Source: Candidatus Poseidoniaceae archaeon (GTDB lineage Archaea; Thermoplasmatota; Poseidoniia; Poseidoniales; Poseidoniaceae). Taken from it: a DNA stretch of 64,000 nt. Shown piece after piece: positions 1-64,000 of this stretch. A program made the position numbers and the translations under genes. The stretch spans positions 3,632-67,631 of the forward strand of contig CAXPMI010000009.1 of the NCBI GenBank assembly GCA_964218365.1, written 5' to 3'. Under the pieces are notes generated by a model. It ran no database searches. It saw only the letters and a program-made list of their open reading frames with translations, and was not told the origin of the DNA. Each line of letters begins with the position of its first letter. The first letter of the stretch is position 1.

Positions 1-3000
1 AGATACTAATTGATGATGAAGGAATTTGGTACGTGTCAGGCGGTGCAGTATCATTTCAAAAGCAAAGAGGTGGCTCAAGCCATGAGTGGCAAGTTCCGGA
101 TGGTGGCCTAGTCAACGACGTAACCCTTCTCGAGGATTCATTATTGATTGCACACAGTGATGGTTTAGTTGAGGTATTCACCGATGATGATGAAGACGAA
201 GTTCATCATATCAAAGGAGAAGAAGTAATCGTTGCCGCTCAATTTTCTCAAGATTTACCGGATTTACCAAGCACAATTTTCTCGATGGATTATCTCCAAA
301 ATAATGGCGAGGATTGGATTGCAGTCAGTCATTTGACAGGAAAAGAAGTCTATCGCTATCAACAGGGTGAATGGAATCTTACCGAATTCGAAGGGGAGTG
401 GCTGCATTATGATGGAGAGATGTTAATCGGTTCTCCGACGAATGGATGGGTCACCGAGTCTGGAGTGGAATCTCCCTCATATTCTGCAGTAAAGGGTGGT
501 TTGTTAGTAGAGGAAGGTTCAGTTTACCGTTTCGATGGTACTGCCACTCTAGTCACGGATTTTACCCACGAATGCGATGAAAGAGTGTTCGCAATACAAC
601 CAGGCAGCGAGCAACAGAATGAAGCACTTGTCTGTAGTACTGGCTTTGGAGTGATAATTGATGATGGCAACCTATCACCTCGCTTACCTCTAACGGTTGA
701 CATAGGCGGCTTTGGTATTCTACCTCAGATGTTTTTGGCAACAGATAGTGATCTCTCACCACCGAGTGGAGATATTCTAATCTCTTCGCGCCTTTCTCTG
801 CTCAATCAATCAGAAAACGTTCTGGTCAACGGTTTAGTTCCGTGGGCATATGGAGATACGTTGCCTACAATACTGCAAATAGAAGGAAACATGTCTTCAA
901 TTGATGCTCCTGGTTTAGACGAATTGGAATCAATTATCATCGGATTGATCAATTTAACCGATGCCGAAGAATTAGCCTCTGCATCTGAAGGAGAGCGTAG
1001 CATTCTAGTTGTAAATCAAGGGAATGAATCTCAAATTCTTGAGTGGCTAGATTCAGTCTCAGGTGTAAATTCAATGAATTTGGAACTAGTTCCTGCGAAA
1101 GAAAACGCACTCGCTGCAGCAGAGGAAGGAGCTGGAGCGTTATCTGCCATGTTCCTAGTATTCGGTTCGTTCACTATAGGTGCTGGATTGCTACTCGTTC
1201 TTACCATTGTAATGATGTTAGCGGAATCAAGGCGAGTGGATGAAGCAATTATTCGCTCGATTGGACTGAAACGTTCCGACATGCGTGCATTGGCGCTCAT
1301 GGAAGGTATGTTCACTTCCTCGATAGCATCCTTGCTGGGTGGGCTGTTCGGATTATTGCTAGCTTGGATAGTTTCTGCTGCATTTAGCAGCGTTTTTGCT
1401 AGTGCTGGTGCAGATGGCATTGCCTATTCATTCAACTTTGAAAGCGTACTAATCGGGATGTCTCTAGGCTTTGTAATCGCAATGCTGACCCTGTGGTTGA
1501 CCGCTTTGTGGACAAGCAAACTGAATATAGTTCAAGCACTACGCAGTATCTCTCCTACGAGAAAACGAGGAATTCCGTGGTGGTTGCTATTGTCGATAAT
1601 TCTGTTCATCGGGGCAGGTGCATTATCCGGTCTTTCGATATTCACGATTGAATCATCGTCTTCGCTCAGATTTGCACTATGGAATATAATGGCATCTTGC
1701 CTAATTATTGGGATAACACCAATTTTCACTTACATAATCCCGCATACCAGAGGATTTTCAATAAGAAATACAAGTCGAAACACAGTTTCCGCAATAGGTA
1801 TACTTCTAGCACTGTGGGCGTTATCTCCTGATTCATGGGCACCAGTGGATTCAGGGATTAAGCCCGATGAAGTGACATTTGCAGTAATGGGTATTATTCA
1901 GGTATTCGCAGGTGTGATGATTTTCACCAGTTTCGCTCCTATGGTAGTTAATTGGATTATTCAGAAATCATTCTTGTCCAAGAAAATTGGGCCAGTGGCT
2001 AAAGTAGCGCTTGCCTATCCTGCTGCAGTACCAGTTAGGACTGCAGTAATCATGGGCATGTTCTCCCTAACCGTATTCAGCGTGATTGTTCTAGCAGGAT
2101 ATTCTGTTCAATTTGAAGAACACTCTTCGGGTTATGTTGAGGATGCAAGTGGGGATTTCGAAATCCTTCTATCCTCCTCTAGACAAATCCCTCTAGAACT
2201 CTCTTCAAACAAATATGAATGGAATTTGACCCATACCGATCCGAATGAAATCGATGCGGTTGGAATTGTGAATCGGGCAGTAGTTTGGGTGGATGATGGA
2301 GAGGATAAAATTGGCTATATTTTGAGAGGTGTCGATGATGGTTTCATCAACCATGGGGGTATACCCCTAGAAGATTGGAATCATGACCTTGGAAGTACAC
2401 AACAAGAAGCTTGGAATTCTTTGAAAACAAACCAAGATATTGTGTTTGTCGATAGTTCATTTGCTTTGATTGACCCTAACACAGGAGAGTCGATTTCAGG
2501 ACTGACACTTCCAATTGGAAAATCAATTTCGCTAATTGATATTTCAAACCCCGGAAATTCCAGAGAAGTGGTGGTTGGAGGCGTCCTCTCTCAGTCTAGT
2601 CAGTTATTCTCACAGGGCATATGGATGAACGGTGAAATCGTCGATGAACAATACGGCGGGGTGCCCACTAGAATTTACGTTTCTCATGAGCCTGGAGACT
2701 CATCAAGTCTACTGGAAAAATCACTTTCAAAAGACCTGGCTGGAGATGGAGTTTACACCTCTGTGATTGAAGATGAAATATTAGTTATTCTTGGATTGAT
2801 TTTTGCCATTCTGGCAATTTTCCAAGCATATCTTGCTCTAGGTTTGATTGTCGGAATTGCAGGAATTGGTGTTGTCACCTATAGGTCGGTTTCCGAAAGG
2901 TCGCAACAAATTGGAATGCTGCGCGCCTTAGGATTTAGGAAATCATCTGTCATGAAAACAATGCTGACCGAGATTTCTTGGGTTTCTCTACTTGGTTTGC

Positions 3001-3206
3001 TTAATGGGGCATTGGTGGCCCTAGCTTTCCACGTTGCATTACATCGGACATTTTGGGAAGAACAGGGTGCAGATCTAATCCTTCCTTGGTTTGAGGTGAC
3101 TGCAGTGGTGTTAGGGGGGTGGATTCTAGTTTTGGTAGCCACAATAATACCTGTAAGAAAAGCTACACAAATTACGCCTTCAGAAGCACTATCTTCTCCG
3201 GACTGA
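1..3206 (+). CDS. FtsX/MacB-type ABC transporter permease with two FtsX modules and large extracytoplasmic domains (5' end outside window)
   Basis: The frame stays open from base 3 to the window edge, so ORF 33..3206 is N-terminally truncated. Two FtsX-type signatures are present: 'ESRRVDEAIIRSIGLKRSDMRALALMEGMF' and 'ERSQQIGMLRALGFRKSSVMKTMLTEISWV'. Each is followed by hydrophobic helices, and a ~400-aa soluble region lies between the modules. Confidence 0.75.
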   Translation, partial: ILIDDEGIWYVSGGAVSFQKQRGGSSHEWQVPDGGLVNDVTLLEDSLLIAHSDGLVEVFTDDDEDEVHHIKGEEVIVAAQFSQDLPDLPSTIFSMDYLQNNGEDWIAVSHLTGKEVYRYQQGEWNLTEFEGEWLHYDGEMLIGSPTNGWVTESGVESPSYSAVKGGLLVEEGSVYRFDGTATLVTDFTHECDERVFAIQPGSEQQNEALVCSTGFGVIIDDGNLSPRLPLTVDIGGFGILPQMFLATDSDLSPPSGDILISSRLSLLNQSENVLVNGLVPWAYGDTLPTILQIEGNMSSIDAPGLDELESIIIGLINLTDAEELASASEGERSILVVNQGNESQILEWLDSVSGVNSMNLELVPAKENALAAAEEGAGALSAMFLVFGSFTIGAGLLLVLTIVMMLAESRRVDEAIIRSIGLKRSDMRALALMEGMFTSSIASLLGGLFGLLLAWIVSAAFSSVFASAGADGIAYSFNFESVLIGMSLGFVIAMLTLWLTALWTSKLNIVQALRSISPTRKRGIPWWLLLSIILFIGAGALSGLSIFTIESSSSLRFALWNIMASCLIIGITPIFTYIIPHTRGFSIRNTSRNTVSAIGILLALWALSPDSWAPVDSGIKPDEVTFAVMGIIQVFAGVMIFTSFAPMVVNWIIQKSFLSKKIGPVAKVALAYPAAVPVRTAVIMGMFSLTVFSVIVLAGYSVQFEEHSSGYVEDASGDFEILLSSSRQIPLELSSNKYEWNLTHTDPNEIDAVGIVNRAVVWVDDGEDKIGYILRGVDDGFINHGGIPLEDWNHDLGSTQQEAWNSLKTNQDIVFVDSSFALIDPNTGESISGLTLPIGKSISLIDISNPGNSREVVVGGVLSQSSQLFSQGIWMNGEIVDEQYGGVPTRIYVSHEPGDSSSLLEKSLSKDLAGDGVYTSVIEDEILVILGLIFAILAIFQAYLALGLIVGIAGIGVVTYRSVSERSQQIGMLRALGFRKSSVMKTMLTEISWVSLLGLLNGALVALAFHVALHRTFWEEQGADLILPWFEVTAVVLGGWILVLVATIIPVRKATQITPSEALSSPD

Positions 3207-3434
3207 GATTTTTCGATATTATCTTCAAAAAAAGATAGAATAAACAAATACATTGTACCAATGATCGAATATTGCTTAGAAATCATCGCCAAATTATGAT
3301 AGAATCGGATTGCTGCGAGCAATTTATAACCTCATTATTTCGTTGGTTGGTAAGTTAGTGTTATCTATCATTTTTGCCAACCCATAAATACCGTATATGG
3401 CGTCGGAGGTCATACCGACCCCAATTTGGAGGAG

Positions 3435-6400
3435 ATGACAATGAGCAAGTTAACCCCAATTATTTTGGCAGCAATCATGCTTGCTAGCACCTCGCTAGTA
3501 GCACTTGATTGGGCTGAATTAGAAGAAAAGAAAATGACAGAAGCAGATGGCCGAACCGGTGCAGACGCTAGTGTTGAAATCCTGTCTCCTAGACAGACAA
3601 CAGTAGATCTGAACGGTGAGAAAACACACACACTCGATGCAGGTGAAGAAACCGAATTCGAATTGTACGTAAAAAACATTGGAGATGTAGACATTGAAGA
3701 AATGGGTATTTCTCTTACCATCTATCTAGATGAAAACGGTGCAAGAGGTCCTATTGCTAAAGATTTAGCAGGAAATGACCTGCACTGGACTAACGGCGAC
3801 GTAGTGTGCGATGACACATTTGTATGCCCATGGTCAACTCTAGCAGCAAATGAGACTTTGAACAACGGTAAATACACATATGCTTACCAAGGTTCAACCG
3901 TTACATGGGCTCCAACCACTGGAGACTATCAGGTTGTAGTATCTCTTGATGCGCTTGGAGATGTAGACGTTGGAAACGATGAATGGGTCACAAAGGTCTC
4001 TGTTGTAGACTGGACTGACATCATTGTTGACCTATCCTGGGACTCAGGAAAGGAAACAGAAGGTGGTAGTGAGCCAAAGGCATTCACGCTAGCTGTTTCA
4101 ACTGGTGGTTCCACTTCCTGGTCTGCTAGGTCAGTTGTACTAGAGATGACTGTCGAAGGTACGTTGAGCGAAGCACAAAGTGGTGGCATGGACATTATGG
4201 GAACCAACGATGTCACAGACATCGGCGTTGGAGGCGACACAAGAGTGTTCCAGCACCAAGAAGATGATACCAACTTCACCAACGATACACGATATGTTAT
4301 CGATTTCGAAGACACTGCAGAATGGTATGGTTCAGTTACACCTGATGCTTCTGGTGGAAGCGGTGACTACTCAATATCCGTTGTTGTAAAGAGCTACGTG
4401 GTTTACGGACAACTTCCAGATTGTGAAGAAACAGTAGCGGCTAACACTACAGGTAACAACAGTGATCCAAACGCAACTGAAGAAGACATCACATACTTGC
4501 ACTTCTGTGAAGTTACATTCTACGCAGACGCTGACGCTGCAACAAGTGAGGATTTACTAGAGGGTACAATAGCAACATTCCACGACATTGGCGTATCTAC
4601 CTTGGTTATCAATCAAGGATACGTAGTTGACGAGAATGATCAGCCAATTAACATGCCAACGATGCCAGGAATGGTAGAAGGGCCTCTGAATCCTGCTTGG
4701 TCAAGTATTCAAGCATCAGTTAGGCACTTGGGAAGCGACTTGACTGTAACATACGACTGGGAAGTAACATTCGACGTCGAAAACACAGTTACAGGAATAA
4801 CTTCAACCCTAACCGCAGATTCCTGTACATTTGGAACAGGATTTGAGTATGTTCACGCAGAACTCGGTGATGACATGGGGCAAGGCGGTGCTTTCCCATC
4901 CGGTGAGGCTTGTGTAATGTACAACTTCGCACCTGGTATTTACACAATTACCGCAACTGTTGCTATGGTCAACGGCGAGGTTGGACAGGAAGATCAGTCT
5001 GCTAGAAACGATGACATGAGCATTTACGAGATATCTGCTCTCAACAACAGACCTTCCGTCTCTTTAACCGTGCAGGAAGAAGAGTTCTCAATAGTAATGA
5101 GTCCAGATAGTACAATCACTCTTGAGGCAGATGCATTCGATGCTGACGATGACACTGGTGAATCTCTGTCCTACGTTTGGACACACCCAGGCATGGACGC
5201 AATCAACGGTACTGTACAGCCTTCTCCATGTAACGGATTTGGCCTAGCATTCGCTACATGTGTGCTGACACCATTCAACACCGATTGGGCGGGAGTTAAC
5301 TCCTACTCCGTTGAGGTGTTTGATGAGCACGGCTCTTCTGACATGGACTTCATGAACATCTTCGTTTGGAACCAAGTAATTGCTACAGCAACGACTGCAA
5401 GCGGAGTAACTATGGATTACAACTTAACATATGATGGCGCTAACGAATTTACCGTTACACTTGTCGACAGTGATGCTGAATACACACAAGATCTGACAGA
5501 GTTTGGTTACGCAGGAGAATACACAACAGTTGCAGTAATGGATTACACACCATCTACAACATATTTGCCTGAGGACGTCTATGAACAAGAGATAATCATG
5601 ACTTACGATGCTAGCACTTTGTCACCAACAGGAGTATTCTGGGTTAGCACAAACGGTGCATGGGCTCAGCTTGATGCATACATTGAGGCTGCAGGCAGTT
5701 CAGGTACAATTACCATCGACATGGGAGAAGGAAATCAAGTCCTATCTCAAGGTGAGATAGTATTGATGGGTGGCGAGCTACAGGTAATCGAGATACCAAA
5801 CGCACACCCGATGGATTTGACTGTAGTGGCACAAAAGGGCGGTACTATCGCCGCATCTTGGTCTTACATGGGTAACACAGTTCCAGGAACAGACTGGTTG
5901 GAAATGGAAATCTGTGATTCTGCAATGGTTTGTACTACAACTATGGAGAACACCACACTCGTGGCTCACTCAATGAGTGGACAAACTGACACAACTCACG
6001 GCGAAACCTACACCTACACGCTAAAGGTATGCAACATCGGTGGTTGCAACCCAACAATCGCTACAGGCTCTGCAACTGCAGATAAGATGGTAGATGGTTC
6101 CCCAACAGCAACTGGAATGTCTGTTGGACCTGCGGCTGCAGGTAACGCATGGACTGTCAAGTGGGATGCATCTGGCGACACTTCAGACGTTGCTGGTTGG
6201 AAGGTCTGCTACGCAGATTACAGCTGGGACAGCTCAGGTTCAATGCCAACAACAGATTGTGTTGACGCAGGTTCTGCTACAACAGTGGATATTAACCACC
6301 CTGCAGGAACTGGAACCAAGACCTACTACTTCGCAGCAGTAGCTTATGATGACAAAAACAACATGGAAAACGCTCTGCCAGGTACTGATATCAGGCTAAC

Positions 6401-6614
6401 TCACAGCACAGTTGTTGACGACCCTTGTGAAGTCAACCCTGACAGTGAAGAATGTGCTGCTATTGGCGGTACCGGTGACAGCGCAGACAGCGGTGAAGTC
6501 CCAACTTGGACATGGGGAGTAATCATCGGTCTAGTTGTGGTCGCATTTGTAGTCGGAGCTTTCATCCTCTCCCGTGGCGGAGATGGTGACGACGGCAAGG
6601 ATTGGGATTACTGA
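3435..6614 (+). CDS. Secreted, C-terminally membrane-anchored acidic surface protein (Ig/FN3-like repeats)
   Basis: GGAGG at 3428-3432 precedes ATGs at 3435 and 3441. There is a Sec-type signal 'MSKLTPIILAAIMLASTSLVALDWA'. The body is D/E/T-rich and beta-rich, with FN3-like segments near the C-terminus. The terminal TM is 'WTWGVIIGLVVVAFVVGAFIL' with a short charged tail. Confidence 0.7.
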   Translation: MTMSKLTPIILAAIMLASTSLVALDWAELEEKKMTEADGRTGADASVEILSPRQTTVDLNGEKTHTLDAGEETEFELYVKNIGDVDIEEMGISLTIYLDENGARGPIAKDLAGNDLHWTNGDVVCDDTFVCPWSTLAANETLNNGKYTYAYQGSTVTWAPTTGDYQVVVSLDALGDVDVGNDEWVTKVSVVDWTDIIVDLSWDSGKETEGGSEPKAFTLAVSTGGSTSWSARSVVLEMTVEGTLSEAQSGGMDIMGTNDVTDIGVGGDTRVFQHQEDDTNFTNDTRYVIDFEDTAEWYGSVTPDASGGSGDYSISVVVKSYVVYGQLPDCEETVAANTTGNNSDPNATEEDITYLHFCEVTFYADADAATSEDLLEGTIATFHDIGVSTLVINQGYVVDENDQPINMPTMPGMVEGPLNPAWSSIQASVRHLGSDLTVTYDWEVTFDVENTVTGITSTLTADSCTFGTGFEYVHAELGDDMGQGGAFPSGEACVMYNFAPGIYTITATVAMVNGEVGQEDQSARNDDMSIYEISALNNRPSVSLTVQEEEFSIVMSPDSTITLEADAFDADDDTGESLSYVWTHPGMDAINGTVQPSPCNGFGLAFATCVLTPFNTDWAGVNSYSVEVFDEHGSSDMDFMNIFVWNQVIATATTASGVTMDYNLTYDGANEFTVTLVDSDAEYTQDLTEFGYAGEYTTVAVMDYTPSTTYLPEDVYEQEIIMTYDASTLSPTGVFWVSTNGAWAQLDAYIEAAGSSGTITIDMGEGNQVLSQGEIVLMGGELQVIEIPNAHPMDLTVVAQKGGTIAASWSYMGNTVPGTDWLEMEICDSAMVCTTTMENTTLVAHSMSGQTDTTHGETYTYTLKVCNIGGCNPTIATGSATADKMVDGSPTATGMSVGPAAAGNAWTVKWDASGDTSDVAGWKVCYADYSWDSSGSMPTTDCVDAGSATTVDINHPAGTGTKTYYFAAVAYDDKNNMENALPGTDIRLTHSTVVDDPCEVNPDSEECAAIGGTGDSADSGEVPTWTWGVIIGLVVVAFVVGAFILSRGGDGDDGKDWDY

Positions 6615-6660
6615 TCCTTAGTTTGCAAGAACCAAGCATACGGTGTCAACCACCGAGGCT

Positions 6661-6692
6661 GCCATGAGGGGCGGTTCGCCGCTCCTCATGGC
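6661..6692 (+). terminator. 14-bp stem hairpin with UUCG loop followed by a pyrimidine/T-rich tract
   Basis: GCCATGAGGGGCGG-TTCG-CCGCTCCTCATGGC (one G:U pair) lies 47 nt after the stop of 3435..6614. It is followed by tccccttctttctcttattctc. Confidence 0.45.
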
Positions 6693-7223
6693 TCCCCTTC
6701 TTTCTCTTATTCTCAATCACTGCAACTACTAGATTCGGTGAGAACCAGGTTTCGCTGCTGAAGATTCTAACTCTGCCAAGTTTATCCTCTAAAATCTCAT
6801 CAATTCAATCTAGAATCGTACGGAGAGAAATACTAATTTTTGGCGAATTTTAATACGGTGTAATTTGTAAACTGAATTGGACTTCCACAATCTTCGAAAT
6901 TATGCAATTTTTTGTTATTATTTTGTGGAAAAAATAATTGTAAATCTATATTCAATTACTATGTTGATTTATTGGGGTGGTTGGAATACAATATTGGAAT
7001 GCAATTCAGTGGCCTTTCTAGAGTTATTGTGTAAAGATAAATCGATGAACTGAGTTTGATAATTTCCTCGTGGGATTTTTGAAATTGAAGGTTCTGTTAA
7101 TCGCAAAAATTGTGACATTATTTCAGTTGATTCCAGTATTCTGTAAAAGGACATGTACCCCAATGCTCATAAGGGATACAATACCTGAGGTGCTCTGCAT
7201 ACAGTCCGTAAGGAGATGATGAC

Positions 7224-7346
7224 GTGATGTTGGGAAACAAAAACACGAATAAAAAGACCGTACTGGGAGGCGCAGGAATTGCAATATTGCTGTGCGCACT
7301 AATGGTTGGTATGACAATGACCAATCTGGTGCCTTCAAGCGCATCC
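7224..7346 (+). other. Sec-type signal peptide of the giant protein
   Basis: A basic N-region (NKNTNKK) is followed by a hydrophobic core (GAGIAILLCALMVGMTM) and an A-x-A-like 'SSASQ' site. Confidence 0.6.
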
Positions 7347-10300
7347 CAGGTAGAAGCCGAACTTGCAGTAGCAAACGAGGAAAGCGAAGATGTCTTCGCT
7401 CTACCAGAGGTCTATGAGCCTGTAAATTATGAATACGATGAAACCTCGGAACTCGAGGGAATGAGGACAATGAACCAGAAGGCTTTCCGCACTGATGACG
7501 GAAAGACCGCTCTGATCACTGCCGCAGAACCATTGCACTACATCAGTGACGTTGGTTCTTGGGAGGAGATTGACCTCAACATCAAGGCAACCGTCGATGG
7601 TTGGGAAGTAACTGAAAGCCTCTACAAGGTTTCTTTTGCTGCTGAATCAGAAAACGGTGTCTCGGTAATTGTCCACGATAACGTGGACCCGATTGTAACT
7701 GGTATTAACCCTACAGTTGTTACAATCGACCAATCCGGGACAATGCTGAAACCTCATCAAACCGCACCTTCATTGAACGAAGTTACAGTCGGTGGAAACG
7801 TCCTGCGATATCCTATCGCTGAAGGATTCGACCTAGACTACACCGTAACAGAAGTTCAGTTGAAGCAGAACTTGGTCGTAAGAGACCGCCCAATTCTGCA
7901 AGAAGATGCTGCCTACTTTGGTGTTACTGAAGAAATGCGCCTGCCAATCGGTTACGGACTATTCCTTGGAGACGACCTACTAGGCGAGGAGATAACCCAG
8001 ACTCAAGAGGAACTGACAATCAGGAACCTTGAGACTGGAGAGGTCCTTGCAATGGTTCCAGCTCCTGTAGTATTTGGTCCAGAAGGTGAAGAGCCTTACC
8101 ACGCTACATTCTTCGTACAGTCCTTTGGTCCAATTGTTGTACTAACAACAGCAGTTGATACCGATTGGCTGATGGAGGAAGATCGCCAGTTCCCATTGGC
8201 AATCGACCCTTCACTGAAGGTAATGCAAACCGGTGGTGGCGACTGTTATTCCTACTACGGATGGTGTTACAACAGCGCATATGGTGACCTGTACAGAAAC
8301 AGCTACAGGATTTACTACATGCCATGGTACAAGTACACATTCGGTGCCAACAACGCTCTACCAACTGGAGCAACTGTTGACCAAATCGATTGGAAGATGT
8401 ACATCAGGTATGGATACTCTTACTCCAGCAACAAGATTACTGCAACAGTCCTAGAGAACTGTGGTACTGCTGGCAGATACATCAACGTGCCAGCAACTGC
8501 AACATGTTCTGGTGCAATCACTCCTTCTCTTCTGTCTGGTTCAGGAACCAGCACTAACGAGAGAAAGTTGGTAAGTTCACTATGGAACTCTGACAAGGTT
8601 GGAGAGTACACTGTAGGTACTGGTTGGAAGACTGCAAACATCTGTAGCAGTTCTGGAACAACCTGTTCCTCTACCACTGGTAACCACAACTATATCATGA
8701 ACGCTATCAGCAATGGTGGCACAATTGGTATGGGTGCAAAGTATACCACTTCTACTACAATCAGACAATACAGTTACAATACTGGAAGCACAAACAGTTA
8801 CCTGCAGATTACCTACTCAGGTGGTACTGACAGCACTCCTCCAAAGGATGGATTTGTGCCTTACACTGGAATAACCTCTTACAAGGAAGGTGCGAGAACA
8901 TTCTTCACAACCTTGACTGACATAAGCGGTATTGACACCACAAGTTCAGGCGCACCGCACCTGTACTATTCTCTAAACAATGGATCCTACACCGCTGTTA
9001 AGTCAACAACAATCGGATCTTGTGGATCTAGTGATACAGAATGTAAGTTCCGTGCTACAACTGCAACAATTTCAACAGGCGACTATGTCAATTACTTCTG
9101 GGCTTTCAGGGACGCATCAGCGACACCCAACAACGCTACAAGTCCAAGCGGTGGCGATGCTGGTAACCCAAGCAGCGCAACCGCTCCAACTAGCCCGTAC
9201 TGGTTCTTTGTTGACGACGCAGCAAATGCTGGCAACGATATGAAGTTCACAGTCTCAACAACAGACGTTAGAGCTTACACATCAAGTTCTGCCGCTGTAA
9301 ACTTTGACCGCCAGATGACTTACTACGAAGACTCCAAGGAATACGTCTTCGAATATGACACATCTGCATGTGGCACAGGTAGCAACTCCTGTTTCTACAC
9401 CTCCACCTCCACGTTCTATGCTAACTGGAGACTGATGTGGACAACAACACCGTCTTCCGGATACAACGGATATGGTGGAACCACTTCAGGTTCAACACAG
9501 TTGACAACTGGAAACGACGGATATCTAACCATCTCCGCTGACGATGGGCCAGGAATGAACCTAATCTTCCTTTATGACTCTACACTAAACGAGTTTGCAA
9601 TGGTTGGTCTAGGAACTGACACTGGTATCGATGAGCCACTAGGCTCCGGAACAAAGGCTAACCAGAGATCAACCTATGGCTCAACAAAGGCTTTCCTAGT
9701 TGACATCCCAGCGAACATCACTGGTACAATGGGTAAGTTCGACTGGAACTCTGTCTACAGCAGTTCTAGAGCGAATTGGATGTGTGTCGGATCAAACGGA
9801 TTCATGTACTTCTTCCGTTCGACCAGTTCCAATCCAGCATGTAACACAGGTTACTACTACACTTACAGTAGTTACTATCGCTGGTCTGGATTCGCTCTAG
9901 GTACAGGTTACTATGGTGTAATGGCAAGTTCTGGTGAAGTCGTGTACAAGGTTGCAAAGGTTGCACCTGAACCGGACGCAACTGCTCCAGAAGTAGACCA
10001 CAGCCCTCTGCGCGATTCTCATTCTAGAGACCGAACATTCACCTTCGGAATCAAGGATGGTGGAGAGCCTCCAACCGGTATCAACACTACAAAGACTGTA
10101 GGCGTTGGACCAACATTCTACTGGAGAGTTACAGACGCTAACGGAACCGTTGGTTCTTGGAGCAGCAAGTTGCTGACTCCTGAAGGCGGCTCTTCTGGTT
10201 GGACTACCTGTGCAGGAGTCGTATCTTGTGATTGGACAACCACTCTTGAAGACATCGAGCGTGGAGCATCTGTAGAATACTACATCACAGTTAAGGATAC

Positions 10301-13300
10301 TAGCAAAGCAGCAACTGGTACAAACACAAACACTACCACTACTACCTCTTTTGAAGTTGGAGATCCAAACAAGGTGTTTGTAGTCGAATGGCACGACATG
10401 GGATACTCAGGTACAACAAACCTATGTACATTCCAAGCGTTGTTCTATGACGTAACCAACGAAATAGAGTTCCATTACGACACTGCTTGTAAGGCATCTT
10501 ACGACTACTCTACAGTAGGCTACCAAGACCAAACAAGAACCAAGGGTGCTACCGTAAGGGGTGGCCAAGGATACGTGAACGGCGCTAATCCGCATACTAA
10601 TAACTACAGAATCGGAACTGACAGCAGTGGCCACTCATACGAGACTTTCGACTTAGGATTGAAGGAATTGCCAAGTTGGGATACTGCAATCGCTGGTTCT
10701 TCTAACGGATATCCATACGGATGGTACTGTGTATCTAGCTGGTACTGGAACTCCTACAAGTCCGGATGTAATGCTAACATCGACATGCCTGATGGATTCA
10801 GTTTCGAATACTTCGGAACCGAGTACAATGGTTCTGATTCCAAGAACAGAGTCCACCTCGGTAGAATGGGTAACATGTACTTCAAGGCTGATGGTTCAAC
10901 CGCTCTAGAGCGATCTCAGACCTCTTGGGGATCTAACTGGCCTCAACTACCATATGCGGCAAGCACATACAGCAGGCCTGGTACAATTGCTCCATGGTGG
11001 GGTTACTACACAAGCTACTACTGCTATGACAACAGCGCAGCAGATTGTTCAGTTAGAACTCGTGTGATACCATTCGAAGGAAAGGGTACAGACGTATCTG
11101 CGGACATTGTAAACCCGACAACATGGTCACTTGTTGACTCTCCAATTAGAATTAACCCAAGTTCTGCAAGTGGTTATCTATCCATTGGAGATGACTTGAC
11201 TATTGAGCCAGGTGTCGTAATTCAGGTGCAATCCGGAAAGGGACTATCCTTTGATGGTGCATGTAATTCGTTCAACGCTACAGGTAACGCATCTCACCCA
11301 ATCCTATTCGAGGGAGCAGGTGGAGCAGAGTGGAAGGGACTAGCCTTCACTGCAGCATGTAGCACTGGAACTGATGACCGCCACAAATTGTCTTACGTAG
11401 ATTTCGCTAACACAAGCGATGCAGCAATTTCAGCAGGAAGCAGACACGGATCTGCACCTTCTAGCAGCGCAAACGTAGGAAACTTCACGATGGACCACGT
11501 TACGTTCACTAACGTCGGTACAGCGTTCAAGCACGGCTCTGGTCAAGGCACTGTAATGTCTATGACAGACTTCGAAATCAACGATGCATCTGATGCATGT
11601 TTCGACCTTGCTGAAGATTCCAACGTGACTCTACGTGATGGAGAAATGACCGATTGTAACTCCGGAGGAAACTCTTGGGGTGGCGCAGTCATCAACTATC
11701 CAGGAAGCACAAGTGGTGCATTGACCATCGAAAACGTCGATATTGAAGACTCTCTAGTCAACCTAATCGATGTAGACTTCGAAGATGTATGGATTCAAAA
11801 CCTAACAGCAACAACTGCATCTACTCAAACTGGTGCGGCTCTTAACGCTGAAGGATTAGGCCTTGATTCAACCATTTGGATATACAACATGGATGCTGAC
11901 GGATACAGCAGCGCTAACATTTACTCCCTAGAGTCAATCGCTCTAGAAGATGTGGACTTCGGAGACGCTACCGTTGCAATCGCACCGGGCGGTACAACAT
12001 CGAGCGCACCAGGTCCATACGTTGGCGGAAGTAACCCAGCAATGATGGATAACTTCACATCCGGTGACCTATCTATGGCTAGAACAGCACCGTCAATGCA
12101 CGACATCACAGTCGGAGCCTTGTCAATCGTTGGTAACTCGCCAAGTACAAACGGAATACTAGGTACAAACTGGGACACAGAAGGAATCTCCATCTCTGGT
12201 TGTGGTTACAACTTAGTGATTGAAACAGTAATCAGCGATTACATCGCAGCTTCCTGTTCCAACTCCGCTGCACCAAACAACCTAATCATGGAAGATGTTG
12301 ATGCCACATACACTGGTACAATGAACGCAGTCTACGCAAGAAACTCTGCGATTGCAATCGGTGATGGAAGCATTTCGATGCCTTCTTCATACGATAAGAT
12401 GTCCAAGGCTTCTACAAATGGTAGAATCGTACTGATTGATGTAGACCAAGATGGAACAGATTGTAACAGCGCAAGCGATTGTGATGTTTCATCCAGTTCT
12501 TCTGGTGCTATTTACTTCGGTAGCCTTGCAACTGTGAAGGTATACAAGTTACTAGACGATGGTACAAAGGACTGGAAGCAAGACCACACAGTTCAAGCAA
12601 CAGTCATAGATGGTGGTTCACCACTATTTACCGTCGGTACTCACAAGACAGACGCTAACGGAGAAACTTCAGTTTGGGTACTTTCCGAAAACGATGCAGG
12701 TGATACATATTCTGATCACAACTTGGTCGCTTTCGGTCCATCCGGACAGAATGAAACTATGTACACAGATTCATGGTACCCAACCGGTGGATTTGGTGTA
12801 GGTGACTCAATTGAATTGAGACTTGAGCCTACTCCTGTCACACTGAACGGAACCAACATGGATTGTGCATATCTATTGGGTAACCCTGAAGCAGCCCTTG
12901 GATACGATGGCTCAGTTGGTTCAGGTGGTACTAACACCTTCACATGGGAAGGAAAGGTCACAATGACTGGGGATCTAAACATCGATGATTGTAACGTCGT
13001 AATGCGCAACGTATTCACCGTTGCATCCGATGCTACAAACAGTCCAAAGTTGACCATTTCAACTGGCGGTATGCTAACTCTAGAGAAGATTCCAACTTCC
13101 ACAGGAGCTCTAAGAGCATCTTCTAGCACCTACCCGCTAGACCTAGATATGGATGGCGGAACACTCAACCTAGTTGGCGGTACCATGTCTGACATTGACG
13201 GTGGAATCAACTTGGATTCAGGTGTCATGAAGGTAAACGAATCTTCTATCATCTACGGTAATGCAAACGCTGGCGCAACTGTCGCAACACTACGCGTCAA

Positions 13301-16300
13301 CGGTGGTACTCTAGATTGGGATGACTCTACTATCCAGAACAACGGTCAAACAGGTATCGGTATAATGTTTGATGGAACATCGGCAAATGTCGACAACATC
13401 ATCGTCAAGAACGCTGCTGTTGGTATGTATTCAATGAATTCCGCACCAAAAGTCAACGGATTTACTCTGAACGACAACGATGTAGGATTGGATGTATACG
13501 GTGGAATGAGCTTGCCAACACTGTACAGAAGTACTCTATTGTCTGGACAAAGCAACGGTTGGACTACTCACGCTATCGACATGAGTGGATTCCTTGGTGA
13601 AGAATATGTCCAAATCGGATACAACTCTGTATACGGTGGAGGTAACGCACACCCAACATACAACTGGGCATCTGCAAGATACTACATGATCACTGATAGA
13701 ATGAATATTCAATTAACTGACAATAATGGAAACTCCTGGAACATCACTAGTACATCTGATGACGGATACTACAATGGTGCAATGGGAGGAGACTCCGGTA
13801 TCCCATCTTGGGACTGTCAACAGTATGGTTACAGTTACAACCCAGCACGCTGGGACTACAACTATAGAGCACCAACAGGATGGGATTGGGTTGAAACAGA
13901 CAACTCGCCTGTACAATACTACCCAATGCACTACTGGGGTTACTACAGTCCATCATGGTCATGGGGTAACTATGCTCCTCCTGAAGGATTGAGTGGATAC
14001 TACAATGTCTGTCTAGACTATGCATCTGCATACAGCAACAGACCTGGTGACTCGGTAAGGCTAACTATGCCTGTTGTCGACCTGAGCGGTATGAACAACA
14101 TTACTGGAATGAAGGTATACATTGATGTGTTCCACAACCGTGCTGACAACTATCAAGACAGACTTGAGTTCGTTGCAAGATCTGGTGACGACCCAGCAGA
14201 CTTAGGAGACTACGTAAGAGAATCTGGTACGCCACTGTTCTCAACCGGTACAATTACTGGTGCAGACACTGGTGTTGAACTCGGCGGCAACTATGCAGCA
14301 GCTGAATTCGTTGATATCACTGTTACATCACCTAACGATGCAGGATTCGAAGTTGTAGGAACAACAACATCTACAGTTGATGGGTTAGAAGTTACTGGTG
14401 GTCCTTACGGTATACTAGTAAGCTCTGGAGCGGCTGGTTCAGTTGATTTCACTAACGTGGATATTTCAGGCACCTCCAACTCTGGAGTATACTACAGCAA
14501 AGACCTGAAGGGCGCCTTAACTGGAACTATCGGTACATCCGCTGGACCGGGTATTAAGTTCGGCCCTGCTACTTCAAGTGACATATCATGGGAATCCATG
14601 GACTTGTCAACGAACGCAGTGGGTGTAGAAACCGCAGGTAGCGGTATCCTAACCTTCGTAGACAGCGACTTTGCAAACACAAAGGATGCAGTAATCAGTG
14701 GTTCAGGTACCATCGACTTCATTGAAGGTACCGTTGACGCAACAACTGTAGAAGTTACAGGCGCAGGTGTCTTTAACAGACTAAGATCGTTAGATGTTAC
14801 AGTTACAGCAGATACAAATGCTGTTACAGGAACCAACGTCCTTCTAAAGGACGGAAACGGTAATCCAACAGGATCTGCAATCACTGACAATAGCGGTATC
14901 GCATCAGGATTAACGTTCCCAACAGAGACCGTAACTTCCTCAGGTTTGAATGTAGAATCACTTACTGGATACCAAGCAGTAACAGTCGCAAAGGTTGGTG
15001 CATACAGCTACACTAGCCCAACTGTAAACTCTGCTGACTTCAGATATGCTCTAGAAAACCTAAGCCTGAACGATGCACCAGGAAACGCTCACAGCCTAGC
15101 GCTTGTTGAAACAGTCGATGCTCGTGTATGTTACCCATACACCATCTCTGGTTACCCAGCAATTTCCAACTGTCCAGGTCTCTCAACCTCTGGTTCGAGA
15201 ACCTACAGTTCTGGAATGAAGGAGTATGGATACTACCGTGCATTGGATACTAACATGGCTAACAAGGTAGTAATGATGGATTTCGGTTTAGTATACTTGA
15301 CTGGTAATACAGACTTCAGCTTCAACGGAAGTACTGTCCTTGTTACAGGGTCATACTCATACGATGACGCTGCTAGAATCTATGGAAGTTCTCCATACAA
15401 CACACGAATGTATGCGCACAACTCCGAATGGATATCGATTGCAGTCGATGACGAGGGTAATGCACAAGGATATCAACTGGGATACACTGGTAGAAACTAC
15501 CTTGTTCCTGATATTCAGAATTCCACACTGTCTGGACTATCTAGTATTTCGACCAACTATGGTCCTAAGTACGCATGGTCTAATTTCTACCAGTGGAAGG
15601 CTGACTTCTTCAACGTTCAGAACAACACAATCACTCACTTCAGAGATTCTGATACCACAAACGGTGTATACTACCAAGATATGTGTATGAACACAGGTGT
15701 CAAGAACACTGTAATCATGAACAATCATGTTAGCAACTGTGCAGTCGGTGTGTTCTTCCAGAGAACAGTTTACTCCTACTACCACGCACAATCTGAGTGG
15801 GGTGCTGACGGTGCAATCGTTGAAGGAAACACTTTCCACGATTCAGAGTACCTAGATGTATGGTTCTACCTGAACGCTTATGCTGACAACGTAACAGTCA
15901 GAGACAACGAGTTCACAGGAAGTTCCGCTCCAGGATACAACGTTTACACCCAAGATCGCACAACAATTGGTCTAGTGATTGACGAGAACACATTCTCTAA
16001 CGGTCAAGAACCAATTTACATGCGTGGTGGACTCGACTGGGAAATCACAGACAACACAATCTATGGTGACGGTGATGCATCGCACGTTGGTATCGCAGCA
16101 AGAAACGGCTACGGTATCATTGATGGAAACACTCTAATCGATGCAGATGGTGGTATTCTTGTTGATGGAATTACAGCTAACCAAGTTGTAAACATCACAA
16201 ACAACGATATCTCACAGAGCACAGGTAGAAGCGCACCTTCCGCAGTCGGTATTTGGGCTGAGGATTGTGCTTCTTCAATCATCAACACTGGTGGAAACAC

Positions 16301-19300
16301 AGTCAGTGTGATGGAGAACGCTTTGGTAACCGATGGTTGTGACATCGATGATTCAGGTTCTACCTTCACAGCGATTGGAGGAGCAGGTGGTACAGTATAC
16401 GGAGTACAGATTCTGTCTTACTCTTACTCACCACAGAACCTAACCATCAACGAAGGTGACTCAGTCCGTTGGAGATCTGTAGAATACTACAACAACAGCG
16501 GTACATGGGAACAGCACGACATTGTTGCAAACGACTCCACATGGGGCAGTGGCACAACAATGAACTTAGGTCAGACCTATGTCAAGACCTTCAGCACTGC
16601 TGGAACCTACGAGTACCACTGCAGTATTCACCCAGATATGACTGGAAAGATTACAGTTGTCTCCGGACAAGGTAGCGGATTCTCATCTACTGGTGTAAAT
16701 ATTATCGGAACAACCGATGAAATCACACTAGATGGTACATCGGTATCTGGATTCGAGACAGCAGTTGAGCAGTATGGTGGAGAACTAACACTATCTGGCG
16801 ACGCAATCGTTTCTGGTGGAGACTACGGTGTGTACGTCGAAGACACAGACCTGATTGTTGACGGTGCAAGAATTTCTGGTGACTCCGCTGGAACTGGTGT
16901 CTACGTGACAGGTGCTTCTACATTCGACGCGACTGACATGGACACATACGGTCTAGTTGGACTAGAAATCGATGCAGTCGACTTCCGCTGGAACGGTGGA
17001 GACTCTGGTGCCACAACAGCTCTAATGGCTGACGGAGGCGCAGAAGGATCTGTAGAGAACGTAACATGGGCTGATGTAACCACACAGATTGATGCTGGTT
17101 CATACGTGACAGTAACATCTGTTGGTAACTCAATCGATGCGTCCAAGTTGGTCCTTGACTCAACTGCAGTCATCCATGAAGGTAACTTGCTGAACTTGAA
17201 CATCACCCACAAGGGTGGCGATGCAACAGATGTCGGACTTCTAATCAAGTCCACTGACGGTGAGCAAGCAGCATACGTATCTCCAGGATACCGCACATCT
17301 TTCATCAACATCGATGGTGACCTCGAAGAGTGGTATGGTAACGTAAAGAACCCATCAGATGACGCAATGCCTGGTGTATTGTCTAGCGACAACGCTGGCG
17401 AGGACTTCCTTGCTACATGGGACGCTAACAACCTATACCTTGCTCTAACCGGAGTTGACATGGGTGCTGCTGACCTGCAGATTTACATCGATTCTAGCTC
17501 AGGTGGAGACACAACTGGACAAAGCTGGTATGTATCTCACGCTCTGCCATTCGCAGCAGACTATGTCTTCTGGGCAGAAGATGGTGCAAGCGGTAACTCC
17601 GGTCTGAAGGTCAATGGATTCAGCGGATGGTCCGATGTATCCTGTAGCAACCTTGCTACATACATCGGTCACTCTGGTGATACTGACACTGAACTAACAA
17701 TCCCATGGGATTGTATCGGACAGCCTGACAGCACTGTCAGACTAATCGTAGTTGTTCAAGATGAATCAACTGGTGCAGTATCCTCTGTACACCCATCACA
17801 AACAATTGCAACCGGTGCAGTAGGTCAGACCTTCAGCGATGAAATCACTCTGCTAATGGGTCACAGCGACCTAGACACAGGTGCGGATCTGAAGAACCAC
17901 CTGCTAATCTACCGCAGCTACGTTGGTTCTAACACACCAACTGATGCAAAGACATACGACATCTCCGCAAAGGTAGATGCTGTATGCGCTGAAGACTGGG
18001 GTACTCTGAACAATGTTGACATGAGCACAAACGTCGATGAAGAGATCGACATCAAGAGAGCATGTCCAGAAATTCAGAACTTGGTTGACATCACTGTTAA
18101 CGAAGACAGTGGTGCATACACCCTGACTCTAACTGACAAGGCAGACGATGTGCAAGATGATGAGAGCACTCTAACATGGACTGTAGCAGATGATGCAGAC
18201 CCATCAAAGAGCCCGAGCATGCTACTAGACAGTGGACTATCAGGTCAGACAATGACCATGACCCCTGACCACGACCAGTTCGGAACTTACACCTTCCACT
18301 TCGGTGTTGAAGACAGCCACGGATTGACAGACAGTGCAACCATTGTCTTCACTGTAATCAACGTCAACGACGCACCAATAATCTGTAACCAAGAGAGAGC
18401 AGATTGTATGCCTGTGTTCGCTGATGACGGTGCAGGTAACCTGAACGTTCTAGACGAAGGATTCGGAAGTGTCAGCAAGGTCCTAGGATCTGCCGCAAAC
18501 GCAACTGGTTCCTATGTAATCGATATGGCAAGCGATGACATGGCTAACGAGCAACCTCAGCAATACACATGGGGTGCTTCAATCAAGTCAGAAAACGTCA
18601 CAGTTGAGCCATACTGGGTACAGAAGAAGTTCAGCAGTGTTGCTGCACTATTCTCTGAAGCAGGTGCTGCAGTTACAGCAAACGGTGGATTCCAAGACAT
18701 CCCAATGACCGGTGACCCAGCAGCATGGTCTGCTGCTAACGCAAACGGTTCGTACACACTACCAACATTGAACGATGTTGCACTGTTGACTTACCTACTA
18801 GCTCAGAATGGTTGTGGAACAGTTTGGTACCAAGAGTACATGGATTCCGGCGGTAACAAGGTTACAGCGGTTCGCTCAGACGACGGCTGTGACAGTACAA
18901 TCGATGCTAACGCAGTTGTATACAACTCAATGAACTACACAGACTTCTGGAGTGTAGCATACGGAGTTGACGTCACATCCTTCGACACAACATGGGACGA
19001 GATCTTCCCGAACGGTTACACAACTACCGGTGGATACGACCCATGTCCTGCATACTCTGTATCTGTTGTCAACAATGAATTGACAATCACAGAGAACCAG
19101 GCTAACGAACTCGGTGGAGAATGTACAATCATTCTAACTCTGAATGACGACGGTGGATACTGTCAGAACACCTACCTAGGACGCACATCTGCATCAAAGG
19201 CTGCTTGTGTCTCCTACACATGGTTGATCGACTATGATATCACACACCCAGTATACGGTCCAATGACTGTTACAGGTTGTTACAACCTATACCTAGGACT

Positions 19301-21248
19301 AGCTTCCTTCATCCCTGAATACCTAGCACCAGGAGTTCCTTCTGGAATGACAGAGGACATCTGTCTTGCATACGGATGGGTTGGAGAGAACACAGATGCA
19401 ACACCAATGGAAGTAACCTTCGCAGTTACTCCTGTAAACGATGCACCTGAAGTACTAGAATGGGACCGCCAGGAAGGAGTTGTAATCTCTGACGGAAATG
19501 GAGAAGTTCCAAACTTCCCATGGAAGGTCACTCTAACCGAAGATGACGAGAACGTCAACAACTTGACATACGATCTGTCTGCAATGAAGCATGACAACGA
19601 TCACGAAGACGATGACCTCGTCTGGAGTATCGTCAAGGCTGACACCTGTGACTATGAGAACTACTTCTCTGCAACAATCGTAGGTGACGACATCGTCTTC
19701 GACCTGATTAAGGATGCTACAACAAACGCACCTGAGTGGGAACGTGACTACCTGAACAACGGTGGTATCCACCAGAAGAACCCTCTATCTGGTGAATTCT
19801 GTCCGATCACACTGTACCTACACGACACAGAGACTGCACCTGACTACATACCGAATTACGATATGAGCACAGCTAACTACCAGCAAGGTGAAGACAGTGT
19901 CACAATGTACATCCGTGTTGACAACGTTGCAGAGAACGTACCTGACTACTTCTTTGACAGTGTTTCCAAGTTCGACTACAACGAAGTATCCAACATTATG
20001 CCTAAGACAATGGTTCCAACAACTGTAACCATTGGACACGGTGGAGATGAAGGTCCATACAATTACGACCACATGCTAGAAGTTACCTTCTACAGCAACG
20101 GTTACAACAGTACAGACCAAACCGCTGAAGGATACGTCAACCTAGGTACAAACTATGTCATCCCACCTGCATACGGTGAGACTCTAGAAGTCACTGACAT
20201 GGTTTACATCACCTCAACAACAACCAAGATTTGGGTTGAGATGGATGTCCTAACTTGTGTAGACGAGAACTGTGACATGACAGCATCTCCAGAAGACAGA
20301 TACTTCGGATATGCATTCCCAGAGGCACACGCTTGTATCAAGAGCGATGGTACTCAGGGAACAGCATGGAGTTGTCCTGGTGAAGTAGGAAGTTCGAGTG
20401 TCGATGAAGATGGAAACCCATCTGCTGTCACACTAGAGAACAAGCGCCGACCAATGTTGGAAGACCAAGACTGGTGTAACAACTTGATGACCACAATGGG
20501 TAACGGATCTGACTGTGCTCAGCCAAGAACATTTGGCAAGACCACAATCGGTACAAACCAACAGATCCCAACCGTAGTTAGACTAATTGGAACTGCAGAC
20601 GTACCATCGTTCGCACCATCACTGATTGCTATCAGCGCAGCTGGACTATTCGTCAGCGCATTGGTTCTACAGAGCCGCCGTGACGAAGAGGAAGAAATCC
20701 TTGAAGAGATGACTCTTGAGGATGACGAGCAAGCGGTGAGCCCAGTTATCGCTACCATCCTAATGGTAGCAATCACTGTGGTTCTGTCCGGTGTAATCTA
20801 CGTCTGGGCATCCAGTTTGGCAGATACTTCTGCCAAGGGTGTCCCTCGAATGACATTCACTGTCGATTCGAGTCAGGCTGCTAACGGTGTAGACTCTTTC
20901 CACCGCATTACTGTGACTGGAAGCCAAGTTGAATTGGCTACCCAAGCTATTCGAGTAACATACGAATACACAGACCCTGCTGACGGAGAGACCTACAACG
21001 AGGTATACAACCTAGCAGACCCAACTGTCTACGGATTCTACCCAGGAAACTCACCTAGCATGGTCACCTTCGGTGACTCTGTAGGTAGTGAGGGTGGAGC
21101 TGTCAAGTCAAGCCTAGACACAGGTGACACAATCTACATCCGCTCAACCAACGACAACGGTGACCTCCTAGAGAATCTGTACATCGATGTCAGCTACGTA
21201 CCAAACAACGGAGCTGGCTCTGTACTGAGAACCTGGACTAACCTTTGA
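7224..21248 (+). CDS. Giant (4,674 aa) multidomain cell-surface protein: beta-helix arrays, cupredoxin, CBM9-like and cadherin-like domains, TM anchor, C-terminal type IV pilin-like module
   Basis: This is an uninterrupted 14,025-nt ORF. AGGAG at 7211-7215 precedes GTG 7224 / ATG 7227. The signal peptide is '[33 protein letters not shown]'. Parallel beta-helix (PbH1-type) repeats occur several times. 'VNDAP' cadherin-like motifs are present. See the sub-features below. Confidence 0.85.
   Translation: [4674 protein letters not shown]
15610..16330 (+). other. Right-handed parallel beta-helix (PbH1) repeat block
   Basis: Repeats of ~22-25 aa occur in series: '[11 protein letters not shown]', '[16 protein letters not shown]', '[17 protein letters not shown]', '[12 protein letters not shown]', '[19 protein letters not shown]', '[19 protein letters not shown]', '[18 protein letters not shown]', '[10 protein letters not shown]'. 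Similar blocks lie at about 11150-11800, 13130-13520 and 14230-14800. Confidence 0.7.
16390..16662 (+). other. Amicyanin/plastocyanin-like type-1 copper (cupredoxin) domain embedded in the giant protein
   Basis: The sequence is '[47 protein letters not shown]...[25 protein letters not shown]'. All four candidate Cu ligands are present: His (16515-16517), Cys (16620-16622), His (16629-16631) and Met (16638-16640). The C-x2-H-x2-M spacing matches amicyanin. Confidence 0.7.
18040..19460 (+). other. Cadherin-like repeat region
   Basis: Repeat ends have the typical '[14 protein letters not shown]' (about 18340-18380) and '[14 protein letters not shown]' (about 19415-19455) motifs. Acidic '[14 protein letters not shown]' type strands are also present. 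Confidence 0.55.
20619..20669 (+). other. Transmembrane anchor of the giant ectodomain
   Basis: The hydrophobic helix '[17 protein letters not shown]' is followed by 'QSRRDEEEE', consistent with the positive-inside rule. Confidence 0.65.
20709..21248 (+). other. Archaeal type IV pilin-like module (class III signal peptide + DUF1628-like body), in frame with the giant ORF
   Basis: An in-frame ATG at 20709 gives '[34 protein letters not shown]...'. This closely matches the conserved archaeal pilin N-terminus (..[21 protein letters not shown]..). A ~145-aa beta-rich body follows ('[17 protein letters not shown]', 'GDTIYIRS'). Confidence 0.7.
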
Positions 21249-21270
21249 TACGGTTGACAGTTGAGTACAT

Positions 21271-21390
21271 CTCATCCTTCCTTCGGGAAGGATGGGATGG
21301 CTCTAGTGTAGTATAATACCCAACTCCCACGGGAGATGGGGGATGCCCCACAAAGGAGTGTGGCCCCCGGCCTTCGGTCCTGGGGCCCTC
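21271..21390 (+). terminator. Cluster of four GC-rich stem-loops (two with UUCG loops) followed by a T-rich tract
   Basis: The four stem-loops are CATCCTTCC-TTCG-GGAAGGATG (21273-21294), CTCC-CACG-GGAG (21324-21335), TGGGG-GATG-CCCCA (21337-21350) and GGCCCC..TTCG..GGGGCC (21362-21387). They are followed by ctcccctctgtaactttctttcatcctttt. Confidence 0.45.
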
Positions 21391-21469
21391 CCCTCTGTAA
21401 CTTTCTTTCATCCTTTTACTTTCAACAAATCCAATAGCGATAGCCCTGAGGGGTATATTGGTGAGACAA

Positions 21470-22132
21470 ATGGAAAAGCCACTTTGTGTAGCATTCGATT
21501 GTGATGGTGTACTCGCTGACTCAATTTCGTCCTGGAGAACTATTCACGACCACTTTGGTACAAGTTCGAAAGATCTCCTTCAGAGGTTTATGGCTGGTGA
21601 GTTGACCGATAGCGAATTCATGGCTGCAGATATTGCACTATGGAAGGGAAAATCACCAAAGATTCACAGAGATGACCTGTTTAGGGCATATTCAGGTTGC
21701 AAATTGATGAAAGGTGCAAAGGAATTAGTTGCAGATTTGAAAGCAGCTGGTGTTCATGTCGCCATCGTATCTGCGGGTGTTGATTTGTACGTTCAGTCGA
21801 TAGCAGCTATGGTCAAAGCAGATGATTGGATTGCAAATGGATTCGTATTCGATGAAGATGGATGGCTGACAGATGAGGGGATTGTGAGGGTTCCATCTAT
21901 GGAAAAATACACTTCGATCAAAAGATTACTAGAGATACTAGATTGCCCACCAAATCGTCTAATCGCAGTAGGAGACTCAAGCATGGATTTGTCAATGCGA
22001 GTCGAGGATTCAACATTTATTGGCTTCAATCCTCAAAGGGAAACTGCAATCCAAGCCTTTGAAGAGGCAGGAATTACTGTTGTTAATTCAAAAGATTTGA
22101 ACGACTTAAGGCCATTTTTGGGTCTAGATTAA
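21470..22132 (+). CDS. HAD-superfamily hydrolase (phosphoserine phosphatase-like, HAD-IB)
   Basis: HAD motif I is 'CVAFDCDGVLADS' (DxDG). Motif IV-like is 'IAVGDSSMDLSM'. A cap-domain-sized insert is present. The first ATG is at 21470, and TTG 21458 is an alternative start. Confidence 0.6.
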   Translation: MEKPLCVAFDCDGVLADSISSWRTIHDHFGTSSKDLLQRFMAGELTDSEFMAADIALWKGKSPKIHRDDLFRAYSGCKLMKGAKELVADLKAAGVHVAIVSAGVDLYVQSIAAMVKADDWIANGFVFDEDGWLTDEGIVRVPSMEKYTSIKRLLEILDCPPNRLIAVGDSSMDLSMRVEDSTFIGFNPQRETAIQAFEEAGITVVNSKDLNDLRPFLGLD

Positions 22133-22233
22133 ACACGCTCATCCGGTCACAATCCAATTTAGCATTTGGAAAATTGATGGTTTCAAATCTTCAGTGTATT
22201 GCTAAACGCTACGCTGTGTCTCTGTTGCGAGTG

Positions 22234-22309
22234 TGGTGGGCCCGGTGGGAATCGAACCCACGATCAACTCGGTGTAAGCGAGGTGTCATAACCGCTAGAC
22301 CACGGGCCC
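22234..22309 (-). tRNA. tRNA-Val (anticodon UAC), 3' CCA encoded
   Basis: The reverse complement folds as a cloverleaf. The acceptor stem pairs GGGCCCG with CGGGCCC. The T-arm is GTGGG-TTCGATT-CCCAC. The anticodon loop is CTTACAC. The discriminator is A, followed by genomic CCA. Confidence 0.9.
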
Positions 22310-22363
22310 AACCCACCCTAGGTCCACCTCTTTTTGAATGATACCCCTGTACATTCAAGAAGT

Positions 22364-23068
22364 ATGGGTGACCACAGCGACACAATGGATGAGGAAGTCC
22401 AAGCCCTGGCAGCGCGTCTCGTGCGTCGTCTAAGGGAAGTAAATGCGACAATTACTCTCGCAGAATCGTGTACTGGAGGTCTCCTTGCAAGTACACTTAC
22501 CGATATTGCAGGGGCGAGTGAATACTTCAATCAGAGTTGGGTCTGCTATTCATATCAGTCCAAGATTAATGAATTAAATGTTGAAAAGGAATTGTTAGCA
22601 TCAAAGGGTGCTGTAAACGCTCAAGTTGCAATTCAAATGGCAGAAGGTGCAAGGGAGAGATCAGGTGCAGATATCGCCATCTCAATTACCGGAATTGCGG
22701 GACCAGTAGCACCTAATTCGAACAAGCCAGTCGGTCTGGTTTACGTTGGTATTGCATCAGCACATTGGGCTAATGCAGAATCTGTGCAGATGGGGGGTAA
22801 CAGATTTGAAAACAAGGTCTCGTTTGTTCACTTTGCTCTTAAGACTGCAATCGATTGTTGGGATAAGGCCAAAGTTAGACAAAAAGATGCAATCGCTGAA
22901 AAAGAAAAAGCAGCAGCTGAAGCAGCTGTTGAAATGGCAAAATCGGAGGCTGAAAAAGCAAGAAAAGCAGCCGAGGCAGCAGCAAAGACACCTTGGCAAG
23001 ATGAATCTTGGCAAGACCCCGGTAAGGCAATTGGAGATGATTTAGACGTCTCTTGGGAAAACGAATGA
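22364..23068 (+). CDS. CinA C-terminal-domain protein (NMN amidohydrolase PncC-like) with Lys/Ala/Glu-rich tail
   Basis: Motifs seen are 'TITLAESCTGGLLASTLTDIAGASEYF', 'GAVNAQVAIQMAEGARERSGADIAISITGIAGP' and 'KPVGLVYVGIA'. The start is uncertain (ATG 22364 or 22385). Confidence 0.7.
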   Translation: MGDHSDTMDEEVQALAARLVRRLREVNATITLAESCTGGLLASTLTDIAGASEYFNQSWVCYSYQSKINELNVEKELLASKGAVNAQVAIQMAEGARERSGADIAISITGIAGPVAPNSNKPVGLVYVGIASAHWANAESVQMGGNRFENKVSFVHFALKTAIDCWDKAKVRQKDAIAEKEKAAAEAAVEMAKSEAEKARKAAEAAAKTPWQDESWQDPGKAIGDDLDVSWENE

Positions 23069-23128
23069 TTTTCGGATTCTGCAACTTTTTCCGAACACCT
23101 CAAGAACATCCGATTATGTCTTCACGAT

Positions 23129-24658
23129 ATGGCAGCAGACCGTGCGCAGATAATGCAGCACCTTCGGGCTGCTGGAATTCCATTTGTTCCAAGTTCCGTG
23201 ATGAATTTTCTTCTTTCCCATTCGGACCCTGTTTCAGTGATTGAGGAAATAAAAAAATCAGGACTGAATGCCTTAGCAATATCTGTAGATAACCTCAGTA
23301 GTAATCCAGGCAGAGTCATCGCACCCATTGCTGCTCCAGAAACAGAACAGATTAGCATGCGAAATAACATGCCTGATTGGAAGAGACAAGATTTCCCGAT
23401 GGATGCAATCGATGCAATGATCGACATCAAAGTTCACTACGATATCACAGGGAACAGCATTACAGAAGGGAAAATGGGAGATATCAACGACGCTTTCAAT
23501 GACCGATTGGAGCGCTTAAGAAAACTGATAATTGCTAATTCTAACCTTCCACGCAGGCCAATGGAAATTGCACGACTGCAAGCAGAAAAGAGCCGATTCC
23601 AAGGTCGAGAAAATATTGCTGTAGCAATAGGTCTTGTGAATGAACCACGACATACCAAAAATGGACATTTAATGTTCAATATTGAAGATGCTAGCGGAGA
23701 GATTAGTTGTCTATTGATGAATAGAAAGGGTGATGATAGAATTATCGAGCATGCTCAAATTGTCGAAGCCGGTTTGATGCCTGATGATGTAATAGGTGTT
23801 TCAGGAACATTCTCTCAGAATGGAGATATGTTCTATGTTGATGATTTACACTTCCCAATGCAAAGCAGTCATGATAAGAAATTTGCAGAACAAGGAGTAT
23901 CAGTAGCCTTCCTTTCTGATATTCACGTTGGAAGCAAGACCTTCCTTGAGGCACAATGGCATAAGATGGTTCAATGGTTCAATACAGACCCGCTCGCTCG
24001 TACAATCAAATATCTGGTTTTGTCAGGAGATTGCGTAGACGGTGTAGGAATTTATCCTGGACAAGATAAGGAGTTGTCAATCAAGGATTTGTATGGCCAA
24101 TATTCACGATTTGCTGAGTTATTGGAACTTCTTCCTGAGTGGGTTGAGTGCATTATGCTGCCAGGAAACCACGATGCAGTAAGGCCTGCTGAACCTCAGC
24201 CAACACTGGAACCAGATATTCAACAGGATTTCAACACTACAACTTTCGTAGGAAACCCTTGTGATTTCAGTTTAGATGGAGTAAGGTTACTCTCTTACCA
24301 CGGTAAATCGATTGACGATTTCGTTGCCGGCCTGCGAACAGTAACCTACCGTGATCCGGTTGAGGCGATGAGGCAGATGCTAAGGCGTCGCCATCTTGCA
24401 CCGCAGTGGGGTGGAAAAACACCTCTTTCACCTGAGCCTGAAGATGGTTTAGTGATTAGAGAAGTGCCAGATATCTTCGTTACAGGGCACGTCCACGGTC
24501 ATGCCTGTATTGATTTCAGAGGAACCACACTTGTTTGTTCATCCACATGGCAAGACCAAACTTCCTACCAAAGGATGCTAGGTTTCCAACCTAAGCCGTG
24601 TATGTTGACAGTAGTTAACCTTGGAACTCACAAATCAATTTCGATTCCATTCGCTTGA
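23129..24658 (+). CDS. polB: DNA polymerase II (PolD) small subunit DP1
   Basis: An OB-fold region is followed by calcineurin-like phosphoesterase motifs: 'VAFLSDIHVGS', 'VLSGDCVDGVGIYPGQ', 'MLPGNHD', 'TGHVHG'. The size (509 aa) is typical. Confidence 0.85.
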   Translation: MAADRAQIMQHLRAAGIPFVPSSVMNFLLSHSDPVSVIEEIKKSGLNALAISVDNLSSNPGRVIAPIAAPETEQISMRNNMPDWKRQDFPMDAIDAMIDIKVHYDITGNSITEGKMGDINDAFNDRLERLRKLIIANSNLPRRPMEIARLQAEKSRFQGRENIAVAIGLVNEPRHTKNGHLMFNIEDASGEISCLLMNRKGDDRIIEHAQIVEAGLMPDDVIGVSGTFSQNGDMFYVDDLHFPMQSSHDKKFAEQGVSVAFLSDIHVGSKTFLEAQWHKMVQWFNTDPLARTIKYLVLSGDCVDGVGIYPGQDKELSIKDLYGQYSRFAELLELLPEWVECIMLPGNHDAVRPAEPQPTLEPDIQQDFNTTTFVGNPCDFSLDGVRLLSYHGKSIDDFVAGLRTVTYRDPVEAMRQMLRRRHLAPQWGGKTPLSPEPEDGLVIREVPDIFVTGHVHGHACIDFRGTTLVCSSTWQDQTSYQRMLGFQPKPCMLTVVNLGTHKSISIPFA

Positions 24659-24946
24659 TTACCACAAATGGTCTTCAAGTTCCCCTTCAGTCACTACTTT
24701 TGTGATTCCAGTAATCCCTTTGGTATCATCTACCAACAAAAGATGAATTGCTCGATTATGAATTCCCGACGTGAACTCTACTCCTCTATGATCAATCCCA
24801 ATTAGTGTTCCATCGAGTTCTGCAAACATCCATGCAGAAGTCGCTTTGGGCAAATCTTCCTGCCTTATCAATAGCCAGCGTAGTCCCTTCATCTCTTGGC
24901 GCAAATCGCCTTCGACTTCGTGAAACCATCTACTGTACATATTCAC
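24659..24946 (-). CDS. Hypothetical 95-aa protein, translationally coupled to pelota
   Basis: Its ATG overlaps the pelota stop by 4 nt (24943-24946). No motif was recognised. The coding call rests on operon position and plausible composition only. Confidence 0.4.
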   Translation of the reverse strand: MNMYSRWFHEVEGDLRQEMKGLRWLLIRQEDLPKATSAWMFAELDGTLIGIDHRGVEFTSGIHNRAIHLLLVDDTKGITGITKVVTEGELEDHLW

Positions 24947-25971
24947 ACCTTGAATCTCAGAAGAGCCACAGCTCCCCCCATCCCAAGCAACTGTTCACCA
25001 GCATCATGGTCTGTTGAACATTGCACAAGTTTGGCACCGATTTCATCTAAGCCCGAGACTGTAGATTCCCATTTATCTTCCCTCACCAAGTCAGCACTGA
25101 TGAGGAGAGTTTCTATTGCCCCTTCCTCTAGTGCTTTGTTGATCATTTCAGCACCATATGCAACTGGGCCGTTGGTCGAGATTCTAGTCCAGGCCTCTTC
25201 CAATAATGCTGTTTCTTGGACAACAGCGTGTTCTGCGAGAACGTCGCCTGCTAGACCTTCTGAAATTACCTCGTTGGCAGCTCCTCTACCGCCCATACTT
25301 GTTGCAACCAATTTGGTTGGTCCATTGATTAGTGGTGCTAACTTCTCTCTAGCGTGACCAGGTCCACAGATTACGATTGGAGTGCCTTCAGCAATGGATT
25401 CGTTTGCTTCGTTGGAAATTTTCTCAAAGAATGATTTCGATACCCCTTCGCTAACTTTAGCACCAGTGTATTTCCCTCCACCTCTCATTGTCCAAGTGGA
25501 AACTTCACGGATACCTCTTCCAGTAACCTCGTAGAGAATCGCCTCATCAGATTCCACTACGATAATTACAACTTTGGCTTTACCACTGTTTGAACAAGCT
25601 TGGGAAATGAGGTCATGGTCCACTTTTGGAAACTCCTTTTGAGAAGTTAATTCGATTTCATCTCGTACCTCGACGATATGTGTATGGTGGCTACCAATGT
25701 CGAAATGCGCTTCCTCAATTATTCCATGAACCCTGAGTGTGTCTGCGAATGTGTGAAATTGATTTGATTCGATTGCCAACTTAATCCACATTTTCTTTCT
25801 CTCGGCAGATTTTGCTCTGCTACCTTCTTGGCCTGCAGTAGTTTGGTCCCTTCTCTCGCCAAGCATTCCAATACTTCGACCTTTGACACAAAGACGAGCT
25901 ACCGTCCAAAGGTCGTCCTCACAATCGATGCGAATTCGGTACAAGCCGAATTCACGCTTTAGCACCTGCAT
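24943..25971 (-). CDS. pelA: mRNA surveillance protein Pelota
   Basis: The N-terminus 'MQVLKREFGLYRIRIDCEDDLWTVARL' and the eRF1-like central and C-terminal domains are typical of archaeal Pelota. ATG 25971 lies 4 nt after the fhs stop. Confidence 0.85.
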   Translation of the reverse strand: MQVLKREFGLYRIRIDCEDDLWTVARLCVKGRSIGMLGERRDQTTAGQEGSRAKSAERKKMWIKLAIESNQFHTFADTLRVHGIIEEAHFDIGSHHTHIVEVRDEIELTSQKEFPKVDHDLISQACSNSGKAKVVIIVVESDEAILYEVTGRGIREVSTWTMRGGGKYTGAKVSEGVSKSFFEKISNEANESIAEGTPIVICGPGHAREKLAPLINGPTKLVATSMGGRGAANEVISEGLAGDVLAEHAVVQETALLEEAWTRISTNGPVAYGAEMINKALEEGAIETLLISADLVREDKWESTVSGLDEIGAKLVQCSTDHDAGEQLLGMGGAVALLRFKV

Positions 25972-25975
25972 CAGT

Positions 25976-27691
25976 TCACCCGAATACGCCGAGCAAATTA
26001 CCATTTTCGTCCATGTCCATGTCTGCTGCTGCTGGACGTTTTGGTAATCCCGGCATAGTCATAATCTCACCAAGGACGGCAACTACGAACCCTGCACCTG
26101 CATTCAATCTAAATTCACGGATTGGGATTTCAAAGCCAGACGGTGCGCCCAACAGGTTAGGGTCATGACTGAATGAATACTGTGTCTTTGCCATACATAC
26201 TGGAAGGTTACCATATCCCCAAGACTTGATTTGTTTGAGTTGTCTATCCGCTTTGGCATGTATGTTAATTCCCTCCGCACCATAGATTCTGGTGGCTACT
26301 CGCAGGGCTTTTTCTTCGATTGGCGTATCTTTGTTGAAGAGTGGTGTAAATGGTCTTCCTGCTGCAATGTGATCCTGACATGCGGAAACCACTGCCTTAG
26401 CGAGAGGTGCTCCACCCATTCCTCCTTTGGAATGGACTTCTGTAAGGCATACCTCTGCAGCGCCTGATGCGGTTGCGCAATCTATCAAACACTTTAGTTC
26501 AGCATCCGTATCGCTTGCAAATCTGTTTACGGATACTACAACAGGCATTCCGAATTGACTCATATTCCTAATGTGTCGGTCTAGATTCGTCTGTGCTCCC
26601 GCTCTTACTGCATCAACATCCTCTTTCTCGATTTCTTCTTTTGAGGGTCTTCTCGCAGCACGTTCGCCAAATGCGCCACCATGTAACTTCATCGAGCGTA
26701 CAGTTACGTTCATAACAACACAATCTGCTGATTTACCAGAATTTGCTGCCTTGATATGCATGAACTTTTCAGCACCCATATCAGAACCAAATCCGGCTTC
26801 TGTAACTACGAAATCAGCAGCGCTCAGAGCCAATTTGTCAGCGATAATTGACGAATTACCGTGTGCGATGTTTGCAAATGGACCTCCATGAATAAACGCA
26901 GGATCTCCTTCAAGGGTCTGTACGAGATTTGGTAGGAATGCATCACGAAGTAGTAGACTCATAGCTCCTGCAGCATCGATGTCCTCCGCCTTTACCGGAG
27001 TGCCATCGAATCTTTGTGCGATTACAATTTCACCTAGCCTCTTTCTCAGGTTAGCGTAATCTGTTGCTAAAACTAGGATTGCCATGACTTCACTTGCAGC
27101 GGTTATGTCGAATCTGTCTTCCCGAACCATTCCATTTGCAGGACCTCCAAGTCCTACCGTTACATTTCTCAACGAGCGGTCGTTTAGGTCGACGACTCTA
27201 GGCCAAATGATTCTTGAAGAGTCGATTTGTTGGTCATTACCGTGTTTCAGGTGATTATCAATCATTGAAGAGAGAAGGTTGTGTGCACTAGTAACTGCAT
27301 GGAGGTCGCCTGTAAAGTGAAGGTTGATGTCTTCCATTGGAAGGACCTGAGATAGTCCTCCTCCTGCAGCTCCACCCTTGATTCCAAATACTGGCCCCAT
27401 AGATGGCTCTCGAATTACGCACGTGGCACGCTTACCGATTCGGTTTAGTGCTTGTGTAAGACCGATTGTGGTTACAGTCTTGCCTTCTCCGAATGGAGTT
27501 GGATTTACACTGGTAACTAGGATTAGAGATCCTTGGGGTTTTGATATTCGATTCTTCAAAGCATCCCAGGTAATCTTGGCTTTACCGATTCCCATAGGCA
27601 TTAATTCGCCGTCACCAATTCCTAGTTTCCAAGCGATGGCGGATATATCCTCCATCTTTGCTGCTCTTGCAATTTCTAGGTCGCTCTGCAT
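25976..27691 (-). CDS. fhs: Formate--tetrahydrofolate ligase
   Basis: Motifs seen are 'SDLEIARAAKMEDISAIAWKLGI', 'LVTSVNPTPFGEGKTVTTIGL' and 'EPSMGPVFGIKGGAAGGG'. The likely start is 'MQSDLEIA' (27691). The ORF extends to 27721. Confidence 0.9.
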   Translation of the reverse strand: MQSDLEIARAAKMEDISAIAWKLGIGDGELMPMGIGKAKITWDALKNRISKPQGSLILVTSVNPTPFGEGKTVTTIGLTQALNRIGKRATCVIREPSMGPVFGIKGGAAGGGLSQVLPMEDINLHFTGDLHAVTSAHNLLSSMIDNHLKHGNDQQIDSSRIIWPRVVDLNDRSLRNVTVGLGGPANGMVREDRFDITAASEVMAILVLATDYANLRKRLGEIVIAQRFDGTPVKAEDIDAAGAMSLLLRDAFLPNLVQTLEGDPAFIHGGPFANIAHGNSSIIADKLALSAADFVVTEAGFGSDMGAEKFMHIKAANSGKSADCVVMNVTVRSMKLHGGAFGERAARRPSKEEIEKEDVDAVRAGAQTNLDRHIRNMSQFGMPVVVSVNRFASDTDAELKCLIDCATASGAAEVCLTEVHSKGGMGGAPLAKAVVSACQDHIAAGRPFTPLFNKDTPIEEKALRVATRIYGAEGINIHAKADRQLKQIKSWGYGNLPVCMAKTQYSFSHDPNLLGAPSGFEIPIREFRLNAGAGFVVAVLGEIMTMPGLPKRPAAADMDMDENGNLLGVFG

Positions 27692-27755
27692 GGGCCGTTT
27701 GCGGCTTAGAGGGTTTTTCAAACCACTGTCCCTTCAAGGGATGCAAATGCGGGTT

Positions 27756-29141
27756 TCACTCCTCTTTCATGCTACCCAAGTAGTCCGGTAGGTCCACTCC
27801 AGCCATCTTTGCAACATCATGCACAGGAGGCAGGGAGTGGATTAGGCTGGATACGAAGTTGGCGGTTGAGCCTTCACCCTTTCCTCCAGCAGAATCCCAA
27901 ACGGTGATCTTGTCGATTTGTAGGTTGGAAATTGCTTCGACCTGGCGAGCAACGATATCCTCAATCTTCTCAACCATCAATAGTGTGGCAGCAGCCTTAG
28001 GGTCGCCACCTGCACTTGCAACTAGGTTGGAGTAACCAACAGCCTTAGCCTCCAGAACCGCTTTCACACCTTCCGCCTCAGCACGGTACTTTGCTAGAAT
28101 AGCATCTGCTTCACCACTAGCGACACGGCGTTGGCGTTCTGCTTCTGCTTCTGCAGCGATCTCGATCTGAGTCTTGGCGATTTCTTCACGAACGATTTCT
28201 TCAGCCTTGAGTCTCTCTTGCTCTAGCATATATTGTGCCTTTTGAACTTCCATTTCCGCAGTTCTACGTGCAACTTCAGCACGCTGCATGGCTTCCGCTT
28301 CCTTCTCTGCTAGGTTAGCATTGTATTCTGCAATGCTTGCCTTGGAGGTGTTTTCACCCTCGATTGCAGTTGCTTCTAGAACAGCGACTTCCTTTCTTTG
28401 TGCTGCATCTGCACCCTTCTTACCGATTTCACCAGCTGCTGCGTTTTCTGCAACTTGAATGTCACGAACTCTGTGTGCTTCTGCTTGTCCGATGTCACCA
28501 TCACGGTTTGCTGCAGCGACATCAGACTTTGCCGCGTTGACAGCGATTGCTGCTGCCTTCTTACCGATAGACTCGATGTAGTCTGAGTCGTCAGTGATAT
28601 CTGTGATGTTAACGTTGATTAGGTTCAGGCCCAACTTGTTTAGTTCGTGGCCGACGTTGTCACGAATAGACTCAAGGAACTGGTCACGGTCTTGGTTAAT
28701 CTGCTCAATAGTTAGGGATGCAACAGTCAGACGTAGTTGACCGAAAATAATCTCAGAAGCCATTGACTCGATTTGATTTGGTGTCAAGTGTAATAGACGC
28801 TCAGCGGCATTGTTCATTATTAGCGGGTCTGTGCTGACACCCACCGTGAAAGTAGATGGAACATTGATTCTGATGTTCTGTAGCGACAGAGCGTTTGTCA
28901 ATGGGATGTTGATAGTCATTGGAATTAGACTTAACTTCTTCCAATCCTGAATTAGCGGCCACACAAGTGTAGCACCACCGTGAATACAGCGAGATGCTTT
29001 ACCGCCACCAACACGTCCGTACACGACGAGAATCTCGTCGGACGCACAGCGCTTGTATCTTGTTACAAGCAGTATTATTCCGAATGCAAAAATCAGTCCA
29101 AAACCTGCAATTAGCAGGAATAGTGTTACTCCAGTATCCAT
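27756..29141 (-). CDS. Flotillin (SPFH/band-7 family) protein
   Basis: An N-terminal TM is followed by an SPFH domain ('SDEILVVYGRVGG..', 'LIPMTINIPL') and a long Ala/Glu-rich coiled-coil flotillin repeat region. Confidence 0.85.
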   Translation of the reverse strand: MDTGVTLFLLIAGFGLIFAFGIILLVTRYKRCASDEILVVYGRVGGGKASRCIHGGATLVWPLIQDWKKLSLIPMTINIPLTNALSLQNIRINVPSTFTVGVSTDPLIMNNAAERLLHLTPNQIESMASEIIFGQLRLTVASLTIEQINQDRDQFLESIRDNVGHELNKLGLNLINVNITDITDDSDYIESIGKKAAAIAVNAAKSDVAAANRDGDIGQAEAHRVRDIQVAENAAAGEIGKKGADAAQRKEVAVLEATAIEGENTSKASIAEYNANLAEKEAEAMQRAEVARRTAEMEVQKAQYMLEQERLKAEEIVREEIAKTQIEIAAEAEAERQRRVASGEADAILAKYRAEAEGVKAVLEAKAVGYSNLVASAGGDPKAAATLLMVEKIEDIVARQVEAISNLQIDKITVWDSAGGKGEGSTANFVSSLIHSLPPVHDVAKMAGVDLPDYLGSMKEE

Positions 29142-29152
29142 ATTTGTTCACC

Positions 29153-29779
29153 TCATTCTTCTTCTGATGTTAGTTCATTACCCTCACTTAGCGGTTCGAC
29201 AATCAAAGTAGATCCAATTACATCTACTACCTTAATCAGTTCACCGCTTGGAATTAGTTTGGTTTTGTCCCTTCCTCGGGCTAATAGAGTGCGAAGAGTT
29301 CCATCTACCGCAACTTGGACTTCACCTTCTTCGTTCGGCTTGATGCGGGAATATACGTGACCTTTGGCCCCAATAGCGTTAGCATGCTTCATGGTTCCAT
29401 CGGCTTGCAGGTTAGAAATTCCTGCCATCATGTATCTTACCATGTATAGCGAGCCACCAGCTGCAAAGCCACCTGAAAGAACTGCGATAATTTCCTGGTC
29501 TGTCGCTGAAACTACGAACATTCCAGTAAGACCAAACATCATAATCGCTGCAGCAATTCCTTGAAGACTGAATAATTCGAAAGCGAGTGTGCTGTCCATA
29601 CTAACATCTGTATCAAACGCAGTATCTATGACTCCTCCTAGAACGTCTCCAACTAGCATTAGTAGCATCATTACAATGAAGAATAGAGAACCAAATACTG
29701 CACAGCAAACAAAGATTATCTCGATCACAGATGGTGCTGTGAAACCAAATATATCTGCAAGCCAATCAAAAACAGCCAT
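29153..29779 (-). CDS. NfeD-family membrane protein (flotillin partner)
   Basis: It has multiple N-terminal TM helices and a C-terminal OB-like 'GHVYSRIKPNEEGEVQVAVDGTLRTLLARG...GELIKVVDVIGSTLIVEP'. It sits immediately upstream of flotillin. Confidence 0.7.
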   Translation of the reverse strand: MAVFDWLADIFGFTAPSVIEIIFVCCAVFGSLFFIVMMLLMLVGDVLGGVIDTAFDTDVSMDSTLAFELFSLQGIAAAIMMFGLTGMFVVSATDQEIIAVLSGGFAAGGSLYMVRYMMAGISNLQADGTMKHANAIGAKGHVYSRIKPNEEGEVQVAVDGTLRTLLARGRDKTKLIPSGELIKVVDVIGSTLIVEPLSEGNELTSEEE

Positions 29780-29805
29780 TGCGACCCCAACCTCCCCTAC
29801 ATTCG

Positions 29806-30051
29806 TTACTTAATGACCTTATTGCCGTCATCATTTTTGGATAATTCTTCTACGATTTTCTTTTTTTCATAAATTGCAACCAGAGAAACTGATGCTCCAC
29901 CTATGATTGCTGCAATAATAATGTTCAGCCCAGCAGAATATCCAATCAAAAATACCCACAGAGGGAGAAAGGCAAACAGAAACCTTCTCATTACCGGCCA
30001 AAAACCGCTAAACAGTTCATCAGTTGGGTCGGTTACAACCATCACAACCAC
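29806..30051 (-). CDS. Small membrane protein (81 aa, 2 TM)
   Basis: Two hydrophobic helices are present. Its start abuts the stop of the upstream ORF (30051|30052). It is co-directional with nfeD and flotillin. Confidence 0.45.
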   Translation of the reverse strand: MVVMVVTDPTDELFSGFWPVMRRFLFAFLPLWVFLIGYSAGLNIIIAAIIGGASVSLVAIYEKKKIVEELSKNDDGNKVIK

Positions 30052-30357
30052 TCAGAAGAATAGGGTACCTACGATGATTGTTAGGATCCACATTCCAATT
30101 CCGAATCCAACACCTTTCCCTTGTTTTGCCATTTGGTCAGCGTGGACTTCCTTCTGCATGTTCTTCATCGGGTTGATTAGCAAATCCCTTTGTTCTTGTC
30201 TAAACACAACTAATGCGAGAACAAAACAAGCCGCAGCACCCGTTCCGAATAAAGTTGTAATTGCGGCATCGACTTGTTCCATGAGTTTCAATGAAAGCCA
30301 AATCTGAGTAACAGCCATCATGAACCAAAGGAAAGAGCCCCTCTCAGCAACTGCCAT
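30052..30357 (-). CDS. Small membrane protein (101 aa, 3 TM)
   Basis: It has hydrophobic helices and a basic loop, and is the first gene of the putative flotillin operon. Confidence 0.45.
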   Translation of the reverse strand: MAVAERGSFLWFMMAVTQIWLSLKLMEQVDAAITTLFGTGAAACFVLALVVFRQEQRDLLINPMKNMQKEVHADQMAKQGKGVGFGIGMWILTIIVGTLFF

Positions 30358-30462
30358 GATATTCTTAGACGATACTCCTTATTGAGAATTACCTCGGTTT
30401 GCCCCTAGATGACTCAAACTTAACACAGACTTATTCAAGTACTAATCGCGAAATCTCTGTTC

Positions 30463-31398
30463 ATGGGGAGAGTGCGTCACGCTGTTGCGGGCAATCCTAT
30501 TGTCCACTCTCTCTCTCCTGTGCTCACAGCACTGGTACATGCTCACCTTTCAAGACAAGATGATGTTGAACTTCCGGGATTGAAAGGTGTGGTAGTTATC
30601 CCAACTGAGGGGGTTGAGAACGCACTTGCTTGGGGTTATGCTGATGGACTCCCGTCTCCTCCTGATTGGGAATATGTAGGCTCTCCGTTGGGAAAATTCA
30701 GAGCAAATACACTGTTGGAGAGAGCTGTTGCCGCCTCTAGCTCTGAACATAGTAAAGCAGATTCCCGCCTACCCAATGCTCCACTTGTCACAGAAAAAAT
30801 TGAGAGCCAAATCTTAGGGGAGGAAGAGGTTTGGTTGTCACTAACTTCTCCTCTGAAGCATCAACTGTCAACTGCTGCAGTAAAATGCATAGACAATGCA
30901 ATGGATATAAGATCCGTAAACTCCCTGCGTTGGGATGGAATCACATGGTGGGCCGGTTCTAGTGATGGGGCAGGAATGTGTATGGTTGCTGAGGCTTTCG
31001 GAAAGAAATCTGACGGCGTAATGGGAATCATCGGTGGTGGAGGAACAGCTCGCTCTGTTGCAGCAGCATGGACTAATTCCGGCGGTAAGATTACTCAGAT
31101 GGGTGGTAGAAGAGAACTCGATGAGGATGGTCCATGGAATCTAGTGGAATCCAAAGCAGATTTCGTTGTAAATTTTGATGATGATGGAGGTGACCTCTCT
31201 GTTAGGTATGAGAAAATGGATGGAGATTTCGAATCTCGGGTCGAGTATTTGTCAACAAATGCAGATGGAAGATGGTTGCTTTGTGCACAGCATCTACATT
31301 CTTGGGCAACACTTTGGGCGCCACAATACTCAGAAAAACTACCATCTCTATCGCTTCTAATGACGCGGTTGATTGCTGCGGAGGTGCATTTAGGTTGA
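30463..31398 (+). CDS. aroE: Divergent shikimate 5-dehydrogenase-family protein
   Basis: AroE landmarks appear in the usual order: 'GNPIVHSLSP', 'SLTSPLKH' (catalytic Lys), 'SVNSL..GSSDGAG' (NTDG-like Asp), 'GIIGGGGTARS' (NADP loop) and 'DGRWLLCAQHLHSWATLW'. An insert of about 60 aa follows the first motif. Confidence 0.55.
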   Translation: MGRVRHAVAGNPIVHSLSPVLTALVHAHLSRQDDVELPGLKGVVVIPTEGVENALAWGYADGLPSPPDWEYVGSPLGKFRANTLLERAVAASSSEHSKADSRLPNAPLVTEKIESQILGEEEVWLSLTSPLKHQLSTAAVKCIDNAMDIRSVNSLRWDGITWWAGSSDGAGMCMVAEAFGKKSDGVMGIIGGGGTARSVAAAWTNSGGKITQMGGRRELDEDGPWNLVESKADFVVNFDDDGGDLSVRYEKMDGDFESRVEYLSTNADGRWLLCAQHLHSWATLWAPQYSEKLPSLSLLMTRLIAAEVHLG

Positions 31399-33836
31399 AA
31401 CGAGTATATCTGGTTTTGATTATTCTTCTTGCTCCGGTTGTGATGGCAGATCAGTTTCCAAATCAGAATCAAAATTCAGGATTCGTAGGCTGGCAAGTCG
31501 GCGAAGACGAAAAAATTGGAGAATTCAGAATATCATACCCCGCAGTTAGTGATGGAGAAGAAACCGATATGGCTCAAAGTGGGCCATTTGCAGTGGTTGT
31601 ATTCTATGGCGATGATGATGAGGGTATCGAACAATATGAGTGGTTTCAAGACGTAACGTCGCTTTGGGGATACATTACTTTGGTAGTTGAAGATGAAACC
31701 AGTTTCGAAGCAGTAGATTTCACACTTAGAGGTTGGAATAACGGTTCTATATCCACGGTTCCCGGGGCGCAAGGAATGTTTGCACTGAACCACGTCGCTT
31801 TGGGTGGACACGGAACTGGGGCTCACTATGCAGCAGAGGTGGTGAAGAGTACAGACTACCGAATCGACGGTTTGTTTGGACTTGGGTTAGATGGTTCACA
31901 GAGTGAATATTCTGAATCTGTCATTCTTTCTCGTCCTTCAATAGCGTTGTTTTTGACTGGTACGACCGATGACATTGCTCCTGCAAATGAAAACGTAATC
32001 ACTTACCTAAATTCATGGCCAGGAGCATGGCAAGTCATGTACCCAAGGGGCGCAAACCACATCGGTTATCAGACCACTGACACCTTCTTTGAGCGGTTTG
32101 CAGATGGTGATTCTACCATGGGAAGAGATGGCCAGCAGGACCACGCTATGCAGCATATTTTGCCATATCTGAATCTCTCGCTTAGAGGGGATGATTCCGC
32201 TTACCAAGTAGCATTCAACCGAGAGGATAAAACTGTGTCATCAGACTCCGATGCTTACATCGACGAGGACATGAACCGCTCGAGACTGTATAAAATGGAG
32301 AATATCACTTCTAGCCTACCATCCGTTATGCTGTATCAATCATTCACCATATCTGCGAATGTGACTATGCGTGATGGAAGCACTGCGTTTGGCAATGTCT
32401 CATGCATTTTGCCAAATGGTGAGATAGTCCTAGGTGTTCTCCAAAATGACATTGCTTCTTGTGATTTGAATGGTACTTCTTTGTTACCGGGTCCATCGCT
32501 GATTGAACTAAGAATAGAGGACTACTCTTTCTCTGATTGGCTAGACATATTCGTAAACCGAGTTGGGATTCCAATGCAAATTTCAGAACCTATACCTGAA
32601 ATTATTCTTGACCAACACGCATCTGTTACCATTGACGCTGATATTTTCGCTACAGACCCTGACGGTGAGGATATTCAATTTCAATCGGCGGAACTGTTCG
32701 GACAGAATTCAACCAAACTCGAGGTCGTAAATCTAGTTGATGAAATTACAATTTCTCACGTTGCTGACCAAGAATGGGACGGTAAGTCAAGAATTAACCT
32801 CACACTGATGACGAGTGACGAAATGGTTGACATTGTTGCAAACATCACAGTTCTTCCAGTAAATGACCCTGTTTCACAATACGAAACGGTGCCGCAGCAG
32901 GCGACTATTGAGGACGGACCAAGTATTGTGGTTGATTTCTCAGATTTCGTGAGCGACCCTGAGGGAGATGAATTGGTTGTTGTACCGGCACGTGAATACC
33001 CAGGGATTAGGATACAGCCAACCTCCTCGACCGTCTTAATCGACCCACAGACACACTGGAATGGTGCCGAATTGATAGAGTTCTATGTGTCAGATGGTGT
33101 TACAGAGCCTGTTCAAATATTCGTGCCAATAAACGTAGAAGCAGTTGATGACCCAATTGAATTTTCATCCACATCTTTCACTGTTGAACTTGATGAGGAT
33201 ACATCCAAATCGATTAATTTAGAAAATTACACAATCAACGTCGATGACGATACCCTAACATTCACAATCACTGGTGATTCAGAATTGCTAGGCTATTCTC
33301 TGAACGATGATGAATTACTGCTCGTACCTTCTCCTAATTTGCATGGCTCTGCAATATACACAATTTCTGTTACTGATGGGTTTAACTCAACAACAGCTGT
33401 TCTAAATATCAACATCAAACCGGTAGCTGATTTACCAACTGTTAGCATCTCTTCATTAGATTATTCAGGTAATGTCCTTTCTGTTCTGTGGACCATATCT
33501 GACAACGATGGGGACGAGGGTTTGATCTATTCTGTCAAGTTTGCAAATAACTCGATTGAGCAGAATACTGAGTGTACTGGTAATGTACTACTGACCTGTC
33601 TAACCACATCCAACACAAATCAAGTTGGAACATTCGAAGTCGAAATTAAAGTCTGGGATGGCAATGCTCAGGTTTGGTCAAATGTTGAGACAAAAGAGAT
33701 AGATCTAGTTCCGGCTACTAGTACCAATGATGATTCCGAATCAGAGGTTGTCATAAGTGACTGGTTGCTACCTATTGGTTTGGGTATCGTGGCCATACTT
33801 CTTCTTGGTTACATGGTGATGACCAAGAGGGAATGA
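31395..33836 (+). CDS. Surface protein: cutinase/dienelactone-hydrolase-like domain (Ser replaced) + cadherin-like repeats + C-terminal TM
   Basis: The TTG start at 31395 overlaps the aroE-like stop (TTGA). This gives the signal peptide 'MKRVYLVLIILLAPVVMADQ'. Repeat ends are 'ITVLPVNDPV', 'VEAVDDPIEF' and 'NIKPVADLPTV'. The C-terminal TM is 'WLLPIGLGIVAILLLGYMVM'. Confidence 0.7.
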   Translation: MKRVYLVLIILLAPVVMADQFPNQNQNSGFVGWQVGEDEKIGEFRISYPAVSDGEETDMAQSGPFAVVVFYGDDDEGIEQYEWFQDVTSLWGYITLVVEDETSFEAVDFTLRGWNNGSISTVPGAQGMFALNHVALGGHGTGAHYAAEVVKSTDYRIDGLFGLGLDGSQSEYSESVILSRPSIALFLTGTTDDIAPANENVITYLNSWPGAWQVMYPRGANHIGYQTTDTFFERFADGDSTMGRDGQQDHAMQHILPYLNLSLRGDDSAYQVAFNREDKTVSSDSDAYIDEDMNRSRLYKMENITSSLPSVMLYQSFTISANVTMRDGSTAFGNVSCILPNGEIVLGVLQNDIASCDLNGTSLLPGPSLIELRIEDYSFSDWLDIFVNRVGIPMQISEPIPEIILDQHASVTIDADIFATDPDGEDIQFQSAELFGQNSTKLEVVNLVDEITISHVADQEWDGKSRINLTLMTSDEMVDIVANITVLPVNDPVSQYETVPQQATIEDGPSIVVDFSDFVSDPEGDELVVVPAREYPGIRIQPTSSTVLIDPQTHWNGAELIEFYVSDGVTEPVQIFVPINVEAVDDPIEFSSTSFTVELDEDTSKSINLENYTINVDDDTLTFTITGDSELLGYSLNDDELLLVPSPNLHGSAIYTISVTDGFNSTTAVLNINIKPVADLPTVSISSLDYSGNVLSVLWTISDNDGDEGLIYSVKFANNSIEQNTECTGNVLLTCLTTSNTNQVGTFEVEIKVWDGNAQVWSNVETKEIDLVPATSTNDDSESEVVISDWLLPIGLGIVAILLLGYMVMTKRE
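31560..32080 (+). other. Alpha/beta-hydrolase (cutinase/PETase/DLH-like) domain with GHGTG in place of GHSMG
   Basis: 'GPFAVVVFYGDDD..WGYITLVVE', 'HVALGGHGTGAHYAAEV', 'IALFLTGTTDDIAP' and 'GANHIGY' line up with the strand, nucleophile-elbow, Asp and His motifs of actinobacterial cutinases. The nucleophile position is Gly. Confidence 0.5.
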
Positions 33837-35399
33837 TCACAGTGGAATATTTCCATGTTTCTTTGGCGGAGACCATTCCCGTTTTGAGGATAGGATTCTA
33901 AGCGCACGAATTAGCCTAAGCCTGCTTTCTTCAGGTTCAATGACATCATCTAGCCATCCATTTCTCGCAGCAACATATGGGTCGCCGAATTTTGTTTTGT
34001 ACTCTTCAACCAACAGTTGACGAGTTTCCTCTTTCTTATCTTCATCTGCAGCGGCAATCTCTCTTCTGTGAATGATGTTTACCGCACCTTCTGCTCCCAT
34101 GACCGCTAACTCTGCGGTAGGCCAAGCGATGTTGTAGTCTGATTGAAGGTGTTTACAACTCATTGCGAGGTAAGCACCACCGTAGGCCTTGCGAGTTACT
34201 AGTGTCATCTTTGGGACAGTAGCTTCAGCATAAGCAAAGAGTAGTTTTGCTCCGTGGCGGATTATTCCACCCCATTCCTGAACAACTCCGGGCAAGAAAC
34301 CGGGTACGTCCTCGAAAGTTACCAATGGAATGTTGAATGCATCACAGGTTCTGATAAACCGGGCGGCTTTAATTGAAGCATCAATATCCAAACAACCAGC
34401 GAGTACTTTGGGTTGATTTGCGACCACTCCGATTGTTTTGCCGTCCAATCTAGCAAAACCGATTACAATGTTCTCTGCATAGGAGTTGAATAATTCCATG
34501 AAAATCCCATCGTCTACAATTTCTTCAATCACTTTGACCATATCATATGGACGATTTGGGTTATCTGGTACGAGTTTAGTGAGATTAGGGTTTAGTCTGC
34601 CTGGCTCATCTGCGGTTAACTCAACGGGTGGGCTAGACTGATTATTGTCAGGCAGGTAGCCGAGTATATCGGCAGCTAATGCGCATGCTTCTTCTTCATC
34701 TTCTGCAATCAGGCAAGCTATTCCCGAGCGACTTGCATGTAATGTTGCTCCACCTAATCCTGCTGCATCGACTTCTCCATTGATGCATTCTGGTGTTTCG
34801 AGGGGAGATGACATGAAAAGTTGCCCGTGGTCATTTCCTAGAATTGTGAAATCTGCTAGACTTGCTCCAAGAGCTGATACGCCGACTACAGGGCCAAGTA
34901 CGAGTGAAATCATTGGAATCCTGCCCGAACATTGTACCAATCTGTCGAGTAACTCGCCAGTTCCTCCAAGGGATGCTATGCCGTCTTGAGCACGCTGGCC
35001 ACCGCCATCCCAAATTCCGACTATTGGGACCTTTGAGCGCTCAGCCATCTCGACAACTTTCGAGATTTTCTTGGCATGCATTTCACCCATTGACCCACCG
35101 TGAACAGAGAAATCTTGAGCGAAGCAGTAAATTCTCCTTCCATCTACTGTTCCGTGACCACATACCACGCCGTCTCCTAAAGTCTCGTGCATGAACATAC
35201 CATGGTCAGATGTTCTGTGAGTTAGGAACGTGTCAATCTCAACAAATGAGTCCTCATCCAATAGGTTACGGATTCGGTCTCTTGCAGTACCTCTGCCCGA
35301 GGCACGAATGCTTTCTTGGCGCTTCAAACCGCCTCCCATTTGCACCTTCCCTCGTCGGTACTTCAAGTCCTCGAGAGCGTCACTCGAATCCCTTGACAT
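33837..35399 (-). CDS. Acyl-CoA carboxylase carboxyltransferase (propionyl-CoA carboxylase beta / methylmalonyl-CoA carboxyltransferase)
   Basis: Motifs seen are 'GGGLKRQESIRASGRGTARDRIRNLLDEDSFVEID', 'FAQDFSVHGGSMGEMHAKKI', 'GVVANQPKVLAGCLDIDAS' and 'KAYGGAYLAM'. Confidence 0.85.
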   Translation of the reverse strand: MSRDSSDALEDLKYRRGKVQMGGGLKRQESIRASGRGTARDRIRNLLDEDSFVEIDTFLTHRTSDHGMFMHETLGDGVVCGHGTVDGRRIYCFAQDFSVHGGSMGEMHAKKISKVVEMAERSKVPIVGIWDGGGQRAQDGIASLGGTGELLDRLVQCSGRIPMISLVLGPVVGVSALGASLADFTILGNDHGQLFMSSPLETPECINGEVDAAGLGGATLHASRSGIACLIAEDEEEACALAADILGYLPDNNQSSPPVELTADEPGRLNPNLTKLVPDNPNRPYDMVKVIEEIVDDGIFMELFNSYAENIVIGFARLDGKTIGVVANQPKVLAGCLDIDASIKAARFIRTCDAFNIPLVTFEDVPGFLPGVVQEWGGIIRHGAKLLFAYAEATVPKMTLVTRKAYGGAYLAMSCKHLQSDYNIAWPTAELAVMGAEGAVNIIHRREIAAADEDKKEETRQLLVEEYKTKFGDPYVAARNGWLDDVIEPEESRLRLIRALRILSSKREWSPPKKHGNIPL

Positions 35400-35436
35400 A
35401 GCACTCCTAATCCTTTACGGTTATTCATTAAAGCGG

Positions 35437-36750
35437 TTATGACCTTAGAGTTGGCTGATTCTCACCGCAGAGATTTTTACCCAATATCGACAGGTCTTTT
35501 CCATTTGATAATGCCCAATGGACCTTTGTAAGTAGGGCTTCTGGTGAAGAGGTTTCACCGTGGCCTAATACGCCGATTTCCTGCTGGTTACGTCCCTTTG
35601 AATAGACGTTCAAATCAACTGGTCCGTTGATACACTGGTTGGCTATGACAATTGGTATTGGTGAGGATTTGATTGAATTGTACATATCTTCATTTTCAGG
35701 TGCGTCACCATTTGGGTTTTCGATTGGAAGATGACCAAGTCCTGTACCATGAATGATGATTGCTGAATAGCCAGAACTAATTGCAGCATCTAGTAGGTCG
35801 CTGTGCAAATGTGGGCCTGCGATAAATTGAGCAATTCTGATGTTTTTGTCATATTTTGTTGGGCTTGAAATTTCACGGTCACTGCTGAGGCTAGTTGGTG
35901 TGTGCGAAAGCCCTTCTCTTGTGATTGTGATTTCGCTAATTCTTTCACCGTTTACCATCTGGAAAGCATTCCTTCGAGTAGAATGCATCTTTCTTACAGC
36001 AACACCTGGACTAACTGCGCAAACTCCGTCACCGGAGCCTGCGTGCATTACAGTAACCGCTGCATCACCTTCACCAGTTACTTCTGGGCCATTAGCAGCC
36101 CAGTATACTGCGGATAGCAGGTTTTCTGTGGCATCAGATGATGCCCTATCTGATGATCGTTGTGAACCTGTGAATACGATTCTGCCTGCGGGCTTTCCAC
36201 CATTCCCTGCAAAGGCAAAAGAAAGTGCAGAGGCACTAACGTGGAGAGTGTCAGTTCCATGTGTGATGACAACTCCTACCGAACCAGAATCGAATGCATT
36301 TTGACATGCATCAATCATCTTGTTCCAATGAGTTGGCCTTATGTCATCAGACCACATATTGCCCAATTTTACTGCATCAATATTTGCGATCTCAAGAATT
36401 TCGGGAACGCTAGCCAAGAGTTCTTCAGGCTCGAATCTCGCAATTACAGCACCTGTAGTGTAATCGACTTTAGACGCGATTGTTCCACCAGTATGGATGA
36501 TTGTTACCTTAGGCAACTCTTGATTCTGGTCAATTGAATGTTCAACTTTTCCGGGAGTCGTCGAATCTCCGATTTCTTCAATTGAATCTACACTGCTCAA
36601 TGGATAACTTATGTTGTAGCCATTTGCTAGTTTTATTGTCAAATGGTCTGGTGCAGCGCCTGGAAGTACAACTCCTTGATGCGACGTACTGCCGCTTGGA
36701 CTTTGTGCGATAATTTTGACTCGTTTACCAAGCGTAGGCATCTCAACCAT
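35437..36750 (-). CDS. gatD: Glutamyl-tRNA(Gln) amidotransferase subunit D
   Basis: The N-terminal GatD domain has 'LTIKLANGYNISY'. The asparaginase domain has 'IIHTGGTIASKVDYTTGAV' and 'VVITHGTDT'. The likely start is 'MVEMPTLG' (36750). The ORF extends to 36816. Confidence 0.85.
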   Translation of the reverse strand: MVEMPTLGKRVKIIAQSPSGSTSHQGVVLPGAAPDHLTIKLANGYNISYPLSSVDSIEEIGDSTTPGKVEHSIDQNQELPKVTIIHTGGTIASKVDYTTGAVIARFEPEELLASVPEILEIANIDAVKLGNMWSDDIRPTHWNKMIDACQNAFDSGSVGVVITHGTDTLHVSASALSFAFAGNGGKPAGRIVFTGSQRSSDRASSDATENLLSAVYWAANGPEVTGEGDAAVTVMHAGSGDGVCAVSPGVAVRKMHSTRRNAFQMVNGERISEITITREGLSHTPTSLSSDREISSPTKYDKNIRIAQFIAGPHLHSDLLDAAISSGYSAIIIHGTGLGHLPIENPNGDAPENEDMYNSIKSSPIPIVIANQCINGPVDLNVYSKGRNQQEIGVLGHGETSSPEALLTKVHWALSNGKDLSILGKNLCGENQPTLRS

Positions 36751-36871
36751 GGTATAGCGTGATTCTGAAGCCTCTTGAATGTTAGTGGCATATGCAATCC
36801 AAGATTGCCAAACCATTGGTTGCTTCGAAACACGGCTCTTCTCTCAAACCGTGTAGCCGAAAAAGGTAGAT

Positions 36872-37222
36872 TCACTCTTGGCCTACAAGTTTGTAGTCTT
36901 CGGAAAGTGGTGTTGCACCAGTTTCCATCGAGATAATCTTACCATCCTTGAATTTCAAGAAGGACATCACTGCTTCAGAAGCAGATCCATTTGAAAAGTG
37001 TACGATTGAGTGTGCGACTCCTACCTCGTCATTCTCGAATAGGATTCTATCGTTTTCTGATTTTGGTCCTCCCTCTGAGCCAGCAAATCCGAGCAGGTCT
37101 GACTTGCCCATTGTTATTCCTCCAACGTGAGGGTTGAACACGAAATCATCGTGAATAATTTCTGCTAGTGCCTCTACGTCGCCGTTTTCCCAAGCCTCAT
37201 TGTATGCTGCAATAATTGACAT
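36872..37222 (-). CDS. SnoaL/NTF2-like small protein
   Basis: 'MSIIAAYNEAWENGDVEALAEIIHDDFVF' is a typical SnoaL-like N-terminus. The protein is about 116 aa. Confidence 0.5.
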   Translation of the reverse strand: MSIIAAYNEAWENGDVEALAEIIHDDFVFNPHVGGITMGKSDLLGFAGSEGGPKSENDRILFENDEVGVAHSIVHFSNGSASEAVMSFLKFKDGKIISMETGATPLSEDYKLVGQE

Positions 37223-37287
37223 GGTAAACCGTATCCGTCCAAACATATAGTATGATTGAAAGGAATCTATTGATTCATTTATCAGAA

Positions 37288-37752
37288 TTATTCAATCTTT
37301 GCTGGCATTGATGAATGATGTAGATTTATTCTCAACTTGCCTTCTGAATCGGTAATGTATCCAAAGGTATACTCTACCTTTACCTCATCCCCTTCGGGAG
37401 TGGTGAAAAAATAATTTCCCATTGCAGTAGCAGAATTTCCACTCAATATCACGTCTGAGTTTTCGAATCTAACTTTGGTCCATCCCTTGATTGCGAATCC
37501 TTTGTCTTCTGGGCAGACGTTATTTGATGCAACAAAGTAGGATAATGCACTTTCGAAATCAGGCCTAAACTGCTCCTGTGCGGCGAGTGTGGGTTTGAAC
37601 AGTACCTTTGAAATTCCATATGCGTATAGTGTGTCTACGTGGTTTCTTGCAATCGACACATAGTCGCTACCAGAAGAATGCGCTGTAGCAATGGCAACAA
37701 TTCCATTTCCCCAAGCAGATTGTGCGCTATGTACATCATCTAAGGTAAGCAT
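37288..37752 (-). CDS. Conserved hypothetical protein, probably NTF2-like fold
   Basis: The ORF is 154 aa, with 'SAQSAWGNGIVAIA...' at the N-terminus and 'VKVEYTFGY...INLHHSSMP' at the C-terminus. The fold assignment is from recollection only. Confidence 0.35.
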   Translation of the reverse strand: MLTLDDVHSAQSAWGNGIVAIATAHSSGSDYVSIARNHVDTLYAYGISKVLFKPTLAAQEQFRPDFESALSYFVASNNVCPEDKGFAIKGWTKVRFENSDVILSGNSATAMGNYFFTTPEGDEVKVEYTFGYITDSEGKLRINLHHSSMPAKIE

Positions 37753-37804
37753 GGCTATCCCTAACTTTTCTCCGGTGATGGAGATACAAAGTCTTTCTTA
37801 AGAC

Positions 37805-40345
37805 TCAATCTTCAGCCATTTCTGCTTCTAAGACATCATCGTCGTACTCTTTGTGTGATAGAACTACGCGATTGTTTGACTCTTTGAGGCTGTACCCTAA
37901 TCCGACCAATGCAACTACCAGTATCAGAGATAGGAAGGACATTGCTAGTGGGTATTCTGTGTAAATACCTGTAAGTGATGAAAAGAATCCGTCTTCTCCT
38001 TCCTCTCCACCCGTGTCTTTTGGCTTAATTAATGCCACAACAGCAGCTTGATCGTAGACTAGTCTAGTGAAAGTTAGTTTGCCATCATTATCTGAATCAT
38101 ACACCTCAGAAGGAAGTGCGGGGTCAAGGTCAGAATAGAAATCAGGTCTCTGTTCAAACGCGATGTCAACCGGCTGGCTTAGGTCAAGTGTCAGTAACAC
38201 GTCAACAGTGTATGGAATTCTTGATTCAAAGAATTCAGGGTCCTCAATTACACCGAACAGTGTGATAGCTTGTCCGGTCACATCGAAGTGAGCCCACTTG
38301 CCCCAGTGTGAACTGTCTACATCCAAATCATAGTACCAAGTATCAGCTATTCTGATTCCCTGTCCTTGTCCATCATTTGAGCCGTCTTCTCCCAAATCAA
38401 TTGAAAGTTGGAGTTGACCGGCTTGTGCAGTTTCCAACTCGAATTCAGATGCGGCGAGTGTTGCTTCTAGTCTCTCTGTTCCATTCGGAATAAAGACGTA
38501 GTGAGAATCTTCAGTGTAATATACAGCGCCGTTTGCACCGTTGTTGAAGTGGTTCCAGTCACCCTTCCAGGAGTGCTTAACTCTGTCAGTGTTCACAGGA
38601 ATTGTTGCAGTACCCATCATTTCTTGGTAGATTTCGTAAGCATCCCAAACGTTGTATTCAGGGTGGTCTACAAACCCGTCTCCATTTTGGTCTCTCATGA
38701 GTTGTAGGGTTCTTGCTAGGGCGACAGCAGCGTCGGTATCAGTTAGTCCGTGGCCAACACGCCAGTCGTGACATCCTCCTGTTGCGCTTCTGTAGCACTC
38801 TTCAGGAATGTCTGCACATCCATCTTCGCTGTTTCCATCTTCACAGGAATTTGCCATTCCATCATATCTCGATGTAAGTTCAAGGATTAACTCGAATTCG
38901 TGGACTCGGCTGTAATTTTCACTGTCCCAATTTTCGTACTGTCCATATGCAGCAGTGCCATCTCCTCCAACTAGACTGTCTCCAAAGTCGTGGTCGTCTC
39001 TATGGTAATCTGCAACTCCAAGCGAAGGTGCTGCATTTAGGACCAGCCCTGCGATGCCTCCAACGTGAGGTGTAGCCATCGATGTCCCTGAGATTGCCAT
39101 ATAGTACAAGTCGCCCTGTGTGCGGGTGGATGCATCGATTGCGGTACCTCGTGGAGCAGTAGCCCAAATATCACGGCCGGGCGCACCCACGTCCGGCCAA
39201 GTGTGCTGCTGATTCATACAACCTCTAGACGAGAATGATGTAACTGCAGTTCCGTCGTGAGTAAGTGCTGCAACAGATACAGCTGAAGGAGTGTTTGCGT
39301 AGACATTGGTTCGCAGGTCACCCGAGCACTCTGCTCCAGATCCTCCTGAATTAGATGCAGCAAATATTACCGCAACTCCGTTCTCGTAGGTCAGTTTGTC
39401 AGTTAGTTGGGCGATTACGCCTTGTGGGTTGTAATCTCCGTCGGTTCCCCATGAATTAGAAACAACACGAATGTGGTGCTGATTTTGTCCGGGTATCGAG
39501 TGTGCATATGTCCACTCTAGTCCTTGCTCAGCAGCGAAAATAGAAGCGCCATCACCAGTTCCTAGAGCAACAAGTTGGCCGCCCTTGGCAACACCCGCTC
39601 TGCGTCCACTAGAAGCATCACCGTTTCCTGCGATTGTTCCTCCAACGTGAGTTCCGTGCCCTGACGATGTGTCAGAGTTCCTAGTTTCAGTCCAGCCAAC
39701 ACCATCGAACTTAGCGGAATAAATCGCCTTGTCTCCCGTCCATGGTTCAAGATAGTCATAGTCTGGATGCCCGGCATCAACACCTGTGTCCAAATCCACA
39801 ATTGCGGTTCCGTCACCATCCCACTCAGTGAATGATTGGTCGATTTCGTATTCAACTTCGCCAGTTGGAGAAATGATTGCACGACTCCAAGAGTCGGTAG
39901 CAGTAACAACGTGGGTGGTTTCATGCATCATGATACCTGCATCGGTAGTAGGTTCTCCTCCCCATTCTGATGGCAAGTAGAAAAATTCGAGAGGCTTGTC
40001 AAGTTCAAGGTACTCGATTCTCTCCCAATTCGATAGTTCACGAACTTCTCCAATTGTTCCTTCAACCAATCCACCATCAACCAGTGGTGCCCTTCCAAGC
40101 ACCTCAAATCCTAACTCTATCAGGTGTTTCTCATCACTCTCGGTCATTGGGGAGTTAAGTTGGAATATTACTGGGATCAGTTTTGAGTTGTCGTTATTTT
40201 CCAACTCTTCCAATAGGTCATCATTCATTTTTGTGAGGTCTCCGAGTGGGTTTACACCATCTGCTAGAGGAGAAGCAACTGCGCTAAGCATTAGCAACTG
40301 GATGAAAAGTGCAGACGAAATGATGTAGCGTCTAGACGATGCCAT
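37805..40345 (-). CDS. Secreted, membrane-anchored subtilisin-like serine protease (S8)
   Basis: The signal peptide is 'IISSALFIQLLMLSAVASP'. The catalytic triad motifs are 'VDLDTGVDAGHPDY' (Asp), 'SGHGTHVGGTIAGNG' (His) and 'ISGTSMATPHVGGIAGLVL' (Ser). The C-terminal TM is 'LAMSFLSLILVVALVGLGY'. Confidence 0.85.
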   Translation of the reverse strand: MASSRRYIISSALFIQLLMLSAVASPLADGVNPLGDLTKMNDDLLEELENNDNSKLIPVIFQLNSPMTESDEKHLIELGFEVLGRAPLVDGGLVEGTIGEVRELSNWERIEYLELDKPLEFFYLPSEWGGEPTTDAGIMMHETTHVVTATDSWSRAIISPTGEVEYEIDQSFTEWDGDGTAIVDLDTGVDAGHPDYDYLEPWTGDKAIYSAKFDGVGWTETRNSDTSSGHGTHVGGTIAGNGDASSGRRAGVAKGGQLVALGTGDGASIFAAEQGLEWTYAHSIPGQNQHHIRVVSNSWGTDGDYNPQGVIAQLTDKLTYENGVAVIFAASNSGGSGAECSGDLRTNVYANTPSAVSVAALTHDGTAVTSFSSRGCMNQQHTWPDVGAPGRDIWATAPRGTAIDASTRTQGDLYYMAISGTSMATPHVGGIAGLVLNAAPSLGVADYHRDDHDFGDSLVGGDGTAAYGQYENWDSENYSRVHEFELILELTSRYDGMANSCEDGNSEDGCADIPEECYRSATGGCHDWRVGHGLTDTDAAVALARTLQLMRDQNGDGFVDHPEYNVWDAYEIYQEMMGTATIPVNTDRVKHSWKGDWNHFNNGANGAVYYTEDSHYVFIPNGTERLEATLAASEFELETAQAGQLQLSIDLGEDGSNDGQGQGIRIADTWYYDLDVDSSHWGKWAHFDVTGQAITLFGVIEDPEFFESRIPYTVDVLLTLDLSQPVDIAFEQRPDFYSDLDPALPSEVYDSDNDGKLTFTRLVYDQAAVVALIKPKDTGGEEGEDGFFSSLTGIYTEYPLAMSFLSLILVVALVGLGYSLKESNNRVVLSHKEYDDDVLEAEMAED

Positions 40346-40469
40346 TGTTGTAATTTCACTGCACGATTCTTATAACAATACTGATATTTTGCACTCAATG
40401 TATCTTACCGATGCCACGAGTGGTGTCGACTTCTGATGCTATCTGCATTGTTAATTGCAGCCTAGGTAA

Positions 40470-42512
40470 TCATATTCCATGAAGGTCCTTTGATTTGTTA
40501 TGGCTCCAATGATAAGCTAATTTCAGTATTTCAAGATAGTGTCCCTGACCGTCCTTGATCAACTTCTCATGAAGTGGTTCGTTGTTCATTAGGACATCTC
40601 CCCAAACATTTGCAGAGGTACCCTTCTTGCCCTTTGGCAGGTCGAAAACCTCCTTGGTTGTGGGCTCTAGTAGGTTCTTCCAGACAACGGCAGGGTTCAC
40701 TGCCATTGTAACTTCGACAATGATTTCATCTTCGTTCAGTCCAGTTCCTGTTTGCCAAGAATCTTCTCCCATATCTGCAAGGAATGGTAGGCACAGGTCA
40801 CTAATTGATAGTCCAGTCATTGGGTCCGCTCCAGTCATGTTTGCGAAAGCCTCTCTCATTCGTCCTCTGTCAGCACCTCTTGCTCCTGTTATGGAGCGGA
40901 GCTTGTCTATTGAGGTAGGTACTAGGAACCTGATGTCTGTGTAGTAAACGAGCGCTTGGTCGCTTCCTCCTTCCTTTGGTGCGAAGATGTGTGAGAACGG
41001 CTGAACACCGCCTGATTCTCCTAGCATATCAAGTGGGAATAGCGTCTTCAGAGCGTTTGTTGCAACAGATTGAACAACACGTCGTATCAGCCTCTCCGGT
41101 GCAGCAGAAACATCGTTGAAAGTTTCCATATACTCGTCAAGATTCAATACATCATATCCACGTACAGCAAGGATTGAGTGGACATTTGGTCCAAGTTTCT
41201 TGTTGTCTCCAACCTGCGCTTGGCTAATCCATCGAGCACCCTTGGCTTGGTCACTTGCGGTAATCAAGTCAGCATATGCCTTGTATCTGCGAGTAACTCT
41301 ATTCATGAAATCAGCTTGGTCAAGTTTTGTGAATACCGTGGCTGCATAGTTTGACTTTAGTGCATGGTCAGCAACTTGGCTTGCGTTAACACAGGTCAAG
41401 AGATTTCCTTGGTCTTGTGGGTAAACCAGTAATCTGCGTCTCTTTGATGCTCCTCCCAAAGTTCCGATGTTAGGGTCGGTTAGTAAGTAACCAAAGGTTC
41501 CAGTAACTTCGAACAATCTTGAATACTTGTCTTCATCTGTTGCGTTCTTAATCCACTCATCCAATCCAGGTTCAATACAGTGGAATTCTAGAGGCACCAT
41601 CTCTGAACCAGCGCCGAACATTTGGCGAACGGTGGATGATGACATCATGCCCATCATTGTGTAGAGAGATGTTTTTCCTGTGGTCAAATAAACGTCAGTG
41701 ATTCCTTCTTCGCCGAATGAAATACGGCGGTCTGGTAGATTGACTAGCAGATTGAATGCGGTTGCAGTGTCTCTGTTTCCATCCACTGCAGGAGTGATCC
41801 AAGTAGTTGGCTTTGTCATAATGTAACCACTAGCGTCCTTTCCAAATCCTGCTGGTGAGTATCTAATCCAGCCAAATCGGTTGTTGAATGCGACATTTCT
41901 GTGCATAAGAGATGGGTAGTATACCTTGTCTTGTGGGTCGGAGTCCGGAACAACTCCTCTGTGGCCAAGTCCCCACAGGATTGGCTCCCACTCGGCGTCT
42001 CCATCTTCATATCCACCAGTTCCTAGCAATGGGTGGTTGTTAGACAGGGTTTCTCCAGTAAGGAAAGAGCCTCCGAGTCTGTCTTCATCTCCGGTTGAAC
42101 AGAAAAAGAAAGTCTGTGTTGTAACCAATTGCTTAGGAGTCCACATGTTAGCATTAACTACGGTCTTCTGCTTCAAGAAGTCAGAAATTGTGCTGATTCT
42201 TCTTTCGAATTTGAATCTCTCTGACTCAATCCAAGTTGATCCCAATACCAGGTTAGTGTTGAGCAACTTAGGAACTCCTGGGCCAATATATCGTGTCCTC
42301 GGGTCTTCCTTGGTATTATCAGTTGCATGCACCATTTCCCATGGTCCCTCACGAGGTACATAATTCAAGAATTCCTCGTGGTTAAATGGCATCTTCGATG
42401 CTTCTTTGACTGCGTCTTCGACTTTGTCCATTAGTTGGACATATGTCTCTGATGGTGAAACTCTGCCACTTTCTTCAAACTGCTTTTGCGATACTGCTCT
42501 ATGTTCCCACAT
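40470..42512 (-). CDS. Hypothetical 680-aa soluble protein (no recognisable family)
   Basis: The ORF is long and clean, with ordinary globular composition and no TM or signal peptide. It starts 12 nt downstream of the EF-hand gene. No catalytic or nucleotide-binding motif was recognised. Confidence 0.6.
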   Translation of the reverse strand: MWEHRAVSQKQFEESGRVSPSETYVQLMDKVEDAVKEASKMPFNHEEFLNYVPREGPWEMVHATDNTKEDPRTRYIGPGVPKLLNTNLVLGSTWIESERFKFERRISTISDFLKQKTVVNANMWTPKQLVTTQTFFFCSTGDEDRLGGSFLTGETLSNNHPLLGTGGYEDGDAEWEPILWGLGHRGVVPDSDPQDKVYYPSLMHRNVAFNNRFGWIRYSPAGFGKDASGYIMTKPTTWITPAVDGNRDTATAFNLLVNLPDRRISFGEEGITDVYLTTGKTSLYTMMGMMSSSTVRQMFGAGSEMVPLEFHCIEPGLDEWIKNATDEDKYSRLFEVTGTFGYLLTDPNIGTLGGASKRRRLLVYPQDQGNLLTCVNASQVADHALKSNYAATVFTKLDQADFMNRVTRRYKAYADLITASDQAKGARWISQAQVGDNKKLGPNVHSILAVRGYDVLNLDEYMETFNDVSAAPERLIRRVVQSVATNALKTLFPLDMLGESGGVQPFSHIFAPKEGGSDQALVYYTDIRFLVPTSIDKLRSITGARGADRGRMREAFANMTGADPMTGLSISDLCLPFLADMGEDSWQTGTGLNEDEIIVEVTMAVNPAVVWKNLLEPTTKEVFDLPKGKKGTSANVWGDVLMNNEPLHEKLIKDGQGHYLEILKLAYHWSHNKSKDLHGI

Positions 42513-42524
42513 TTTATTTTCACC

Positions 42525-43679
42525 TCAGAATTTCTTCTTTTTCTTTGGAGTTTCTTTCACAACTTCTTCAGTTGTTTCTTCGCCATCAGACTCGTCTTCT
42601 GAATCTTCCGCTTCTTCAACGGCTTCATCTGATTCAGACTCGTCAGATGCATCTTCGTTATCATTTGATTCCTCGTCTGACTCTTCAACTTCTGTTTCTT
42701 CTTCAGTTGTTTCTTCATCAGCAGCCTCTTCAGTTTCTTCAACTTCTTCGGAACCTTCTTCCTCGGATTCAGTTGCAGGTTCTTCCTCTGCTTCGTCTCC
42801 GGTTGATTCTTCATCAGCAGCCTCATCCGTATCTTCCTCAGAGTCGTCTTCTACAGATTCTTCATCTTCGGATGTCTCAGTCTCTATGTTTGTCTCCACA
42901 GATTCTTCGTCACTTTCTGTTGTATTATCGGTTGATTCTGGAGCCTCTTCAACAGTTTCTTCTTCGGTTACCGAGTCTTCTGTTGCTTCCTCTGAATCCT
43001 CAGCAGCTTCTTCCTCTGTCTTCTCTTCTTCTACATATGGAATGAATTCTATACCGAGAGCATTTCTGATGTTTAGTAGTGCGATGTCTAATTCAGGAAG
43101 GTTGATTCTGCCGTCTGAGTTAATGTCCATGAGTTTGACTAATTCCTCAATTTCCCACGGTGGCAGGTTTGCAATTTCAGCAGCACGTAGCGCGTTTGCG
43201 AATTCCACCATGTCGATAGAACCAGAGTTGTCTACATCTGCCCACTCAAAGAATTGGACAGTTGTAGTTCCTCTGCTGCAAAGCCATTTTGTCAACTTGA
43301 CCAGGTCTTCATCAAATACAGGTCCACGCTCTGGTTCTTGTTCTTCTTCTCCTCTTGGGATTAGACTTTGGATTACAAGCCCGAGAGTTCCAAGCACAGC
43401 ACCAAGGCCGATAATCACTCCATTGTTTGTCCTTTGTGTGTCATTCGGGTCGATGTTGGTAGCCATGCCTGTTTCCGGCGGTATTGCGATGCCCGCTACG
43501 TTAGAAATAGCTTCAATTCCTACCCAAGCTGCAAAGATAATCATGATGATTGAAACAGTGTTTGCTGTCTTCACATCTTTGTTAATCCAGTCGATAAGGG
43601 GTGAACTAGCACCTTGCATGCTTGCGCGTTGCAATCTTAGCATATAATTAGTATCCCTTTTTTTATGGGGTACTAGCAT
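42525..43679 (-). CDS. Two-TM membrane protein with a canonical EF-hand pair and a ~250-aa polyacidic C-terminal tail
   Basis: The N-terminus is basic. The two TM helices are 'VSIIMIIFAAWVGIEAI' and 'VIIGLGAVLGTLGLVIQSLI'. The EF loops are 'DVDNSGSIDMVE' and 'DINSDGRINLPE'. An E/D/T/S-rich tail follows and ends in 'KKKKKF'. The start is uncertain (43679, 43715 or 43745). Confidence 0.7.
   Translation of the reverse strand: MLVPHKKRDTNYMLRLQRASMQGASSPLIDWINKDVKTANTVSIIMIIFAAWVGIEAISNVAGIAIPPETGMATNIDPNDTQRTNNGVIIGLGAVLGTLGLVIQSLIPRGEEEQEPERGPVFDEDLVKLTKWLCSRGTTTVQFFEWADVDNSGSIDMVEFANALRAAEIANLPPWEIEELVKLMDINSDGRINLPELDIALLNIRNALGIEFIPYVEEEKTEEEAAEDSEEATEDSVTEEETVEEAPESTDNTTESDEESVETNIETETSEDEESVEDDSEEDTDEAADEESTGDEAEEEPATESEEEGSEEVEETEEAADEETTEEETEVEESDEESNDNEDASDESESDEAVEEAEDSEDESDGEETTEEVVKETPKKKKKF
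43092..43238 (-). other. EF-hand pair (two 12-residue Ca-binding loops)
   Basis: Loop 1 is at 43203-43238 (D-V-D-N-S-G-S-I-D-M-V-E). Loop 2 is at 43092-43127 (D-I-N-S-D-G-R-I-N-L-P-E). Both satisfy the canonical pattern D-x-[DN]-x-[DS]-G-x-I-x-x-x-E. Confidence 0.75.
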
Positions 43680-43692
43680 CAATTTTCGGGCT

Positions 43693-46410
43693 TCATTCCT
43701 GAATCCATTCTTCATCCTTTGGTGATAGAACAAAGTGTACTGCAATCAAGGATATACCTAAGATGTATAACAGCGGTGCAACGTAGTCGAATGGAGTGTC
43801 GAAGTTAGTCCACCATGTCATGTACTCCTGGTTGTGAACTATTGCATCTTCCATCTCCTCAGCATCGTCATCTTCGATTTCAGAAGCGCTAACGATTTGG
43901 AATACAGGCTGCAAGTCTTCCATGGTAGGAGTAGTTGCAAGGTCGATTCCAGTTCTTGTATCCAAGTAGAATGTCGATGTTGAAGATCCTGCGATAATCA
44001 GTCCCGAAACATCCTCTGACATCAGAGAGATTTCGCTTCCGAAGTAGACAGGAAGTGCAGGAGTTGTGGCATCAAGTAGCGTGAAACTCTTGACCAACTT
44101 AGCAGTTATTGGATTAGTTGTAGGGTCTACAGACGCTGAACAATCATCGACTAGTATTCCTTTTACATCATCCTTGCCATCGCAAACAACTTCAGCGATT
44201 GCATAACCGCCTGCGTTTACCATGTCTCCTTCACCGGTAAGGAATCCACCGGTTGTGCCGTTTAGAGTTTCAACTGTAACGAGTCCGAAGGTAGCATTCA
44301 TCATGTCCATATTTCGCCAAGACAACTCGTTTGAACCATCTTCTGAGACAGCTTCACCCTTCTCACAATCTGGGTTGTGGCCTGTGCACATTACGTAAAC
44401 ACTAGCGTTTCCGGTAGAGATTCCGCCAGAGCCATAGTATGTTTCATTGGTCTCAAGTTTTGACCATCCTAATTCTGGGTTAGAAACATCTCCTGCAGCG
44501 AAAGCGCTTACAGGATCTCTCCAACCATAGAGCCAGTTGTTCAATGGCATGGTCATGTATTGTCCACTGCTTCCAAATGTTCCAATTAGGAACTCAGGGA
44601 CGAAGTCACCGTAAATCGCTTCCATCATTAGTGCACGCATTGCTGCTGCAGCGTTTTCATCAACACCGTAAATCATTGCAACAGTGGAAGTGTTCCACTC
44701 CATTGCAGGTCCGGGTGCCATTGTTGCCAAGTTAAGAGGAGGGGTCATACCTGTAAGTTCACCGTACAGGAATAGGGTGGCGCCAGTCGAACCAGTCAAA
44801 CCTAGTGGTCCGTATAGGATATTTCCAGATTGTTCTGCAGTAAGGTCAACCGCGGGTGAACCGGGAGCGAATACTGCAGACCATGCTCCGCCCATGTTGA
44901 GGCTGTTTGCTAGGTATCCTCCGTTAACAGGGTCTTCTGCACCAAATGAGACGTTGACGAATTGCTCCGCTGTCATTGTTCCAGAGCTGCCTAGAAGGGC
45001 CATGTTTAGAGAGGATGTGCTTGTCATCCATCCGCCAGCCCAGGTTGCAATTGCGCCGTACTGGGAGGCGTCAAGGCTGTAAGTTGCCATTGCTGTTGCT
45101 GCATCCATTGATGCGAATGCTGCAAGTCCGAATGCAGTACTATCTGCATTTGTTGCTAGCAATCCTGTTGGCATGTCAGTGTTTGCTCCACCAAATAGTA
45201 GTCCTGTAGCAACTGCGTTATCGATGTCAACGCCTAATAGGTTCATCAAGCGAGTTGATGCATTGACGTTTCCATCGATGTACCATGTGTCATCGCCGCC
45301 GCCGTGAAGTTCAGCGAATTGGCCAGCGACTCCAAAACATAGAGCCCAGTCTCTAGCGATTGTTGCATTGATGTCTGGAGTAGTTTCATCCATCATTGCT
45401 GTGAATCCCCAAACGGATGCTCGTTGCATTGTTCCAACGTTTGCAAATCCATTTGCTGCATCTGCCATTACTTCATCGTAAGTTGCTGTAGGGAATGCAT
45501 CACAGTGGCCTGCTAGTAGTAGGACACCCTGCATTGATGTTAGGGATGCATCATCTCCTGTAATCCATGTAGCGGATTCGAATGCATATGTCAGGTTGCC
45601 AATCGATGCGTTTCCAGTGAAGGTGATTCCGGATGGATCTCCTCCTGCTAGAGCCATTTGTTGTCCTTGGATTGCTTGGGTGTAGGTAACCATTACACCG
45701 GCGGAATCATTGTTCATCATCGAACCGTTGATAGAAGCGAAGTACATGTCGAACTGGTCGTACATTCCAACTCCGATCATCATTGAAGCAGTTGCTGCAT
45801 CAACAGCAACACCGTCAGTCATCGCACCTGCTTGTATAGCCTGGTACTGCATGTCCAGGTCTTCAGCAGTCTTCTTTGCTGCAGAGAAGGATTCTAGCTC
45901 GATGCCCATTACACCTGCAGCGAACCCAACCTTGGTTAGGTCCATGATTCCGCTAATTGCAGTTCCAGTTGCTCCAACTACTTGCGGTTGGAATGGAATG
46001 TTAAGTTGTGTAATCTCAGTGTTACAGTCATTTTCTGTGTCTTCAGCACAGGTAAATACCTTGGATTCGGTGTAAGTCAAAGTACCAGCGTCCTTGTCAA
46101 AATCAACGATTTCACGAGTGTAAGTAATGTCATAATTGAACGGACCGAGTTTCTCGTATACGGCCGCTTCTCCAGCCATCACTTCATCAACGTTGGTAAG
46201 GTTCCATGCGTAGTATGTTCTTTCTGACGTTGATGTTGCCCAGTCTTCCTCAGCTTCAGTACAGTCTGCATTTGCACATGCAGAGTCGTAAGGATAAGTT
46301 TCGAACTCCTCCTCGACTGCTACTTCTACCATGCTTGTTGCAATTGGTGATAGTAGTACCAAGTTCAACAATACCATGACTGCTCCGGCTATTAATTTCT
46401 GATTACCCAT
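43693..46410 (-). CDS. CD36/LIMP-2/SR-B-family-like membrane protein (N- and C-terminal TM, ~850-aa ectodomain with large Ala/Gly/Met-rich insertion)
   Basis: The N-terminal TM 'MGNQKLIAGAVMVLLNLVLL' resembles CD36 'CGLIAGAVIGAVLAV'. 'YYAWNLTNVDEVMAGEAAVYEKLGPFNYDITYTREIVDFDKDAGTLTYTESKVF' resembles CD36 'FWIFDVQNPQEVM....VKQRGPYTYRVRF...NVTQDAEDNTVSF'. 'LNNWLYGWRDPV' resembles 'RELLWGYRDPF'. 'PVYFGSEISLMSEDVSGL...TFYLDTRTGIDL' resembles '[23 protein letters not shown]...TYLDIEPITGFTL'. The C-terminal TM is 'VAPLLYILGISLIAVHFVL'. Confidence 0.6.
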   Translation of the reverse strand: MGNQKLIAGAVMVLLNLVLLSPIATSMVEVAVEEEFETYPYDSACANADCTEAEEDWATSTSERTYYAWNLTNVDEVMAGEAAVYEKLGPFNYDITYTREIVDFDKDAGTLTYTESKVFTCAEDTENDCNTEITQLNIPFQPQVVGATGTAISGIMDLTKVGFAAGVMGIELESFSAAKKTAEDLDMQYQAIQAGAMTDGVAVDAATASMMIGVGMYDQFDMYFASINGSMMNNDSAGVMVTYTQAIQGQQMALAGGDPSGITFTGNASIGNLTYAFESATWITGDDASLTSMQGVLLLAGHCDAFPTATYDEVMADAANGFANVGTMQRASVWGFTAMMDETTPDINATIARDWALCFGVAGQFAELHGGGDDTWYIDGNVNASTRLMNLLGVDIDNAVATGLLFGGANTDMPTGLLATNADSTAFGLAAFASMDAATAMATYSLDASQYGAIATWAGGWMTSTSSLNMALLGSSGTMTAEQFVNVSFGAEDPVNGGYLANSLNMGGAWSAVFAPGSPAVDLTAEQSGNILYGPLGLTGSTGATLFLYGELTGMTPPLNLATMAPGPAMEWNTSTVAMIYGVDENAAAAMRALMMEAIYGDFVPEFLIGTFGSSGQYMTMPLNNWLYGWRDPVSAFAAGDVSNPELGWSKLETNETYYGSGGISTGNASVYVMCTGHNPDCEKGEAVSEDGSNELSWRNMDMMNATFGLVTVETLNGTTGGFLTGEGDMVNAGGYAIAEVVCDGKDDVKGILVDDCSASVDPTTNPITAKLVKSFTLLDATTPALPVYFGSEISLMSEDVSGLIIAGSSTSTFYLDTRTGIDLATTPTMEDLQPVFQIVSASEIEDDDAEEMEDAIVHNQEYMTWWTNFDTPFDYVAPLLYILGISLIAVHFVLSPKDEEWIQE

Positions 46411-46594
46411 AGGTGTTCCCCAAGTAACTTGGGTGTACCTTTACTACTTAATGTAAAGGGCGGATTTTTTGCCGACTTAGGCCAATTTTCGCTTCTAATC
46501 CTGGTGCCAAAACAATCACTGAATCAGATTTTCAGATGGTACTAATTCTGCGCTCTTAGTGTAAAATTCGGATTATCTGGATGGGGAAAAAGGA

Positions 46595-46670
46595 TGGTGG
46601 ACGCTGTGGGATTTGAACCCACGGCCGCTTGGTTGCAAACCAAGCGCTCTTCCAGCTGAGCTAAGCGCCC
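46595..46670 (-). tRNA. tRNA-Ala (anticodon UGC), G3:U70, 3' CCA encoded
   Basis: The reverse complement is GGGCGCTTAGCTCAGCTGGAAGAGCGCTTGGTTTGCAACCAAG..GTGGGTTCAAATCCCACAGCGTCCACCA. The anticodon stem-loop is CTTGG-TTTGCAA-CCAAG. The G3:U70 alanine identity pair is present. Confidence 0.9.
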
Positions 46671-46707
46671 CTGTATCCGACCGGGTAGGCTTCTCCCTTT
46701 TGAGGAT

Positions 46708-47994
46708 TCACACGCGGTCAACTGTAGCATCACGGTCTGGGCCTAGTCCAACAGAAGAGATTGGAACACCTAAAATCGATTCTAATTTTTTGATGTAATT
46801 CTGGGCAGCTGCAGGCAATCCAGTGAATCCGATTCCTTCTGAATTGCACTTTCTTGCGATTCCTAGCCACTCTTCTAGGGAATGCGATGGGAAACCAGGA
46901 ACGGTGACGTAGACTGGTTCACAATTTTCTAGGGCAATAGCGCTTGCAGGCATCTCATTGACTTCCGTATCTCCCATTTTGTATCCAACACAGATGTTGA
47001 TCTCATCCAAACCGCCAAGAACGTCCAATTTTGTTAACGCTATCTCAGTGAATCCATTGACTCTGGTGGAATGTCTCATGACAACTGCATCAAACCAGCC
47101 ACACCTGCGCCTTCTGCCGGTTGTGGTTCCGAATTCGTGTCCCACACTGGTAAGGTGCTCTCCGACTTCATCATAGAGTTCAGTGGGCATGTGTCCGTTC
47201 CCCACACGTGTGATGTACGCTTTCGTAATACCAATCACGTTGTCTACGTGACCAGGATGAATTCCAGCACCGTGAGTTGCGTTTCCTCTTGATGTTACGG
47301 AGGATGTCACGAATGGGAATGTTCCTTGGTCGATATCGAGTAGGCAGCCTTGTGCACCTTCTAGTATGATTCTCTCACCCATTTTTAGGGCATTGTCTAG
47401 AAGGATTCCAGTATCTGTAATGGCATTGCCAAATCTTTCCTTTATCCAAGTGATTTGCTCTTCTAATTCATTAGCAGTGACTCTCTGTCTGCATCCGGCA
47501 TTCTCTAGCGCCTTATTTTGCCGCTCAGCCATCTCATTGAAATCACAATAAGGCAGGTCTGCGAACCGCAGCCCAATTCGGTTGATCTTGTCCGCATAGG
47601 TAGGACCAATCCCACGACCTGTGGTTCCAATTTTCTTGTCTAGGCCATCGATGTAGGTGTGATATGGAAGTATTATGTGTGCACGGCTTGAAATAAAGAG
47701 TCTCTTTCCTGAGGGGTCTGTTCCTCCTCCTTCAACCCAATCGTTCAATTCCTTGTCTAATACCCACGGGTCGATTACCATTCCATCCCCTAGGATTAAT
47801 CCACACTCTTCACGTGTAATTCCAGATGGCAGCAAATGGAATTTGAGCACCCTGTCGCCAAGAACTACAGTGTGGCCTGCGTTATTTCCTCCTTGGAATC
47901 TCGCCACCCAGGTGGCACTTTCAGCCAATCGATCGACTAGTTTCCCTTTACCTTCGTCTCCCCATTGGGCACCGAGTACAACTGTGGCTGGCAT
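46708..47994 (-). CDS. purA: Adenylosuccinate synthetase
   Basis: Motifs seen are 'VVLGAQWGDEGKGKLVD', 'GGNNAGHTV', 'GTTGRGIGPTYADK' and 'TTGRRRRCGWFD'. Confidence 0.92.
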   Translation of the reverse strand: MPATVVLGAQWGDEGKGKLVDRLAESATWVARFQGGNNAGHTVVLGDRVLKFHLLPSGITREECGLILGDGMVIDPWVLDKELNDWVEGGGTDPSGKRLFISSRAHIILPYHTYIDGLDKKIGTTGRGIGPTYADKINRIGLRFADLPYCDFNEMAERQNKALENAGCRQRVTANELEEQITWIKERFGNAITDTGILLDNALKMGERIILEGAQGCLLDIDQGTFPFVTSSVTSRGNATHGAGIHPGHVDNVIGITKAYITRVGNGHMPTELYDEVGEHLTSVGHEFGTTTGRRRRCGWFDAVVMRHSTRVNGFTEIALTKLDVLGGLDEINICVGYKMGDTEVNEMPASAIALENCEPVYVTVPGFPSHSLEEWLGIARKCNSEGIGFTGLPAAAQNYIKKLESILGVPISSVGLGPDRDATVDRV

Positions 47995-48239
47995 GCTGCT
48001 CAGGTTCCCGGCATAGCATGTAGTGCATGAACTATGCGCCTGTAAAATCTGACGGAAAAATTGAAACTGAACTATTCTAATGTATGATTTGGGAGGTTTA
48101 TGGCAAGAAAATCCGGGTGTGGTTTTTCACAAAATCCATGTGTTTAAATAGGTCGGGTGCACATAACTACTGTTGGCCCGGGAAAATATTGCAATATAGT
48201 GTAGTCAGTCGGATAATCGGCGGGTTACCCTGCAATATG

Positions 48240-48246
48240 TTTATAT
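48240..48246 (+). promoter_or_regulatory. Candidate TATA box for tfb
   Basis: TTTATAT lies 38 nt upstream of ATG 48284. A second, more canonical TTTAAATA at 48142-48149 would imply a leader of about 110 nt. Confidence 0.3.
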
Positions 48247-48283
48247 CCTAGTGCCCTCACTAAACAACTCGGAGTTGAGAAGT

Positions 48284-49303
48284 ATGGCGTATGATGACGA
48301 AGCATGGACAGAAGCACGAACAAAAAACAATGCACAGAGAGACAATGTTGCCCGTAAGGGATTGGGCTCAACAAGGCCGCAGCGAAGAGTTGTCGACGGA
48401 CATACCAAGCCTTGCATAGAGTGTGGAGTTCTGGACTGGTCTGTGGATAACAGTAGAGGCGAGATTTCTTGCGGTGGTTGCGGATTAGTGGTAGAAGAAA
48501 ATGTCATTGACCCTGGTATCGACTGGACTAACCACGACAATACTACCGACCGTTCTAGAATTGGCGCTCCAGTAACTCATACTCTCGCAGACAAAGGATT
48601 GAACACGAGTATCGCGAGTTCAGATTTGACTTCTGGAGCTGCAAGCCGCCACGGTATGTCTGCCAAAGCACGCCGTGATTGGAGACGCCGCAGGGTCATG
48701 GACGAGCGTTCCAAAACTCGTGCAAGCCGTGCTCGTAATCTAGTTAAGGCGAATCAAATGGTTAGAGACAAATCTGGACTTCCTAAATCCATGCAGGAAG
48801 AAGTATGCAGATTGTACAGGATTCTGTCCCATCAGGGATTCGTTACTGGTCGCTCAATCGCAGGAGTTACTGCTGCTTGTACATACTTGGTGGCTAGGAA
48901 AGAAGGCGTACCTCGACAAATTGCAGAGATTTGTGAAACATTCCAAGTCGATGAAAAAGAACTGTCTAGGATGATTCGACATATTTCAAGAAAGTTCAAC
49001 ATGCACAAGATTTCCTGTCCATCTGACTACTTTGGCAGATTCATTAGTGACCTCAAGCTTCCACCAAAGACTTCATTGGAAGTTGACGCTTTGTGGGAAG
49101 CTATGAAGCCCCACGTTGATATTTGGCAGGGTAAGAAACCGATGGGTGTTGCTGCAGCAATTATCTACAAGGCGGCTACAAAAGCCGGGCACAAGAGAAC
49201 TCAAGCAGATATATGCAAGGTTGCTAACGTTTCAGAAGTCACACTGCGTCAAATCAATCGTGCGATTGACAATCTGTTATCTATGTTAGATAGCAACATC
49301 TGA
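48284..49303 (+). CDS. tfb: Transcription initiation factor IIB (TFB)
   Basis: The Zn ribbon is 'CIECGVLDWSVDNSRGEISCGGCGLVVEE'. The B-linker and two cyclin-fold repeats are present ('GRSIAGVTAACTYLVARKEGVPR', 'GKKPMGVAAAIIYKAATKAGHKRTQADI'). ATG 48284 follows GGAG at 48271. Confidence 0.9.
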   Translation: MAYDDEAWTEARTKNNAQRDNVARKGLGSTRPQRRVVDGHTKPCIECGVLDWSVDNSRGEISCGGCGLVVEENVIDPGIDWTNHDNTTDRSRIGAPVTHTLADKGLNTSIASSDLTSGAASRHGMSAKARRDWRRRRVMDERSKTRASRARNLVKANQMVRDKSGLPKSMQEEVCRLYRILSHQGFVTGRSIAGVTAACTYLVARKEGVPRQIAEICETFQVDEKELSRMIRHISRKFNMHKISCPSDYFGRFISDLKLPPKTSLEVDALWEAMKPHVDIWQGKKPMGVAAAIIYKAATKAGHKRTQADICKVANVSEVTLRQINRAIDNLLSMLDSNI

Positions 49304-49331
49304 ATTGAAGATATATTCATTTGATTGATGA

Positions 49332-49637
49332 ATGCAGGGTATAGACATGAGCCGTGACACTAACCGCGTACAACGCAAGGTAAGGATTCCTTCCAGTAAG
49401 GGTAAGAAGTCTGGAACAAAGAAAGAGAAGAAACCCGGAGAAATCCCTTGTGGCATTTCGAGTTGCGATGGTCATGCAGACAAGCACCTTGGCGGAAGAT
49501 CTCTCAGTCAGGAAAACGCTATTGATACCTGGGGAGAAGGCGGATTCAATGTCCGAAAGAACAGAGTCAGAGTCTGTAAGTCCTGTTACAAGGCGTGGAA
49601 GAAAGACAACAAAGATGAGTCAAACTCACATTACTGA
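49332..49637 (+). CDS. Small basic Cys-containing (putative zinc-binding) protein
   Basis: The ORF is 101 aa and Lys/Arg-rich. It has 'CGISSCDGHADKH' and 'CKSCYKAWKK', which together could form a 4-ligand Zn site. It starts 28 nt after tfb. Confidence 0.4.
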   Translation: MQGIDMSRDTNRVQRKVRIPSSKGKKSGTKKEKKPGEIPCGISSCDGHADKHLGGRSLSQENAIDTWGEGGFNVRKNRVRVCKSCYKAWKKDNKDESNSHY

Positions 49638-49705
49638 TTCACTTTCACTTTCACTTCCTGTGTGTACAGAATGAATGTACACCCCCGGCTATCAATTCGG
49701 ATGTC

Positions 49706-50203
49706 ATGAGACAAATGAGAACCGTAATACGCTCGATGCTGACCTCTGATGGGGTAGTTGTCGCTATGGATGATGCCGCAATAGTTTGGAAGCCTCGAGA
49801 TGGTAAGCAAAAAAGAGTGAGATTAGAAGCACGAGCTAGCGTACTTCTTGGATTGATAGGCCCACTGGGAGTTGTCGAAAAAATTGTAGTTGGCGATGTA
49901 TATGGCGGGATAAATTTCATTTCATTGTCCACAATGGAACTTGTTGACAGATACGTGGTTGGTACTTCCAAGGTGAGATCACTTTGTGCTTCATCAATCA
50001 GCGGTGAAAGCATCTTGGTGGGGTGTGAAAACGGTGGTGTTTTCCTGGTTGGAAGTAACGTGCCAAACAGAGTTCTGAATTTGTTTGATTTAGATGGCCC
50101 TGCATCAGCATTGAAAATCATAGGCCAAGACCTACACATACAACAAGGATGGGAAAAGAAAATTGTTGCTTGGGATGGTCAAAAATCACTTCTCGTCGCC
50201 TAA
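49706..50203 (+). CDS. Hypothetical protein (165 aa, beta-rich)
   Basis: I prefer it over the antisense ORF 49651..50139, which has shadow-like S/T/P-rich composition. No motif was recognised. Confidence 0.4.
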   Translation: MRQMRTVIRSMLTSDGVVVAMDDAAIVWKPRDGKQKRVRLEARASVLLGLIGPLGVVEKIVVGDVYGGINFISLSTMELVDRYVVGTSKVRSLCASSISGESILVGCENGGVFLVGSNVPNRVLNLFDLDGPASALKIIGQDLHIQQGWEKKIVAWDGQKSLLVA

Positions 50204-50974
50204 AATTTCTTTCTCAATAAGAGGCCAAGGTGGCTCTGAAGTAAGGAAATATGCAGTTCTTGCAGGTCTAGGCCAACTCCTAGGTGCGTTCCCGTCGTTA
50301 TCCAAGCACTCTTCGTAGAATGTTAGGTGTTGATTTAGGACCTCGGAAATTCTGTCGTAACCCTTGATTGTGGGCCCCCTCGCAGGAACTAGACTCCTAG
50401 GGGATAAGTCGATTATTGTCTCAAGTGAAGATACTAAATCCGGCAAACTTCCACCCGGCATGTCCCATCTTGACGGGCTATCTGCCCGAGGTAAAACTGG
50501 TCCTGCAACCAATACTCCACGTTCTTTCTCGAAGTAACCCATGCCATCAGTGCAATGTCCTGGAAGTGAAATTGCAACAATTTCACCATCGCCTAAATCA
50601 AATGAGTCGCCTTGAGATACAGGCTCACATTCGGTACTTGGCATATCAGAATCGTATCTATTTGCCCATGTTGAGTAAAAATCACCGGTTTCCAAAACCG
50701 AAATTGCGTCTTGATGTATGTGTATTGGCACATTTCCATTTTCTTCAGAGATATGCTTGGCACCTCCCGCAAATGGATATCTGCGGCAAGTTAGAAGGAT
50801 TCTATCTAGGCTCTGATTGGTTTCTTCAGATTTATTCAGATGTCCTGAAATTCTCTCTACTTGCAACATCTGATACCACGTAGTACCCGCATCAACGAGT
50901 ATGTTGGAATCACTACCGGAAAACACTACGCAATTCGCGTCGTGATGGATTCCAGGTAGTCTGATGATTCTCAT
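50186..50974 (-). CDS. MBL-fold metallo-hydrolase
   Basis: The N-terminus 'NCVVFSGSDSNILVDAGT' is typical of the MBL fold. His-rich segments 'PIHIHQDAI' and 'LPGHCTDG' are present. Confidence 0.6.
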   Translation of the reverse strand: MRIIRLPGIHHDANCVVFSGSDSNILVDAGTTWYQMLQVERISGHLNKSEETNQSLDRILLTCRRYPFAGGAKHISEENGNVPIHIHQDAISVLETGDFYSTWANRYDSDMPSTECEPVSQGDSFDLGDGEIVAISLPGHCTDGMGYFEKERGVLVAGPVLPRADSPSRWDMPGGSLPDLVSSLETIIDLSPRSLVPARGPTIKGYDRISEVLNQHLTFYEECLDNDGNAPRSWPRPARTAYFLTSEPPWPLIEKEILGDEK

Positions 50975-51033
50975 CAGACAGTCCGAAGCGTACTCAGTGC
51001 TTCAAACAGTGGGTAATTTTTACACGGTTTGGG

Positions 51034-51040
51034 TTAAATA
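51034..51040 (+). promoter_or_regulatory. Candidate TATA box for rpl40e (leaderless or near-leaderless transcript)
   Basis: TTAAATA ends 21 nt upstream of ATG 51062. Confidence 0.35.
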
Positions 51041-51061
51041 GAGGGAGTGGGTCGGCGGAAT

Positions 51062-51211
51062 ATGGCTCGATTCCCTGAAGCTGAAGCACGTTTGCTTCAT
51101 GTCAAGATTTGCATGAAGTGTAATGCTCGTAATGCAAAGCGTGCAACATCTTGCCGTAAGTGCAGTTACAAGGGCCTACGTCCAAAGAACGTAGAGAGAA
51201 AGGGTGCATGA
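51062..51211 (+). CDS. rpl40e: 50S ribosomal protein L40e
   Basis: The ORF is 49 aa and is absent from the ORF track because it is under 60 aa. The sequence is '[49 protein letters not shown]'. It has the characteristic L40e N-terminus and CxxC..CxxC zinc ribbon. Confidence 0.88.
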
Positions 51212-52192
51212 TCATAGGCCCAATAATGGCATGATGAAAACCATCGGTCCACCCACTAGAGTTAGCGGGATAATTGCTGGCCACAAGAACACCAACAATG
51301 GATACTTCTTCGTAATCCAGACTTGGTTTACTCCATTTTCTTTCAATAAATCAATGTCCGATTGAAGTTTTTCTTTAGTTGGAGTTTTTCTAGGCGCTCT
51401 TGTGCTGTGTACAATCTTCTTTTCACCACTCGGCATTTCTGCAATTGATGTCAAAAGCCATACGTGATTATTCACCACTTCATCAACATCCATTCTCTGG
51501 GCATGCCATATCAACTTTAGATTCGTATTTCCTTCCCTCAGGTTTTTGAAAACCATGATTAGGGGTAGGAAAAGGAAAGACAATCCTCCCCAAACTAGCA
51601 GTGCTATTGCAGGAGGCATTGCGATTACAGAATTCTCCATGGCTCCTGGGAACTGTATGGGAATGCTAGTCCACGAGGGCACTAGTATTGCTACCCACAT
51701 TAGCCCTTTGCAATCAGCACCACCATGAATCAAGCGCATTCTCCATGCCATGTCTACCAAGAATATTGGAATGAAGACGGCGAAAGTTGACCACCACAGT
51801 ATTGCTTCTTCACTTCCGTCCCCCGAAATAATTCCGAGAATTGATTCGTCGGTATGTAATAGCAATCCTTGAACAACACCTGAAATCCCGATTACATACC
51901 AAAAGCTGACCAATATGTCCAATGAGTTGCCGGACTTAATGTCCTTTAGTGAAGGTCTTCCAATAACAGCAATTGATGCATATGCTACCATCCCTGCAGC
52001 AGTTGCAAAGACATACCATTCTGCCTCTGAATTTAGTAAATCTAGGACCCAAAGAAAAATCGCAGGTTTGGACCAAGTTATCCAAAATTGGTTAGGAACT
52101 CTACGCTCTTTATGGTCTAGCCATGCAGCGATTCCAAGAGCCCAAAACAACACAACAAGGCGAGTCCAAGATATCACACCTGCTGAATCCAT
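51212..52192 (-). CDS. A24-family aspartic peptidase (archaeal prepilin/preflagellin peptidase, FlaK/PibD/EppA-like)
   Basis: It is a polytopic membrane protein. The first catalytic Asp context is 'AAWLDHKERRVPNQFW' (D26). The second is 'IHGGADCKGLMWVAIL' (D160, GxGD-type). A soluble insert precedes the last TM helices, as in FlaK. Confidence 0.6.
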   Translation of the reverse strand: MDSAGVISWTRLVVLFWALGIAAWLDHKERRVPNQFWITWSKPAIFLWVLDLLNSEAEWYVFATAAGMVAYASIAVIGRPSLKDIKSGNSLDILVSFWYVIGISGVVQGLLLHTDESILGIISGDGSEEAILWWSTFAVFIPIFLVDMAWRMRLIHGGADCKGLMWVAILVPSWTSIPIQFPGAMENSVIAMPPAIALLVWGGLSFLFLPLIMVFKNLREGNTNLKLIWHAQRMDVDEVVNNHVWLLTSIAEMPSGEKKIVHSTRAPRKTPTKEKLQSDIDLLKENGVNQVWITKKYPLLVFLWPAIIPLTLVGGPMVFIMPLLGL

Positions 52193-52271
52193 GTTTGACG
52201 GATGGCGGCAATCACCTTAAAGGAGACACTCATGACAGGAGCGTGCGCAGGTCTTTGTGCAGGTGTGAACT

Positions 52272-52541
52272 ATGTCCGATATCGAAACTAAGTTGGGGCA
52301 AATTGCCACTGTGATTAACCAGATAGACGACCCAAAAGTACCTAGAAATATCCGCAAAGGTGCAAAAGAAGCGTGTGAGCAGTGGTTGCTCAACAAAGCG
52401 AAGGAAATGGATATCAGAATTGCAATCACTCAAGCGAAACTTGAGGAATTATATGAGGATCCAAACATCCCTCCAGAGTTTGGAACTCTTATTCTAATGA
52501 TTAATACCGAACTTGAAAAGATACTCAGGGAAACGCTTTGA
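52272..52541 (+). CDS. UPF0147-family protein
   Basis: The ORF is 89 aa. 'DDPKVPRNIRKGAKEACEQWL' and 'EDPNIPPEFGTLILMINTELE' match the conserved archaeal UPF0147 pattern. Confidence 0.7.
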   Translation: MSDIETKLGQIATVINQIDDPKVPRNIRKGAKEACEQWLLNKAKEMDIRIAITQAKLEELYEDPNIPPEFGTLILMINTELEKILRETL

Positions 52542-53963
52542 TTATTCTTCTTCAGATTCCTCTTCTAAGGCTTTAACCAAATCTTCGAGTCTAGATCTTA
52601 TTGGTTTTGTCACCTTGCCCTTGGATATCGCTTCGCCAAGGTCATTGAAATTTGGTCTTTCTGCAACTGCACTTAAGATGAATTCGACTTCATCTAGGCG
52701 TGCCTTGCCACGCTTCAGAATGGTTTGTGCGGCAGACCTGGCAGAAATCCGTGAGACTTCTTCATCTGATACTCCAAGAGTCTCTTGTAATTTCGAAAGT
52801 TTGTGATACTCTCCAGAAGACAAGTTTCCATCTTTTAGAGCATCTTGCCATGCTTCTTCCAATGTTGGGGCTCTTTCAGATAGCATGATTGCAATCGGAC
52901 GTGTTTCCTCAATATTCTCAAGAACGATTTTCACGATAGCGAACATTGGTATTGCTAGGATCATACCAAGTATTCCCCAAAGCCAGAATGAGAATGCAGT
53001 AATCAATAACAAGACTACAGGAGAAAGGTCCAGTGCTCTACCTGCCCATTTTGTCTCAATGTAATTACCCCATACTTGTTGATTGACAAGCAATAGGATT
53101 GTCAGTGTTAGTAAACCAGTTGGAGTTAGCAAAATTAGTCCCAAGATTAGAGGTGGAATTGTGGCAATCAACGAACCGATGTAGGGTACATAGTTCAGAA
53201 TAAATGTCATGACTGCCCAAACGAACCACAAATCAATTCCATAAATCGCCATGATTATCCCAGCAATTACGGCACTACCTAATCCACAACCTGTTTTTAC
53301 TATGAAATATGTATTGATGCCCTCTTCAATCTGGGCTTGAATTATCGCAACACGTTCACTTGCACCATCTGGCCACGCCCTCTCTATCCTGCCGGGAAGA
53401 AGATGTGCTTCGAATATTATGAATATGAGGAAGAAAAGAACCGTTATGCTAGTTGTAACAAATGTACCTACTTCCGAAACTACGGCAGTTATCAGGTCGG
53501 TAGCGGAACCTCCCGAGCCTATGCCAAGGCTTTCCAAATCACCTCCTACAGTTCCAGTGTCTTCTTTTATGGACTCTTTAATCGCAGGACCGACTATTGG
53601 AGCGTTCTTCAGAGCCTTCCACTTTTTGTTCAACTTTTCATTATACTCGTCTTGACGGTCCTCATCATCTATAAGATCAGAAGCCTGAGTCCATGCAAAG
53701 AAAGCTGTTGAAATTAGAATAAGAATGAACAATAGAAGTGTGGTTAGATATGATAGGAGAACTGGAAAATTATTCTTTGAAAGCCAATCTGCCCCTGGCT
53801 TCAGAACAAAGTAAATTCCCATTGCAATGAAGAACGGCTTTAGAACTGTTTCAAGATATATCATTGATAGAACAAAAACTGTCATCAAGATTGCAGCGTG
53901 AGAAGCTGTCGCAATTCTACGGTGAAATGAATGGCTATCAACAAGGCTCACACTCTCTCCCAT
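52542..53963 (-). CDS. AI-2E family transporter (PerM/UPF0118) with C-terminal cytoplasmic extension
   Basis: There are about 8 TM helices. The family signature 'FILNYVPYIGSLIATIPPLILGL' is present. A C-terminal soluble domain of about 110 aa follows. Confidence 0.75.
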   Translation of the reverse strand: MGESVSLVDSHSFHRRIATASHAAILMTVFVLSMIYLETVLKPFFIAMGIYFVLKPGADWLSKNNFPVLLSYLTTLLLFILILISTAFFAWTQASDLIDDEDRQDEYNEKLNKKWKALKNAPIVGPAIKESIKEDTGTVGGDLESLGIGSGGSATDLITAVVSEVGTFVTTSITVLFFLIFIIFEAHLLPGRIERAWPDGASERVAIIQAQIEEGINTYFIVKTGCGLGSAVIAGIIMAIYGIDLWFVWAVMTFILNYVPYIGSLIATIPPLILGLILLTPTGLLTLTILLLVNQQVWGNYIETKWAGRALDLSPVVLLLITAFSFWLWGILGMILAIPMFAIVKIVLENIEETRPIAIMLSERAPTLEEAWQDALKDGNLSSGEYHKLSKLQETLGVSDEEVSRISARSAAQTILKRGKARLDEVEFILSAVAERPNFNDLGEAISKGKVTKPIRSRLEDLVKALEEESEEE

Positions 53964-53998
53964 GTTGCGCCACAGAAATATCCAATACTTGAGTTATC

Positions 53999-54022
53999 AC
54001 CCAAAAAAAACACCTTTTGGGT
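53999..54022 (-). terminator. Hairpin with T8 run downstream of lon
   Basis: On the minus strand it reads ACCCAAAA-GGTGTTTT-TTTTGGGT, 27 nt after the lon stop. An oligo-T tract is typical of archaeal termination. Confidence 0.45.
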
Positions 54023-54048
54023 AGGTTATATTTAGAAAACTTATTGTT

Positions 54049-56100
54049 TCAAGAAATCTGTCCGGTAGGCGAGATTTCAGGGGTTAGTCTGTCAATAACT
54101 GCAGATAATCTCTCAACAAGGCTAGTTTTCATCTCGCCCACTAGAAGTGCATGCTCCATGACTTCATCGAGGGTGTCTACTGGAATGACCTCAATGCTCT
54201 CCCATTGTTGGTCTAAGAGTACGTCTTGAGCGTTGGCCCTTGGAATGATAACGGTCTTGATACCAGATTTAGCCGCAGACTCGATCTTCGCAGTTACTCC
54301 TCCGATTGGGAGAACTTCTCCACGAACCGATAGACTACCTGTCATTGCTAGGTCTTGCCTGATTGGGATGTTTTCCAGTGCTGAGATGATAGCTGTCGCA
54401 ATCGTAATGGAAGCAGAGTCACCGTCGACTCCATGTGTATCTACGAACTGAATGTGTATGTCGTAATCTGAGACATCCTTTCCAGTAAGTTTCTTGATTA
54501 CCGCACTTACATTTGTGACGCTTTCTTTAGCAAGGTCAGACAAACCACCAGTTGCTAGTACTTTACCGCCTCCACCAAGTGATGGGGTAACCAATGCTTC
54601 GACAGGTAGCATGATTCCACTGTAGTCAGATAGTCCAGAATCTGCTCCTAGTACAGCAAGGCCGTTCACTCTTCCAATGCGGTTCCCAGAGTTGACTGTT
54701 AGTGAGTACTCTTGTCTGCGCTCAATCATTCTGTCAGCGACTTGCTGCTCTAGTGGCTTGGCTATGTTTCTAGCCGCAAGGACATGTCTGGATGTTGTGT
54801 ATTCTGAACCTTCCTCAGTTGCAAGGTCACCAGCAATTCTGACTAAGCCACCCAACTCACGAAGTCTAAGCGAAAGTTTACCGCGACGCCCAGCTCTTCT
54901 CTGTGCTTCTCTTAGGATTACAGATACGCCAGTCCTGTCGAAGTGAGGAATCTCTCTTGAAGTTCCCAAGTCTCTTCGCACCTCTTGTGCGATGAACCTA
55001 ATCAGACGCCTTCGGTTTGCAGTAGTGTCAGGCATGTGGGAGTTAACGTAAACTTCGTAGCCATATCCACGGATACGACTGCGCAAGGCAGGGTGCATTC
55101 CCTGTATTGCATCAAGGTTACCGGCCGCGATTAGAACGAAGTCACAAGGTACTGCTTCGGTCTTGGTTAAGGCACCGCTAGACCTTTCAGAGCGTCCAGA
55201 GATCGGGAAAGCTCTCTCTTGCATTGCAGTTAGGAGTGCTTGTTGCTCTTCTAGTCTCAACAAGTTGATTTCATCGATGTACAGGACTCCACCATGGGCT
55301 CTGTGAATTGCACCGGGCTCTACCCTTTCATGCGCAGGTGTTTCCATTCCACCACTTTGGAATGGGTCGTGTCTAACGTCCCCAAGTAAACTGCCGGATA
55401 GCGTTCCAGTCGCGTCAACAAATGGTGGCGGGTCTTGTCCTTGGTGTTTTACTAGCACTTTGGGAATGCGAGCTTCGTCAGCACCACCCATTCTAGATCT
55501 TAGGAACATGTATCCAAACATCAGTAGAAGCATACCGAATAGTAGTGTCAAGATATCTCCGCTTTGAATTGCGACGACTGCCAAAAGGAATGCGATTGCT
55601 ACGAAACCAATCATCAGCATTTTCTGACTTTTCTCTCTTTGAATTCTAACAGCCTCTTTCTGGCTCTTGACAATTCTATCGCCTCTTCCAGCGGGAACTG
55701 TCCGGACTCTTGGCTCATTCTCATCGTCATCATTAGGATAGCATAAGATGTCCTCGAGTTTATCTTGAGGCAGTAGTTCTGTCATTGACCTAGCAAGCAT
55801 CGATTTACCAGTGCCTGGGTCACCAATCATCATCATGTGTCTGCGCTGTTCAGCGGCCTTGCGGATTACTACTGAGCCTGCTTCTTGCCCGATGACTTGG
55901 TCAACCAACCTTTCTGGGATTGGCACGTCTTCGGTGGACTTGAATTCGATACTCCTTACCCACTCGTCGATTGGAGTGTCATTTAACTCGATAGCCTCTG
56001 ATGGTTCTGGGCTCCAAACTGTGACCATTACTTCCTCTTCATCAGAGACTGAATCAGCCTCGTCTGAAGCGGTAGTTTCGGATACTTCCTCTTCGGTCAC
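54049..56100 (-). CDS. lon: Archaeal membrane-bound Lon protease (LonB)
   Basis: The Walker A motif is '[14 protein letters not shown]'. A two-TM insertion in the AAA domain reads '[16 protein letters not shown]...[15 protein letters not shown]'. The protease domain has '[19 protein letters not shown]' (Ser) and '[14 protein letters not shown]' (Lys). Confidence 0.9.
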
Positions 56101-56176
56101 AATATACCCTCACACACAGACCATTTTAGGCGTTTGGCAAACACCGTAGGGGTTTGCTCGCTCAATTTTGCAGTAT

Positions 56177-59100
56177 TCACTGTTGGTACTGGTGGCCGTA
56201 ATACGCCCACTGCTCCATTGTCCAACCTGCAGGAAGCCCGCCTTCTGGAAGTGGAGGTGCTCCTGGAGGTACTTGTTGCGCTACAGCAGGCGCAGGAGCC
56301 GCAACCGGTTGCTGGAATATCTCTTGAGCTCCTCCGTACATTGAGTTAGCAACTGCATCATTCGCTGGAAGTTGGTTTGCCCAATCTACAACCTGTACTT
56401 CATTACCTCCGTTTCCTCCACGCATGAACATTAGTCCTGCTAGAAGTGCTACGATTACAACACCGATTACGATTAGTACAACGGTTAGGTCAAGTCCTGA
56501 TTCGCTAGAATCGTCGGTTGTTTGGCTAGATGCTTGTTCTTCACAAGTTGTGAATTCACAAGCCTCTTCTTTCTCAGCTTCTAGGGTATCCAAATCTTCA
56601 ACAGCGGTTTCGTATTCGGAAGTTCCCTTCTCCATATCTTCAATCTTAGCCTTTAGGACATCAATCTCTATCTCAAGTTCCTTGATTAGTTCGATGACTT
56701 CTTCTTCTGTCATCGAATCAGGTCCAGGTGCGTAATCTGTAGCAGTCCACTTAGTAGGACCCTTGAACTCAAATTTCTCTCCGTTTGACGCTTGAGCAAC
56801 TACTGTCTTTAGGGCTAAGTAATGGAATTGGCCCATTCCTGTATCGTCGATTTGTCCGTTGACAGGATCAAAAGTCCAACCAACACTCTTCATTGTGATG
56901 TCGTGTTCGAAAACCTCATTGTACATGCAATATTCAGGGTTGCACATTTGCCAAGTTGAAGATAAGGATGTGATTGTTACATCGTCCTTGTTCAAAAATA
57001 GTGTAACTTCTGGTACTTCTCCAACGTAGATGTCTCTGACACTTACTGAGATATCTGCATCTGGTCCTTCTCCAACCAATAGTGGTAGACTGTCATAAAC
57101 GTCTACAACTAGGGTGTAGATGTTTGAGTCGTATCGGTCTTCGGTTTGGATTGTTACCGTCTGTAGGCCTGCTGTTTCCCAAATTAGAGTCAATGTGTTG
57201 TCGAGGAAACTAACTCTTGCAGCACCTGGTACTGGGTTAGATGCAGTAATAGTAACTTCATTGACGTTGCCATCGATGTCAGTCAAGATCTCGTTTAGGA
57301 AGATTACTTTCTGTGTGTTGACCTTCAGTCTCATGTTCTCAAATTCTGAAAGGTCTAGTCTTGGAGCATCGTTGATAGGTGTGATTGCAATAGTGATTAT
57401 TTGGTCAGAGTATTGCTCACCGTCGCTCGCTCTAATTGTTATTGTTGTCTCACCATTGATGTCTTCATCACTTGTTGCATAGTTCAAAGTGAAACCATTT
57501 AGGGTGATGTCCAACAGTTCTGGATTGGTGTTATCAACGATAGCAAGCATCAAATCATCTGCTGCTGCGATGTTTCCATTTTCGTCAGTATCTGATAGGT
57601 ATGGGAGAAGATAAGTGGAAGCAGAAGATGCTTCATCGACGTATTGCTTCTCTACACCAGCCCATCGTGGTTGACCATTTTCGATAACATTGAACAGAAG
57701 AGTGCCAAATGCCGTGTCTGTTCCATCGTTGACTGCGATTTCGATACCAGATGCAGTTGGCTGACCAGAAACATACCTGATGTTCTCAAAGTAAACTTCA
57801 ATCTCTTCAGTTGCTGGGTGCCATGCAACAAAGTTAGGGCTGTTGCTTGTGATTACTAGTTGGTCTAAGTCGGTTTCAGCATCGTTGATGTTGTTTATGA
57901 TGGAAACCTTGGTCGAAGTCTGAACCTTGACTGTTGGTACTGGCTCTGCAGTGATTATTGGCATTGCGTTCTTGAGAGTAAATCCTCTTTCTGTAACCTG
58001 CCAGTCACTTGTTTGCATTCTTGAATCGATTGCTCTGACACGGATGTCATAATCTCCTGCACCCATGTTCATGCTTGGCTTTACGAGATACTGGCGGTGT
58101 TCGTTAGATGTTCCTTCTTGGAAGACTTCATCTCCGCCGACAATCATATCGCCACCCATCCACTGATCCATTCCAGTAGGTGAAACTTCTACATCGAATG
58201 TGATGAATGAAGTGTTGATGTCAACTCCATCGTTGAAAGTCGCTTTTGCTTCGATTAGGAAGTTATTTCCTCTCTCGATTTGATTATTCCCGATAACTTG
58301 TGCTTTGCGTGCAACTGGAATTAGATCGTGTGGTATAATTTCAGTTCCTTCGTTGTTTGAACCGGACTTGTCAGCTACCAAGTTGGAGAGTTCTACCCCA
58401 AATGTTGTTTGGTATGCAGATGATGGCAGGCTTGTCGTGTCAATCTGTCCGGTGAAAGTCTGTGTTGCCCCGCTTGAAGCGAAGTTACCCAGAGTTTGAG
58501 TTGAACCAACATAGGTCTTGACGTTGTTTGCCTTGTAGAAGAATCTCACATCTCCACCGTCAGTGTAAGCGTCTACTCCGTTATTGACGATGGTTGCTTC
58601 AACATTCAACACGTCTCCGTTGATGTAACCGCTAGTTGCGCTTGGGTTGGTTGCGGTGAATGACTTCACTCCAACATCGATAGTTGGAGCCATGTTTGAG
58701 TCCGCTGCAGATACAACATTGCGGTGAGTTGTGTGGTCTCCATCAAGTAGGGCTGCAACTGTTAGGAAGTTGTCAACCGCAGTGTGTCCGCCGCCAGCAC
58801 GTACTGTTGAGATAGGAACTGACCAGGACTTTGTAATTGAACTTCCAGATGTCAGGGTTACGGATTCGAATCCGTTGTTGTTACTGTTTAACAACCACTT
58901 CTTCCAGACGTGATGAGGGTTTGGTGAACCGCCACTGTAGGTTTCAGGGGATGTCTCTTCTGTTACTGCTGCGTAAATGTAGACAGTCTTGGAACCGGTT
59001 CCCATGTAAGATGCTGTGATGTCAATATCCATGTTGTTTCCATTTTGTGATTGAATGACGCTAACAGAGTAATCGTTTGGATTGTTCATGTTGCCACCGT

Positions 59101-59572
59101 TCTGATAAAAACTGTCGTAAGATTGGCCACCGACAGTGTAGTAGTTACCGCTTGCTGCATCTCCAAAGACTACTGTTGGGTAACCAGATGGATTGATGTG
59201 TTGTCTGCGGTTGATTGGTGAGTCGGAAGGCCACCCTGTTGCTGCAGACTCCCAGAAGGAAATGTAGGTGAAATCTTCAGATTGCGTACCTCCTCCGCCA
59301 TTTGTACCGTAGAGGCTGTCTAGGTTGGTTGAAGATGTTTTACAAGGGCCACACCAGTATGCACCTACGTATTCAGCAAACACTGGGTGTCCGGGGCTTG
59401 TAGCCTCAAACTGAGTAGGTTCTTCTTTGAGTTCAGGAGTTGCGTTTTGATTTTCTGCAATGAGTCCTCCAAATGATGCAAGGATGCTAATTAACATCAA
59501 TCCAACAATGGAATAGGCAGTCTTACGTGTGGCCGACATGAGTATCGTTCGAAAAACATGGTATTTGAACAT
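56177..59572 (-). CDS. Surface protein: signal anchor + thioredoxin-like (WCGPC) domain + Ig/cadherin-like repeats + coiled coil + TM + Pro-rich cytoplasmic tail
   Basis: The anchor is 'AYSIVGLMLISILASFGGLIA'. The thioredoxin motifs are 'FAEYVGAYWCGPCK...GYPTVVF'. A cadherin-like motif is 'ITIAITPINDAPRLDL'. The coiled coil is 'EEVIELIKELEIEIDVLKAKIEDMEKG'. The TM is 'LTVVLIVIGVVIVALLAGLMF'. The tail is 'PPGAPPLPEGGLPAGWTMEQWAYYGHQYQQ'. Confidence 0.75.
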   Translation of the reverse strand: MFKYHVFRTILMSATRKTAYSIVGLMLISILASFGGLIAENQNATPELKEEPTQFEATSPGHPVFAEYVGAYWCGPCKTSSTNLDSLYGTNGGGGTQSEDFTYISFWESAATGWPSDSPINRRQHINPSGYPTVVFGDAASGNYYTVGGQSYDSFYQNGGNMNNPNDYSVSVIQSQNGNNMDIDITASYMGTGSKTVYIYAAVTEETSPETYSGGSPNPHHVWKKWLLNSNNNGFESVTLTSGSSITKSWSVPISTVRAGGGHTAVDNFLTVAALLDGDHTTHRNVVSAADSNMAPTIDVGVKSFTATNPSATSGYINGDVLNVEATIVNNGVDAYTDGGDVRFFYKANNVKTYVGSTQTLGNFASSGATQTFTGQIDTTSLPSSAYQTTFGVELSNLVADKSGSNNEGTEIIPHDLIPVARKAQVIGNNQIERGNNFLIEAKATFNDGVDINTSFITFDVEVSPTGMDQWMGGDMIVGGDEVFQEGTSNEHRQYLVKPSMNMGAGDYDIRVRAIDSRMQTSDWQVTERGFTLKNAMPIITAEPVPTVKVQTSTKVSIINNINDAETDLDQLVITSNSPNFVAWHPATEEIEVYFENIRYVSGQPTASGIEIAVNDGTDTAFGTLLFNVIENGQPRWAGVEKQYVDEASSASTYLLPYLSDTDENGNIAAADDLMLAIVDNTNPELLDITLNGFTLNYATSDEDINGETTITIRASDGEQYSDQIITIAITPINDAPRLDLSEFENMRLKVNTQKVIFLNEILTDIDGNVNEVTITASNPVPGAARVSFLDNTLTLIWETAGLQTVTIQTEDRYDSNIYTLVVDVYDSLPLLVGEGPDADISVSVRDIYVGEVPEVTLFLNKDDVTITSLSSTWQMCNPEYCMYNEVFEHDITMKSVGWTFDPVNGQIDDTGMGQFHYLALKTVVAQASNGEKFEFKGPTKWTATDYAPGPDSMTEEEVIELIKELEIEIDVLKAKIEDMEKGTSEYETAVEDLDTLEAEKEEACEFTTCEEQASSQTTDDSSESGLDLTVVLIVIGVVIVALLAGLMFMRGGNGGNEVQVVDWANQLPANDAVANSMYGGAQEIFQQPVAAPAPAVAQQVPPGAPPLPEGGLPAGWTMEQWAYYGHQYQQ
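59123..59410 (-). other. Extracytoplasmic thioredoxin-fold domain
   Basis: The CGPC active site is encoded at 59342-59353. A cis-Pro motif 'GYPTVVF' lies about 55 aa downstream. Confidence 0.65.
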
Positions 59573-59656
59573 GTGCTATAAATGTCAACACCCCCTACGG
59601 GGGTATGGTGGTTCTAAGATGCGAATCTTTCTTCAAACACTCCTCCTCGCACATGC

Positions 59657-60421
59657 ATGGCAGACTATTCGATCCTGATGGAAAGTGAAGGTCGAATACA
59701 CGTGGTAGAAGTACTTGATGAAATGGTCAAGCACAAGGGTCTAGGAGTGCTCAATACTGCGGAACTGCTCAAAGGAGCAAAGGTAGGAGATGAGGTTTTA
59801 GTAGGCCAAAAATATCTCACAATTATGCCACCTAGATTGCAAGAGTTAATTTCTGGAATGGCAAGAAGGGCACAAACAATTTCCTCGAAAGACGCAGGTT
59901 TCATCATCACAAAATTGGGTGTAGGTCCTGGTGATACTGTATTGGAAGCAGGATTGGGCTCCGGAGGCTTATCCCTTCACTTAGCCAAGGTTATGGGAAA
60001 TTCCGGTCATTTAGTAACAGCTGAGCCAAGAGAAGAGCATGCAAGCGTTGGATTATTGAACCTCAGTAGAGCAAATGATTGCTTTGAAGAATTCCCAAGT
60101 CACACCCACCTGGATGGCTTGGTTGAAGATGTCGTACCAGATTTGGAATTTGACTGTGTAATCCTCGACATGCCTTCCCACAAAGCAGCAATCGAAGCGT
60201 GCACACCTAAGATGAAATTTGGAGCAAGGCTTGCATGTTATGCTCCCACTACCTCTCAGTTGGAGTTGTGCTGGAAAACATGTGAAGATTCTGGATTAAC
60301 TGTTGAATGGGCTGGAGAGTTGATGGAGCGCCAGTGGGGCTTGACTTCGAAAGGAGGGATGCGTCCAGTAAATGGCCCATTCGGCCATACAGCTTTCTTG
60401 TTATTTGCACAAAAGCGATAG
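59657..60421 (+). CDS. trmI: tRNA (adenine-N1)-methyltransferase TrmI
   Basis: Motifs seen are 'RRAQTISSKDAGFIITKLGVGPGDTVLEAGLGSGGLSLHLAKVMGNSGHLVTAEPREEH' and 'FDCVILDMPS'. The SAM-binding GxGxG and the GCD14 family pattern are present. Confidence 0.8.
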   Translation: MADYSILMESEGRIHVVEVLDEMVKHKGLGVLNTAELLKGAKVGDEVLVGQKYLTIMPPRLQELISGMARRAQTISSKDAGFIITKLGVGPGDTVLEAGLGSGGLSLHLAKVMGNSGHLVTAEPREEHASVGLLNLSRANDCFEEFPSHTHLDGLVEDVVPDLEFDCVILDMPSHKAAIEACTPKMKFGARLACYAPTTSQLELCWKTCEDSGLTVEWAGELMERQWGLTSKGGMRPVNGPFGHTAFLLFAQKR

Positions 60422-60424
60422 AAA

Positions 60425-63400
60425 TTACTCTACCACTCTTATTCGTGTTTCACACTGTGGGCAAGTGAATCTGAATGGTGGCTCGCTTCCCTCTGGAACT
60501 CCTAGTCTAGCCTCACAACTAGTGCATGTGACTTTGTTGTACTCGTCGATTCTGACCTCATTTGGTCCAAGCGGAATCTCTTCTTCGATTTCTTCCTCTT
60601 CTTCAATCTGGGCAGGCTTTCTGAAAAGTTTGATGTAAAGAAGCATAATTGCTGCAAGTGCCCACCCTGATGACAGCAAAATGATTGAATTCTTGTTATT
60701 CAGTTCAAGAATGCCCAAGTCCATGCCGTCAGGAGCAAGTTCTGGCCCTCCTACCTCTGCACGCAATTCAGGGGAAACATCTCTTACCGTTTGCCCGAGT
60801 AATTGGCTAGATGCATGAATGGTTAATTTGGCATCGAATCCATCGAGATTAAGCGGTGTGAGCATTAGTTTGAAGTCTTGACAGCCTTTGCTAGCCAACG
60901 AATATGTAGAGTTAATTCCGGTCTCTCCTACTCGGAAGAATACTCCGTCCATCTGTGGTTCGTTCTTCCCAATCAATTCTAGACTACCTTCAACAAATGT
61001 GTTAGCTTCATTGCAGATTGTTAGTGAGATTGTGTGTTGGTCTACACTTTCATCGAACACCAGATCATTTTCATCGAATGTAAATGAGATGACTTCCCCA
61101 CTCCATGAAGGTTCCACAGTGTAAGATTCGCTGAACGTTACAACCATGTCAGACCTAGATGCTGATGTTAATCTGAATTCTAACACCTTCATGCCAGCAG
61201 TCTCATCGATAGGAATTGTGCAAGACCAAGGTATTGGGCTTGAGGACATACTTGGTCCTAGTTCAATTTCAGCATCTGTTAAGCCACAATCAAGGTCAAC
61301 GGAATTAATTCTCATAGTATCTGTAGATGTTCCAAGATTTGTGATTATTACATTGCCACTAATAGTTTCACTCGGTTTGCCACTGTCTTTATCACTCAGT
61401 ACAGTGATTTGACCGTTTGCAATTGTTGGAATAATGCTGATCTGAAGCGAATCAGCAACAGTTGAGTCGGTAGCGCTAACAACTGATACAGTCATGTCAA
61501 TGCCAGATTCAGGTGCACCGGTTGCAACCTCTATCGTCGAGAGTGTAATTGTTCCTGATTCGCCAGAGGCAAGTGTTAGGGTTAATTTGTCTACACTGAT
61601 TGAGAAGAAATCACTCACTTGGCTATTGTTGATATCTGCAACAAAGGTTTGAGTTGATGTGCCGAGATTAGTTACCATCAAGGTTAGATTGGATTCACTT
61701 ACTGGTGAAGCAATAATTCTGTTTGAACCCGCATCTATTGATACTTCATTTCTGTCAGTAATTTGTAGGTCAAGTGTGATTGACTCGGTGACATATACTG
61801 CATCAAAGGTTACTGTGAAAGAGTTACTTGAGGGCTGTAGGGAACTTGCCGCTGACATTTGCAGTGTAACATCGGTTGATTCACCGGCCAATAGCGATAC
61901 TTCCTCGAGGCCGGATAGAACTGTAATGCCGTTAGGGAGTCCGATGATCGTAGTTGTGAAGTCTAGGTTTCTTGTTCCTTGATTTGATAGATTTAGAGAA
62001 ATTGAAGATTCTTCACCAGGAGTAATGATGATTCTGTTGTCAGATGGACCACTGATTGAGAACTCAGCGAATTCTCTTACCTCAAATATTCCGCTTTCAG
62101 TCACTGTTTCAGAACCGCTATTAGTTGATGACATGCTGAAGTTTAGCGTGATATCTCCAACAATTGATGAATCAATAGTAACTCCAACAACGATGTATTG
62201 TGACTCTCCCCTCTGTAGAGTAACAGGGTCAGGATTTGTGAATGTAATCCCCTCAGAATCGATACCAACTAGTGAGATTGTGTCCTCTTCAGTCCCGTTA
62301 TTTGTGACTGCCACGTTGAAGGTTTCTTCCGTTTCCACATCGAGGGTTATCATTGATGGAAGAACCATCGATAGACCCCATTCTTCACCGACGTAAACTG
62401 AAAACTCGTAAGTTTCCGTAATCGAAGAATCATGGTCCAAAACACCGTCAATTCTGACCTCGCATTCGTCATTGACGTGAGTGTTTACTCCTGCTGTAAC
62501 ATAGACCTCGATTTGGTAAACTTGTCCTTCCATAATGTTGCTCTGTAACTCCGATAATTCCGAAGAACAATCCCCTGCAACAACAGTCGATGTCCAAGTC
62601 CAATTGCCATCAGAAGTTGATAGGCTAGTTATATCCACTTCAGTGGTTGAACTTTCACCTGGAAGTAGCATGCCGAGGTTTGTGTGAGAAAACGATAAAT
62701 CATGGGTTGCACTAATATTGACAACAAGTGTTGTGTTCACCGAGAAGTTACCTAGAGAACTTGCGGCATATAACTTGAATCCGTAGTAACCCGGAGCAGC
62801 ATTAGAAGGAGTCGAAATAATCAGATTAGCTGTTCTGGTTTCTCCTGGATTCATTACCTCGATTAGGTCATCAACAAACCTTACTTCCCATCCATTTGGT
62901 ATAGAACGAGAGAATACACCATTGCTTCCATTTCCAGTGTTGTTTCCAGAGGTATTGTTGCCACCGGTGTTATTTCCGGACGTATTGTTGCCGCCGGTGT
63001 TATTTCCGGACGTATTGTTGCCGCCGGTGTTATTTCCGGACGTATTGTTGCCGCCGGTGTTGTTGCCAGACGTGTTGTTGCCACCTGAGTTGTTATTTCC
63101 AGAGTTGTTATTTCCTCCACTTGTCCAATTTGACCAAAATGCGACCAAATCAGGACTTTGGTCCACAGATAACAGAATAGTGTCATCGACATTTCCGTCG
63201 TTGGTTACTGAGATTGATAAATTCAAATCATCACCTGGTACAATGTTTACCAGTCCATTGTCGCCGGCAGAAGTTGCATCGATAGACGGAAGATATCTCG
63301 GCAGAACCGATAACTGAACATCGATCATGCTAGAAACGTTAGCATCTGGTTCTGTTACGGTGATTGTTAGTGTTCCTGAGTTACTTGGTAAAGCTGTAGT

Positions 63401-63700
63401 GGATAGTCTAATTGCAATTGTGGTAGTAGCGCTCAGAGTTGGTATTACATTGCTGACGTTCGAATCGGCAGGAATAACCTCCCACACGTTATCGAAACCT
63501 GAAACAGATATCGTGTAGGATTCTATTGCTGAGCCATTGTTATGGATTGTAAGCGTTAGATTTGTCGCCTCTCCAGGGGACATAATCACGTGACTAACAT
63601 CTGTTGAAAGACCGATAGAGGGGTGTGCGCTTGCCATCGGAACTAGAGGTGCAATGGCCATAATCATGACCAAAACTAGTGCGTTGAGTCTGCGCGTCAT
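60425..63700 (-). CDS. Surface protein with many CARDB/NEW3-like Ig domains, Asn/Gly/Thr low-complexity repeat, C-terminal TM and cytoplasmic zinc ribbon
   Basis: The signal peptide is 'MTRRLNALVLVMIMAIAPLVPMASAHP'. It has about 10 repeated Ig-like modules ('NPGETRTANLIISTPSNAAPGYYGFKLYAAS'). The low-complexity repeat is (GNNTSGNNTG)n. The TM is 'GWALAAIMLLYIKLF'. The tail is 'CTSCEARLGVPEGSEPPFRFTCPQCETRIRVVE'. Confidence 0.75.
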   Translation of the reverse strand: MTRRLNALVLVMIMAIAPLVPMASAHPSIGLSTDVSHVIMSPGEATNLTLTIHNNGSAIESYTISVSGFDNVWEVIPADSNVSNVIPTLSATTTIAIRLSTTALPSNSGTLTITVTEPDANVSSMIDVQLSVLPRYLPSIDATSAGDNGLVNIVPGDDLNLSISVTNDGNVDDTILLSVDQSPDLVAFWSNWTSGGNNNSGNNNSGGNNTSGNNTGGNNTSGNNTGGNNTSGNNTGGNNTSGNNTGGNNTSGNNTGNGSNGVFSRSIPNGWEVRFVDDLIEVMNPGETRTANLIISTPSNAAPGYYGFKLYAASSLGNFSVNTTLVVNISATHDLSFSHTNLGMLLPGESSTTEVDITSLSTSDGNWTWTSTVVAGDCSSELSELQSNIMEGQVYQIEVYVTAGVNTHVNDECEVRIDGVLDHDSSITETYEFSVYVGEEWGLSMVLPSMITLDVETEETFNVAVTNNGTEEDTISLVGIDSEGITFTNPDPVTLQRGESQYIVVGVTIDSSIVGDITLNFSMSSTNSGSETVTESGIFEVREFAEFSISGPSDNRIIITPGEESSISLNLSNQGTRNLDFTTTIIGLPNGITVLSGLEEVSLLAGESTDVTLQMSAASSLQPSSNSFTVTFDAVYVTESITLDLQITDRNEVSIDAGSNRIIASPVSESNLTLMVTNLGTSTQTFVADINNSQVSDFFSISVDKLTLTLASGESGTITLSTIEVATGAPESGIDMTVSVVSATDSTVADSLQISIIPTIANGQITVLSDKDSGKPSETISGNVIITNLGTSTDTMRINSVDLDCGLTDAEIELGPSMSSSPIPWSCTIPIDETAGMKVLEFRLTSASRSDMVVTFSESYTVEPSWSGEVISFTFDENDLVFDESVDQHTISLTICNEANTFVEGSLELIGKNEPQMDGVFFRVGETGINSTYSLASKGCQDFKLMLTPLNLDGFDAKLTIHASSQLLGQTVRDVSPELRAEVGGPELAPDGMDLGILELNNKNSIILLSSGWALAAIMLLYIKLFRKPAQIEEEEEIEEEIPLGPNEVRIDEYNKVTCTSCEARLGVPEGSEPPFRFTCPQCETRIRVVE
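62941..63090. repeat. 30-bp tandem repeat x5 (three perfect copies) inside the coding sequence
   Basis: The unit tatttccggacgtattgttgccgccggtgt is perfect at 62971-63000, 63001-63030 and 63031-63060. Degenerate copies flank it at 62941-62970 and 63061-63090. On the minus strand it encodes GNNTSGNNTG repeats. Confidence 0.9.
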
Positions 63701-63734
63701 GCATAATGCGACTCAATACTGACTTTTCATCCAA

Positions 63735-63751
63735 TCGGCCCTAAGGGCCGA
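63735..63751 (-). terminator. Short perfect hairpin between metK and the downstream surface-protein gene
   Basis: TCGGCCC-TAA-GGGCCGA lies 7 nt after the metK stop codon. Confidence 0.35.
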
Positions 63752-63757
63752 AGCAAG

Positions 63758-64000
63758 TTAGTTTCGAAGTGCGGATAATTTAGCCTCATCCAATTTTTCC
63801 CAAGGGAACTCTCCTTCGACACCAGGTGTTCTGCCAAAGTGGCCTCCTGCAGCCGTGACTGAGTAGATTGGACGGAGCAAATCCAATTCACTGGAAATGG
63901 ATTTAGGTGTAAAGTCAAAAATTGAATTCACTTTAGCTGTTAATTCTGTGTCAGACAAACTCGAAGTTCCAAAAGATTCTGCTCTGACGCTGACTGGTTT
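63758..64000 (-). CDS. metK: S-adenosylmethionine synthetase, bacterial/eukaryotic MetK type (3' end only)
   Basis: The frame is open to the window edge ('KPVSVRAESFGTSSLSDTEL..'). The C-terminal signature is 'LLRPIYSVTAAGGHFGR....FPWEKLD'. Confidence 0.8.
   Translation of the reverse strand, partial: KPVSVRAESFGTSSLSDTELTAKVNSIFDFTPKSISSELDLLRPIYSVTAAGGHFGRTPGVEGEFPWEKLDEAKLSALRN

Follow-up and report, generated by a model that had tools for sequence, protein, structure and literature searches.

The locus described here raises the question of whether three open reading frames that follow one another on the minus strand encode a single system or belong to separate units. It lies in a stretch of 64,000 nucleotides (the window) from a marine archaeon of the Poseidoniaceae, Marine Group II. 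The reading frames encode a CD36-like protein, a two-TM protein with an EF-hand pair and a polyacidic tail (the partner), and a protein of 680 aa, and a first-pass annotation had taken them together as a three-gene system, with a subtilase gene downstream. The Poseidoniaceae (MGIIa), which have not been brought into culture, rank among the most abundant archaeal families of the surface ocean, and their lineage-specific genes are largely unannotated.

Gene layout and the start of the partner gene

The genes and control elements of the locus are as follows.
43693-46410, minus strand: CD36-like gene, 905 aa (ORF list; TM at both ends, Pfam CD36)
42525-43745, minus strand: partner gene, longest reading frame (ORF list)
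42525-43619, minus strand: partner gene read from its conserved ATG, 364 aa (57 orthologous loci compared)
40470-42512, minus strand: gene of the 680-aa protein (ORF list; pI 5.5, no TM segment, no signal peptide)
37805-40345, minus strand: S8 subtilase gene, 846 aa, membrane-anchored (Pfam and NCBIfam)
46595-46670, minus strand: tRNA-Ala(UGC) (ARAGORN), upstream border of a variable insertion site
46411-46531, minus strand: upstream region of the CD36-like gene, which moves with the gene (L081/L082 homology)
43660-43642, minus strand: BRE/TATA-like element of the two-gene operon, AAAGGGATACTAATTATAT (conserved across orthologous loci)
42520-42526, minus strand: Shine-Dalgarno GAGGTGA of the 680-aa gene, overlapping the partner TGA stop at 42525-42527

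The three co-directional reading frames are present as the first-pass annotation described them (905 aa, the partner and 680 aa), and so are the 12-nt gap between the partner gene and the 680-aa gene and the subtilase reading frame (846 aa) 124 nt downstream of the latter. The domain calls (CD36-like, EF-hand pair, S8 subtilase) are also real, and the 680-aa protein is without a Pfam match. The CD36-like protein and the S8 protein each carry hydrophobic segments at the two termini; two are present in the partner and none in the 680-aa protein.

Comparison with 57 orthologous loci places the real start of the partner gene at ATG 43619 (MQGASSPL...), not at 43679. The 13-nt gap that had been given for the first two genes is not borne out, and the spacer from the CD36-like stop codon to the partner ATG is actually 73 nt. 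The "strongly basic N-terminus" of the partner lies in 20 residues that the wrong start adds; read from the conserved start, the N-terminal segment has a net charge of 0. The view that there is no room for an internal promoter has to be given up as well, since the spacer holds the conserved BRE/TATA-like element AAAGGGATACTAATTATAT, 28-32 nt upstream of the ATG. An AT-rich TATA-like element is found upstream of the partner ATG in 54 of the 57 loci, mostly at about -28 to -32; in a Poseidonia subgroup it is found at about -42 with GAGG near -10, and in a few loci it is called nearer -20. The element of the window matches that of L003, a genome without the CD36-like gene. The operon of the partner and the 680-aa protein thus has a putative promoter of its own at 43642-43660, and the distance of 28-32 nt between element and ATG suggests a leaderless or near-leaderless partner mRNA.

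The partner gene and the 680-aa gene

The partner gene lies directly upstream of the 680-aa gene in all 53 loci whose upstream DNA extends to 1.3 kb or more, and the other neighbours of the pair vary between genera. At all 79 junctions inspected, the partner ends in K-F-stop with the stop codon overlapping GGTGA, and the distance to the ATG of the 680-aa gene is 9-12 nt (16 nt in one of the 79 loci). The K and F codons vary synonymously across these loci (AAA/AAG and TTT/TTC). The link between the two genes, which the first-pass annotation had proposed, is strongly supported by this adjacency and by the coupling junction. As the stop codon overlaps the ribosome-binding site, the partner and the 680-aa protein would therefore be made together. 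The chromosomal position of the pair is fixed and vertically inherited, and the two genes form a conserved operon across the Poseidoniaceae. Searches with the pair in PADLOC, PHROGs and relatives on viral contigs gave no matches and lent no support to an anti-phage system or a viral origin. Two genomes, L087 and L088, have lost the 680-aa gene, and in them a stop codon truncates the partner tail ahead of KF. As this loss goes back to one deletion, which took three further genes with it, it is a weak sign of a functional link.

The 680-aa gene was found in 189 species-level genomes, and 80 genomes carrying it that were inspected are all of Poseidoniaceae or Poseidoniales type except L011, a metagenome-assembled genome labelled Salipiger bermudensis that looks mis-binned. 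The 120 clusters listed all share at least 71% identity with the protein of the window. In five related genomes, the 680-aa protein is 92-99% identical, compared with 92-99% for PurA and 80-97% for TFB; judged by these identities, purifying selection acts on the 680-aa protein as strongly as on PurA. An exhaustive phmmer search of 1.84 billion cluster representatives found a single full-length cluster; its other hits were frameshifted or partial fragments. Pfam, NCBIfam, PHROGs and PADLOC gave no match with the 680-aa protein, Pfam on 30 aligned members gave two chance matches only, and the best hit of a profile search against PDB sequences (E 1.4) was noise. A scan of viral contigs revealed no relative, and self-profile comparison revealed no internal repeats. 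A Walker A motif at TTGKTS was considered and rejected because the G/A-x4 prefix is lacking. The description of a soluble protein of no recognisable family, with neither a TM segment nor a signal peptide, therefore holds at the level of Pfam, NCBIfam and PDB profiles. AlphaFold2 failed on this protein (pLDDT 38, pTM 0.29, with a 30-sequence alignment) because all homologues are at least 72% identical and the alignment is too shallow; a remote structural relationship to a known family may thus exist.

The features of the partner, numbered from the conserved start, are listed below.
43503-43559, minus strand: TM1, aa 21-39 (hydrophobicity, alignment)
43359-43415, minus strand: TM2, aa 69-87 (hydrophobicity, alignment)
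between TM1 and TM2, minus strand: conserved loop PPxTG...DxxDxQRxNNG, predicted outside (alignment)
43092-43238, minus strand: genus-specific EF-hand pair, loops aa 128-139 and 165-176 (Pfam, alignment)
42546-43040, minus strand: polyacidic tail, about aa 194-358 (composition)
42528-42545, minus strand: C-terminus ...KKKKKF, of which KF alone is invariant in the alignment

In the partner alignment, TM1, the loop and TM2 are conserved, the tail is unconserved and variable in length, and the terminal KF is invariant. D or E accounts for 86 of the last 164 residues. A profile search with the TM core found Poseidoniaceae-type proteins only, with no distant homologues. Two candidate signals at the C-terminus were discarded: a di-lysine signal of the KKXX type, because conservation does not extend to the lysine at -3 and KF alone is invariant, and a sorting signal of the PGF-CTERM type, because the C-terminus lacks a hydrophobic segment. 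The EF-hand pair, searched for as helix-loop-helix pairs with the loop pattern D-x-[DNS]-x-[DNSG]-x6-E, consists of two canonical 12-residue loops, DVDNSGSIDMVE and DINSDGRINLPE, and gives an EF-hand_7 match of 36.6 bits against a cut-off of 30. Pfam detects it in the partners of the window, L003, L007 and L081-L083 only; none of the seven partners from other genera that were tested with Pfam has it, and it is absent from them in the alignment too. The pair is an insertion limited to the genus of the window, and "Ca-regulated" as a general trait of the locus is not borne out.

From these features, our best guess is that the partner tethers the 680-aa protein to the membrane through its C-terminal peptide. 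The partner hairpin would insert with both ends in the cytoplasm, and the acidic tail would act as a flexible spacer whose terminal KF peptide docks on the 680-aa protein. Such docking would keep the 680-aa protein at the cytoplasmic membrane face, and in the genus of the window the EF-hand pair, inserted where the tail begins, could render the tether Ca2+-sensitive. A bolder reading, less likely than not, is that the two-TM anchor and the 680-aa protein form an undescribed membrane-tethered complex, universal in the Poseidoniaceae, in which KF docks a protein of novel fold, perhaps a cytoskeletal, coat-like or enzymatic element of a new kind, and which has come under EF-hand Ca2+ control in one genus.

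Operon conservation alone is no proof of contact between the two products. In a rival account, which is unlikely but has to be taken seriously, the pair is a real operon without a complex; the 680-aa protein would work alone as a soluble enzyme or structural protein, the partner would do a separate job such as cation buffering or membrane organisation, and KF would serve another purpose. The uneven conservation of the two proteins agrees with this account (about 40-55% identity in the TM core of the partner and none in its tail, against at least 72% in the 680-aa protein), as does the open frame that L087 and L088 keep for a truncated partner in the absence of the 680-aa gene. Against separate jobs, two invariant last residues on an otherwise unconstrained tail, maintained through synonymous changes in 79 of 79 loci, have the signature of a docking peptide, and the translational coupling, which is universal, is typical of products needed in matched amounts.

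The tethered complex also presupposes a cytoplasmic tail. The first-pass annotation had placed the EF-hands and the tail in the cytoplasm on account of the basic N-terminus, a basis that is gone with the corrected start, from which the positive-inside rule yields no clear topology. If the tail and the EF-hands faced outwards, the partner would be a surface cation-binding protein whose tie to the 680-aa protein is only regulatory or historical. The lack of a positive-inside signal leaves room for such an arrangement; in Pfam, Dockerin_1 also matches the EF-hand region weakly and below threshold, seawater Ca2+ would keep external EF-hands loaded, and the neighbours in the genus of the window are surface proteins (S8, CD36-like and a TSP3-repeat protein). 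Nevertheless, an outside tail is improbable, because in membrane-protein insertion the export of a C-terminal acidic tail of this kind (160-290 aa, from a two-TM hairpin with a 30-aa loop and no signal peptide) is unusual, and the coupled 680-aa protein has no export signal.

The CD36-like gene and the subtilase gene

The Pfam CD36 match (PF01130; E 2e-14, 53.4 bits against a cut-off of 26.5) spans only aa 55-150 of the 905 residues (45961-46248) and profile positions 41-134 of 463, and the C-terminal 755 aa (aa 151-905, split in two) gave no Pfam match. LIMP-2/SCARB2 was the sole match of a PDB profile search (E 2.4e-4, aa 65-140). The sole hydrophobic 19-mers are the TM segments at aa 6-24 and 877-895, with the large middle part lying between them in the hairpin layout of CD36, whose orientation here is predicted. 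The AlphaFold2 model is poor (mean pLDDT 52, with N- and C-terminal strand regions below 50) and contains a helical insert of about 300 aa at about aa 170-460 (45031-45903) with pLDDT 70-90. Foldseek with this low-confidence model gave LIMP-2, LmcA and CD36 as best matches, all of them weak, and the alignment to LIMP-2 covers only about 125 columns (E 6e-3). Of the "CD36-like tunnel protein" of the first-pass annotation, the CD36 match stands for the N-terminal ~100 aa, and the tunnel is not confirmed, as the rest is unrecognisable by sequence and the model is poor. Some orthologues are already named "CD36 family protein" at NCBI, and no paper combining CD36 with Poseidoniales or Marine Group II was found. 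Upstream of the gene, a TATA-like tttacattaa at 46457-46448 and GGGGA at 46421-46417 may represent its promoter and Shine-Dalgarno sequence, respectively.

Across Poseidoniaceae, 50 species-level loci extend 4.2 kb or more upstream, and in none of them does the CD36-like gene lie near the pair within the fetched flanks. L003 and L007 lack it, though their 680-aa protein is 92-95% identical to that of the window, and the only other genomes in which it adjoins the pair are L081-L083. In five lineages with a CD36-like protein 68-74% identical, the gene occupies a different conserved locus, and in L084-L086 and L089-L091 the order is YbjQ, YbjQ, CD36 and a membrane protein of ~285 aa. The usual locus in other genera lies amid lipid-related genes (GDSL lipase, FA desaturase, PAP2, GDPD and MMPL), and because these genes surround it a lipid-handling role is plausible for the CD36-like protein alone. 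In the genus of the window, the spot by tRNA-Ala holds 0, 1 or 2 surface-protein genes. Homology with L003, L007, L081 and L082 covers purA and the tRNA and ends at about 46589-46597; that with L081 and L082 restarts at window position 46531, after a 3.1-kb extra gene in those genomes. In L081-L083, another, unrelated surface-protein gene shares the tRNA-Ala site. Direct repeats of the tRNA 3' end (att-like, a sign of integrase insertion) were not found around the CD36-like gene. The flanking proteins of L082 and L083 are mostly 92-99% identical to those of the window and the CD36-like protein 84.5%; in L081 the flanks are 71-94% identical and the CD36-like protein 93.6%. Because allele identity is discordant with that of the flanking proteins, the CD36-like gene has a history different from that of its flanks, with exchange of alleles. 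It is a recent, movable and independent neighbour outside the conserved module.

The S8 subtilase (PF00082, E 2e-35) has the catalytic motifs DTGVD, HGTHV and GTSMATP in its translation, and its gene is preceded by a separate TATA-like sequence, TTATAA at 40370-40375, which ends 25 nt and begins 30 nt before the ATG. The gene adjoins the pair in L001-L008 and L081-L083 alone, which is the genus of the window. This genus is also the one with the EF-hand insertion and the CD36-like neighbour, and a functional connection specific to it, as opposed to chance, could underlie all three.

The probable explanation, in our judgement, is that the interval contains two independent units, a two-gene operon with a membrane tether and a separate movable CD36-like gene. 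The operon would comprise 42525-43660 and 40470-42512, with its own promoter, a leaderless first gene and a coupled second gene, and the other unit (43693-46531) would be a CD36-family surface-protein gene that carries its own upstream region in a variable tRNA-Ala spot. As no oligo-T terminator separates the CD36-like gene from the partner gene, read-through co-transcription is possible in this genome. That absence, the adjacency and shared direction of the trio in the window and L081-L083, the co-occurrence of the EF-hand insertion and the CD36-like neighbour in one genus and the lipid-related usual locus all speak for a single operon-encoded, Ca-regulated route for the uptake or processing of hydrophobic cargo, perhaps a recent innovation of the genus; this route is nonetheless refuted as a general system by the synteny data (the trio in 0 of 50 species loci) and highly improbable altogether, given that L003 and L007 of the same genus have the EF-hand version without the CD36-like gene, that a conserved promoter element separates this gene from the partner, that its allele is discordant with its flanks and its locus elsewhere is another one, that L081-L083 have an unrelated surface-protein gene at the same site and that most partner orthologues lack the EF-hand.

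Significance and comparison with known systems

A single-copy, family-wide 680-aa gene as conserved as PurA and without a detectable relative elsewhere points to a lineage-specific function, and the coupled partner supports this. The separation of the two units removes a tempting but wrong annotation of the locus as a "eukaryote-like lipid-uptake system". At the same time, a CD36-family gene that is mobile at a strain-variable tRNA site and has a lipid-related usual locus bears on ideas about lipid uptake in MGII.

The CD36-like protein resembles the CD36/SCARB1/LIMP-2 family in its Pfam match above the gathering score and in the hydrophobic segment at each end; it is twice the length of the animal members, however, and only aa 55-150 are recognisable. 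In addition, the modelled helical insert is ~300 aa, whereas LIMP-2 and CD36 have a three-helix bundle (PMC8972800). The barrel, the tunnel and lipid binding are predictions for this protein. A prokaryotic CD36 fold with a lipid-binding barrel exists in mycobacterial LmcA (MSMEG_0317; PMC8972800), which is among the best Foldseek matches of the model, where E values are weak (8e-3 to 3e-2). No sequence relationship to LmcA was detected, and LmcA has ~260 aa and no apical helical bundle. Compared with prokaryotic EF-hand proteins, the partner shares two canonical loops and an EF-hand_7 match above the cut-off, but its pair sits within the tail of a membrane protein, as an insert confined to one genus.

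The C-terminal peptide of FtsZ binds ZipA and FtsA, and the acidic tail of SSB ends in ...DDDIPF. By analogy, the partner would follow the same design, in which an anchor or core is followed by an unconserved, variable linker and a few invariant terminal residues with an aromatic end. There is no sequence relationship to either protein, and the putative docking peptide of the partner is carried on a membrane anchor rather than on the soluble protein and has a basic motif (K/R-K-F). Meheust et al. 2022 describe a Poseidoniaceae-specific module 135 of 99 families, and lineage-specific families shared by MGIIa genomes, some of which have Ca-binding domains (PMC9258230). By that description, the partner and the 680-aa protein fit the category of MGIIa lineage-specific families (PMC9258230).

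The interval and its neighbourhood

The window is chromosomal DNA of a Poseidoniaceae (Marine Group IIa, MGIIa) archaeon, and every best database relative of its genes bears the name Poseidoniaceae or Poseidoniales. The interval lies among ordinary archaeal housekeeping genes (TFB, purA, LonB, GatD, prepilin peptidase and tRNA-Ala). The first-pass annotation had tentatively read three genes here as a Ca-regulated system for hydrophobic cargo, made of a CD36-like protein, an EF-hand membrane protein (the partner) and a 680-aa protein. Its raw observation was largely right, as the co-directional minus-strand ORFs and the domain calls were reproduced.

46708-47994, minus: purA
46595-46670, minus: tRNA-Ala
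43693-46410, minus: CD36-like gene, 905-aa ORF (Pfam CD36)
43660-43642, minus: TATA-like element AAAGGGATACTAATTATAT (upstream alignment)
43619 (start ATG) to 42525 (end), minus: partner gene ORF with EF-hand pair (start from the 57-locus upstream alignment)
40470-42512, minus: 680-aa ORF (Pfam/NCBIfam: no match)
37805-40345, minus: 846-aa ORF, S8 subtilase by domain match, 124 nt past the 680-aa ORF
7224-21248, plus: giant ORF, 4674 aa, with a cupredoxin domain, a bacterial Ig domain and an archaeal type IV pilin N-terminal domain

Domain searches found a canonical EF-hand pair in the second protein, as had been proposed, and Pfam and NCBIfam gave no match for the 680-aa protein, in agreement with its description as lacking a recognisable family. 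According to hydropathy, the CD36-like and S8 proteins have one hydrophobic segment at each end, which fits the membrane-anchored subtilisin placed 124 nt downstream, the EF-hand protein has two, and the 680-aa protein has none. TTATAA occurs at 40370-40375, 25-30 nt 5′ of the subtilase ATG; this hints at a separate promoter for the S8 gene and at a leaderless transcript. Neither the 680-aa gene nor the CD36-like gene is followed by a visible oligo-T terminator. A 413-aa serine-rich ORF (42406-43647, plus), antisense to the partner's acidic tail, is not a gene, being a by-product of GAA/GAT-rich repeat coding on the opposite strand; it misled simple longest-ORF gene calling in several loci. 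In the 4674-aa ORF, the pilin N-terminal domain is located near the C-terminus (aa 4503-4562), and two ORFs of ~1060 aa, one with an FtsX-like permease domain, lie ahead of it. A 154-aa ORF (37288-37752, minus) had no match in the Pfam scan of the window, and its orthologue in the related loci L081-L083 carries PF27546 (MICAH) in the precomputed Pfam table, a discrepancy that may reflect a difference between Pfam versions.

Conservation of the partner and 680-aa genes

Synteny was sampled with the window proteins as queries in 80 species-level loci, fetched from 189 found to encode the 680-aa protein. A partner homologue stands directly upstream of the 680-aa gene in all 53 loci having at least 1.3 kb of upstream DNA (52 called automatically; the 53rd, L039, carries a more diverged version). 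Not one of the 80 loci, of which 50 have at least 4.2 kb of upstream DNA, carries the CD36-like gene, and conserved synteny of a trio is thereby contradicted. Neighbour clustering yielded at least four genus-level contexts in which the pair is the only constant; its varying neighbours include M28 peptidase, PIN-domain ATPase, thermosome-like, purH and S2P protease genes, and the subtilase lies 3′ of the pair solely in the window's own genus (L001-L008). One pair with typical Poseidoniaceae synteny (L011, CAXQWT010000009.1) occurs in a MAG labelled Salipiger bermudensis, a bacterium, probably through a binning or labelling error.

Alignment of the DNA upstream of the partner gene across 57 loci revealed a conserved start codon 22-32 codons ahead of the TM1 motif and, in 54 of them, an AT-rich TATA-like element 5′ of the ATG (TTATAT, TAATTATAT or TTTAATA, mostly at about -28 to -32), often with a purine-rich AAAGG ahead of it; a Poseidonia subgroup differs, with TTTAAA near -42 and GAGG near -10. 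The window's conserved start is the ATG at 43619 (MQGASSPL...). Therefore, the 13-nt gap derived from a start at 43679, said to leave no room for an internal promoter, becomes a 73-nt spacer holding the promoter-like element, the ATG at 43643 falls within the TATA box, and the supposed strongly basic N-terminus vanishes, its net charge from 43619 being 0. The same promoter-like sequence precedes the partner gene in L003, a locus of the window's genus without the CD36-like gene.

Partner proteins range from 143 to ~433 aa and share a short N-terminus, a TM1 with invariant S, A, W, E and N positions, a loop of ~30 aa (PPxTG...DxxDxQRxNNG in most genera) and a TM2 carrying GLGAVxGTxG, followed by a low-complexity, acidic tail of unconserved sequence (in the window, D or E account for 86 of the last 164 residues) and an invariant C-terminal K-F, usually (K/R)-K-F. 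The EF-hand pair with its flanks, ~95 aa, is inserted right after TM2 in the window's genus only; Pfam detects EF-hand domains in the L003 and L007 partners, and none in seven partners from other genera. At the junction of the pair, K-F-stop was found in 79 of 79 loci, the stop overlapping a Shine-Dalgarno sequence, T(G/A)AGGTGA, and the ATG of the 680-aa gene coming after a further 9-12 nt (16 nt in one). As the K and F codons vary synonymously, the constraint acts on the protein.

The 680-aa protein is at least 71% identical to that of the window in all of the 120 clusters listed. Its conservation equals that of PurA and exceeds that of TFB and the subtilase. No internal repeats were found in it, no relatives outside its one 50%-identity cluster among 1.84 billion representatives, and no match in PDB, PHROGs, PADLOC or viral contigs. 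AlphaFold2 gave a pLDDT of 38, as expected from so shallow an alignment. In one lineage (L087 and L088, 6001-6574), the 680-aa gene and three neighbouring genes are lost, and the partner is a 127-aa protein with a stop inside the acidic tail before KF, beyond which acidic coding continues; at least one lineage can thus do without the 680-aa gene.

The CD36-like gene and its variable site

More than 600 cluster representatives exist for the CD36-like protein, every one of Poseidoniaceae type, and the gene is already named in public annotation, some orthologues being labelled "CD36 family protein" by NCBI; a literature search found no paper on it. The CD36-like assignment stands in part: the PF01130 score (E 2e-14) and, as in CD36, a TM segment at both ends favour it, and the family is recognisable over the N-terminal ~100 aa only (aa 55-150 of 905). 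In the AF2 model (pLDDT 52), the strand regions at the N and C termini have low confidence and a helical insert of ~300 aa is confident; the model's top Foldseek matches, all weak, are LIMP-2, mycobacterial LmcA and CD36. LmcA provides a CD36-fold lipid-binding barrel already in prokaryotes (PMC8972800).

Contigs were looked up for homologues at falling identity (94%, 85%, 74%, 71%, 70% and 68%). Those at 94% and 85% (L081-L083) adjoin the pair, as in the window; in these loci tRNA-Ala and the CD36-like gene are separated by an extra 962-aa gene, whose product is a surface protein with thrombospondin-type-3 repeats. Those at 74-68% (L084-L086, L089-L091) all occupy another locus, conserved among themselves, with the order PheRS, YbjQ, YbjQ, CD36-like gene, ~285-aa membrane protein gene (for example, L084 680-13633), near genes for a ~900-aa GDSL lipase, fatty-acid desaturase, PAP2, GDPD and MMPL. 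These neighbours make a role of the CD36-like protein in lipid handling, independent of the pair, plausible. The ~285-aa protein, of no family, is a better partner candidate for it than the window genes; in other genera its gene always lies ~45 nt 3′ of the CD36-like gene. A separate 92-aa EF-hand protein is encoded ~9 kb away in this locus.

In L003 and L007, both of the window's genus and with 680-aa proteins 95% and 92% identical to that of the window, the partner gene begins within about 60-100 nt after tRNA-Ala. In a DNA alignment with relatives, the 2.9 kb that the window has in addition falls precisely between the tRNA and the partner gene, and ~120 nt 5′ of the CD36-like gene travels with it. 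The content of this spot varies as follows.

window 43672-46588: CD36-like gene
L081 6823-9909: 962-aa gene and CD36-like gene
L082 6800-9879 (likewise L083): 962-aa gene and CD36-like gene
L003 4620-4678 (likewise L007): nothing

No att-like repeats were found flanking the CD36-like gene. The contigs L001 and L002 (species representatives, 99% identical) end right at the spot, which is what a variable region should cause when metagenomes are assembled. At the flanks, L082 and L083 come closest to the window (95-99% for the N-terminal part of the partner, PurA, TFB and the 680-aa protein; about 92-93% for the S8 and 154-aa proteins), despite which the identity of their CD36-like protein reaches only 84.5%; L081 has flanks of 71-94%, yet a CD36-like protein of 93.6%. 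This discordance points to recombination or allele exchange of a surface protein. The tRNA-Ala site is therefore a strain-variable surface-protein slot.

Two probable units and a possible tether

The architecture is very probably one of two units rather than a trio. At the sequence level, the pair is shown to form an operon that spans the family and is inherited vertically, with a putative promoter of its own and predicted translational coupling; the operon's first product is a 2-TM protein conserved in its TM core and last two residues. A three-gene, Ca-regulated hydrophobic-cargo system is not supported, given that the CD36-like gene is movable, the EF-hands are genus-specific and the pair has its own putative promoter; what remains is a CD36-family gene and an uncharacterised Poseidoniaceae-specific operon. 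A bulk report of lineage-specific MGIIa families includes some that have Ca-binding domains (PMC9258230), and a literature search found no description of the pair, its K-F terminus or its coupling. Lineage-specific orphans are common; this one offers a clean lead that can be tested, in a lineage both abundant and uncultured.

The hairpin of the partner would insert so that its short loop faces outwards and both its termini stay inside, the acidic tail would serve as a flexible spacer, and the terminal KF peptide might dock the co-translated 680-aa protein at the inner face of the membrane; in the window's genus, the EF-hand pair at the tail base could add Ca2+ sensitivity. Such docking by the KF peptide is a tentative proposal, somewhat doubtful at present, and draws on analogy. 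Tethers built from a linker and a terminal peptide are known in the FtsZ C-terminal peptide and the SSB tail, which follow the same design logic as the proposed partner tether, by analogy only.

Follow-up and report, generated by a model that had tools for sequence, protein, structure and literature searches.

A CD36-family gene in the chromosome of Poseidoniales (Marine Group II) archaea

Animal CD36-family proteins are central in lipid uptake, innate immunity, and chemosensation. Marine Group II archaea, still uncultured, count among the most abundant heterotrophic organisms in the surface ocean. The CD36 family is handled in the literature as eukaryote-only. An initial annotation, made from sequence alone, of a 64,000-nucleotide stretch of DNA from a Candidatus Poseidoniaceae archaeon (contig CAXPMI010000009.1; the whole stretch is referred to as the window) assigned one gene to the CD36/LIMP-2/class B scavenger receptor (SR-B) family. 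This locus raises the question of whether such a gene belongs to an archaeal chromosome, how far its product resembles CD36, and what it might do there. The open reading frame was recovered exactly as annotated, as were its flanking tRNA-Ala, purA, and tfb genes (Table 1).

Table 1. Features of the CD36-family locus, in window coordinates, with the basis for each assignment.
Feature	Position	Strand	Basis
CD36-family (SR-B-type) gene, 905 aa	43693..46410	-	ORF, PF01130 match, homologues
TM1, aa ~5-30, with LIAGAV and invariant Asn16	46321..46398	-	Hydropathy; modelled helix 2-35
N-terminal CD36 barrel block, aa 55-146	45973..46248	-	WNLTN..EV, GPFxY, long beta-strands
Apex insertion, aa 147-584, predicted all-alpha, ~20 helices	44659..45972	-	Model; Ala/Gly/Met-rich, K+R 1.4%
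Post-insertion CD36 barrel, aa 585-870	43801..44658	-	Pfam in relatives, hhalign, Foldseek
WLYGWRDPV motif, aa 626-634	44509..44535	-	Counterpart of CD36/LIMP-2 LLWGY(R/K)DP
PVYFGSEISL...TFYLDTR strands, aa 787-819	43954..44052	-	hhalign pairing with CD36 ...RTYLDIEPITG
TM2, aa ~875-897, then short acidic tail	43720..43788	-	Hydropathy; modelled helix 873-895
EF-hand, acidic-tailed membrane protein, downstream gene	42525..43715	-	EF-hand_7 match
Candidate archaeal TATA-like element TTTACATTAA	46448..46457	-	~40 nt 5' of ATG, spotted by eye
tRNA-Ala	46595..46670		
purA	46708..47994		
TFB (tfb)	48251..49303		

Archaeal residency of the gene

The gene was also found in related genomes of the same lineage, where it lies on long archaeal contigs. 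The length of these contigs (up to 1.5 Mb) and the presence of CD36-like members in both Poseidoniales families, Poseidoniaceae and Thalassarchaeaceae, argue that the gene is not a contaminant. A total of 51 loci were present in Poseidoniales MAGs, with archaeal synteny conserved, and the same locus occurred on independent contigs of 0.6 Mb and 1.1 Mb. Among the 150 matches listed from a search of 1.8 billion representatives, every source named by organism was archaeal, and a search of viral contigs yielded no relatives of the protein. The CD36-like gene has TFB, LonB, GatD, and tRNAs among its neighbors. Within the window it is adjoined by genes for Ca-binding surface proteins and a subtilase, with no lipid genes beside it.

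Eukaryotic (protist) contamination or a chimeric assembly would be suggested by the otherwise eukaryotic distribution of the CD36 family, but is left with practically no probability by the Poseidoniales loci, their synteny, and the independent contigs, as well as by an uninterrupted open reading frame with a GC content resembling its surroundings and archaeal genes on both sides. The CD36-family gene is resident in the Poseidoniales chromosome.

Family membership and predicted fold

The window protein matched the CD36 profile of Pfam (PF01130) at 53.4 bits, the cutoff being 26.5 (E 2e-14), the match covering ~95 N-terminal residues (profile positions 41-134). The C-terminal third and the central region, searched alone against Pfam, gave no matches at E <= 10, and an NCBIfam search of the protein returned nothing relevant. 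Among diverse relatives, PF01130 was matched above the gathering score by 25 of 25 (best E 1.3e-19); homologues numbered 615 in 90% clusters, with PF01130 carried by 120 of 120 among the matches listed. Furthermore, the post-insertion segments of three relatives (P0127, P0133, and P0130) passed the PF01130 cutoff on their own, colinearly, at profile positions 151-252.

Profile-profile comparison extended this similarity along the ectodomain. An archaeal profile from which the insertion had been deleted was aligned with hhalign to 10 mammalian CD36/SCARB1 sequences, yielding an end-to-end alignment with CD36/SR-BI (E 1e-11, 97.4% probability, 372 columns) in which query positions 7-426 paired with CD36 14-442, from TM1 to just ahead of TM2. 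The E-value in global mode was 4.8e-19, and reversed controls gave 0.24 and 0.044. The N-terminal block aligned to CD36 with an E of 1.3e-8, and in a PDB search with profile A2 it matched LIMP-2 (E 1.3e-6) and CD36 5LGD (E 0.006), while the post-insertion profile alone, compared with the whole PDB, had LIMP-2 as its only match. The last ~170 residues (aa 700-872) taken alone were not significant by hhalign (P ~0.07-0.1; 0.095 vs 0.15 for the control). Homology to the CD36 family across the whole ectodomain was found by hhalign, by the relatives' segments, and by the PDB search. For the C-terminal half it rests on the divergent relatives, the insertion-deleted profile, and the structure model, the window sequence by itself accounting for the N-terminal ~95 residues.

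The predicted structure of the window protein was compared with known folds. An AF2 model built on a diverse alignment had a pLDDT of 82.5 and a pTM of 0.70, and superseded an earlier model built on 30 close homologues, which had a pLDDT of 55 and an unresolved barrel and for which LIMP-2/CD36 were still the first matches (E ~0.01). Using the superseding model, Foldseek placed only LIMP-2 and CD36 entries at ranks 1-13 against the PDB (E 8.5e-7 to 1.2e-3, probability 1.00), with alignments of 298-359 columns and modest TM-scores of 0.38-0.41, these being normalised to the target and the query range being absent from the output. The next-best neighbors were the lipid-binding barrels LmcA (E 0.02), LppX, and LprG. 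The model displays the CD36 family's asymmetric beta-barrel, best matched by LIMP-2 and CD36, and according to this prediction the ectodomain comprises a CD36-type beta-barrel (aa ~55-146 and ~585-870) plus a helical apex domain.

A resemblance of motifs by chance or convergence, with no shared ancestry, might be read into a Pfam match limited to ~95 residues and a C-terminal third with no Pfam match, yet retains a negligible probability given the end-to-end colinear alignment (E 1e-11 vs a reversed control of 0.24), the relatives' post-insertion segments that independently exceed the Pfam cutoff, and a fold search specific to CD36/LIMP-2. The similarity is not confined to short motifs, being both colinear and accompanied by a CD36-like predicted fold.

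The gene is almost certainly a bona fide member of the CD36/class B scavenger receptor family.

Topology, motifs, and the apex insertion

The CD36-like topology initially described, with a TM segment at each terminus, short tails, and a large ectodomain, was borne out by hydropathy and modelled helices. A Kyte-Doolittle scan of the window protein found two hydrophobic segments only, leaving predicted cytoplasmic tails of about 5 aa and 8-10 aa and an acidic ectodomain of ~845 aa. This arrangement agrees with the operational definition of SR-B proteins, an ectodomain between two TM helices (PMC10715195). TM1 contains a residue, N16, that was invariant in 25 of 25 sequences, and the hhalign alignment runs on through TM1 of CD36; on these sequence grounds we argue that TM1 of the archaeal protein is kept rather than cleaved. 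Eukaryotic members (CD36/SCARB1/SR-BI/SCARB2/LIMP-2/insect SNMPs) have the same two TM helices, very short tails, and an ectodomain colinear from TM1 to TM2.

All of the sequence strings quoted in the initial annotation were located, namely LIAGAV (aa 6-11), YYAWNLTNVDEVM...KLGPFNYDITY...DAGTLTYTESKVF (aa 66-119), LNNWLYGWRDPV (aa 623-634), and PVYFGSEISLMSEDVSGL...TFYLDTRTGIDL (aa 787-824), and all four of its ordered pairings with CD36 motif blocks were reproduced by hhalign. Strands of the N-terminal barrel block were modelled at residues 59-71, 85-105, 110-121, and 132-136. In the WLYGWRDPV motif, which aligns to DELLWGYKDEI of LIMP-2 and ELLWGYKDPF of CD36, residues W626, L627, G629, W630, and D632 are invariant in the family; P787 and Y789 are likewise invariant, and in this region strands were modelled at 788-799 and 804-817. 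Motifs common to the archaeal protein and the CD36 family are xNxTNxxEV, GP(F/Y)xY, (L/W)L(W/Y)G(Y/W)xDP, PVYxxxxxx, xYLDxxxxTG, and P(V/I)xx(L/I)...acidic helix before TM2.

Several features set the archaeal protein apart from its eukaryotic counterparts in addition to its host. CD36 contains the disulfides C243-C311, C272-C333, and C313-C322, whereas in the hhalign alignment none of these metazoan disulfide cysteines was aligned to an archaeal cysteine; the window protein instead has five different near-neighbor pairs (45/50, 121/129, 303/358, 675/682, and 743/757). According to a section heading in Boohar et al. 2023 (PMC10715195), the disulfide pattern is limited to Metazoa, and it is therefore not defining for the CD36 family. 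Unlike CD36, the archaeal protein has no PHF motif, its tails have no palmitoylatable cysteine, and its extremely acidic ectodomain contains few Lys and Arg residues.

A further difference is a ~440-aa, all-helical apex domain of ~20 predicted helices, next to a kept alpha5-like helix that directly precedes WLYGWRDP and aligns to LIMP-2 FLREIIEAMLKAYQQ. CD36, SR-BI, and LIMP-2 have a ligand-binding bundle of helices at this membrane-distal position; apart from the alpha5-like helix, the predicted archaeal domain replaces or enlarges it. An Ala/Gly/Met/Thr-rich insertion of ~450 aa between the second and third motif blocks, at the CD36 apex, had been proposed; it measures 438 aa and, on the Pfam profile, falls between positions ~134 and ~151. 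Its Ala, Gly, and Met contents are 15.8%, 12.6%, and 6.6%, compared with 8.1%, 9.0%, and 2.5%, respectively, in nine neighboring proteins. The model predicts the insertion to be wholly helical, with pLDDT mostly 85-94. No relative of it was found in Pfam, in the PDB, or in CD36 by hhalign (0.16), and comparison of its two halves (hhalign 0.18) gave no internal repeat. The insertion was present in 25 of 25 family members, measuring 355-458 aa. Its conservation was 0.57 vs 0.62-0.64 in the barrel; among relatives it also occurs in sizes of ~150, ~260, and >500 aa. By analogy with LIMP-2, which binds glucocerebrosidase, the apex domain could bind a protein. The natural size variants of the apex on one barrel could help to dissect the role of the apex in ligand choice.

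Comparable apex expansions are present in protist SR-Bs, in which length varies at the same site as in the archaeal family. Non-metazoan (protist) SR-B ectodomains span 413-2,294 aa, far beyond animal lengths (Boohar et al. 2023, PMC10715195), and major SR-B length variation lies wholly at the membrane-distal apex (PMC10715195). Archaea and prokaryotes are absent from that study (Boohar et al. 2023, PMC10715195).

Origin and proposed function

The view that the family is eukaryotic and an archaeal member unrecognised stood, with qualifications. A literature search on CD36 or class B scavenger receptors in Poseidoniales, Thermoplasmatota, Euryarchaeota, and archaea found no relevant paper; on the other hand, NCBI automatically names the relatives P0080, P0081, and P0303 'CD36 family protein', and a CD36-like fold has already been described for bacterial proteins, LmcA/PgfA of the DUF3068 family. 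LmcA/PgfA (MSMEG_0317, Rv0227c) occurs in actinobacteria only and differs from the archaeal protein in having a predicted cleaved signal peptide, one C-terminal TM helix, and no apex helix bundle, whereas the archaeal TM1 aligns to TM1 of CD36 and the host is Poseidoniales. The DUF3068/PorA profile (PF11271) was not matched above its gathering score (best 17.6 bits for a P0133 fragment and 17.0 for P0141, cutoff 29.5); 1 of 25 members gave any match and the window protein none. LmcA was not retrieved by the archaeal profiles in PDB profile searches.

An order-wide archaeal clade bears on the source of eukaryotic lipid scavenger receptors. One reading, which we consider doubtful, is that the CD36/SR-B family is not a eukaryotic invention, with Poseidoniales and DUF3068 as surviving prokaryotic branches of an old superfamily of lipid conduits anchored in the membrane, and eukaryotes inheriting their CD36-type receptors from a prokaryote; if true, the archaeal family would be a sequence-level bridge between CD36 and DUF3068, which have so far been linked by fold alone. 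More conservatively, a Poseidoniales ancestor may have acquired the gene from a marine protist by an ancient transfer. The direction of any inter-domain transfer is something we infer.

Taken as a whole, the observations are best explained by a CD36-family protein with a lipid-conduit role, a reading that we regard as reasonably probable. A specific lipid-uptake mechanism, drawn by analogy with CD36, SR-BI, and LIMP-2, is offered tentatively, at slightly below an even chance. The helical apex would capture a hydrophobic ligand or lipid-bearing particle outside the cell, candidates being free fatty acids, lipids of phytoplankton debris, and membrane vesicles. Lipid would next travel along an internal cavity of the barrel, the position that palmitate occupies in CD36, and enter the cell membrane at its outer leaflet. 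Delivered lipid could feed the fatty-acid degradation pathway encoded in all Poseidoniales genera, which are predicted lipid and fatty-acid degraders. The archaeal CD36 clade also bears on lipid and fatty-acid acquisition in these archaea; such consumption is predicted genomically, and its uptake system has so far been unnamed.

Clues to function are weak, and consist of the lipid-binding barrels among the Foldseek neighbors, FadB-type and desaturase genes, and predicted lipid degradation. In the synteny comparison, the 51 related loci shared no neighbor with the window gene, and the family occurs in four different gene arrangements, so that context provides weak functional clues only. In one conserved arrangement the second gene downstream is of the FadB type, another has a fatty-acid desaturase close by, and in arrangement B a GT4 glycosyltransferase lies directly downstream.

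The same fold could also operate in the opposite direction or on another task, carrying the cell's own lipids or hydrophobic parts of the envelope from the membrane out to the S-layer or cell surface. Outside CD36 proteins, the best structural neighbor is LmcA, and actinobacterial LmcA/PgfA has a proposed role in lipoglycan and trehalose-monomycolate trafficking, PgfA working in periplasmic lipid trafficking. The weak PF11271 matches of two archaeal members, the glycosyltransferase of arrangement B, and the unusual mixed membrane lipids predicted for Poseidoniales are also consistent with outward movement. It is nevertheless unlikely, as the archaeal protein resembles eukaryotic uptake and receptor proteins far more than it does LmcA (Foldseek E 8.5e-7 vs 2e-2), PF01130 is matched above its cutoff and PF11271 below, and we know of no outer lipid layer in these archaea.

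Improbable, too, is an adhesin or receptor whose helical apex binds a protein, particle, phytoplankton surface, or virus, with the barrel as a stalk that conducts no lipid. Apex binding of proteins has precedents in PfEMP1 on CD36 (5LGD) and glucocerebrosidase on LIMP-2 (9FJF), both among the PDB matches; no other part of the family varies as much in size as the apex, and the genes for surface proteins and a protease around the window gene would suit such a role. Against it, the barrel is conserved at least as much as the apex, which a passive stalk would hardly account for, and to our knowledge every characterised CD36-family member also handles lipids. A lipid conduit remains the favored reading.

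In the window, the CD36-like gene belongs to a co-directional cluster that encodes a protease along with exported surface proteins that bind Ca. The EF-hand gene has two possible starts, one overlapping the CD36-like stop codon and the other 14 nt past it, and is probably co-transcribed with the CD36-like gene. The same gene pair, with a 23-nt overlap, is also present on the 0.6-Mb and 1.1-Mb contigs.

Homology to the CD36 family

A CD36-like protein in an archaeal genome had been proposed in the initial annotation from ordered motif blocks (block 2 N-terminal, blocks 3 and 4 C-terminal), and this reading holds according to the Pfam CD36 profile (PF01130), hhalign, Foldseek and synteny. All motif strings quoted were found in the 905-aa product in the order claimed. 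The suggested topology of one TM segment per terminus and a large ectodomain agrees with a hydropathy scan, in which two hydrophobic segments enclose approximately 845 aa. The ectodomain is strongly acidic (118 Asp+Glu vs 23 Lys+Arg), with 10 Cys arranged as five near-neighbour pairs and 13 N-x-S/T sequons.

The window protein matched PF01130 with 53.4 bits (E 2e-14; gathering score 26.5 bits), confined to aa 55-150 (profile positions 41-134 of 463). A PDB sequence search with the single protein returned LIMP-2 only, over the same stretch, and the C-terminal third and central region, each scanned alone against Pfam, gave no match; thus the protein alone supported only block 2. A search of 5.8 billion proteins yielded 615 homologues in 90% clusters. 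Among the matches listed (120 of 615), lengths were ~810-930 aa (nearly all ~900), identities 67-94%, PF01130 was found in every one, and contigs reached 1.5 Mb. Several homologues are named CD36 family proteins by NCBI. Querying 1.84 billion representatives (clustered at 50% identity) with a profile gave 287 clusters, ~15 of them full-length with 30-54% identity.

All ten divergent members tested matched PF01130, many in two stretches. The insertion lies between profile positions ~134 and ~151. When post-insertion segments were scanned alone with the gathering score as threshold, three divergent members exceeded it, which shows that the WL(F/Y)GWxDP block is truly homologous to CD36 LLWGYxDP. 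The profile from diverse relatives (A2) matched LIMP-2 (E 1.3e-6) and human CD36 (5LGD, E 0.006) in the PDB, with a weak second stretch aligning nnWLfGWrDpv with LIMP-2 DELLWGYKDEI. With the post-insertion profile alone, every PDB sequence retrieved at E <= 10 was LIMP-2 (seven sequences, best E 0.015), the alignments falling into two colinear pieces.

Profile-profile alignments used ten real database sequences, exclusively mammalian (6 CD36, 4 SCARB1). Human CD36, SCARB2 and SCARB1 sequences served as search queries only; real CD36 orthologues were 81-92% identical to the CD36 query over 100% of its length, and verifiable stretches of the LIMP-2 query agree with the PDB alignments obtained by A2. 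With the insertion deleted, blocks 3 and 4 paired with CD36 motifs: NNWLYGWRDPV with ELLWGYKDPF, ALPVYFG with a 10-residue segment, TFYLDTR with RTYLDIEPITG, and QPVFQI...EIEDDDAEEM with a 20-residue segment.

Features of the CD36-like protein, its relatives and its gene surroundings (hhalign rows are against the mammalian CD36/SCARB1 profile)
Feature	Position	Description or score	Reversed control
CD36-like ORF	43693..46410 (-)	905 aa	
Hydrophobic segments	aa ~5-30, ~875-897	two only	
N-block, hhalign	aa 55-146	95.6%, E 1.3e-8	0.83
Post-insertion, hhalign	aa 585-700	E 4.4e-4	0.64
Post-insertion, hhalign	aa 700-872	0.095	0.15
Insertion alone, hhalign	aa 147-584	nothing (0.16)	0.74
Insertion-deleted, local hhalign	aa 1-146 + 585-905	97.4%, E 1e-11, 372 columns, query 7-426 to CD36 14-442	0.24
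Insertion-deleted, global hhalign	as above	E 4.8e-19	0.044
P0127 post-insertion segment	profile 154-247	PF01130 35.6 bits	
P0133 post-insertion segment	profile 161-252	PF01130 32.5 bits	
P0130 post-insertion segment	profile 151-237	PF01130 27.2 bits	
Model, TM1 helix then four long strands	strands at aa 59-136		
Model, ~20 helices after N-terminal strands	aa 140-612	mostly pLDDT 85-94	
Model, WLYGWRDP helix then strands	strands between aa 670 and 844		
Model, helix then TM2	helix at aa 847-863		
Size variant P0128		619 aa, complete; two TM helices; ~150-aa insert	
Size variant P0141		730 aa; contigs up to 1.86 Mb	
Size variant P0477		1054 aa	
tRNA-Ala	46595-46670	near CD36-like gene	
Type A		upstream FA desaturase, MscS, PheRS-alpha; downstream bitopic acidic membrane proteins	
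Type B		CD36-like, GT4, membrane protein, FadB-type fusion	
Type C		three loci: L035, L050, L051	
Type D		arrangement of the window itself	

Predicted fold and apex insertion

AlphaFold gave a poor model from 30 close homologues (pLDDT 55) and a better one from a 25-sequence diverse alignment (pLDDT 82.5, pTM 0.70). A Foldseek search with the predicted structure, a check proposed at the outset, placed LIMP-2 and CD36 at ranks 1-13 of the PDB (E 8.5e-7 to 1.2e-3, probability 1.00; 298-359 columns including gaps; TM-score on target 0.38-0.41), followed by mycobacterial LmcA (E 0.02), LppX and LprG (E > 1). No query range is given in the Foldseek output; we infer that the aligned columns are mainly those of the post-insertion barrel, since the N-block alone is too short to account for them and the 440-aa insertion is too large to be bridged. 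Weak matches to PF11271 'PorA' (DUF3068), the actinobacterial LmcA/PgfA family with a CD36-like fold, occur in the C-terminal barrel of P0133 (aa ~681-806) and P0141 (aa 567-692), a region corresponding to window aa ~700-830. At E 0.003-0.01 and ~17 bits vs a cutoff of 29.5, they may be a distant link between the two families at the sequence level.

The insertion was found in all 25 aligned members (355-458 aa) and is conserved nearly equally to the barrel (majority fraction 0.57 vs 0.62-0.64). It contains 1.4% K+R vs a background of 9.3%. Met content is 5-7% among members of the MGIIa clade, 3-4% among those of MGIIb and 2.5% in the background. No internal repeat was found within it, and the helical domain had no Foldseek match in the PDB. 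Protist SR-Bs show a similar pattern of size variation: their ectodomains are 413-2,294 aa long and differ at the apex (PMC10715195).

Asn16 (codon 46363-46365), a polar residue in mid-TM1, is invariant in 25 of 25 diverse members, which argues that this segment is a retained functional helix rather than a cleaved signal peptide. An invariant N-L-T sequon (N70, 46195-46203) within WNLTN lines up with N-V-T in LIMP-2 (FFNVTNPEE), an N-glycosylated site; the glycosylation site may be conserved across domains.

Archaeal residency and gene neighborhoods

The archaeal context initially read from tRNA-Ala, purA and tfb was borne out, as these neighbors, with purA encoding adenylosuccinate synthetase and tfb a TFIIB-type factor, were identified together with tRNA-Val, LonB, a GatD-like asparaginase and an archaeal type-IV prepilin peptidase, and GC content is uniform throughout the window. 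Among GTDB species representatives, the gene was found at 51 loci, all in Poseidoniales-type contexts. Its neighborhoods fall into four arrangements (types A-D). Type D was also seen on independent contigs, 0.6 and 1.1 Mb long, in the order TFB, purA, an extra 964-aa TIG/TSP_3 gene, CD36-like gene, EF-hand protein (overlapping the CD36-like gene by 23 nt), 680-aa protein and S8 peptidase. Contamination, a concern raised initially, and chimeric assembly are excluded by these loci and contigs. No relatives were found on viral contigs.

Three of the 51 loci lie in public MAGs labelled bacterial (L007, L017, L019; Rhodobiaceae, Yoonia, Salipiger). Such contigs are probably mis-binned archaeal DNA, since L007 and L019 retain full Poseidoniales type-A synteny. 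A few MAGs have the gene broken into two neighboring ORFs (L026, L036; PXY70973/PXY70974, i.e. P0288/P0287), which could reflect a sequencing-error frameshift or a real pseudogene. The extra TIG/TSP_3 gene (L052/L053 3974-6868) is present in relatives 85% identical, while the window holds only tRNA-Ala at that place (46411-46707).

Because divergent clusters carry the names Candidatus Thalassarchaeum and Thalassarchaeaceae, the family spans MGIIa and MGIIb and was probably already in the ancestor of the order. These proteins are the first prokaryotic clade of the known CD36 family, with an unusual apex domain. The main evolutionary SR-B survey covered 165 eukaryotic proteomes (PMC10715195), the Poseidoniales phylogenomics paper makes no mention of CD36 but reports genes for fatty-acid degradation in all genera and predicts mixed membranes, and targeted searches for archaeal CD36-family proteins found no relevant paper; the clade is apparently undiscussed. 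Its novelty is tempered by database pipelines already labelling some members, and the clade merits further work for what it implies about evolution and ecology.

Candidate function and neighboring genes

Beyond the established family membership, topology, predicted barrel and apex position of the insertion, we infer a lipid-uptake function, taking CD36, SR-BI and LIMP-2 as analogues. In this view a hydrophobic ligand or a particle carrying lipid would be captured at the apex, and lipid would then pass along the barrel to the membrane, from where it could feed fatty-acid degradation. Indirect evidence comes from the structural neighbors, all lipid binders, from lipid genes close to the CD36-like gene in two arrangements of the four, and from the predicted lipid-degrading lifestyle of the lineage. 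Alternatively, the protein could traffic lipid outward, as with PgfA/LmcA, or act purely as an adhesin or receptor.

In type B (15 loci), a FadB-type 3-hydroxyacyl-CoA dehydrogenase/enoyl-CoA hydratase fusion lies two genes downstream (e.g. L015 5148-7265), and in type A (11 loci) the fatty-acid desaturase lies four genes upstream (e.g. L002 925-2100). This context suggests a link to lipids, with loci of one arrangement not being independent observations.

Directly downstream in the window, the product of 42525-43715(-) is a membrane protein that combines an EF-hand pair with a very long tail rich in Glu, Asp, Ser and Thr. The gene overlaps the stop codon of the CD36-like gene or adjoins it, suggesting from gene layout that the two are co-transcribed. 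The following co-directional cluster (37805-42512(-)), conserved in relatives (L052/L053 10955-15666), comprises the 680-aa protein, without Pfam match, and an 846-aa S8 subtilase; in relatives it is additionally flanked by genes for large proteins with TIG/TSP_3 (Ca-binding repeat) domains. The cluster has the look of one for cell-surface proteins or exoproteins. Small bitopic acidic membrane proteins without Pfam match (~270 and ~228 aa) are encoded, singly or as a pair, after the CD36-like gene in type A (L002 8813-9619 and 9675-10361, plus 24 other loci). These resemble the EF-hand membrane protein in position and general character and, by that analogy, may be partner proteins. The Ser-rich 413-aa ORF at 42406-43647(+) is an antisense shadow of the EF-hand protein's acidic tail.
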